From assembly GCF_006345805.1 (NCBI RefSeq), contig NC_043014.1:17050001-17114000 (forward strand): 64,000 nucleotides of DNA. Direction: 5' to 3'. A program made the position numbers and the translations under genes. Under the pieces are notes generated by a model that ran no database searches, was not told the DNA's origin, and was given only the letters and a program-made list of their open reading frames with translations. Source of the stretch: Octopus sinensis. Its lineage: Eukaryota. This document shows, in pieces, positions 1 through 64,000 of the stretch; within the stretch, counting starts at the first letter, position 1; the number at the start of each line of letters is the position of its first letter.

Positions 1-560
1 CTCTACCATGCCACACTAGATCTGATTGGGACTTTGCACTATCCACACATTTGGTCTGTGGCATTTAGTAAGTTGACCCATAGGAACTTGTCTCCTGTTC
101 CATGCCTATAGCTCTTCCTCATTAAATGTCTCAATTAGGGCGTCTCTAAATCACTGACTATTCAAAGGATTCTAATACTTCCAAATCCTTCGTTTCCAGA
201 CTGGTCTGCTTCTTGGAATCCTCCTAACCTGAAGTCATGACTAACCAATGTGGAGGGGTACATTCTTCACCAGAGAAGATCTTTGCATTTATAAGCAACC
301 ATGTATCTCACTTTCTGGTGAGAATGCAGTCAATCTGACTAGTGTTGGTCACTGGATTTGTAGGTTATCAGATTACTGGCTGGTTTCTTGAAGTTGGTGT
401 TGCAGATCATGTGGTTATTCACATCACAGAACTCCTGTAGCCCTGTTCCTTCCTTGTTTCAGGAAAAATTCCATAGCCCCTATGTATAATGTTGAAGACA
501 TGCAGTTGCTGGCCAACATGTTCACTGAAATCACAGGCCACAAAGATATGGTCTGCCATT
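1..560 (-). mobile_element. Degenerate RTE-type LINE fragment (AP-endonuclease region)
   Basis: Minus-strand translation gives ICNTNFKKPASNLITY, SQID.ILTR and GEEC..H.LV..DF, typical of RTE endonuclease ends; contains frameshifts. Confidence 0.7.
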
Positions 561-2928
561 TGTGGATTTTTTTTTAATGCTGACATACAGTTCTGGCATG
601 GTCGCTGCCAGTACCGCCTGACTGTCTTCTGTGCTGGCAGCACGTAAAAAGCACCATTCGAGTGTGGTCATTGCCAGTGCTGCCTGACCTACCTTTCAAT
701 GTGCCTACATTGATAGTGTCAACTCTGAGGAAATGAAAGGGGAGGCAGGAGAGAACATGGAGAGGGTGGGATTCAGCGTCTGAAAAAACAGGTTCTAATG
801 AGCATTGGCCAATAGACATAAAAATTGTCCTTTAATCTGCCATCATTTGTGTTATACTTGCTCCTGCCACTGAAAGTGGGTGCTATATAAGCATTGATAA
901 ATAAAAGTTAATTCATTACAGATAGATAAAATAGCTAACTGCTTAATTAATTAACTAAATTATAACTACTGCACAATCATGTTTTGGTACAAAGTAACAA
1001 GCTACCACCAGTGGCATAAATGTTGAGCATTACACAAGGTGTTACAAATTAAATACTTAGCAATGGACTAAAATGAAATTATTTGCAAGAACTCCCCAAA
1101 CAAATGTATGGCCTTATGCTAATGTAAATAAATACATTTATGAATTCCAATCTATTTTTTATTTCTTGGAGCTGTTAATGCCCTTTACAATTTTCACTCA
1201 TATTTGAAATAGCTAATAAATGTTGAGTAGATAAGGTGTTAGACTACATTCTCATAGATTAAGAGTTCAAATCGGCTAGTATTTTGTTCTTGAGATGAAA
1301 ATTTTAATGTATGATGGAAATAGGTGGTAGATCACATAAGAATCTTTAATATTGTCCTCTCCAGGAGGAAATTCAAGTTACATCTACTTAATGTTATGAA
1401 ACTGGAACAAGCCTGATATTTACAAACCTAACAAATAATTATTGAATTAAAATATATACATGTGTTAACTGCACAAAATTATTACCATAAATGAATTATT
1501 CAAAAATTATGTGAAAATTGTTTTAACATTGAATATCGAGAAAATCAACCAGAAGCATGATTAAGAGATTTTAGATTTTATTGATTAATGAACAAAACTA
1601 ATGACATTTCTTATTTTTAACAAATTATTGTAATATGGCTTAATCTGAGAATTTGGAGGTAGCTTCCATAACATTTTCAATACTTCACAAAATATGAGAA
1701 AGTGAAGATATCTGATATTAATATGATTAATGTATATATATATATATATATATTTAATTTATATATATGTATATCTCTCTCTATATAAACGGCAGTTTGT
1801 CTGTGTGTGTTTCTGTGTGTCTGTTTGCTTGTACCCTCACTCTGACCACGGCTTTCAACCGATTCTGATGAAACTTGACACACACATAGCCCAATGTCAT
1901 AATTCAAAACTAACGCAGCGAAAAGTTTGAAAAGTTCCCCCAGTTCTGAAAAAAATTGATAAATTCGACATGGGGTCGAGAATCAGAAACACAAACCACA
2001 GACTGTCTAGGGGACGCAACTCGAGAATCTAAGCTTTTTATATGCAACGCATTATCTATGGTAGTTTTCGCAACTTGCAATCGATTTTCACAAAACTCAT
2101 GGGGACGCTTAATGTTACCCTAAGAAACTCAATTCTGACGTTAGTTTTCCATGCAATACCTTACCATCAGAAACAATCGATAAAATCATGCCATTTAGGG
2201 AAATCGCGTTCAAATTCAAGATGACATATTTTCGACAATATCTTTCACAAATTGGCAGGAATTTTTTTTTTTTTATTCACAACGAGCATCATGTCTGCTC
2301 CAAGGAGCTATATAGCCCTTTTTATTCCAATAGGATACATTATTGGAAAAAATCGGTTAATTAAATCATATGTGGCACACATAGCAAACCAATTTGTGTA
2401 TTAAACACAAACCAGACTGTCTAGGGGACGCAACTCGACCTTTTTAGCTATCGATAATTCGATCCAACCAATTCCTACCAGGAAGAAATTACATTCGAGA
2501 CTTTATCCCCAACACCGCCACTTCTGCTAATAGCTGCTGCAGCCGCAAGTTATTCGAATACTTTTTTTGTTTACACTTTCTTTATAACTACCACCCCAAA
2601 CGTTTTACCTTAAATTTTTGACGTACCCTAACGGTCCTCGGACGCTACTTGCAAACTCTTGGTTTATTATAAACCACTTTTGTCGTGTGCATCAAAAAAC
2701 CTTTTCCTTTCGTTTGTTCAGTTTAGTCACTTTTGACTTTTTCGTTGTTGTCACTCACATTGCTGCCCGCTTTTTGCCGTTTTTGTACATTTTTATACAT
2801 TTTGGGATACTTACCCCACGAGCTCCTTTTTATTACACCTTTACCAAACACATTGCTATCCACCAAAATACTTACCCCACGTGTTCCTTTTTATTACACC
2901 TTTGCCAAACACATTGCTATCCACCAAA

Positions 2929-5900
2929 ATGCCACCCAAGAAGAGAAGGACCCTCCTCAGCCCTCGGACGGCCAGGGCATCGGCTGCTAGGGCTAGAAGG
3001 GCACGCGAGACCAACGAGAAAACCGCCTTGCGCCTCTCGCAAACAGCTTCCCGTTCTGCCGCTGCTCAGGCATCTGAAACTACTAGCGACCGTTCTACCC
3101 GACTTGCAAGGGTCGCAGCGTACAGATCTTCCCTCCGCTCGAGGTTGACGAAAGAGCAACAGTCCGGCCAAAACATGCGGGCTTCTACCTGTGCTTCCAT
3201 CCGCAGAGCTCGCGAGAACCCCGAACAAAGAGCCATTCGGAATGCGGCTAACGCCACTAGCACCGCCAGGACACGATCTGTCGAAACCTCACAGCAGAGG
3301 AGAACTCGCCAAGATGCTGACGCCGCAAACAAAGCCATGGCCCAATCTGCCGAAACACCTCAACAGAGGAGAGCTCGCCAAGCTGCTAACGCCGCAAACA
3401 CAGCCATGGCTCGATCTGCCGAAACTCCACACCAACGAACTATTCGGACATCCAGAAATGCCATTAACACTGCTTTTGCTAGGGCTTCAGAGGGTGCTGA
3501 GGCGAGAGCTGAAAGGCTTTCAAGGGATGCCACTGATACCGCTGTCGCACGTGCATCTGAATCTGCTGAGGCACGATGCACTCGACTTGAGAGTATCAAC
3601 AAACGTCGGGATATCATTCGTGGTGTACGTACCCCTGCCCCCGCTTTCTAGTTGTCACTAGCATTCAACTACGACGCCACAATTAACTTCTCCTTGCGTG
3701 ACGACATCAAGATAGGGTCAATGACAATTGTATGCCAGTTTTGTAAAGCCAAGAAATGGCACGGAGAGCCACCTAGTTTGTGCTGCTCTGGTGGCAAAGT
3801 GGACCTGCCACCCCTACGGGAACCACCTCAACCACTGAAGGATCTCGCGGCGGGTTTAACCCCCGAATCGTCACAATTCCTTGAAATAATTCGAAAGTAC
3901 AACTGCTCATTCCAAATGACCTCTTTCGGGGCCAAAATTCCTCTTAGAGAAGGCTGGATGCCTACTTTCAAAGTGCAGGGACAGGTCTACCATCTTATTG
4001 GGTTACTTCTGCCAGACAAGATTCAGCAGTCTTCTTTCCTCCAAATCTACTTCATTGCCGACTACAACCACCAGGTTGATGCACGCCTTGGAATAATACC
4101 GGGTACAAGCTATGTTCCCCGCAAAGACATTCTTCTCCGTCTCCAAACCATGCTTCATGATATCAACAGCTACGTCTGCAGCTTCAGATATGCCTTGGAC
4201 AGTGCTCCATCTCCAAACTTCACCGTTGTCATTGATGCTGATAAACGACCCCACGGGGAGCACGAACGCCGTTTCAACGCACCTGCGTGCAACGAAATTG
4301 CCGCAGTCATACACGGAGAGCAACACAACAGCCGTGACATAATCATCTCCTCCCGTGGTAACAGCCTACACAGGATCAGCGAGACTCACAGATCTTATGA
4401 CGCGCTTCAGTATCCATTGCTTTTCCCTTATGGGGAAGACGGCTACCACTTCGTAATTCCTTTACGGCAGCCCTCCAATCAAACTACTGCGGCATCAAAG
4501 ACGGTTTCCTGCAGGGCGTTCTACTCATATCGGTTCATGGTCAGGGAGGGTGAGTTCAGCTTATTGCCCCGTTGTCGTCAGCTATTCAACCAGTTCGCCG
4601 TCGACATGGCCGCCAAAATGGAATCGGAAAGGCTGCTATACATTAAACTTAATCAGACCAAACTTCGCTCCGACTCCTACATTCATCTCCGTGACGGCTT
4701 GCAACAAGAAAATGACCCTCGCAACATCGGCAAGCCATGCATTCTACCCTCCACCTTCACGGGAGGACCGCGATATATGCGTGAAAGGACCCAAGACGCC
4801 TTGACCTACGTGCGCATTTACGGCCGGCCGGACCTCTTTATCACCTACACGTGCAATCCCAGCTGCGACGAAATCACTCGCGAACTCCCGGGTCAATCTC
4901 ACACCCATCGACAAGACATCGTTGCTAGGGCTTTCCGTCTGAATTTGGGAAAAATGAAGGATTTGATAGTTAAGGGTCAGATTTTCGGGCATGTCAGGTG
5001 TCACATGTTTTCGGTCGAGTGGCAAAAGAGGGGCTTGCCACATGCTCACGTCTTAATTTGGCTAACTCATAAAATCGAGACTTATGACATTGACAAATTC
5101 ATTTCCGCCGAGATTCCTGACCCCGATGAGGACCCCGAACTCTACGAAATTGTCCGCACTACCATGGTACACGGGCCCTGTTGACCAAATTACGCCAACA
5201 CACCATGCTGCAAAAACGGATTAGCCTGCTCAAAGGGATTCCCTAAACGGTTCACTTTGGAGACTCAAACAGGCGGCGATGGATATCCGCTGTACAAACG
5301 AAGGAGTCCAGCCAATGGAGGCCGCACGATTACGGTTGGGCGACATCAAGTGGACAACAGCTACATTGTCCCCTACTGTCCTCTCCTGTCGAAGATATTC
5401 AAAGCCCACGTCAACGTTGAGTTCTGCAGCTCCATCAGGTCAATACAATATGTCTGCAAATATATCTACAAAGGCAGCGATGCTGCCATGTTCAGCATCC
5501 AGAGGACCACCAGTCGCGACGAAGTGTCCAACTACTTGGCTGGCCGGTACCTCAGCAGCAACGAAGCGTTTTGGCGCATTTACGGCTTCCCGCTCCATCA
5601 GAGACACCCGGCTGTGGTGCAGCTTGCTGTACACTTGGAAAATGGACAGCGGATTTACTTCACAGAGCAAAGTGCTGTGCAGATAGCCACCAGCCCTAAA
5701 GACACAACGTTGACTGGTTTCTTCAAATTATGGCAACGTGATGACTTCGCTCGAACGCTTTTGTACCCACAGGTCCCATCGTACTTCGTGCGGTCTAAAA
5801 ACACCTGGGTTCGACGGAAATCCGGCAAAAACGTCGAAGGCTTCCCAGGCGTCAAGTTTGACTCCTGCCTGGGTCGAGTTTACAACATCCCGCCAAACCA

Positions 5901-7796
5901 GCAAGAATGCTTCTACCTCCGTCTCCTTCTTCATGAGGTCACTGGTCCAACAGGTTTCGGCAATATACGTACCGTCAATGGGGTTCTGTGCGACACCTTC
6001 AGGGAAGCATGTATGAGACTTGGCCTTCTAGAGGATGACTCCCAGTGGGACGCCACGATGGCAGAGGGCGCTTTACTGCAAACGCCTTCGGCCCTATGAC
6101 ATCTTTTCGCAATCCTTCTTCAAAAATGTCAGCTTAGTGACCCACTAAGTCTCTGGATGAAATACAGGGATGACATGTCGCACGACTTCTTACGTACGGC
6201 TCAGCAACACTGCCCTTCCGCCGAGATCACGTTCACCAACTTCATTTACAATTTTGCGCTCATTCAACTCGAAGACGCTGTCATCGATATGGGTGGGTCT
6301 GCTTTAACAGAGTACGGCCTTCCACCACCCACACGTGAACACGCCAATGTTATGTCTGCTGAATTGTTACGCGAATCTTCCTACTGCATTGAGGAACTGC
6401 ACCAGTACGTCCAAGATAATGAACCACGGCTGCTTCCAGACCAGCGCATAGCCTACAACACCATCGTAGACTCTGTCAGACAGCAACGTGGGGGATCTTC
6501 TTCCTTGATGCACCCGGCGGCACTGGCAAAACCTTCGTCACTAAACTAATTCTGGCGGAGATCAGACGCAACACGGACATTGCCCTGGCTGTAGCTTCCT
6601 CTGGTATCGCGGCCACATTGCTTCCGGGTGGCAGAACCGCCCACTCTGCCTTCAGACTCCCGCTCGATCTGGCAAAGTCCGAGTCACCTATCTGCAACAT
6701 CGCCAAGAACTCAGAACAGGCCGACATTCTGCGCAGATGCAAACTCATCATATGGGACGAGTGCACTATGGCACACAAAGGCGCCCTTGAGGCACTGGAC
6801 AGGTCTCTGCAAGACATCAGAGACTCTACGGCCCCCATGGGAGGATTAACTTTACTTCTTTCAGGAGACTTCAGGCAGACTCTACCTGTTATTCCAAAAG
6901 GAACCCGTGCCGATGCCGTGCGCGCGTGCCTTAAGTCGTCGGCTCTTTGGGCACATGTGCGGCCCTTGCACCTCCAAACTAACATGCGCGTGCAGTTGAT
7001 TGGTGACAGCGGATCCGCTGCATTCTCCAGGGACCTCTTATCGCTCGGTGAAAATAGGATGCTGGCTGATGCGGATGGCTGCATTCAATTGGACTCACTT
7101 TGCACCACTGTCGACACCCCTGCTAGCCTCCGGGACGCTGTCTTCCACAACCTACAAAACAATTTATGCGACCTAAAATGGCTGGCAGGCAGAGCTATTC
7201 TCGCACCCAAAAATACAACCGTCAACTCCATCAATATCCAGCTACTTGAAGCTATTCCTGGTGATGTCCACGTCTACAAATCTATAGATAGGACAGCAGA
7301 CCCCGCCCAGCTTGCCGATTATCCTGTTGAATTCCTGAATTCACTTGAACCGGCAGGCCTGCCGCCACACATCCTGAAGTTAAAAGTCGGTGCGCCCATT
7401 ATGCTCATCAGGAATTTGGTTCCACCTAAACAGTGCAACGGCACACGTTTGGTTGTGAAACATTTGGCACCACATTTAATAACGGCCACAATACTTACCG
7501 GTTGTGGGAAGGTAGAGGACGTCTTCATTCCACGGATGCACCTTCAACCGTCGGGCGCTGACCTACCAATCCACTTCAGGCGTTCTCAGTTTCCTGTTAA
7601 ACTCTGCTTCGCAATGTCCATCAATAAATCCCAAGGCCAAACGCTACAAGTCGCTGGGTTACATTTGGACGATCAGTGCTTCGCCCACGGTCAACTCTAC
7701 GTGGGCTGTTCACGCGTTGGGAGGCGCAATGATGTTTTCATGTTTTCGCCCAAACGGACAGCTAGGAACATCGTATATACAGAAGTATTCGAGTGA
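2929..7796 (+). pseudogene. Helitron RepHel (HUH Rep endonuclease + PIF1-family helicase), disrupted
   Basis: Motifs DLFITYTCNP, VEWQKRGLPHAH, YVCKYIYKG, DAPGGTGKT, IIWDE, SGDFRQ, FAMSINKSQGQT, HGQLYVGCSRV; in-frame stops at 3649-3651, 5182-5184 and 6097-6099; frameshift in a G-run near 6490. Confidence 0.95.
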
Positions 7797-7890
7797 AGAC
7801 AAGACATTGCAACGTCCACATGCACCTTCGTTCCCTGGAGGGAAAGAGCTACATTGGGATTAGTCGTTGCCTACTAGGGGCTCTTACATA

Positions 7891-7918
7891 CCCGGGCAAC
7901 GCCGGGCTATGCTGCTAG
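7891..7918 (+). terminator. Helitron 3' subterminal hairpin + CTAG (rolling-circle termination signal)
   Basis: CCCGG-GCAACG-CCGGG stem, 8 nt spacer, CTAG. Confidence 0.9.
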
Positions 7919-8842
7919 TATATATATACACATATATTAAATTAGAGATAAAACCACTATTAGGCAAATCTTACAATGAAAAACTTAAGCCAATACATAA
8001 GATTAATTAATTTATATTATTTTAATATATATCAAACTTATTAAAAAAGATAATTAATATAACACATATATATATTTAATTTTTTTACATAAGAAAAAAC
8101 AACTTTCAGGAACATTAGTGGTTTATTGGGGTGGAAGGTTGTGAATTTTTCCCATATTGAAGTATGCTAAGCTGAAAATTATTTTATATTTCATGGTCGT
8201 CAGCCAGGGTTGCCAAACTGTGTAAATAAAAATACAAGAGTTAAGGAATGGAGTAGATAAAATCCAGGCTACATATGTTTCGTAGCAAGTAGAACCTTGA
8301 AAGTGGCAAAAATCCAAGCAAGGTGTATACCACAAGTTACTCTTCAGGCCAAAGATATCTTGATTAAATGAAGTTTACTTTGTCGTTAGGAGGCCCATGT
8401 TAACACATAATATAATATATTACACACACTCACACACATATATATACAGACAGATAATATAAATATTTCAAAAGTAACTTTTATATAAATTGATGTTTAA
8501 TTTAAATCACTAGCATTGAGACCATTGAAGAGAATGTATAATTTTTGCAAACTTATTAATGCCTATGCTTAGCAAAATCCATCACTGTGAATGAAGCCTT
8601 TCAAGAAAGCTACTCAAGCATTCAGTAGACCTATATTTTGTCTACTAAATAAAGTGAATAACCTCTCAATTTATTTGCTATATCATCATAGAGAGATTAG
8701 TGACACAAATATTAAAACAAGCAATTTTTTTTTAATGCTTAATCCTTTTAGATTTTACACTTACAAAAGCTTAAATCAACTGTGGTTGATAACGCTGTGA
8801 AACAAGATTTCAATTTTTTTTTGTTTTTAGTCAGTAAGTCTA

Positions 8843-9078
8843 GGAGCATGAGTGGCTGTGTGGTAAGTAGCTTGCTTACTAACCACATGGTTCCGGGTTC
8901 AGTCCCACTGCGTGGCACCTTGGGCAAGTGTCTTCTACTATAGCCTCGAGCCGACCAAAGCCTTGTGAGTGGATTTGGTAGACAGAAACTGAAAGAAGCC
9001 CTGGGGTCAATTTGCTCGACTAAAGGCGGTGCTCCAGCATGGCCACAGTCAAATGACTGAAACAAGTAAAAGAGTAAG
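8843..9078 (+). mobile_element. tRNA-derived SINE (family A: GTGGCTGTGTGGTAAG...GGTTCAGTCCC)
   Basis: A/B-box-like head; near-identical copies at 17052, 30057, 52184 and 57690. Confidence 0.8.
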
Positions 9079-9418
9079 TATTATTTCCAATTTGTGTCTA
9101 TCTAGAAATCAAAGGAAATGATTACTACTCCCTTCAATCTTAGCTTTTGTAACCTGGACATCAATGTTTTCCATTACAATTCAGACAGATTCAGCACTGA
9201 GTTGCTGAAGCAGAAATATCATTATAGCAAATATTCTGCTTAAAACCACAGGTTTGCTTGTCAGTTGCTTGACCGTAACCACCTGAACATATCTCTTAGT
9301 GGCTACCAATCTCTGATCAAGAGCAAGAGCAAGAGTAATGGAGGAGCATTGGAATCATGTGCTGAGAGGTATTCTTTGGGGTTTGAATAAATGTAAGAAA
9401 AGCAAAGTTTGAAGGAAA

Positions 9419-9797
9419 TCTCTCTATATATAAACGACCAAATGTCTGTGTGTGTGTGTGTGCGTGTGCATGTCCTTTATACAAATCCACAATTTTTCAG
9501 TTAGAGGGCTCGCACTTTCTATTGTCATTCATAACCGTCCAAGGGTGGTCGTGCACATCTTTACATTTCCACAGTCACCATTAAGCCATTAAAAAAATCA
9601 ATAGAAGTGACTTTTTTGTGAATTTTCTATCCAAAACCCAATCAAAATGCCTGAAACTTGATATGCCAATTGAATGCTAGCTAGCTGTATGTGATTGGTC
9701 AGAGATTTGGACAGTACTCGCATGTATGTGTGCACGTATGCAGCTGTATATGCATGCACTAGCACTATGACCCGGCATTGCCAGGTCATAGTGCTAG
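9419..9797 (+). mobile_element. Non-autonomous Helitron (about 380 bp)
   Basis: A|TCTCTCTATATATAAAC start; CCCGGCATTGCCAGG hairpin + CTAG|T end; second copy inverted at 53425-53787. Confidence 0.88.
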
Positions 9798-9940
9798 TAT
9801 TAGCCATTTTTCATACTTTCTAGGAGTAAGCAAATAGGAAATAACAGTTGCTACCCAAGGACAAAATTCATGTTACACATTGTAATATATGCACTCACAA
9901 AAGAAAATTGTTCTTTTTAACTTGGCTCAAGGATAAAGTA

Positions 9941-10240
9941 TCTCTTATTATAAAAGGCAGATTTTATCTGCCTCCCTTTGTCAGTTATAGAAATCTACAA
10001 TATAGGATTTCTTCAATTACAATTTACCTAGCATTTTTAAGAGTAGAATGCATCGGGTCATGCCAGGTTCAGTTTTTAAAATTTAAACTCCAATTAAGCA
10101 AAATTTATAGAAAACTCACATTCTGGTGTGTATGTCAAATGCTTTTCTTAATGTGGTTTACACCACACGCACACGCACACACACACAGTGTGCAACGAAT
10201 AGAATGAAAGTAATTCACTGTGTGTGTGTTGACGGGTAGA
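9941..10240 (+). mobile_element. Helitron-type 5' module (TCTCTTATTATAAAAGGCAG family), no own 3' end seen
   Basis: High identity to 12283-12600 and to the minus-strand copy ending at 56326. Confidence 0.7.
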
Positions 10241-10439
10241 CAATAGAATGCGATGTCGATGTCGATGGCGATGTAATATTTGTTTCTGTCTATCACGCTG
10301 ATAGATACATGAGTAAAATGTTTGGCAAGCTAAGAGATAAGAGTGAGTGAAAATGTTCTTGGAAGAGAGTAAATAGCGAGAGTGATTTGAGGAAGACTTT
10401 ACATTAAATAACCGTAGTGGCTTGTATATATATATACAT

Positions 10440-10705
10440 ACATAAGACAGTAAGATGTGATTTGAGGGAGATTTGGCTGCTATTTCTACCATGTCTAGCT
10501 GCCATGTAGGGGTCTCCCTCATAGGCTCATACATACATATATACATAAATAAGACAGTAAGGTGTGATTTGGGGGAAATTTGGCTGCTATTTCTACCAGG
10601 TCTAGCTACCATGTAGAGGTCCCCCTCATTGGCTCATATATATATACATACATAAGACAGTAAGGTGTGATTTGAGGGAGATTTGGCTGCTGTTTCTACC
10701 AGGTC
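10440..10705. repeat. About 105-bp tandem repeat, about 2.5 copies
   Basis: TAAGACAGTAAGGTGTGATTTGAGGGAGATTTGGCTGCTATTTCTACC reiterated three times. Confidence 0.8.
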
Positions 10706-11024
10706 TGTTAGGCCTTCTCATGTAAACTCAAGCTTTCTCATGCCTTGAACATAAGCCCAAAGCAGAGAATGTATTCTTTTACTCTTCTGCTTTTTCCAGC
10801 CATTGGTCTGTGGCCATGCTGGGGCAATGCCTTGAAGAATTGTAGTTTAATGAATCAACTCCAGTTTTATTTTTGTAAGCATTGTACTTATTCTATCTGT
10901 TTCCTTTGTCAAACCACTAGGTGACAGGGATATAAACAAACCAACATTCGTTGTCAAGCAGTGGTGGAGGACAATCACAAGCACAGACACGCACACACAC
11001 ACATACATGCATACACATATACAC

Positions 11025-11077
<53 letters not shown>

Positions 11078-11078
<1 letters not shown>

Positions 11079-11400
11079 TGCAGCGTGGAAGGTGTTTGTA
11101 AGCCATTTAAGAAACACAAAAACCGTTAGATTCACTTCAAAATTTAAATTTAATTTGCCAAAATATTTTCCTCGCTTTGAGACCGCGACCTGTTCACTGA
11201 CAAAAATATCGTGCTAACAGGTCGCGGTCTCAAAGCGACGAAAATATTTTGACAAATTAAATTTAAATGTTGAAGTGAATCTAACGGTTTTTGTGTGTTT
11301 CTTAAATGGCTTATAAACACCTTCAACGCTGCAACTGTTTTCGTTCCAGCACACGATCTCAGATCAAGTCACTTGCTATGCAAGTACATCTCTGTAACTA
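11078..11400. mobile_element. Long palindrome + unique tail in (TA)n; probable Penelope-like element terminal repeat with inverted partial copy
   Basis: About 117-bp arms (11078-11194 and 11216-11334); hammerhead-like stem arrangement. Confidence 0.6.
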
Positions 11401-11408
11401 TATATATA

Positions 11409-11449
<41 letters not shown>

Positions 11450-11549
11450 TATATAGTTACAGAGATATATATATATATATATGTATATTGGTAAAAACAG
11501 TAAGATAACAAAAAAGAAAGAGACCTCAATATTATGTAAATAGAGGAAA

Positions 11550-11938
11550 TCTTATATATAAAAGTGAGGTTGTGTCTGTCTCCTACGATTTAGATTCCTA
11601 ACTACTCCCACATTTTGCGGTGCAGTTTAACCAAAAGCGGGTATCTTATAGTCGTGATTCATATCGAGACCGTCTGGGTATTAGCGCGTCTACGATGAGT
11701 CTACGATTTAAAAAAAATTTACCATCAATTTTTCCCATTTTTAATCCATTTTTGACATATATAAGGGAAGTAACTCTCTAAAATTTATTATTAAATCTCA
11801 GAACGTAAAAAGCTACAGTAACACCCCTCCCCCTTTGTGGTTAGCCATATTGAGATGGCTATTATACTTTACATCTCTAAAAATGCTTATATAATTATTT
11901 CCCTTACAAACCCGAGCAACGCCGGGCGATACTGCTAG
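11550..11938 (+). mobile_element. Non-autonomous Helitron (about 390 bp)
   Basis: A|TCTTATATATAAAAG start; CCCGAGCAACGCCGGG hairpin + CTAG|T; 5' part homologous to 54430-54629 (-). Confidence 0.88.
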
Positions 11939-12282
11939 TGGTCAATAAAATAAGTACCAGTTGAGCACTGGGGTTGATGTAATTGACTTAGCCAATGTCC
12001 TGAAATTGCTGGCTTTGTGCCAAAATTTGAAACCAAAATTCCCTGATGTTTATGGTCAATAAAATAAGTACCAGTTGAGCACTGGGGTTGATGTAATTGA
12101 CTTAGACACTCTCCTGAAATTGCTGGCCTTGTGCCAAAATTTGAAACCAAAATTCCAGTGATGTTTATGGTCAATAAAATAAGTACCAGTTGAGCACTGG
12201 GGTTGATGTAATTGACTTAGACAATGTCCTGAAATTGCTGGCCTTGTGCCAAAATTTGAAACCAAAATTCCAGTGATGTTTA
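11939..12282 (+). repeat. 114-115-bp tandem repeat x3 derived from a SINE 3' half
   Basis: Units start at 11939, 12053 and 12168; sequence matches the body of the SINE at 43962. Confidence 0.85.
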
Positions 12283-12868
12283 TCTCTTATTATAAAAGGC
12301 AGATTTTATCTGCCTCCCTTTGTCTCTTATAGAAATCTACAATATAGGATTTCTTCAATTACAATTTACCTAGCATTTTTAAGAGTAGAATAAATCGGGT
12401 CGTGCCAGGTCCAGTTTTTAAAATTTCAACCCCAATTAAGCAAAATTTAGAGAAAACTCACATTGTGGTGTGTAAGTCAAGTGCTTTTCTTAGTGTGGGC
12501 TACAGCACACGCACACACACAATAACGGAGCGATGTGCTTCACTCACGCTATCACCCTAATTTCTACTCCTTTCTCTTTGCAAGTGTGCAACGATTAAAG
12601 TGAAACTATTTCTATAAAACGAGAGAAGTGTACCTTAAACCACTACTCAAAAAAAAAAAAAACAGCAAACAGAAACAAATAAATACATAACGATTTACTC
12701 CTCACACAATTTCTTCAATTACAGTTTACCTATGATTTTTACAAGTACTTCCATTCGGTCATGCCATACAAAATTTCTTTCAATTTCACCCCCAATTAAG
12801 ACAAAATTCGAGAAAACACAATATTTTAACATTTCACTCCGAAAGCATTGATGTACATGTGTGCGTGC

Positions 12869-12919
<51 letters not shown>

Positions 12920-27258: not shown

Positions 27259-27797
27259 AGCCTCTATATTTTACACTTGTTTTTCTATAATTTCAGAATA
27301 TCAAATGATGGAAGAAGGATCCTCAATATCTACCATGTTTTAAAGATTAAAGGAAAATATTACACAAAACAGATGAATAACATTGTTTCTACAAATTTGT
27401 GGAAGAATTCCTGTGAAGCATTTACTCTGGAATAATTTCTGAACATCCCTGACTGAAGTGTCAAGAAGATGAGCTTGCATTCCGATTAAAGTTGGATAAA
27501 TTTATGGAATGTTGCTAAACAAAGGTAAGACTGGACAGAAATACAGCAGTAGACGTTTATGTCAAATTTCTAAACATCACGGACTAGTGTGTCAAGAACT
27601 GGAGCATACGTGCCACTGGAACTTGGATAGATTTACGGATGTTTTGCTAAATAAAGACAACAGTAGAAGGAAATAGAGGAGAAGTGTAAGGAATAAAGTA
27701 TAAAAACAAGAGCAAGAAAAATATATCAACTGGGATTTGAGAGGAAAAGAAATAGGAAAGAGAGAGAAAATTATAGAATTGATTTTCCCCTGAACAC

Positions 27798-29513
27798 ATG
27801 ATAAAAGAGATGACATCATATGACTGTGATATCTGTACAAAGTCCTTCTCGAAAAAAAAGTATCTAAATGTGCATAAATATATTCATACAGGTGAGAAAC
27901 CATATCAGTGTGATGTCTGTGGTAAATCATTTTCTCGTAAATATAACTCCATTGCACACAAACGTATTCATACGGGAGAGAATCTGTATTATTGCGAAAT
28001 CTGTGGTAAATCGTTCACCAGAAGTGGTACATTAAGTACACACCAAAGTATTCATACAGGGATACCATATTGTTGTGATATTTGTGGTAAATCATTTTCT
28101 TATAATAATGATCTAAAGAGACACCAACGTATTCATACAGGAGAGAAGCCATATCAGTGTGATATCTGTGGTAGATCATTCTCTGATAGTTCTTATTTAT
28201 CTAAACACAAACGTTCTCATATGGGAGAGAAACCATTTCGCTGTGATATTTGTGGTAAATCATTCTCTCAAAATAGTTACTTAACTATGCACAAACGCCT
28301 TCATACAGGTGAGAAACCGTATCATTGTGATATCTGTGGTAAATCATTTACTGGAAGTAAATTGTTAACAGAACACAAACGTATTCATACAGGGGAGACG
28401 CCATATCGGTGTGATATCTGTGGTAAATCATTTTCTCGAAGTAGTGCCTTAGCAAGACACAAACATATTCATACAGGAGAGAAACCATATAGTTGTGATA
28501 TCTGTGGTAAATCATTCTCTCGAAATAATAGTTTGACAAATCACATACGTATTCATACAGGAGAGAAACCATATGATTGTGACATCTGTGGTAAATCATT
28601 CTCTCAAAGTTATGACTTAAATATACACAAACGTTTTCATACAGGAGAGAAGCCATATCGTTGTGATATTTGTGGAAAGACCTTCATTCAAAATAGTGTC
28701 TTAACTATTCACATACGCGTTCATACAGGAGAGAAACCATATCTTTGTGTTATTTGTGGTAAATCATTCTCTGAAAGAAGTTCGTTAACAAAACACAAAC
28801 TTATTCATACAGGAGAGAAGCCATATCATTGTGATATCTGTGGTAAATCATTCTATCAAAATAGTTCATTAAGAAAACACAAACATACACATACAGGAGA
28901 GAAGCCATATCATTGTAATATCTGTGGTAAATCTTTCTCTTATAATAGTCAGTTGACTATTCACAAACGTGTTCATACAGGAGAGAAGCCATATCCTTGT
29001 GATATCTGTGGTAAATCATTCTCTTGGCATAGTCACCTTACTAGGCACAACCGTGTTCATACAGGAGAGAAACCATATCATTGTGATATTTGTGGTAAAT
29101 CATTCTATCAAAATTGTAACTTAACAAAACACAAACTTATTCATACAGGAGAGAAGCCATATCATTGTGATATCTGTGGTAAATCATTCTATCAAAATAG
29201 TTCATTAAGAAAACACAAACATACACATACAGGAGAGAAGCCATATCATTGTAATATCTGTGGTAAATCTTTCTCTTATAATAGTCAGTTGACTATTCAC
29301 AAACGTGTTCATACAGGAGAGAAGCCATATCCTTGTGATATCTGTGGTAAATCATTCTCTCGACATAGTCACCTTACTAGGCACAACCGTGTTCATACAG
29401 GAGAGAAACCATATCATTGTGATATTTGTGGTAAATCATTCTATCAAAATTGTAACTTAACAAAACACAAACACATTCATATGCGGGAGGAAGGAAAAGG
29501 GCAGTTTCTGTAG
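27798..29513 (+). CDS. C2H2 zinc-finger protein, 20 tandem fingers, 571 aa, no recognisable effector domain
   Basis: Uninterrupted ORF of C-x2-C-x12-H-x3-H units with TGEKPY linkers. Confidence 0.92.
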
Positions 29514-30056
29514 TTGAGATTTTTGGTTTCTTTCAATATTCACCTCCCATTCCTGTATTTACTTTTCATGATGTAAGGACCTCTTATACCAAATCTCCTC
29601 CTCCTGAAAACCCTACACATTATTCTTTCTTGAATATCCTGTAATTACAGCATATTTACTGTTTATTGCATTTTAAATGCTTCGCTCATTAAAAATGTTA
29701 CACAATAACTTACATTGTTATTTTTTTTACTCAAGAATATTGTAAATTTGTCAAACATTTACGTAAACAATGACCCCAAATACAAAACACATCACAAAGG
29801 AAGAACAAAGATATAACAGCACATTTCTCTTCAATTTCTCCTATGGGTTACAAATATTGAAGACTGTATTGAGTGACATAATTATAGGTATAGAATGTTA
29901 GAGAAATAGACAGGATGTTCATGGATGGAATATCTATAATCACACGTCTGCTCAGTTAGAAGTGACCTGGATCTAAACAACAATGTCAAGTTATCTTTCT
30001 GGAGAAAGACTAATGTTAGCGTCCACCATTCTATAGTTTTATTTTAAGACTCTTAA

Positions 30057-30160
30057 GGAGTGGCTGTGTGGCAAGTAGCTTGCTTACGAACCACATGGTT
30101 CCGGGTTCAGTTCCACTGCGTGGCACCTTGGGCAAGTGTCTTCTGCTATAGCCTCGGTTC
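30057..30160 (+). mobile_element. Family A SINE head
   Basis: GTGGCTGTGTGGCAAGTAGC...GGTTCAGTTCC. Confidence 0.7.
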
Positions 30161-30269
30161 AGCTTCCTCTTTTCATCATTTCATGTCTGACGTCCATGCT
30201 GGAATGGTTCGATGGTTTGAGCAGGGCTGGCAAACTTCAGTGCTGCAGCACACTCCAGTCTGATTTATG

Positions 30270-31010
30270 ATTTCTTCTTCATCATCTTCTTACAGTATTC
30301 ACCCGGGGTGGGTTGAGCTGGCTTCATTTATCCTCAATGCCGCATCTCTCACAAACGCTGACCAGGCTTGGTGAGTTGAGGCTAACGACCTCCTGATCTC
30401 CAACCACTCCTTATTCCAGCAGCGAACGCCTTGACTGTCATCAGACAGGGTTTTCTTTGTCCACCACATCACTTTTGCCAACCCTGAAGGGGAGCTGGGG
30501 CAATTGCTTCGTAGGGTGGGTTTCAGATCAGCCTTGACTGTCATCAGCCAGGTTTTTCGTTGTCCACCACATTGCGTTCACCAACCCTGAAAGGGAGCTG
30601 GGGCAATTGCTTCGTAGATGAATTCTGGTTGACGACGGAGGGCATGACCCAGCCAATGCAGATGTCTCGTTAGGATGACTTGTCGGAGGGAGGTGATTCT
30701 GCACTGGTGTCACACCGAATTGTTAGAGATAAAGTGATGCCATCGGACACGAAGGATGCGGGGTAGACACTTCACAGGGTACTTTTATGTGATACCACGC
30801 ACTTGCAATTTCACTTTGATAAAGAACAATCACAAGTGCTTTGGGCCACCTGGGGGATGAGTCTGAACATTTCTGCTGTGGAGTATGGGTCTTTATCATA
30901 TCACCAGAAAAGTACTCTGTCCTGACTTTGCTCATCCACACTTTTCCATCTACTTTGAAAGATCGGCACTTCTTTATGGAACTGTTTTTGTCCAGCTGAG
31001 TTGTTAAGGT
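30270..31010 (-). mobile_element. LINE 3' end fragment (RTE-like) with internal duplication
   Basis: C-terminal ORF remnant ..WLEIRRSLASTHQAWSAFVRDA..; GAA/GAT-type tail at about 30270-30290. Confidence 0.55.
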
Positions 31011-31108
31011 AAATGTTTATCTCAATAAAAGTGAGTCTGTATATTTTAAGTAGTTTCTACATTTTACACTGTTGTTTCTCTATAATTTCAGAACGTCAGG
31101 TGACAGAA

Positions 31109-32268
31109 CATCATCATCATTGTTCATCCGTGGTCGAGACAATGGAATTTACCATGCTACGCCAGACTTCACGGTCCATCATAGCATTACGGAGGTCCTG
31201 TTGCTGGATGCCTGTATCCCTGGAGATTACATCAGGGTAAGAGAGTGTGCGCCCTCTGGTATCACGACCGTGGTCAAGACAATGGAATTTACCATGCTAC
31301 GCCAGACTTCACAGTCCATCATAGCATTACGGAGGTCCTGTTGCTGGATGCCTGTATCCCTGGAGATTGCATCAGGGTAAGAGAGTGTGCGCCCTCTGGT
31401 ATCGCAACCGTGGTCGAGACAATGGAATTTACCATGCTACGCTAGACTTCACGGTCCATCATAGCATTGCGGAGGTCCTGTTGCTAGATGCCTGTATCCC
31501 TGGAGATTACCTCAGGGTAGGAGAGTGTGCACCCTCTGGTATCGCGACCGTGGTCGAGACAATGGAATTTACCCTGCTACGCCAGACTTCACGGTCCATC
31601 ATGGCATTATGGAGGTCCTGTTGCTGGATGCCTGTATCCCTGGAGATTACATCAGGGTAGGAGAGTGTGCGCCCTCTGGTATCGCGACCGTGGTCGAGAC
31701 AATGGAATTTACCATGCTACGCCAGACTTCACGGTCCATCATAGCATTACGGAGGTCCTGTTGCTGGATGCCTGTATCCCTGGAGATTACATCAGGGTAG
31801 GAGAGTGTGCGCCCTCTGGTATCGCAAGCAGATGGCTTCCAGAGGAGAAGAAATTACCTCGTTTTCAGCTCTACAACAATGTCCAGCAAACTGGACTCTC
31901 CTACCTTTCACAAGAGATGATATAAGTGGTAGTTTCCTATATATTTGTACTTTAGTTGGATGACACTTCCATGAGAGATTTTGAGCTCTCATAAGGATGC
32001 GAGTGTAAGTTCCATCCAACCGCCTCTTAAGCTTCTTTGATAACGTCCAGGTTTCAGAGCCATATAGTAGAATTGGTTCGACTGTGGCTTTAAAGATTTC
32101 AAGTTTGAAGTCTCTACTTAGATTTGATGACCAGATCTTATGCATGTCATTACAGGCTGACCAGGCCATACCCTTTCTAGTTAGAAAATCTTTTCCAGAT
32201 GATGATATGTATGACCCAAGATATTTGTAATCAGAAACCATATTTAAGGGCACATTGTTGTTGTTGTT
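31109..32268 (-). mobile_element. 5'-truncated LINE (RTE-like) with 9-bp TSD GTGACAGAA
   Basis: YKYLGS and ILLYGSETWTL motifs; (GAT)n tail; TSD at 31100-31108 and 32269-32277; empty site visible in the paralogous region near 27300. Confidence 0.9.
31128..31825. repeat. 140-bp tandem repeat x5 (reiterated LINE 3' end)
   Basis: Units start at 31128, 31268, 31408, 31548 and 31688. Confidence 0.92.
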
Positions 32269-32611
32269 GTGACAGAAGAAGCAACCTCAGTATCTACAAT
32301 GTTTTAAAGACTAAAGGAAAATATCATACAAAACAAACATATAATATTGTTTCTATAAATCTGTGAAAGAATTCGTTTGAAACATTTGCTCTGAAATAAT
32401 ATTATTAGCCAAATTCTGAAAATTGCTGACTAGAATGACACACAAAGAAGCTTGTTGGCAGATTAACATTGGATAAAGTAGAAATTTATGTAAGCAATAA
32501 AGTAAAAAAAGGAAAGCAGGAAAAATATATCAATTGGGATTTGAGAGGAAAAGAAATAGGAAGAAGAGAGAAAATTATAGAATTGATTTCCCCTGAACAC
32601 ATAGAAAAGAG

Positions 32612-33981
<1,370 letters not shown>

Positions 33982-34624
33982 TTTCCTGTTTGCTATATTT
34001 GTTTTAATTATTCCTGTATTTTATGCAATGGAAATTATTGATTAAATATTTCCCAAAATTTCAGTTGTTTCTTTGTTTTTGCAATTTCACCTCCCACTCC
34101 ATCCTTGATCACTCATGCAGTTCCTTTCCATGATATAAGGACCTTTTATACCAAATCTCTCTCCTCACACCCACCCCTACACATTATTCTTTCTTGAATA
34201 TTGCATCTTGTAATTACAGTATATTCATTGTTTATTCTATTTTAAATGCTTCACTCATTAAATATGCCAGCCAGTGAAGGGTGACATAATGGTTGATCAG
34301 GGAAGTTTCCAGAGCTATAAAAGCAGAAGAGACCAGAAAGGAAGAATATGAGGCATACGTATAGTTTAGTGGCCCCACACTAGATTCCTTGTTAATATCT
34401 GAGTAATGGTTTCTTCAACTAACTTTTCAGAAACAAGTTTTCAAAGGTCCAGATTAAGATTATTTTCATAACCTAGAAAATGAACATTTTGGAAGAGATT
34501 CTTATTATGAACCCCACACTGTTTTTGTGAACCCTAACTTCATAACTAGGGGAACCCTACCAGACTCTTGATCAACTAAAAAATCTGGTGACACAATGTG
34601 TAAAATGTTTGTTTCTTGAAGGCA

Positions 34625-34865
34625 TCACATAAATTTATTTCACGTTGCTCTTGTTTACTCATCTGTAGAAGTGAGTTGCAGTGTCACAGGTGCCAAGCTA
34701 TATCGGCCCCTTTGCCTTTCCCTTGGATAACACTGGTGGCGTGGAGAGGGGAGGCCGGTATGCATGGGCGGCTGCTGGTCTTCCATAAAAAAACTTGCAC
34801 AGACTTTTGCCTGGGAGAGTAACTTTCTAGGTGGTCCCACGGTCAGTCATGACCGAAGGGGGTTT
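34625..34865 (+). mobile_element. SINE-like repeat (family C), partial
   Basis: Reverse complement of 35803-36000. Confidence 0.65.
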
Positions 34866-35076
34866 CAGCTCAGCATAGTGTTAATATCATAAGTGTTATA
34901 AAGAATCTCATATGGGCAAACATCCATATATGCCACACACACAAAATAAATTCAAAATCCGAAAGAAATTATTTGTATTATAACTATAACGGAGATAAGT
35001 TATCTCAAGATGGTGCTCCAGCATGGCAACAGTCAAGTGACTGAAACAAATGGAAGAATATAGATAGATCGATGTT

Positions 35077-35680
35077 GGATCTTTTCGGTTTGAATGGCAG
35101 TTTTTTCTAGTGATGTCATATGAAATCGTCACCCATAATTATGACCCTAGTATCGATCTATTGCATTTCAATCTTTTTTCATAGTCATCTCTCTTCCATA
35201 GTTAGAAATAGCAGTCAAATCCCGCACAAATCATAGAATCCCTTTTCCGTTGCTAGAAATAGCAGTCAAATCCCACACAAATCAAAAACATTTCTCTTTC
35301 ACAGCTAGAAATATCAACCAAATATCGCACAAATCATAGAATCTGTTTTCCGTTGCTAGAAATAGCAGCCAAATCCCACACAAATCAAGGACATCTCTCT
35401 CCGATCGCTTTTTTCTTTAGAAATGCAAATAAACCAAATCTGTTTCTTAAACGAGGGACATATTCATACCGTACAGAATGATTTTTACTTCAATAGACGT
35501 CATTGATTGGTTGAAATTGAAGAAAAGAAACAACAAATATCTTACAACTATATAATTTTCTCAATAAAGCCAAGAGAAAAAGATGTTTTATAAACCCATT
35601 CTACCAGTATACGAAGTTTAAAAGTGTTTAGTTACGTGGAAATTATTAAAAAAAAACTGACGTTCAAACCGAAAAGATCC
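35077..35680. mobile_element. GGATCTTTTCGG-TIR MITE containing an about 52-bp tandem repeat
   Basis: Both TIRs present; near-perfect 8-bp TSD TCGATGTT/GCGATGTT. Confidence 0.8.
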
Positions 35681-35802
35681 GCGATGTTAAATATATGGCT
35701 GGAAAGCTGTTATCAACAACTATTATATTTGTTTTTATGTTTGAATAAAGTCATTGACTGATGATTTTCTATTTCATATTTGAGATTTATATTTTTGAGA
35801 CT

Positions 35803-36078
35803 CCAATCGGTCATGACTGACCATGGGCTTGCACCTAGAAAGTTACTCTCCCAGGCACAAGTCTGGACAAGGTTGTTTATGGAAGACCAGCAATTACCCA
35901 TGCATACCTGTGTTATCCAAGGGGAAAGGCAAAGGGGCCGATACAGCTGGGCACCTGTGATGTCGCAACTCATTTCTGCAGCTGAGTGAACTGGAGCAAT
36001 GCAAAACGCAGGTCCAGGATTCGAGCTCACAACCTCACGATCGTAAGCTCAATGCTCCAACCACTGTGCCGTGCCCCT
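35803..36078 (-). mobile_element. tRNA-headed SINE (family C)
   Basis: Minus-strand head GGCACAGTGGTTGGAGCATT...GAGCTCGAATCC. Confidence 0.7.
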
Positions 36079-36458
36079 TCTATCATATATAGAAGGAATT
36101 TCGACAGGAAACCATGTCACTCTATGCTATAAGAGGCTGGCGTTAAGAAAACTTAACAACACTTAAAGGGAAAAATAAAACAGGGCCCACGATGAATGGA
36201 TTAATTGTTGCTGTGGATCGAACCTACAAACCAACGGCATTATACTGTTTGTTAAAGGGAGATAATTAGTCTTTGATGTCTTATTTCATGAGACAACGTG
36301 GTTCCTACTTGATGTTGACTTCCGGGTCAAAGGTCTTTTGAATGAATTTCTTTTAATTAGCTGATAATAATAATAATACGTTTATAATACTTATAATGCA
36401 TTTCTCAACTACCATATACACACATATATAAACAACACTGTCCTTTATGAAACATTTG

Positions 36459-36558
36459 NNNNNNNNNNNNNNNNNNNNNNNNNNNNNNNNNNNNNNNNNN
36501 NNNNNNNNNNNNNNNNNNNNNNNNNNNNNNNNNNNNNNNNNNNNNNNNNNNNNNNNNN
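36459..36558. other. Assembly gap (100 N, true size unknown)
   Basis: Run of N. Confidence 1.
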
Positions 36559-36573
36559 TCTAATTCCACAGCC

Positions 36574-36617
<44 letters not shown>

Positions 36618-36675
36618 CACACACAGCTATATACATACATACATATATATATATATACACCCACACAACTATATA

Positions 36676-36715
<40 letters not shown>

Positions 36716-38129
36716 CTGCTCCCCAACCTACACCACATCCATGAATCTATAGAACAGACCAAACAAAAAGCCATTTTACTAGGATCAGTGATCTTGCTGA
36801 GCAAAGTCTGAAAGAATCTATTGTAGAATGGTTCGCCTTAACTCTCACTCGCCCCTCCCCACCGCCCCCCACTGACCAATATGGAACTGAGGGGGGAGGT
36901 GGTGTGTGTGGGAGATGTTAATGAATAACGAATTCCTTGATATTGTCTTATATGTAGAAAAAATACGTGTGCCTTTGTGTGTATGTGTCTATATAGTGTT
37001 GTATATATATTATAGGTATGTGTGTGTATGTATAGGATGTATATTATCATCATCATCATTTAAATCTAGTTTCCAGCTTGCATGGCCGACACTGAGTTGA
37101 GACAGAGTTATCACACAATACACATGTCTGTGTGTAGTGTATACAGCATGGTGTGTGGTGTGGTGTGTGTACATTTTAGCCCAGACATTCTTTCATTGAG
37201 GGTTTACTACAATCACATTCATCAGGAGTCTCTCTCTCTATCTATGTATTTATATATGTATGTATAAACACACACACATATCATCATCATCTGACTTCCA
37301 TGATGACATGGGTTGGATACACACACCAATTCACATATGTATGTATGCCTAGACATGAGTTCTATATCATATTCTTGTTTTTCCCTGCTGGTATGGGTTG
37401 TCTGAGTCTTCTCCCAACATAAAATCTTGCAAATTTCAGCTGCAATCTTGCATCAATCCTTTGATGAAGTACCAACCTCTTGGGATCAACTTTCAACCCT
37501 TCTTCCGACTGCCCTTGGTTTCTTATACACAGCTTCCTTCCACTTAGATGCCAACCACTTCTTGCCTTCACACTATTACTACTATAACTACTTACTACTA
37601 CACTACTACTATAAACTTACTACTACTACTACTCACTCTTCAGATTTTGTGTTTTGCTATTCATTCACATCCAGGGCCACATTCTCACCTCATTTCATTC
37701 CAGTTTAGCACATTCACTTTACTATGATAAAAAGCTTGAATACAAATAAACACAGAGAGAATGAGAAAAAACCACAGGCATACATAAAGTGACATGTAAA
37801 TAGGATTAAAAGACAGAGTTGAAAGGGAGGAGAGAGGGGTGCGAGTGCGAGGAGAGACAGAGGGGAGAAAGAGGAGATAAAATATTAGAAAGAAATAAGT
37901 GGATACAATAAGCTTATGCAGAAAGGTTAGAAATGTAGCATATATCAGAGAGGAGTGGAAAATGATAACGTAAGGTTGACTGTATGTATATAACTAGTAG
38001 AGAACAAAGAGCAGAAAGACTAAGATCTAGAAAGAAAGTATCATTAGGTGGTGTTGTGTATAAAATGAATAATGTAAGTAGGATTTTATATTGTGGAAGA
38101 GAGGGAGAGAGGAAGGCAGAGGGGAGCGA

Positions 38130-38370
38130 TGAATATATATATATATAATATATATATATATATATCTATATATATATATTATCATATATATATAAATATA
38201 TATATTATATATAAGTAGATTTATATATATATAGAATATAAATAAATATAATATATATATATATATAAACAATATAATATATATCTATATATAAATAAAT
38301 AATATATATATATATATCTATAATAAATAAATTTATATAGTATATATATAATACATATTATATATATCTA

Positions 38371-38403
<33 letters not shown>

Positions 38404-38424
38404 ATTAAAATATATATATATATT

Positions 38425-38469
<45 letters not shown>

Positions 38470-38690
38470 TAAATATATATATATATATATTTATATATAT
38501 CAAATATATATAATATATTATATAAATATATATATATATATATAATATATATAATAAATATAAATATATTACTATATATATTATATAAATATATACTATA
38601 TATAATATATAAAGATATATATTTATATATATAAATATATATATATATATAAATATTATATTATCTATATTATATTATAAATATAATTAG

Positions 38691-38735
<45 letters not shown>

Positions 38736-38806
38736 TATATTATATAGATATATAATATATAAATATAGTATATATATATATATAAAGATATATAGATATA
38801 TATATA

Positions 38807-38841
<35 letters not shown>

Positions 38842-38888
38842 AATATATATATATAATATATATATATAAATATAATATATATATATAG

Positions 38889-38935
<47 letters not shown>

Positions 38936-39014
38936 TATATATAATAAATATATATATATATATATATATATAAATATTTATATATATATATATATAATAT
39001 ATATATATATATAG

Positions 39015-39046
<32 letters not shown>

Positions 39047-39047
39047 T
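38130..39047. repeat. Long degenerate (TA)n microsatellite
   Basis: About 900 bp consisting almost only of A/T. Confidence 0.95.
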
Positions 39048-39435
39048 AAAACAATAGGAGAGTGGAGATTAATTGTACATCAATACTTTTATTAGAAAAA
39101 GTTCGCTAAACATGACCATTCTAAGACCGACATATGTTTCTGTTACAACAGTAGCAAAACTGCAGCACCCTCATCGGGGTCCACTCATTATGATGTTTAC
39201 AGAACGTAATGAGTGGACCCCGATGAGGTTGGTGCAGTTTGGTGCATGTCTGCATGTGATGCAGTTTTGCTACTGTTGTAACAGAAACATATGTCGGTCT
39301 TAGAATGGTCACGTTGTAGCGAACTTTTTCTAATAAAAGTATTGATGTACAATTAATCTCCACTCTCCTATTGTTTTAAATATACACTCTATGCAGTATC
39401 TGGATTAAATTTATAACTGATTTTTTCCCTTCTAC

Positions 39436-39440
<5 letters not shown>
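39048..39440. mobile_element. Palindromic Penelope-like element terminal repeat (inverted partial copy + tail)
   Basis: Arms 39048-39190 and 39207-39377; hammerhead motif in each arm; TA-repeat flanks. Confidence 0.7.
39216..39299 (+). ncRNA. Type I hammerhead-ribozyme-like motif (variant core CCGAUGA)
   Basis: GACC-CCGATGA-[stem II region]-GAAAC-ATAT-GTC-GGTC: stem I GACC/GGTC, palindromic minimal stem III, GUC cleavage triplet. Confidence 0.65.
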
Positions 39441-39477
<37 letters not shown>

Positions 39478-39481
<4 letters not shown>

Positions 39482-40681
39482 AGGTTGAGTCAAAAGTTTT
39501 TTCGGATTTTCACTCATGATTTTTGACAACTTGTATCTCCAAGTTATATTATCAATTTGATACAACTTCTTGTTCAATCGTGCTGAATAGTTTATTCTTT
39601 ATTTTATAGCTTTGACAATGAGTGGTGAATAAATTGCAATAAGAGCCATTTTATGCTGCCTGTGGAAGAAAGGACTGAGTGCAAGACAGTGGCAAAATAA
39701 ATTAATGATGGGGAAAGCCCAGGAACTGTCAATAAATGTGTGGCACAAAACTAGTTCAGATGTTTCAAGGAAGGTGACAACAGCCTCGAAGACAAACCAA
39801 GGTCAAGGAGACCTTCTGTTGTGGAAGATGAGGCCTTACTTGAAATGGTTGAACAACAGCCAAATACAAGCACTTGTACATTGTTGGCAGAACTTGGTCC
39901 TTTACAAAGTACCATCAACTGACACCTCCATAAGCTTGGCCTGTGAACAGATGCTGTCAAGAAGTTCCTCATGAACTGACCAATGACCAGGCTCAATGAT
40001 GTGTGAACATTTGCAAACAGCTGCTGGCAAATCCTTGAGATGCCCATTTTTGGTGTTGAATCGTAACTGGGGATGAAAAATGGAACTATTTTTGTAATCC
40101 TAATAAGAGAAATCAGTGGCTTTGTTCCAACCAGGTTTTAGAACCTGTTGTCAAACAAGGGTGGTTTGAACAGAAGGTCATGTTGTGTGTTTGGTGGAAT
40201 TTCGAGTGAGTGTTGCACTTTGAGCTTGTCCCAGATGGTCATGCTTTGAACACTAACCTATATGCTCAACAAGTGCAGTGACTATATGATGCTTTGAAAG
40301 CCCACTACCCGGCATTGGTCAATCGAAGACACGCACTCCTACAGCATGACAATTCCCCAGCACATACTGCCAATGTGATGAAGTGCAAACTTGAGGGTCT
40401 GTAAGTGCTGCCTCACCTTGCTTACAGTCTAGAACTTGCACCATCAGATTACCACCTTTTCCAAGCCATGGCTCATTTCCCGCCTAGACGGAGGTTCAAC
40501 AATGTGGATGAGGTTGAAAACAAATGGTATCAGTGTGGAATTGAGATTCTGGCACAACAATGGCAACAGACAATAGAATATGATGGGATATATTTTGATG
40601 AATAAACACTTTTCGTATGTAATTTGTTTGAACTATTAATTAAAGCTTGAAATACGAAAAAACTTTTGACTCAACCTGGTA
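39478..40681 (+). mobile_element. Full-length degenerate mariner transposon
   Basis: TIRs ACCAGGTTGAGTCAAAAGTTTTTTCG; TA flanks; TGDEKW, HDNSPAH and YSLELAPSDYHLF motifs with stops/frameshifts. Confidence 0.92.
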
Positions 40682-42822
40682 TATATATATATATATATAT
40701 AACGGACGTTAAAGGATGATGATGATGATGATATATATATAATAAGAGAGAGAGAGAGATACATATTGTAGATGTGTATGTACATTTTGCCATTATATTA
40801 GGGTAAAAGAACTGAAAAAGTGGTGTTTTTGGTAAAAAACTGCAAAGTAGACACTTGCTTGTCTCTCTCTCACACACACTCTCTCTCTCTCTCTCCCTCT
40901 CTCTCACTCTCAGAAATCCTGTAAACTAGTTGGAACCCTACATTTGTTGTCCACTTATTTCTGCAACAGAAAATATAAAAACAGCTCATGATGTCCAGTA
41001 CTTGACCAATTCTCTCATCTCCTCTCTTACTTTTAATTGGTTAAACTTCATAATTAAGTTATTACTAAATTATTCTTTGAAGAAATAATAAAAAGTTGAT
41101 AATTTCTCATTAAATATTGTTAATTTTAACAAATGAAGCTAATCATTTATAATTAGGTGTGGAATAAATTAGTGAATTAATTGTTAATTATTACTGATGC
41201 TAATTGTTAATGGTTTATAACCAGTTGTTGAGTATAAGGAGGTTGGGGTAATGGATTGGGTGGGGGTAGCAGCAGTGGACATTAAGTGGGGGCTTCAGGA
41301 CAGTGGAGGGGGGCCTTAACATGCTTTGGAATCTCTAGTTTAGAAATAAGATATTTACAGGAGATGAGACCCACAATAAAATTGATGATGATGCTGGTAG
41401 TGGTTGTGGTGGTGATGGTTGCTGTCATCCTCATCATCATATCGGGGGGGGGGGGAGACACAAAGCACTAAAACAAGGAGAGGTCAAGCAGGGTGAAAGG
41501 AAATGCTAAATGTGTAGAGGAAGGTGGCAGTGGTATGGTAAAGGTCAATGGATGACCTTTAGTAGAGGGTGTGGTTCTGTTGAAGATGCTTGGCTGGGTG
41601 GGTAGGTGGGTGGGAAGTATTGGTTACCCCTAGGTTTATTGATCTGTTTCCACCCTCCCCCAGCTGATTCTGGGTGGAGCAGTCCTGTCTGTGTGTCTGT
41701 ACTCAATACAGTCATGTTGCCATGTGCACTGTTGTTGCAAGTGTTGTGTTAAATGTTAACGAGCTTTAAGTGCATCTCTTTCCTAAAATGACAACTAATT
41801 GATCCATTCCGACCAGCCAGCCTTCCCACAATGCAACTGGAGACAGTTTCTCATTTTTCACAGATTTTCCAATATTATTTCTCTGTTATTAGTTTCATGT
41901 GATTTATAGCCAATTCTTCAAGAATGGTAACAATGCACACACAAACACATACATTGGCACATACACACATACATATATACACACACACGTTTGATTATAA
42001 TGATAATAAAGTTGAATGTTAATCCATTTTCTACTCAGTTTATCCCATTCCAGAATATATGGGTGTTGGGGGCAGTGAATGGAGAAACTTGTCTAAGCCT
42101 TAATTCACTTCACAGTTTATTTCACTCAGATCACATCCTCTCTGATCTCTAGTGACTGTTTTATGATTTATGGACAGTGAAAATATATTTGTTGTAGCTG
42201 ACAAGACACTTTGCAACAGTTAAACGGCCCCTTAAGGGGAATTAACAAATATTATTGTCAAGAATATAACACATTAATGTCACTCATGTCAACTTTCTTT
42301 TAGATGGCTGTGGGCAGTGCCCTGCCTGCATTGTGTAAAATGACAAAAGGAAGAGAGGAAAAAAGATGATTTACCTTTGGCGAGGCACAGTGCCAATAGG
42401 TGGCACCACTGTAGTATATAGGGAATCCAGAATATTTTTTTCTGAAGATCCATTCTGGTCAATGTAGTAATCTGGAATAGAGAGAAAAATATTTTAATTA
42501 CAGCTGTCATATAATTTTATTATAAGGATTTGTAAGAATCAAGGCACATCAACTCATAGGATGTCAGGAATGGCTAGGTAACATAGAGCTCACATTGAAA
42601 TAAACAACACTGAAAACACATCAAGTGTTGATAGGATAACGTAGATATGCAAGTACCAAATCCAATTTAAGCCATAGATCCGACTCAGAGGAGGGCCTTT
42701 GGTGTGGTGTAGTATAGAAAGTAAATACTAGTGGCCTTTAAAATTTACGACAGCTGTTTTGGTAGAATTTTATTTATTTAATGCAGTCATAAAAGATTAC
42801 ATCATAATATATAACCAATCTT

Positions 42823-43010
42823 TGGGTGGCGAGCTGGCAGAATCGTTAGAGCATTGGAAAATATGTTTTGCGGCATTTAACTCCAGCGTTTTACGTCCTG
42901 CTTATGTCAGCTTTTCCTTTTCATTGTTCAGGGATCGATAAAATAGGGTATTAGTTAAGTCATGGAATCGATGGTATCGATTGTTCCCTTCCCCTCAAAA
43001 TCCCTGGCCA
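42823..43010 (+). mobile_element. Old SINE (family B: GGCGAGCTGGCAGAATCGTTAG)
   Basis: Diverged match to the copy at 43962. Confidence 0.65.
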
Positions 43011-43961
43011 TATGACTATGCATGTCAGTGACAAGTTCTCAGTTTCGAGCGACGACAATTTTGACAACATATTACAGACAATAAATGTTTAAGTGAAGTT
43101 AACGGTCTTTGTATGTCTATTTAGTTGAGTGTTTAATGTATGGTACCCTTTTTTTTATATATAACAACCCGCCCGAAAATACCTCTTTCTACGATAGCAA
43201 ACTTCTATTTTAAAATGAAATTTGGTAAGAAAATGGGAAAAGCAGTAGCGTGTACTTCGGATAAGTATCATAAAACCGCAACTTTGTAGCTCTCGTAATC
43301 TGGCAAGCCCATGATCTGACGAAGAGGGTGACGGGTTTAAATAGATATATCACTACCTCCCCCTGTCTCTTCCGCTTTTTGTAATTTGGCGCCATTTCGT
43401 GATTGAATCAGTCCACATCATGATGTAATAGTAGGTCTCAGTTCAAATATCTCTTCCGATGCTCCAAAGTTGGTGGATGAAGACATAACTCAATTGGTCT
43501 CTATCTCCGTGTTTTTGTCTTTTAAGTTAACCAACCGTCTTCTAGGTAATTCTTTTATGACAATTATTTAACCACTTCTTCATACTTAACACAATTTACT
43601 TGTCACCTTTGGCTCATTGAATTACGTCCTTCTTTTACAATGTCTTCCAAATTTTCTGTTTTAAGAGCGCAGATGCCCGTCTGTCTTTTTTTTAAATTAT
43701 AATTGCGCGTGCGTAACAACCCATACTGCTCCCTGAAAATGAATGGCTGAAACAAGTGAAATATCAGTCTTGTTTAAAGTTAAACAATTCTCATAGAAGA
43801 AAACACGATATTGACTAATTCACCGTCATACGTCTACTAAAAACTTTAACATACTTCCAAAATTGATCCACGCACCGACATAAAAAAAATTTCAATTTCA
43901 ACCAAATTTACAAAGTGTTGCATTACAAGAGGGACGATGTTTCAATAATGAAAGTAATGTT

Positions 43962-44717
43962 AAGGCGGCAAGCTGGCAGAATCGTTAGCACGCCTGGCGA
44001 AATGCTTACGTTCTGAGTTCAAATTCCGCCGAGGTCGATTTTACCTTCCATCCTTTCGGGGTCGATTAAATAAGTACCAGTTACGCACTGGGGTCGATGT
44101 AATCGACTTAATCCGTTTGTCCCCTCTATGTTTAGCCCCTTGTGGGCAGTAAAGAAATGGGTATTTCGTCTGTCTTTATGTTCCGAGTTTAAATTCCGCC
44201 GAGGTCGATTTTGCCTTCCATCCTTTCGGGGTCGATTAAATAAGTACCAGTTACGCACTGGGGTCGATATAATCGACTTAATCTGTTTGTCCCCTCTATG
44301 TTTAGCCCCTTGTGGGCAGTAAAGAAATAAACGTTAGCACGCCGGGCGAAATATTTAGCGGTATTTCGTCTGTCTTTACGTTCTGAGTTCAAATTCTGCC
44401 GAGGTCGACTTTGCCTTTCATCCTTTCGGGGTCGATAAATTAAGTACCAGTTACGTACTGGGGTCGATGTAATCGACTTAATCACTATGTTTAGCCCCTT
44501 GTGGGCAATAAAGAAATAAGAAACGTTAGCACGCCGGGTTAAATGCTTAGCGGTATTTCGTCTGTCTTGTTGTTCTAAGTTCAAATTCCGCCGAGGTCGA
44601 CTTTACCTTCCATCCTTTCGGGGTGGATAAATTAAGTACCAGTTGCGTTCTGGGGTCGATCTAATCGACCGGCTCCCTCCCCAAAAATTTCGAGCCTTGT
44701 GCCTAGTGTAAAAAAAG
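43962..44717 (+). mobile_element. Family B SINE tetramer within one 18-bp TSD
   Basis: Four GAGTTCAAATTCCGCCGAGGTCGA bodies; TSD AATAATGAAAGTAATGTT at 43944-43961 and 44718-44735. Confidence 0.88.
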
Positions 44718-45707
44718 AATAATGAAAGTAATGTTTCGCCGGATTAGTCACATCTGTACTATTATAATAAAGAAAGCAGCGATCCTTCGTTTTGAGAAAG
44801 CTGCTTAACAATCTATAATGGGCACTGTCATGCTATTAGCTGTCAGAAGTGAAAGTACGTCAACTGTGGTTATTGACTGAATCTTTCCATTCTGAGTTCA
44901 AATTCAGCTGTCGCTTACATGGGAGGTATTCTAACCCGTTGCCGCCCAGTTTAACACCAACGGACAATTGAGTGCCTTTAGCAGAACCAATTCCGTTTGT
45001 GATTATTCAGATTATGTCCCTCATTTGACGATACCTCTCTCTCCCTTTCTCCCACTCGACTGTTAAGGATTATGAGCATCGCCATTCCTCTTAAGTAAAC
45101 GATAGAAAAAGAAAAATTAGTTTTCTCGTAATTTCTTGGTCGAGTACCTTATTTAATGGTGTTTAAGATGCACTTAGCAACACATGTGGCGCCACGTAAA
45201 AATGCACTCGTTAAACTGTAAAGTGGCTGGTTGTTAGGAAGGGCACCCAGCCTGGAACCTGGTGTAGCTCCCTGGCCTTGCCAGCTCCTGTTGAACCAGC
45301 CAACCCATACCAGCGTGGAAAAATGATGTTATATGATGCCCCTCTCCCCCGCCCCGCAAAAAAAATTACTCCAGGTCTTAGATATAAAGTTGGGCCTCTT
45401 AGAAGCTAATTCCTGAATGTACCAAAAACTATTTTTGTGAATCTGTGCATCTTTTATACCGTCAAATATGGTATGTTTTTCTAAAACATGCTTGGAGTCT
45501 TTTATACTTATTAGAGTAATTTTGTTAAAACAATATAGGTACAGGCGTGGTTGTGTTAACAAGCTTGTTTTACAACTGTGTAGTTTGGGGTTCTGTCCCA
45601 CTTCAAGTGCTGAAGTTGACACAATCAACTTACCTACTCTGCCTGAACTTGACAGGCCTTGTGTCAAAAATTGAAACCATCATTATTATTGTTAGTCATT
45701 GACTATA

Positions 45708-45924
45708 AGGTGGCAAGCTGGCAGAATCGTTAGCATGCCGGGCAAAATGCTTAGCGATATTTCGTCTGCTGCTACGTTCTGAGTTCAAATTCTGCCAAGG
45801 TCAACTTTGCCTTTTATTCTTTCAGGGGTCGATGAAATAAGTACCAGTTACACACTGGGGTCAATATAATTGACTAGCCCCCTTCCCCCAAAATTTTCAA
45901 GGCCTTGCACCTAGTGTAAAAATA
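45708..45924 (+). mobile_element. Family B SINE monomer
   Basis: Complete head and body; TSD-like ATTATTGT(T)AGTCATTGA on both sides. Confidence 0.85.
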
Positions 45925-46089
45925 ATTATTGTAGTCATTGAGTGATAGGGCTTTTCCTTGCTCCTTAATTCTTCCCAATTTGATTTTCTGTGTTCCCTCG
46001 CATTAAATACATTAACACTTGCATTTAATTATGAAATTGTTTATTTGTTGTTTTTCCAGAGACTTCCAGCATTTTAACACAGTGTTACC

Positions 46090-46375
46090 ATGAACGTGAA
46101 AAAAGTTTATCCAGCTTCATATCGGAACCCGAAATGTTCTCGTTGTAAAAATCATGGCTCTGATGCCAAGATGAAGGGCCACAAAGGTTTCTGCCCCTAC
46201 ATCTTATGTGATTGCATAAAATGCATCTTGGTAGAGGAACGGCGCCGAATCAACAGACAACAGAATCTGCTCCGAAGATATCCTGACATCAACGTCAAGG
46301 ATATTTTCAAAGGTTGCATAAGATGCGAAAAATTCTGCCAACAGGTGACTGATTATTCTAACTGCGTCACTGCAG
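46090..46375 (+). CDS. dmrt: DM-domain (doublesex/mab-3-related) transcription factor, first coding exon
   Basis: RNPKCSRCKNHG..MKGHKGFCPYILCDCIKC..ERRR..Q..LRR has the exact C2-H2-C4 DM spacing; acceptor TTTTCCAG at 46059, ACCATG start, donor CAG|GTGAG at 46376 (phase 1). Confidence 0.9.
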
Positions 46376-46550
46376 GTGAGATTACATTTATTTATTTATT
46401 ACATAGAGTAACGCCTCAATATACGTGTTAACTTGTTCCTGGAGACTGCTTATAAATCGAAAACTCGTAAAGCAGAGCAGTAATTAACCATAGTAGTCAT
46501 GTAATTCGTTCCCAGAAAAATATTTTACCTGTAAAGTTTATAGTACTTGG

Positions 46551-46956
46551 GGATCTTTTCGGTTTGAACGGCAGTTTTTAACATAATTTCTAGGTAACTA
46601 AGAAATTTGAAACTTTGTATACTGGTAGAATGCGTTTATAAAACATCTTTTTCTCTTGGCTTTATTGAGAAAATTCTATAGTTTGTATGATATTTGTTGT
46701 TATTTTTCTTCAATTTCTGCTATTTCAACCAATCACCTACATGTATTGAGGTGAAAAACATTCTGTGCCGTATGAATATGTCCCTCATTTACGAAACAGA
46801 TTGGGTTTATTTACATTTCTGAAGAAAAAAAGATACCCTTCCCCCAACCCTGACCCGGATTGACATGCAATAGATCGATACTAGGGTCATAATTATGGGT
46901 GACAATTTCATATGACACCGCTAGGAAAAACACAGCCGTTCAAACCGAAAATATCC
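46551..46956 (+). mobile_element. Complete MITE, GG-termini, 8-bp TSD (Merlin-like)
   Basis: TIR GGATCTTTTCGGTTTGAACGGC; TSD GTACTTGG/GTACTTAG. Confidence 0.85.
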
Positions 46957-48479
46957 GTACTTAGAAATAAATAGTAATAAATCAACAGTAGAATGTAAAG
47001 AATATTCTATGTAAAGTAAAAATAACGTCAAGGTCCTTTATAATAAAAGATACTAATATTATAATGGTTTTCTGAATCACTTTCACTCACACTAGACTCG
47101 TGCACACCATCACTTGTATATGTGGTTGCTGATTCACAAGCACTCATAGACAGACTGTGGATTTCTTTTTGAAAACAAGTTTAGGGTTATTTGCTTAGAA
47201 GAAGCTTTCTTTCGCTCTCTAATAAATCTCTCGGTAACATACCGAAACATTTGTTGTGCTTCAAAATAAAACTCATAAACTTGGGGTTTTGTAAAACGGG
47301 TCCTTGTAATATGAGGTTATTACTGTATATGCCAGGTATGGCTGTGTGGTTAAGAAGCCGGATTTGAAACCACAGGATTTTGGGTTCACTTCCACCTTGC
47401 CCCACAGTGTCTTTTACTAGAATCCTGTGCCTTGTGAGTGAATTTGGTAAACAAGGTGTACATGCATGCATATGTATGTATATATCACTTGATTGACCAG
47501 GCTATCAGATGTTGTTACATATCGCTGGTCACAATACACTTTCTGTATTGTTTTAGCCTTCAAATAACACAACCAACATTCCCCACAGATCAAAAGGGGG
47601 TCTGGAGCAACGTGAAATGAAGAGTTTTGCTCAAGAACACAAGGCATTGCCCAGTCAGGGAATCAAACCTTCAATCAAGTGATTGTGAGTCTAACAGCCA
47701 AACCACTAGGCCACGTATATATGTACATTTGCATACATGTACACATATATCTGTGTATGTGTGTGTATATATATTGTATATGTGTGTACGTATATGTATA
47801 TGGGTATATATGTTATGTATATGTGTATATAAATGTGTATATATGTCTATATATGTGTGTATATAATGTGTATATCTGTATATGTATATATATGTATGTA
47901 TATGCATATCATCATATATCATGTCGTTACGTCCGTATGCTAGCATGGGTTGTTATATGATAGTCTAATTTGGCAATGTTTCTACATATGTCCTGATATG
48001 TATGTGCTTTTTACGTGATACAGGTATACGGTCAGATATGTGTATTTTATATAGGCGGTGCTGCATAGTATAGTGCTGTATGATTGTGGTTCATTATTAT
48101 TTCGCTTATGTCTTCAAATAGTGTGTGTGTATATATATGCGTATATATATGTGTATATATGTATGTGTATATATGTATATGTGTGTATATATGTATATAT
48201 ATATGTATATGTGTGTATATATATGTATGTATGTGTGTATATATGTGTATATGTATGTATGCGCCACACACACACACACACACATTATGAAAGAGCTACT
48301 GATAATTTCAAGCTTGGAAATACATGGCAACTTATACAAATCTTCCAATTTAATGTATCTTAAAGCATGAAATTATTCTTGGCTCTTTTGTAATTATGTA
48401 TATTAAATGATATTTATCTCACAGGGTGGGGTACTTTTATTGTTGACCCTATAAAGGAACTGTAAACTGTGTGTGTATA

Positions 48480-48697
48480 TGAAGGGGTTCTGAAAAGTTT
48501 CTGGTTTCGGGTGAAAGAAAATTCAGGAGGATCAGTTAATTACAATTTTATTCAACATATTCTCTTCACAGATTCAGACTCTTATTTGCAACGGTTCTTC
48601 AGTTTTTCTAAACCCTGTAAAAGAACTCTGAAGGCCTGGTTTCCAACCATGCCTTTCACGACACCCTTAAAGCCAGAAACTTTTCAGCACCCTTTCA
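48480..48697. mobile_element. Tc1/mariner-type MITE
   Basis: TIR TGAAGGGGTTCTGAAAAGTTTCTGG / CCAGAAACTTTTCAGCACCCTTTCA. Confidence 0.75.
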
Positions 48698-49569
48698 TGT
48701 GTGTGTGTAGAAATATAACTGCATGTGAACTGTTGGCGATTTTCCCTTATTTTTCCTTCTTTCTCTTTGGGCTTTCCTGTTTCCGACAAAGAACTATGCT
48801 CAAAATGTTAACAACTCTCTCCTTTCACCAAGCGTCAAATTAATATATTTCTTGTGCATGTCCTCACATCTACATTTTTCTTTTTTTTCTCTGTATTTTG
48901 TTTGTTTATTTGAATTTACACACACACACACAGAGTAAAATCCTTCGCCATATCCTGGTTCACCTATTGCAGTTTCTTATTAAAGCTTATGTCGATTCCT
49001 CTGTGGTGTTCTTTTGCAATTATAATAAAATAAATATATACAAATTATAAAAACAATAAAAACAAAACATACAGTACTGTTTCTATTTTGCGTATTTTCA
49101 CCTATCACAGGATGTTTTTGGAATGTAACACCCACAATAGTCGAGGGGTTACTGTAGATATTAAGATTCAAATTTCCAATGGCTGAAGATAAGCATTAAA
49201 TTTTGAAACTTTAAGTACCAAGGAATTAGAATCAAACTGTTTTGATCCCTCCATGGAACTCCCAATAAATTGATCGAGTGCCCTTCTTTTGTTTGTCCAC
49301 TCACTCGTATACTACAAACACACACACACACTTGTAGTGCTTGGAAAAAGGTGTGAGGGTTGCCAAGAGGACAGGATTAGGGAGTGGGGGGAGGGTAAGC
49401 ATAGTGCATGAAGGGGAAAGAAGAGGAAGGGAAGTGATGTAGAGATGTAGTTTGATTTGTTGTGGGAAGTTTTCTTGTTAAGTATAGGTGGAACGTTCAG
49501 CGCTTCTAGAACTGTTTCACTGACATGGGCGGGTTTTCTCAAGGACTTCATATTGCAAGACATCTTGGT

Positions 49570-51080
49570 CCATTGTCATTTGTTCCATGAGGCCCAACAT
49601 CCTGAGATTGGTCCCTACCACTTCATCCCATGTCTTCCTGGTTCTCCCTCTTCCATGGGTACCATCCACTTTCGCTGATCACCACTTCTTTATGCAGCTG
49701 TCCTCATTCATACGCATCACATGTCCAAACCAACGTAGTCTTCTCTCTTGCATGCTACATTTGATTCCTCTTCTGCCCAACTTTTCTCTCAATACATTTG
49801 CACTTTGTCATACATGTGCACTGATGTTGCACATCCAACAGTGCATACCACCTTCATTTCTCTCCAGTCTGTACATGTCTTCTGCAGTCAGAGCCCATGT
49901 CTCACTACCATGGAGTATATCCGTTCATACACAAGCATCATATAGTCTACCTTTCACTCTGAGAGAGTTCTTTCGTTGCCAACAGAGGTAATATTTCTCT
50001 GAACTTCCTCCACCCAATTCTAGAAACAATACTTTCAGAGCATCCCCCACCATTGCTAATTTGGTCACCTATATAACAGAAACTATCTCCAACCTCAAGA
50101 GAGCCTCCTGGGCATTTGAGAGAATCTACGTCCCCTGTGCTCTTAGTGCTTATTCTTCCTGCACATCTGCCACATACAAAGACTACTTTATCTGTTAATC
50201 TTGTTATTCCACTGTACCTCTTATGTGTCCATAGTTTACACTGGGTGCAGTGAATGGAATTTCTTTCAACGCCTTTCCTACATACTGAGCAGGGCCATTT
50301 ACCTGATGGAAAGAGTTTTTATCTTCTTTCTTACTAACAACTTCGGTCTTTGCTAGGTTAACTTTAAGACCCTTTGATTCCAGGTTTTGTTTCCATACCT
50401 GGAATTTCTTCTCCAATTCTGCTAAAGATTCTGCAATAAGAACAAAGTCATCAGCATATAACAGTTCCCACAGGTATCCAGTTTTGAATTCCTCTGTTAT
50501 GGCCTGGGGGACTATAATGACTAAGAGTGGGCTGAGAACTGAGCCTTAGGGAACCCCTACCTGTATGCTAAATTCATCACTGTATTCATGGCTGACTCTC
50601 ACCTTACTGACAGCACCACTGTATATGGCTTGTACAGTTCTAACCAGCCACTCCTCTACTCCTAACTTCCTTAGAGACCACCATATAACAGAGTGGGGAA
50701 CTCTGTCGAAGGCTAAGTACAATGGCTTACTTTTGGCCAAGACCTTTTCCTGTAGCTATCTCACTAGGAAGATAGCATCAGTGGTACTCTTTCCAGGTAC
50801 AAAACCAAACTGCATCTCACCTAGTTTAATTCTATTCCTAATTCAACTATAACCCTCTCAGTGACTTTCATGGCTTGGTCTAGCAATTTAATGCCTGTGT
50901 AGTTCATTTCTGTCTAAGGCATCACCTTTACCCTTGTAGCAGCTAACAATAATACCACTACACCAGTCATTGGGGGTGATGCCTTCCTGAATAATCTGAT
51001 TAACTTCACGGGTGACTAAGCTATATCCTTCACCACTGGAGATTTTAATCATCTTAGCAGTGATTCCTGATGTCTGACTC
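49570..51080 (-). mobile_element. Degenerate RTE-type LINE
   Basis: YKGKGDALDR, AFDRVPHS and YADD motifs; homologous to 60200-61800. Confidence 0.88.
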
Positions 51081-51342
51081 CCATATATTGCATTAATATT
51101 CTTGCACTTTCTGTTGCATTGTTGCAAAATATGCCGAATATGCTCCTTTGTCACTTCCATTATAGCTTTGGAAAAATAACTGTTTAAATCAAACTGCACT
51201 CTTCAAAACTTGCACTAAGAATAAGTAGAAGTTAAAATCACTACCTGCTTTTACAGTAAGTTGAAGCAAGTAGTTTATCCCATCCCTCTTCCGACTTTTA
51301 GTTCATGCAATTGAAAGATCCCACATTTATGGGACGACCCAG
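51081..51342 (-). mobile_element. Mariner 5' fragment
   Basis: MEVTKEHIRHIL transposase N-terminus; TIR-like CTGGGTCGTCCCATAA. Confidence 0.65.
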
Positions 51343-51531
51343 TGTGTGTGTGTGTGTGTGTGTGAGTGATGATTGCCTCATCTTGTCAGATGGTAGCTGC
51401 CTCCTATTCAGGCTTACTGTTTTGATGTACTTTCATCCATGCATGGATATGACTTCAAACATCACCATTGAACTTTAAAAAATACAAAATGGATCAAGAA
51501 AGAAAATTATTTGACATGCCATTAGATTTAA

Positions 51532-51730
51532 CCCTTTAGCATTTAAACCGGCCATATCCGGCCAAAAGTATTCTGCTTGTTTTATGTTCAAACTGGCCAG
51601 ATCTGGTCTCTTGCACCAACCCTACAATATCATTTAAAAATCTCATAGCTACAAGATAATGCCTGATTAGTTCAAAACAATGTGGATAAAAAAGGATTAA
51701 TTTTGGCAGAATAATGCAAACAATAAAGGG
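51532..51730. mobile_element. TTAA-flanked MITE (piggyBac-like)
   Basis: TTAA|CCCTTTA ... TAAAGGG|TTAA. Confidence 0.7.
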
Positions 51731-52183
51731 TTAAATGACAAAAAAGCTTGTGCAACACTTTTGCCATTCTTTTGGTTGCCAAAGTAGATTCCAGCACCAA
51801 CCATTGCAAAGTGACTGTTACTATTTTCACTACAAATTTTGTCTCAGAGTATCTTTCTCATTGGCTGCCTTCCTTTCCCATGGCTTTGTCAAAAATAGTC
51901 GGAGCTTCCTCTATCCCCAGGAAATCTATTTAACCCTGAGATGGGAACCAAATAGGTACCACCCATTCCTGGTCAGAATAGAATGGGAACAATGGTAATT
52001 AATGGGACGACTCCTTACTCTCCACAACCCCGGAACTCTCAAACTGGAGCCTCATCACCGACATCACAGGACATTATAAATATGAAGGCACGTGGCTTGG
52101 TGGTTAAGCATGTTGTAGTCACGGTCTTACTATCGTGGTTTCGCTTCCTGGACCGGAAGGTGTGAAGCTTTCATTTCTTTTGT

Positions 52184-52346
52184 AGGCGCAGGAGTGGCTG
52201 TGTGGTAAGTAGTTTGCTTACCAACCAAATGGTTCCGGGTTCAGTCCCACTGTGTGGCACCTTGAGCAAGTGTCTTCTACTGTAGCCTCGGGCCAACCAA
52301 AGTCTTATGAGTGGATTTGGTAGATGGAAACTGAAAGAAGCCCATC

Positions 52347-52382
<36 letters not shown>

Positions 52383-52590
52383 TGTGTGTATGTGTTTGTA
52401 CCCCCAACATCGCTTGACAACCGATGTTGGTGTGTTTACGTCCCCATAACTTAGCAGTTTGGCAAAAGAGACCAATAGAATAAGTACTAGGTTTACAAAG
52501 AATAAGTCCTGGGGTCGATTTGCTCAACTAAAGGCGGTGCTCCAGCATGGCCGCAGTCAAATGACTGAAGCAAGTAAAAGAATAAAAGAA
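52184..52590 (+). mobile_element. Full-length family A SINE with internal CA/TG microsatellite
   Basis: Head, body and (AAGAATAA) tail present. Confidence 0.85.
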
Positions 52591-53424
52591 AATAAAAGTA
52601 TATACAGTTTTCACATCCATGCAGTAGTTGCAAATAGGTGGCGCTGTCATGCAAGCAGTGTGGTTTCCGATCTTATCTGGAAACGTGTCTAGCTACAGAG
52701 GAATAGTACCAGGCTTGGAAGTGGGAGAGGGTTGGTGACAGGAAGTGTGTTTGCTTCTTTGTCTTGACATCACAAATTCCCTGTTCTATCCCCTGTTCTA
52801 TCATCAACTCCCTTGAGTCCCCTCCACTCTCTTCTCTTCATTAATGACTTTCTTCTCTTAATTAATCACAGCCAACAACAACACCTCTCACACAGCTAAC
52901 ACTTCCTTTCATTCTTCCCTAGTTAAACATTATCCATTCATAACTTTGGCACCACCACACACCAAAACCTGCTCTCATTCCATGAGCTGTAACCTCAAAA
53001 GGATCCAAATGGGTCTTTGAGAATCTGAACAAACAAAGGATTCTTTTGTCAGGATTCTCAGACGAAAGAATTAAGATTGGATAAAATATTGAGCAGTATT
53101 TAATCACTAAGTTCTTTGTTTTGAGTTGAAATCCTGCCATGGCCTGTATGGGTGGTAGACTTCATTCCTTGCTTGGTTTATCGCTGCTGCCATCACCTTG
53201 GTACCTTGGGTGCTCTTTATTGTAAGAATTCACTCTCTTGTAAGTCAGATTTTGGTCAAGTCTTTGGTTTGAGGATATCTTCTTACTCTCTCTCCCACTT
53301 TCTACCCCCTTCTCTCCTGTCACTTTCCCTCTCTCTATCCATTCTTCCCCTTTCTCCAGTCTTGGAGGCCCCTACAAAGGGATGTGGGCATTGCCTTCCC
53401 TGCTGACTAAAATATATATATATA

Positions 53425-53787
53425 CTAGCACTATTACCTGGCAACGCTGGGTCATAGTGCTAGTGCCTGCATATACAGCTGTGTGCGTGCACACATACAC
53501 TCGAGTACTGTCCAAATCTCCGACCAATCACATACAGCTATCTGGCATTCAATTGGTGTATCAAGTTTCGTTCATTTTGATTGGGTTTTGGATAGAAAAT
53601 TCACAAAAAAGTAATTTCTATTGATTTTTTTTAATGGTTTTCGGGGTGACTGGGGAAATGTAAAGATGTGCATGACCACCCTTGGACGGTTTTGAATGAC
53701 CATAGAAAGTGCGAGCCCTCTAACTGAAAAATTGTGGATTTGTATAAAGGACATGCACAGACAGACATTTTGCCATTTATATAGAGA
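53425..53787 (-). mobile_element. Non-autonomous Helitron, same family as 9419-9797
   Basis: Reverse-complement similarity along its length; TC start, hairpin, CTAG. Confidence 0.88.
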
Positions 53788-54629
53788 CTAGCAGAATTGC
53801 CCGGCGTTGCTCGGGGCTGAATTGCTTGAAAGTACTGTTAATGAATGCACTGAATTATGATGATTATTCAGGCAAATATTGATATAAGTTTACGATGGGA
53901 GATAAGGACTTAACGATCAAACGTGTGCCATTGCATTGTTTTGGGGGAACCAAATTTCTGATGAGCATTATAGGGGCACCAACTTTAAGTTTGAGAATGT
54001 GTGGTGGTAGTCCGGGGTGCTCAAAGGAATTGAGTATCTCTATTGGATAGTTGATGACGTCCTCTGGGTCAGGAGTTGTATCGATAGACTGATATACATA
54101 GACTTCCCCAGGAATGAGTTTTAGCATTTCATCATTAATATGGTGAACAGTTTATTCCTCGGGGCCAGTTAGCCTTTTTGCCAATCCAATCCATATTCTG
54201 ATAATTAGCTTGTAGATCTGGGAACACTGCATCTCTGAGATCAGAAGGCGTCTTAACAATGGTACAAATGGAATCGATGGCAATATTACCATTTTCATCC
54301 CCTGGTATTTTGCCTTCGCCAAGTGCAAGGAGGGTGTGAGGAAATGCTACTGATGTGATATTACGTCGCATATGAGCACGCATATTGGTGTGAAGTTTGA
54401 GAGTTACTTCCCTTTATTTAAAAAAATATGCATTCAAATGGAAAAAAATGATGGTAAATTATTTGTAAAATCGTAGACTCATTGTAGATGCACGCTAATA
54501 CCCAGAAGGGCTCGATATGAATCACGACTATAAGATACCCGGTTTTGGTTAAACTGCATCGCAAAATGTGGGAGTAGTTAGGAATCTAAATCGGAGTAGA
54601 CAGACACAACCTTTCTTTTCTATATAAAT
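53788..54629 (-). mobile_element. Internally deleted Helitron retaining a PIF1 helicase fragment
   Basis: GLPPHILKLKVGAPIMLIRNLVPPKQCNGTRL (53864-54383); CCCGAGCAACGCCGGG hairpin + CTAG; 5' end like 11550. Confidence 0.88.
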
Positions 54630-55318
54630 ATTTTCATCCTAAAAAACTTTGTATGGATTGAATGGTTACCTCTATCGAAATATATACACGCACATTATAC
54701 ATACATGTGTGTATAGATGAATATATAAATGCATTTAAATATCTATATACACTTTTGGGCGATCTTTCTGTTTCTTAGAGATAACTTTAGATCTTATTTT
54801 CGTCCTAAAATACTTTGTATGGAGTGAATGGTTACCTCTATGGAAATATATACACACACGTTATACATACATGTGTGCATAGATGAATATATAAATACAT
54901 TTATATATCTATATACACTTTTGGGCGATCTTTCTGCTACTTAGAGATAACTTTAGATCTTATTTTCGTCCTAAAGAACTTTGTGCGGAGTGAATGGTTA
55001 CGTCTATGGAAATATATACACACACATTATACATGCATCTGTGTATAGATAAATATATAAATACATTTAAATATCTATATACACTTTTGGGCGATCTTTC
55101 TGCTACTTGGATATACTTTAGATCTTATATTCGTCCTAAATAACTTTGTATGGAGTGAATGGTTACCTCTATGGAAATATATACACACACATTATACATA
55201 CATCTGTGTATAGATGTATATATAAATACATTTAAATATCTATATACACTTTTGGGCGATCTTTCTGCTACTTGGATATACTTTAGATCTTATATTCGTC
55301 CTAAAAACTTTGTATGAA
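54630..55318. repeat. 166-bp tandem repeat, about 4.2 copies
   Basis: AATGGTTAC recurs at 54661, 54827, 54993 and 55158. Confidence 0.92.
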
Positions 55319-55719
55319 TTGAAAAAGAAAATGAATTGAAATTTTTAAGAAAGGAATTTGTTTACATACATGTGTGAAATGACAAATGTTTGTGCAGTTG
55401 TCCGAAATGGAACCAGGGTAAATGTGTGGAACTGATGTATTATAATGAATAGTCCTTCTTGTTGTGAATATTAATTTGATTAATATGAACTGAAAATCAG
55501 TGGTGTAGCATATAAGACCATAGGTGATCTTCTAGCAAAAAGGATGACCAGTCTGACTGGCTCATCCCTGTCACACACTCACACACACACACACACACCC
55601 ACACACACACTCACACACACACACGTTAGCTTACAATTTTATTTATATATTTGCGTGTCTATGTGTGTAAAGAGGAAGTGGGAGTAATATGCAGAGTAAA
55701 GGCTTTGAAGTGAAAGAGT

Positions 55720-56326
55720 GAAAAGGTAAAATATTTAGTTTTTTCGAATTTTTTCTGAAATGGGGGTGAAATTGAAAGAAATTTTGTATGCCGTGACCGA
55801 ATGGAAGTACTTTGAAAAATCATAGGTAAACTCTAATTGAAGAAATTGTGTGAGGAGTAAATCGCTATGTATTTATTTGTTTCTGTTTGTTGTGTTTTTT
55901 TTTGAGTAGTGGTTTAAGGTACACTTGCAAAGAGAAAGAAGGAGAAATTATGGTGATAGCATGAGTGAAGCAGTTCATCCGTTTTATATAAATACTTTCA
56001 CTTTAATCGTTGCACACTTGCAAAGAGAAAGGAGGAGAAATTAGGGTGATAGCATGAGTGAAGCAGTTCGCTCCATTTTTGTGTGTGTGTGTGTGTGTGT
56101 GTGCTGTAGCCCACACTAAGAAAAGCACTTCACTTACACACCACAATGTGAGTTTTCTCGAAATTTTGCTTAATTGGAGTTGAAATTTTAAAAACTGTAC
56201 CTGGCACGACCCGATGCATTCTACTCTTAAAAATGCTAGGTAAATTGTAATTGAAGAAATCCTATATTGTAGATTTCTTTAAGAGACAAAGGGAGGCAGA
56301 TAGAATCTGCCTTTTATAATAAGAGA
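55720..56326 (-). mobile_element. Helitron-type 5' module (TCTCTTATTATAAAAGGCAG family)
   Basis: Reverse complement of 12283-12815. Confidence 0.8.
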
Positions 56327-56511
56327 TATAAAGAAAAAGAAAAAAATTAACCTGTTTATGAAAGAGTGGAAAAATGGATGTAAAATAAAGGAACCAAGCT
56401 CTCTAAAGGTGAGATTAATTTCCAGGGGAAATTATTAGTTGTTGATGCCTTTATTCCTTAGGTAAATTTCGTTGTAATTTTTTTTTTATTTTGTTCATCT
56501 TACCATTTCAG

Positions 56512-57113
56512 ATTCTTTCATGCCATCACCAAACGCCTACCCTGTTGTCCAACAGATCAACGGGAATCAATCGATGCCAAGCGTTAACCTGCAGATGCCT
56601 TCCACCCAGCCACCACCCAGTCATATCTATTCTTCTTCGCCTCAGCCAGACTTTGGCTACTACACCCCGAAGACACCCTTTGCCATTTTCAACTACCCTG
56701 CCGCCACTTCCAGCAAGATGTCTGACGTACACAGCAGCAATAGTAACATTAGTAGTAGTAGTAGTAGCAGCAGCAGTAATAGTAGTAGTAGTCCTACCAC
56801 TACTACTACCACCACCACCGCTACTACTACTTCTGCCAGTAACACTATGTATTATACTCCAGTGCAGGTGGCCACGGATGGCATGCCAAGTTCAGAGTTC
56901 AGTCCTTCGTATATTTACCCAGGTAATGGCTGCCAATTGGCACAACCACCTCAAAATCTTGGATTTGGTAATTACAACCGACCTTCGTTATTCTGGAACA
57001 CTTTTAATTATCCTGTTAATTCCTGGCTGCTGAAGTTCTGTGACAACTCCGTGCCTTCCAATGCGGACAATTTCTTGAAATCCTGCAAGTTTGCAGCTGA
57101 CACGACGAAATAA
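56512..57113 (+). CDS. dmrt: Probable terminal coding exon of the Dmrt gene (P/S/T/Y/Q-rich region)
   Basis: Strong polypyrimidine acceptor CATTTCAG at 56511; 200 open codons of non-TE sequence; phase 1 matches the donor at 46376 (G+AT=Asp). Confidence 0.72.
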
Positions 57114-57689
57114 GAAACATGTTTTAGAGATATGTGTGTGTGTGTGACGAACTACTGTTTAATTTCTTTCATTTGTTTATTATATCATTCATTACTCTAC
57201 AGAATGTGTGTGGGGGGTGTGCTCTCCTACTTTCTTTGGTATCCCCCACCCTCCCCCAACTAACATCATTGCTCAAATCCCTCCCACCCCCTTATCTTCC
57301 CTCCTCCCTAAATCTACCCTTTGACCTTCCCTGATCTTTACCCTGGTGTCGGGTAAAAGTTTTGGGAATCTGAAGAATTCTAACATTTGAACATGAAAAG
57401 AAGAATTACTTCAAAAGAAAACATTTTTTTATCATTGATTATCAAGTATTTCAACTTCAAAAATACGAAAATATTTTTTTAAAATTTTTTCGCCTTACAA
57501 ATTCTCTCCTCCACAGATAAACTTGTGAATGGTTTCCTCAACTCCATCCAAACTAGCTGTGAATAGGAACCATAATTTTGGGATAACAGTAAGCAGCGGT
57601 AGCTGTGTGTAACTGAAGAATTAATTCGTTAACCAAGTTTGGAGTTTAACTTGTCCTGTAGGAACAGATTGTATCTCTCTCTCTCTCTA

Positions 57690-58017
57690 GGCATGACTGT
57701 GTGATAAGAATCTTGCTTCCCAACCACATGGTTCCGGGTTCAGTCCCATTGCATGGCACCTTGGGCAAGTGTCTTCTATGGTAAGCCTCAGGCCAGAAAA
57801 GTCTCGGGTGGATTTGGTAGATGGAAACTGAAAGAAGCCTGTCATGTGTTTATGTGTGTCCACCACCACTTGACAACCGGTGTTGGTGTGTTTACGTTCC
57901 TGTAAACTGATAGAACAAGTATCAGGCTTTAAAAAGTACTGGGGTCAATGAGACTGACTAAAATTCCTCAAGACGGTGCCCCAGCATGGCCACAGTTTAA
58001 TGGCTGAAACAAGTAAC
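57690..58017 (+). mobile_element. Family A SINE
   Basis: Similarity to the copy at 52184. Confidence 0.8.
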
Positions 58018-58611
58018 AGTATATATTCTTCTCTGACACTGTTAGTTACTATTACGAGGGTTCCAGCCTGCTTATGGAATTAATATGCAAGTGGCTGAGT
58101 ACTCCACAGACATGTATCCCTAAAGCAGCTCTCAGGAAGAGTTAGTGTAACATACATGTACATCTCACACTTTTCACTTATGGCCCCTCTTGATTCTCTG
58201 GACCTAATCCTGATGTATGTTTTCTACACTGAACATATCAATGAGGGTTCCAGTTGATCCGATCAACGGAACAGCCTGCTTGTGAAATTAACATACAAGT
58301 GGCTGAGCACTCCACAGACACATGTACCCTTAACATAGTACTCGGGGAGATTCAGCATGACACAGAGTGTGACAAGGCTGACCCCTTTGAAATACAGGTA
58401 GAACAGAAACAGGAAGAAAGAGTGAGAGAAAGTTGTGCTGAAAGAGTACAGCAGGGTTTGCTCACGTCACCCTCTGCTGGAGCCTCATGGAGCTTTAGGT
58501 GTTTTCAAACACAACGCCCAGTTAGGGTGTTGCACACATGATATTCCAAGATTGCTGTTTCAATTCCAAGTCAAGCAGTGCCACATTGCGTTCATTAAAC
58601 AAAATATATAT

Positions 58612-58643
<32 letters not shown>

Positions 58644-58645
<2 letters not shown>

Positions 58646-61600
58646 CATCATCATCATCGTTTAACGTCCGTTTTCCGCGCTAGCACGGGTTGGACGGTTC
58701 GACCGGGGTCTGGGAAGCCAGGGGCTGCTCCAGGTTCCAGTCCGATCTGGCAGACTTTCTACGACTGGATGCCCTTCCTAACGCCAAACAAACTGCGAGT
58801 GTAGTGGGTGCTTTTTACGTGCCACCTGCACAGGTGCCAGGGGGGGGGTCCGGCATCGGTCACGATTGGTTGGAGCTTTTAACGTGCCAGCGGCATGGAA
58901 GCCAGCCAAGGCGGTGCTGGCAACGTTCGGATGGTCTTTTTTTTATGTGCCACCGGCACAGGGGCCAGTCGGGGTGGCGCTGGCATCGGCCACGTTCGGA
59001 TAGTGCTTTTTATGTGCCACCGGCACAGGCATCATAACTACTATTTCCATTGATATTTATATCGACGTTCATGTTCATGTTCATGTATTTGACTCAACAG
59101 GTCTCCTCAAGCACAGTGGGACGTTCTGGGAGCCGGGGTACTTTGAATAGGCACGGGCTATGCGGAACTGATGCAGGAAGCAGCCCGGGTCTTTGCAGTC
59201 ACAGCATATCTCCAGAGATCTCGGTCCTTCGCCATTGCCTCAGTGAGGCCCAACGCTCTGAGGTCATGCTTGACTACCTCAAGCCAGCCAAGGCGGCGCT
59301 GGCAACGTTCGGATGGACTTTTTTATGTGCCAGTCCGGGCGGGGCTGGCATTGGCCACGTTCGGATGGTGCTTTTTATGTGCCACCGGCACAGAAGCCAG
59401 TCGGGGCGGCGCTGGCATCGGCCACGTTTGGATAGTGCTTTTTATGTGCCACCGGCACAGGCAGTACTTTTTATGTGCCACCGGCACAGCCATCATAACT
59501 ACTATTTCCATTGATATTTATATCGACGTTCATGTTCATGTTCATGTACTTGACTCAACAGGTCTCCTCAAGCACAGCGGGACGTTCTGGGAGCCGGGGT
59601 ACTTTGAATGGGCAGGGGCTATGCGTTACTGATGCAGGAAGCAGCCCAGGTCTTTGCAGTCACAGCATATCTCCAGAGATCTCGGTCCTTCACCATTGCC
59701 TCAGTGAGGCCCAACGCTCTGAGGTCATGCTTGACTACCTCAAGCCAGCCAAGGCGGCGCTGGCAACGTTCGGATGGTCTTTTTTTATGTGCCACCGCAC
59801 AGGGGCCAGTCGGGGCGGCGCTGGCATCGGCCACGTTCGGATGGTGTTTTTTATGTGCCACCTGCACAGAATCAGTCGGGGCGGCGCTGGCATCGGCCAC
59901 GTTTGGATAGTGCTTTTTATGTTCCACCGGCACAAGCATCATAACTACTATTTCCATTGATATTTATTTCGACGTTTATGTTCATGTTCATGTACTTGAC
60001 TCAACAGGTCTCCTCAAGCACGGCCACGTTCGGATAGTGCTTTTTATGTGCCACCGGCACAGGCATCATAACTACTATTTCCATTGATATTTATATCGAC
60101 GTTCATGTTCATGTACTTGACTCAACAGGTCTCCTCAAGCACAGCGGGGTACTTTGAATGGACAGGGGCTATGCGGAACTTATACAGGAAGCAGCCCGGG
60201 TCTTTGCAGTCACAGCATATCTCCAGAGATCTCGGTCCTTCGCCATTGCCTCAGTGAGGCCCAACCCTCTGAGGTCATGCTTGACTACCTCATCCCATGT
60301 CTTCCTGGGTCTACCTCTCCCCCTGATACCTTCAACTGTTTGGGAGTGGCACTTCTTCACACATTTCTCTTCATCCATCTGCAGCACATGACCATACCAT
60401 CGCAAGCGTTGCTCTTGCACACCACATCTGATGCTTCTTATATCCAGCATTTCTCTCAGGGTGCTTACACTCTGTCGTGCGTGCACACTGACATTACACA
60501 TCCAGCGGATCATGCTAGCTTCATTTCTTTCAAGTCTACGCATGTCCTCTGCAGTCACAGCCGATGTTTCACTACCGTGAAGCATGGCAGTTCGCACACA
60601 TGCATCATACAATCTACCTTTCGCTCTGAGGGAGAGACCCTTTGTTGCCAGTAGGGGTAGGAGCTTTCTGAACTTTGCCCAGGCTATTCATATTCTAGTG
60701 GTGATACTCTCTCTGCATCCACCTCCACTACTAAGTTGGTCACCCAGGTAACGGAAACTATCAACTACTTCTAGTTTCTCTCCCTGGAGTGTGATGGAAT
60801 CTGTTTTCTGAGTGTCTGTGGTGTCTATTGTCCCTGTGCATCTGCCGCACATGAAAGCTATCTTATCTGTTAATTTCCCTTTAATGTTGCTGCACCTCTT
60901 GTGCATCCATAGCTTACATTGGGTGCATCTTATGGAGTTTCTACCTACACTTTTCCTACAGATCGAGCAGGGCCACCTGCCCGAGGGTGTGTGTGCTGAG
61001 TTCGCCTTTCTGCTTACTATAACTTTGGTCTTTGCTACATTTACTCTAAGGCCCTTTGATTCTAACCCTTGCTTCCACACCCGAAATTTCTTTTCTAGTT
61101 CCGGTAGTGATTCTGCTATGAGAGCCAGGTCATCAGCATAGAGGAGCTCCCAGGGGTATCCTGTTTTGAATTCCTCTGTTATTGCCTGGAGGACTATGAT
61201 GAATAAAAGGGGACTGAGGGCTGAGCCTTGGTGCACACCTACTTCTACCCGGAATTCTTCACTATATTCGTTGCCAATCCTAACCTTGCTGACAGCCTCT
61301 CTGTATAGAGCCTGTACAGCCCTTATTAGCGATTCGTCAATCTCCAGTTTCCGCATCGACCACCAGATAAGGGAACGGGGAACCCTGTCAAAGGCGTTCT
61401 CCAAGTCCATGTAGAGCTATGTAGAGGGGTTTATCTTTAGCTAGGTACTTCTGCAGTTGTCGGACCAGGAATATAGCATCAGTGGTGCTTCTACCCGGCA
61501 CAAAACCAAACTGCATTTCATCTAAGCAAATTCTCTCCCTAATGAGATGGGTTATGACCCTCTCTGTGACCTTCATCACCTGATCCAACAGTTTGATACC

Positions 61601-62218
61601 CCTGTAGTTATTTCTATCTAGAGCATCACCCTTACCCTTGTAGCAGTTGACTATGGTGCTGCTATGCCAGTCATTGAGTATGACTCCATTATGAACTACC
61701 TGGTTTACAATGCGGGTGACTAGGCCATAGCCCACATAGCCAGCTGTTTTAAGCATCTCAGCAGTGATTCCTGATGGGCCGGGGGCTTTACCTGGTTTCA
61801 TATCCTTAATTGCCTTATCTACAAGGGAGCTGTCTATTCGGGTAGCTGGTCCCTCTACTGGGTCAACATTTGGCAGGTTCTCCTCCTCCCATTCATTCTC
61901 CTCATTCAGCAATCTTTCATAATGGCTTTTCCAAGCCTCTTTCTTCTCACTAACAGTAAAAGCAAGTGCCCCATCATCCATGCGGACACATTTCTCTCCT
62001 GTAACATCACTATTTTCTCTGACACACTGTCTGGCAATCCGAAATACCTCAGTTCTTTGGTCCTCACGTCGCTGGACATTGGCAAACTTCTTCTTTTCTG
62101 CTACATCTTTGGCTATGTATACCTGCCACCCAGCCTCCCTTTTGGCTACCTGGTACAGTTCCCTGCTGCCCCCATCCCTCCAGGCTTTCCAGGCCCATCT
62201 CTTTGCACTAATGGCTTC
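58644..62218 (-). mobile_element. 5'-truncated RTE-type LINE with reiterated 3' region
   Basis: KGKGDALDRNNYRGIKL, QFGFVPGRSTTD, GVHQGSALSP, LLYADDL, FRYLG, MLHGSETS, GRGRPRKTW; (GAT)n tail at 58644-58658; few frameshifts. Confidence 0.93.
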
Positions 62219-62222
62219 ATAT

Positions 62223-62287
<65 letters not shown>

Positions 62288-62450
62288 ACACATATATTTG
62301 CATCTCAACAACATGGTTCCTGGTTCAGACTCACTATGTGGCACTTTGCGCAAACGCCTTCTACAATAGCCCCCCCTCCCCCCAGTTGATCAATGCTTTG
62401 CGAGTAGATTTAGTTGGTGGAAACTGAAAGTGTGTGTGTGTACAATCTTA

Positions 62451-63103
62451 CAGGGTGCGGTGAATAAGTTGTCTAAATTATGTGAAAATGAAAATAGTAC
62501 TGATATCTCATTTTAACAGATATATTCACCAAAATTGCATAAAGATTATTTTGAAATATTAAAGAATAAACTTGTTCAATAAAATCGCCATTGGTTTCAA
62601 CCACGGCCTCCGGACGACTCCAGAATCTCCTGCAACTCTTCTGGACAGTCTCCTTGTTTAAGCTGGCGAATGCTGCCATAATCCTTGCCTTTAGTTCATC
62701 TTTGCTGTTACAAGGTATTTTGTTGGTCTCTCGCTCAACAGCGCCCCACACATAATAATCAAGGGGTTGCAGTCTGGGGAGTTAGGTGGCCAGATGTTAG
62801 ACGTGACGTGGTCACTCCAAACACCACGATGTTAACTGGATGTTTGATTTTTTACTCACTCTCGGTACTTGTCCTGAGACTGACATCCAAACATTCTAAA
62901 ATGTATTGGGGCTTCCAGCGTGAATGCCAAGAAGTATAGCATGTCGTTTTGAAATTTCCCGCAGAATAAATTGCGTCACGGTGCTATTTTTACCACAGAC
63001 GGTGCTCAACCGACCCTACTAAACTGTGTAGTTATCAAAATCAAACAATGAGCATGCGCAAAATTAAAAATATAAGAAAAGATATTTTACCCATCACACC
63101 CTG
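62451..63103 (-). mobile_element. Internally deleted Tc1/mariner element
   Basis: CAGGGTG...CACCCTG termini; PNSPDCNPLDYYVWG transposase C-terminus. Confidence 0.8.
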
Positions 63104-63148
63104 TGTATGTGCCCATGCAGACAGACAGACAGACACACACACATACAC

Positions 63149-63410
63149 AAAGATACAAGCTATTAATAGTTTCTTGCCTTGGAGACACGAGTCTTGGTAA
63201 GTCTTTATTATACACCTTGTGCCTGCATGCAGCTTTTAGGCACTGCTAAGAGATACAAGGCGTGTTATAAAGACTTGCTCAGACCTGTGTCTCCAGAGCA
63301 AGAAACTATTACTAGCTCGTACCTTTATACTGTGTGCGTTAAATAATATTTATGTCTCTGGATGGAATATTTTATTTTGTTGCTGTTTACCATAGTGGAA
63401 CAGTTAAATA
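63149..63410. repeat. Old imperfect palindrome + tail, probably Penelope-like
   Basis: Arms at about 63149-63228 and 63250-63326, flanked by microsatellites. Confidence 0.5.
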
Positions 63411-63417
63411 CATATAC

Positions 63418-63460
<43 letters not shown>

Positions 63461-64000
63461 TATAACGTATATGATTTAACTTATAAAACAAAGTTCAACA
63501 AATTCAGTCGTATTTTTCGGAAATGGAGTAGATTAGATGTTAATATGCATTGAAATTGTAATAATAATAATAATTATCTATATATATATATATATATATA
63601 TGTTCCTAATAAGCACCAACAACACCATGAATTTACTTCAGAGGGTAATCGATTCACCTGTGGAAAATGCTTTTTTTTATCAATTCTTCTAGGGGAGATA
63701 ATTCTCTAATATTTTTTTTAAACGTTCAAACTACAAAAGGGGGGGGGAAATACCCGAGCTTTTGAAATGATCAATAAAAAGTATTACGTTTAGTTCTAAA
63801 ACCCATTGTTTTTAATTGTTTCCCTATATTAAACAGTTGAACAAACAGAGAAATACAAGTGTACAGTTTCATAAGAAAATATACACAAAATAGGAATAAA
63901 ACAGTTATAATACATCTATGTAGAAATTATGTATGCTCTTATTCGAAATGAATGCTAAAGGAAAGTTCATTGAACATTATGGGATCTTTTCGGTTTGAAC

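What the first reader, a model, noticed from the sequence alone, without database searches (positions are those of the whole stretch)
46090..57113. Divergent Dmrt gene with an altered DNA-recognition helix: candidate cephalopod sex-development regulator
Seen: all eight Zn ligands of a DM domain are correctly spaced. Joining donor 46376 to acceptor 56511 gives one open frame of about 295 aa with a P/S/T/Y-rich tail and no recognisable DMA domain. The helix reads LVEERRRINRQQNLLRR instead of the conserved LIAERQRVMAAQVALRR. By my manual alignment to human DMRT1, R72, R111 and R123 are kept but M115 and V119 both become Asn. Known: DM proteins control sexual differentiation across animals; these helix residues face the major groove in DMRT1; molluscs have a fast-evolving, testis-biased Dmrt1-like clade. 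Inference: this may be the cephalopod Dmrt1-like gene or a lineage-specific paralog with shifted DNA specificity. It also carries an extra C-x2-C-x3-C cluster (GCIRCEKFC) after the DM domain.
Basis: partly seen in the sequence, partly recalled or inferred. Interest (0 to 1): 0.75.

Follow-up and report, generated by a model that had tools for sequence, protein, structure and literature searches.

The report
Young duplicate of octopus Dmrt-1L gene
This is a real, spliced octopus gene already catalogued as a member of the mollusc Dmrt-1L family of likely testis regulators; it is likely a young copy of a gene on another chromosome, and its two unusual DNA-facing residues likely fine-tune binding rather than change the DNA word it reads.

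Summary
The window encodes a 295-aa DM protein identical to RefSeq XP_029647701.2 (Octopus sinensis), which a 2025 paper already lists as Dmrt-1L. Contigs from two public runs bridge the homologous intron and carry the window-type Asn55 and Asn59 codons; a non-coding first exon lies 2.5 kb upstream.

New here: the gene is a DNA-level duplicate (dS 0.115) of a gene on contig C24 whose helix keeps the Dmrt-1L-type Ser and Ile. So the asparagines replaced Ser and Ile, not Met and Val. All 7-8 DM-domain amino-acid differences fall on the C18 side, none on C24 (post hoc p about 0.04). A near-identical second copy 130 kb upstream is either an allele or a tandem duplicate. A published Z marker maps to C20, so neither locus is likely Z-linked.

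Shifted specificity is unproven: published SELEX shows divergent DM helices still select ACAyTGT, and double-Asn helices occur in nematode MAB-3-type domains. The extra cysteine cluster has no supported function. A testis-biased O. sinensis 'Dmrt1' is published but not mapped to a copy. Verdict: known gene, modest undescribed evolutionary twist.

The parts
43402..43545 (+). Non-coding exon 1 (start approximate), with short upstream ORFs; donor GT at 43546
   Evidence: Joined to 46060 it reproduces the N-terminal stretch of an O. vulgaris gene model in an alternative frame. Contig X1/1 carries 138 nt ahead of the laid part (letters not shown), and its mismatch count fits this join exactly, 17+1 = 18. 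Homologous block on C24.
46060..46375 (+). Exon 2: 30 nt leader, ATG at 46090, residues 1-95
46123..46263 (+). Pfam DM domain (residues 12-58) with all eight zinc ligands
46216..46278 (+). Predicted recognition helix, residues 43-63; R51, N55 (46252-54), N59 (46264-66), R63; Pro65 follows at 46282-84
   Evidence: AlphaFold2 model, pLDDT about 86-91 here; aligned to 4YJ0
46315..46338 (+). C76-x2-C79-x3-C83 cluster, kept in all six Octopus proteins; no family or confident fold
46376..56511 (+). Intron 2, GT-AG, 10,136 bp (7,339 in the upstream copy, 4,086 on C24)
   Evidence: homologous intron bridged by contigs in X1 and X3
56512..57113 (+). Exon 3 coding part: Pro/Ser/Thr/Tyr-rich tail to the stop; the 3' UTR end is not fixed
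42811..57236 (+). Segment with colinear homology to G000:C24:6556762-6567883 (upstream DNA, exons, parts of introns; about 0.05-0.07 substitutions per site in the long blocks): DNA-level duplication, not a retrocopy
36559..64000 (.). Start of a 71-kb gap-bounded contig (C18:17086559-17157468) that repeats C18:16958103-17026779 end to end, including a second gene copy (XP_036366646.1)

Best explanation
This is a spliced three-exon Octopus gene for a DM-domain protein of the mollusc Dmrt-1L group, likely a young duplicate of a gene on contig C24, that likely acts as a testis-biased transcription factor in male gonad development or spermatogenesis, downstream of the Z-based switch. Shown: exon structure, intact zinc ligands, conserved R72/R111/R123 equivalents, three copies, and the derived state of Asn55 and Asn59. 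Inferred: the zinc module and helix bind an ACAnTGT-type site as other DM proteins do; the low-complexity tail recruits cofactors; the two asparagines, and the Pro65 that ends the helix in all Octopus copies, alter affinity, flanking preference or oligomer state more than the core motif; the faster change of the DM domain after duplication reflects relaxed constraint or mild tuning, with the parent copy as back-up.
For: Identity to XP_029647701.2, listed as Dmrt-1L in Table S6 and placed among Dmrt-1L tips in a mollusc tree of PMC12530298. The C24 copy has Ser/Ile at these positions like scallop and abalone Dmrt-1L. Contigs bridge the intron in 2 of 4 runs laid (X1, X3; studies P1, P2), and all 4 runs show the AAC and AAT codons. 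dS to C24 0.115, whole-gene dN/dS 0.39, frame intact. Model matches DMRT1 best (Z 5.4, rmsd 3.0, 59 aligned). A male-biased O. sinensis 'Dmrt1' (136.43 vs 1.56 FPKM) is reported in PMC11202624. Dmrt1L is testis-enriched in scallop and oyster, and oyster RNAi shrinks male gonads (review passage). Seven Dsx DM domains, some with over half of the helix changed, all selected ACAyTGT; vertebrate DMRTs select similar sites despite helix differences.
Against: The published testis-biased gene id (EVM0011468) could not be mapped to any copy, and the runs have no tissue or sex label and are only guessed to be RNA. Their mismatch counts fit the letters shared by both C18 copies, not the window copy's private variants, and they read Ser39 where the window has Leu. 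In the SELEX study the V119-equivalent varied only among Thr, Met and Val; Asn was not tested. DMRT6, with a changed helix, selected no site. The Dmrt-1L label is manual, and its monophyly is recovered only in the mollusc-only tree; my own DM tree was unresolved. Foldseek found no significant match. Timing relative to the O. bimaculoides split is not fixed.
Confidence: 0.62

Rival explanations
1. Neofunctionalised duplicate: after the move to C18, selection reshaped the DNA-facing side of the helix (Ser to Asn, Ile to Asn), giving a new target motif or binding mode, convergent with the first DM domain of nematode MAB-3-type proteins.
For: 7 (8 with S55N) DM-region differences on the C18 side against 0 on C24, while outside the DM region the count is 6:6 (Fisher p 0.042-0.044; per site on the C18 side p 0.003-0.009). 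Both Asn codons differ from C24 by two bases. N55 and N59 are also in two O. vulgaris models. 7 of 220 DM domains have Asn at both positions; the 6 with a record are nematode proteins, two of them named MAB-3.
Against: Counts are small and the region was chosen after seeing the data. Branch dN/dS could be 0.7-2.1 depending on where 3 synonymous changes fall. The upstream copy has Ser55 again (AGC), so N55 is not fixed. The 220 domains were picked for likeness to the query. SELEX precedent is against motif change.
Confidence: 0.18
2. Decaying or weakly binding spare copy: the C18 gene is redundant, its helix is drifting, and it binds DNA poorly or interferes with the C24 protein.
For: Pairwise dN/dS in residues 10-64 is 0.69-0.79 against 0.37-0.38 in the tail. 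One O. vulgaris model skips the zinc module, which may mean a broken copy (inferred). Helix changes abolished site selection in DMRT6.
Against: Open frame, all zinc ligands and three key arginines kept; residues 65-95 unchanged on the C18 side; spliced contigs present, and in X18 the C18 type has the higher contig depth (22.5-33 vs about 9-11, a poor measure of expression, and runs were found with a C18 query).
Confidence: 0.12
3. The window's copy is only the second allele (uncollapsed haplotig) of the C18 gene 130 kb upstream. This concerns copy number and is compatible with the best explanation.
For: The copy lies on a 71-kb contig bounded by gaps that repeats the previous contig end to end (99.0% over 40.9 kb; 6-14 substitutions per kb in most blocks, 29 in one), and the next contig continues the tiling.
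Against: A third version of a 16.5-kb downstream segment exists, and each of the three has private substitutions (33/47/36; 84 after strict filtering, partly interleaved), more than two haplotypes explain easily. O. vulgaris also has two differing models with close accession numbers on one 73.6-Mb sequence.
Confidence: 0.5
4. The duplicate is a primary sex-determining gene of the DMY/DM-W/iDMY kind.
For: Dmrt duplicates have repeatedly taken that role (recalled; iDMY seen in a search listing). Fast DM-domain change.
Against: The Z marker SPAG9/JIP (two short matches, 32 and 31.4 bits against a cut-off of 30) maps to C20, matching the published chr20 = Z; the copies are on C18 and C24. That paper reports Z hits for FOXL2 and ZNK226l but none for DMRT1L. 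ZZ/Z0 is reported across coleoids, much older than this duplicate.
Confidence: 0.03

Closest known systems
Mollusc Dmrt-1L (scallop, oyster, abalone; O. sinensis XP_029647701.2, XP_036366646.1, XP_036368911.1; O. bimaculoides XP_014782618.1)
   Same: This protein is one of the listed members. Single divergent DM domain, no annotated DMA. The C24 parent shares Ser and Ile at the M115/V119 positions with scallop and abalone.
   Different: Window copy has Asn at both positions. All Octopus copies have Pro two residues after the R123 equivalent, where scallop and abalone continue with a Gln/Glu-rich stretch, and they add a cysteine-rich stretch. Copy number is 2-3, against one listed for O. bimaculoides.
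Human DMRT1 (PDB 4YJ0) and Drosophila Dsx (1LPV)
   Same: DM zinc module, R72/R111/R123 equivalents, best structural matches.
   Different: Not orthologous according to PMC12530298; no Pfam Dmrt1 or DSX_dimer match; helix face differs at the 112, 115, 116, 117 and 119 positions.
Cricket and honeybee Dsx with highly substituted helices (bioRxiv 10.1101/2024.09.25.614005)
   Same: Fast-evolving recognition helix with conserved arginines.
   Different: There the changes cluster away from DNA and the motif is unchanged; here two changes lie at positions in register with R111 and R123, and binding is untested.
First DM domain of nematode MAB-3-type proteins (Trichuris, Trichinella, Romanomermis and others)
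   Same: Asn at both positions; in two cases also Arg at 123 and Pro two residues later.
   Different: Most are two-DM proteins; the likeness is best read as convergence, and the set was chosen for similarity to the query.
Sex-determining Dmrt duplicates (DMY, DM-W recalled; iDMY from a search listing)
   Same: Young duplicate of a testis-type Dmrt gene on another chromosome.
   Different: No Z linkage, full-length, no evidence of sex-limited presence.

Membership tests
DMRT (DM-domain) transcription factors | DM domain above the Pfam cut-off | tested here: met
   PF00751 67.6 bits, cut-off 27
DMRT (DM-domain) transcription factors | Eight zinc ligands (CCHC and HCCC sites) | tested here: met
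   C16, C19, H22, H31, C35, C40, C42, C45
DMRT (DM-domain) transcription factors | DM fold with long recognition helix | tested here: met
   Model helix 43-63; top VIA match 4YJ0, Z 5.4, rmsd 3.0, 59 aligned (a modest Z); Foldseek gave nothing significant
DMRT (DM-domain) transcription factors | Binds an ACAnTGT-type DNA site | not testable with these tools
   Needs SELEX or EMSA
Mollusc Dmrt-1L | Placement in the Dmrt-1L clade | tested here: inconclusive
   Own tree of 84 DM domains lacked named mollusc Dmrt-1L rows and was unresolved. Published: manual annotation of this protein as Dmrt-1L and tip among Dmrt-1L (support values not readable)
Mollusc Dmrt-1L | Helix with Ser at M115 and Ile at V119 (my reading of three Dmrt-1L rows in the PMC6113668 supplement) | tested here: inconclusive
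   Met by the C24 parent and O. bimaculoides; replaced by Asn/Asn in the window copy
Mollusc Dmrt-1L | No annotated DMA domain | tested here: met
   No Pfam DMA hit; own DMA profile not above shuffles; none listed for five other Dmrt-1L species checked
Mollusc Dmrt-1L | Testis-biased expression | not testable with these tools
   Runs carry no tissue label. Published male-biased 'Dmrt1' not mapped to a copy
Dmrt2, Dmrt3, Dmrt4/5 | Canonical helix ERQRVMAAQVALRR | tested here: not met
   The canonical helix is in a separate gene at C24:19932402; PMC12530298 lists one O. sinensis Dmrt-2
Vertebrate Dmrt1 / arthropod dsx | Dmrt1 (PF12374) or DSX dimerisation (PF08828) domain | tested here: not met
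   Only PF00751 on the full protein
Sex-chromosome-linked Dmrt duplicates | Located on the sex chromosome | tested here: not met
   Z marker on C20, copies on C18 and C24; rests on one marker
Sex-chromosome-linked Dmrt duplicates | Sex-specific presence or dosage | not testable with these tools
   No sexed raw reads available

The most novel reading that the evidence does not exclude
In the Octopus vulgaris/sinensis lineage a transposed copy of Dmrt-1L has become the main testis Dmrt and, under positive selection, rebuilt its DNA-facing helix into a short double-asparagine form convergent with nematode MAB-3, reading a new DNA motif: a natural case of a sex regulator changing its specificity within a few tens of millions of years.
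Probability: 0.15. Interest if true: 0.65.

Novelty: already known. Interest (0 to 1): 0.33.

Why it matters
Cephalopods have an ancient ZZ/Z0 system with unknown effectors, and Octopus appears to keep only Dmrt2 and Dmrt-1L. The parent and daughter DM domains differ at 8-9 residues, two of them in register with the base-contacting arginines, so they make a clean paired test of whether DM specificity can evolve. In practice, anyone using 'Dmrt1' in O. sinensis must tell apart two or three near-identical copies.

Tried and rejected
DMA/CUE remnant: residues 60-88 resemble by eye a CUE-like stretch of scallop Dmrt-1L, but a profile from 7 DMA-like sequences (4 distinct) scored it -1.0 bits, reached by 321 of 2000 shuffles; Pfam gave nothing; a Foldseek row for the Vps9 CUE domain had E = 10; a PDB sequence search gave only a chance hit. 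Not supported. Cysteine cluster as a metal site: pLDDT 42-58 for residues 71-95, no evidence either way. Single-sequence fold failed (pLDDT 49). Three homolog searches found only Octopus proteins or the query itself, so no squid, cuttlefish or bivalve orthologs were in hand. Atlas search gave generic DM clusters. Own tree unresolved, careful search unfinished. ACAnTGT sites near the promoter: 2 against 1.6 expected. The bacterial promoter scan is not applicable. Murphy et al. 2015 and Zarkower and Murphy 2021 are not held. Earlier scan notes: none on this gene. No complex prediction was run.
Full report
1. Observation. The DM exon, splice sites and frame are as described. ATG is at 46090, the donor GT at 46376-77, the acceptor AG at 56510-11, and the join gives 295 aa. 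Pfam DM scores 67.6 bits against a cut-off of 27, with no DMA. Against 4YJ0 the offset is 60 residues, so R12, R51 and R63 equal R72, R111 and R123, and N55 and N59 sit at M115 and V119. [quoted passage not shown]

2. Splicing and gene structure. I laid four public runs on the paralogous locus on C24 at 85% likeness. One contig in X1 lies on 2697-3012 and 7102-7340 of L027, one in X3 on 2827-3012 and 7102-7308: both bridge the homologous intron (2 of 4 runs, two studies). For X18 only the exon 3 piece is listed; X2 runs into the intron and looks like DNA. All four runs read AAC at codon 55 and AAT at codon 59, the C18 type. They read Ser39, unlike the window, and their mismatch counts fit the letters shared by both C18 copies rather than the window's private ones. 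So the C18-type gene is spliced at this junction; the window's exact variant was not seen. The runs are only guessed to be RNA and have no tissue label. A non-coding exon ends at 43545 and joins 46060: this join reproduces the N-terminal stretch of an O. vulgaris model and accounts for the mismatch count of the X1 contig.

3. Copies. A genome-wide DM search scored 122 of 122 candidates and gave five matches: the window, a copy 130 kb upstream on C18, a copy at C24:6.56 Mb, a canonical DM gene at C24:19.93 Mb and a partial match with a stop beside it. The three related copies all have exon 3. [quoted passage not shown] O. vulgaris has both types; one O. bimaculoides protein was found, of the C24 type in the DM domain. 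Whether the duplication came before or after the split is open: in the published tip order the O. bimaculoides protein lies between the C18 and C24 proteins. That C24 is the parent is inferred from its ancestral helix and from deletions in the C18 tail.

4. Allele or tandem copy. The window's copy lies on a 71-kb contig between two gaps that repeats the preceding contig end to end (99.0% over 40.9 kb), the pattern of a haplotig. Against that, three versions of a downstream segment each carry private substitutions, and O. vulgaris has two differing models close together in accession number. I put this at even odds.

5. The helix. Scallop and abalone Dmrt-1L have Ser at M115 and Ile at V119 (supplementary alignment of PMC6113668), as do the C24 copy and O. 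bimaculoides (ISRQQILLQR). The asparagines are therefore recent, TCC to AAC and ATC to AAT; the upstream copy has AGC (Ser) at 55. Between residues 9 and 64, 7 differences (8 with S55N) separate C18 from both C24 and O. bimaculoides, and none is private to C24; outside that region the count is 6 to 6, leaving out the low-complexity stretch 170-206, gapped columns and columns where the two C18 copies differ. Fisher p is 0.042-0.044, per-site p 0.003-0.009. The region was chosen after looking, and one change (Q62R) matches the canonical residue, so its direction is unsure. Branch dN/dS could be 0.7 to 2.1, so relaxation and positive selection cannot be told apart. Among 220 DM domains from 148 of the best 150 hits (the Octopus hits left out), 37 have Asn at 115, 9 at 119 and 7 at both; the six double-Asn proteins with a record are from nematodes, two named MAB-3. 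Of 137 domains with both arginines, 3 have a proline by the position of Pro65, two of them exactly there. Pro65 is in all Octopus copies and ends the predicted helix.

6. How it likely works. DMRT1 inserts antiparallel helices into the major groove and binds as dimer, trimer or tetramer (PMC9713387 passages). A cricket study counts three base-contacting helix positions, two constant arginines and one position that varies among Thr, Met and Val; by spacing I map them to R111, R123 and V119. All seven DM domains tested there selected ACAyTGT, and vertebrate DMRTs select similar sites, except DMRT6, which selected none (PMC1931443 passages). That M115 faces the groove is recalled from Murphy et al. 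2015, which I could not read. With both arginines and the zinc module intact, the most likely outcome is the usual core motif with changed affinity or stoichiometry. A testis role is inferred from the family (PMC10588774 passages) and from a male-biased O. sinensis 'Dmrt1', 136.43 against 1.56 FPKM in immature gonads (PMC11202624 Table 4; three testes, two ovaries kept), whose id I could not map to a copy (one supplementary file was held).

7. Sex linkage. The published Z of O. sinensis is chr20 and the shared Z block holds SPAG9. The JIP leucine-zipper family maps to C20 here, so C18 and C24 are likely autosomes. This rests on one marker.

8. Extra cysteines. They are kept in all six Octopus proteins, but no family, fold or profile supports a domain.

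9. Known or new. PMC12530298 lists this protein and both other copies as Dmrt-1L, manually annotated (Table S6), and shows only Dmrt-2 and Dmrt-1L for Octopus. Searches returned no paper on the duplication history or the helix; subscription journals are not covered, and supplementary files 13 and 14 of that paper were not searched. What I saw of each paper: PMC12530298 passages, supplement rows and one whole supplementary tree (tip labels only); PMC11202624 passages and the tables section; PMC10925132, PMC9713387, PMC1931443, PMC10588774 and PMC12186615 passages; PMC6113668 passages and part of the supplement; bioRxiv 10.1101/2024.09.25.614005 passages and two whole sections; PMC12154352 search listing only.

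10. Verdict. A real, known Dmrt-1L gene. The undescribed part is a young duplicate with a burst of DM-domain change, which makes a neat paired binding test. Interest 0.33.

Noticed in passing
G000 genome-wide; L001 = C24:19930902-19934042: Only one canonical DM gene was found besides the Dmrt-1L copies; Dmrt3 and Dmrt4/5 appear to be missing in Octopus, in line with the published tip list.
   Followed up: partly
G000:C24:19931459-19931548 (L005): A second, partial DM match with an in-frame TGA about 0.9 kb from the canonical DM exon; a duplicated exon fragment or an alternative exon.
   Followed up: no
window 36459-36558 and C18:17086459-17253966: Four 100-N gaps bound short contigs that repeat parts of C18:16.96-17.08 Mb two or three times; gene counts here (also zinc-finger genes) may be inflated.
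   Followed up: partly
window 43391-43490: CGCCATTT motif (YY1-like, recalled) just ahead of exon 1 and four upstream ATGs in the leader; the region is conserved on C24, possible translational control.
   Followed up: no
window 2737-7796: Helitron with Rep and PIF1 helicase frames broken by stops or shifts.
   Followed up: partly
window 53864-54413: Helitron helicase fragment inside intron 2, in a stretch absent from the upstream copy.
   Followed up: partly
window 20107-20604, 27783-29513, 32632-33747: C2H2 zinc-finger genes, the longest frame 576 aa with about 19 fingers.
   Followed up: partly
window 60121-62389: LINE with reverse transcriptase and a PHD-like finger on the minus strand; further LINE fragments at 49947-51202.
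   Followed up: partly
P0010 (O. vulgaris CAI9737502.1): Gene model reads the 5' leader as protein and skips the zinc module; a mis-annotation or a broken second copy.
   Followed up: partly
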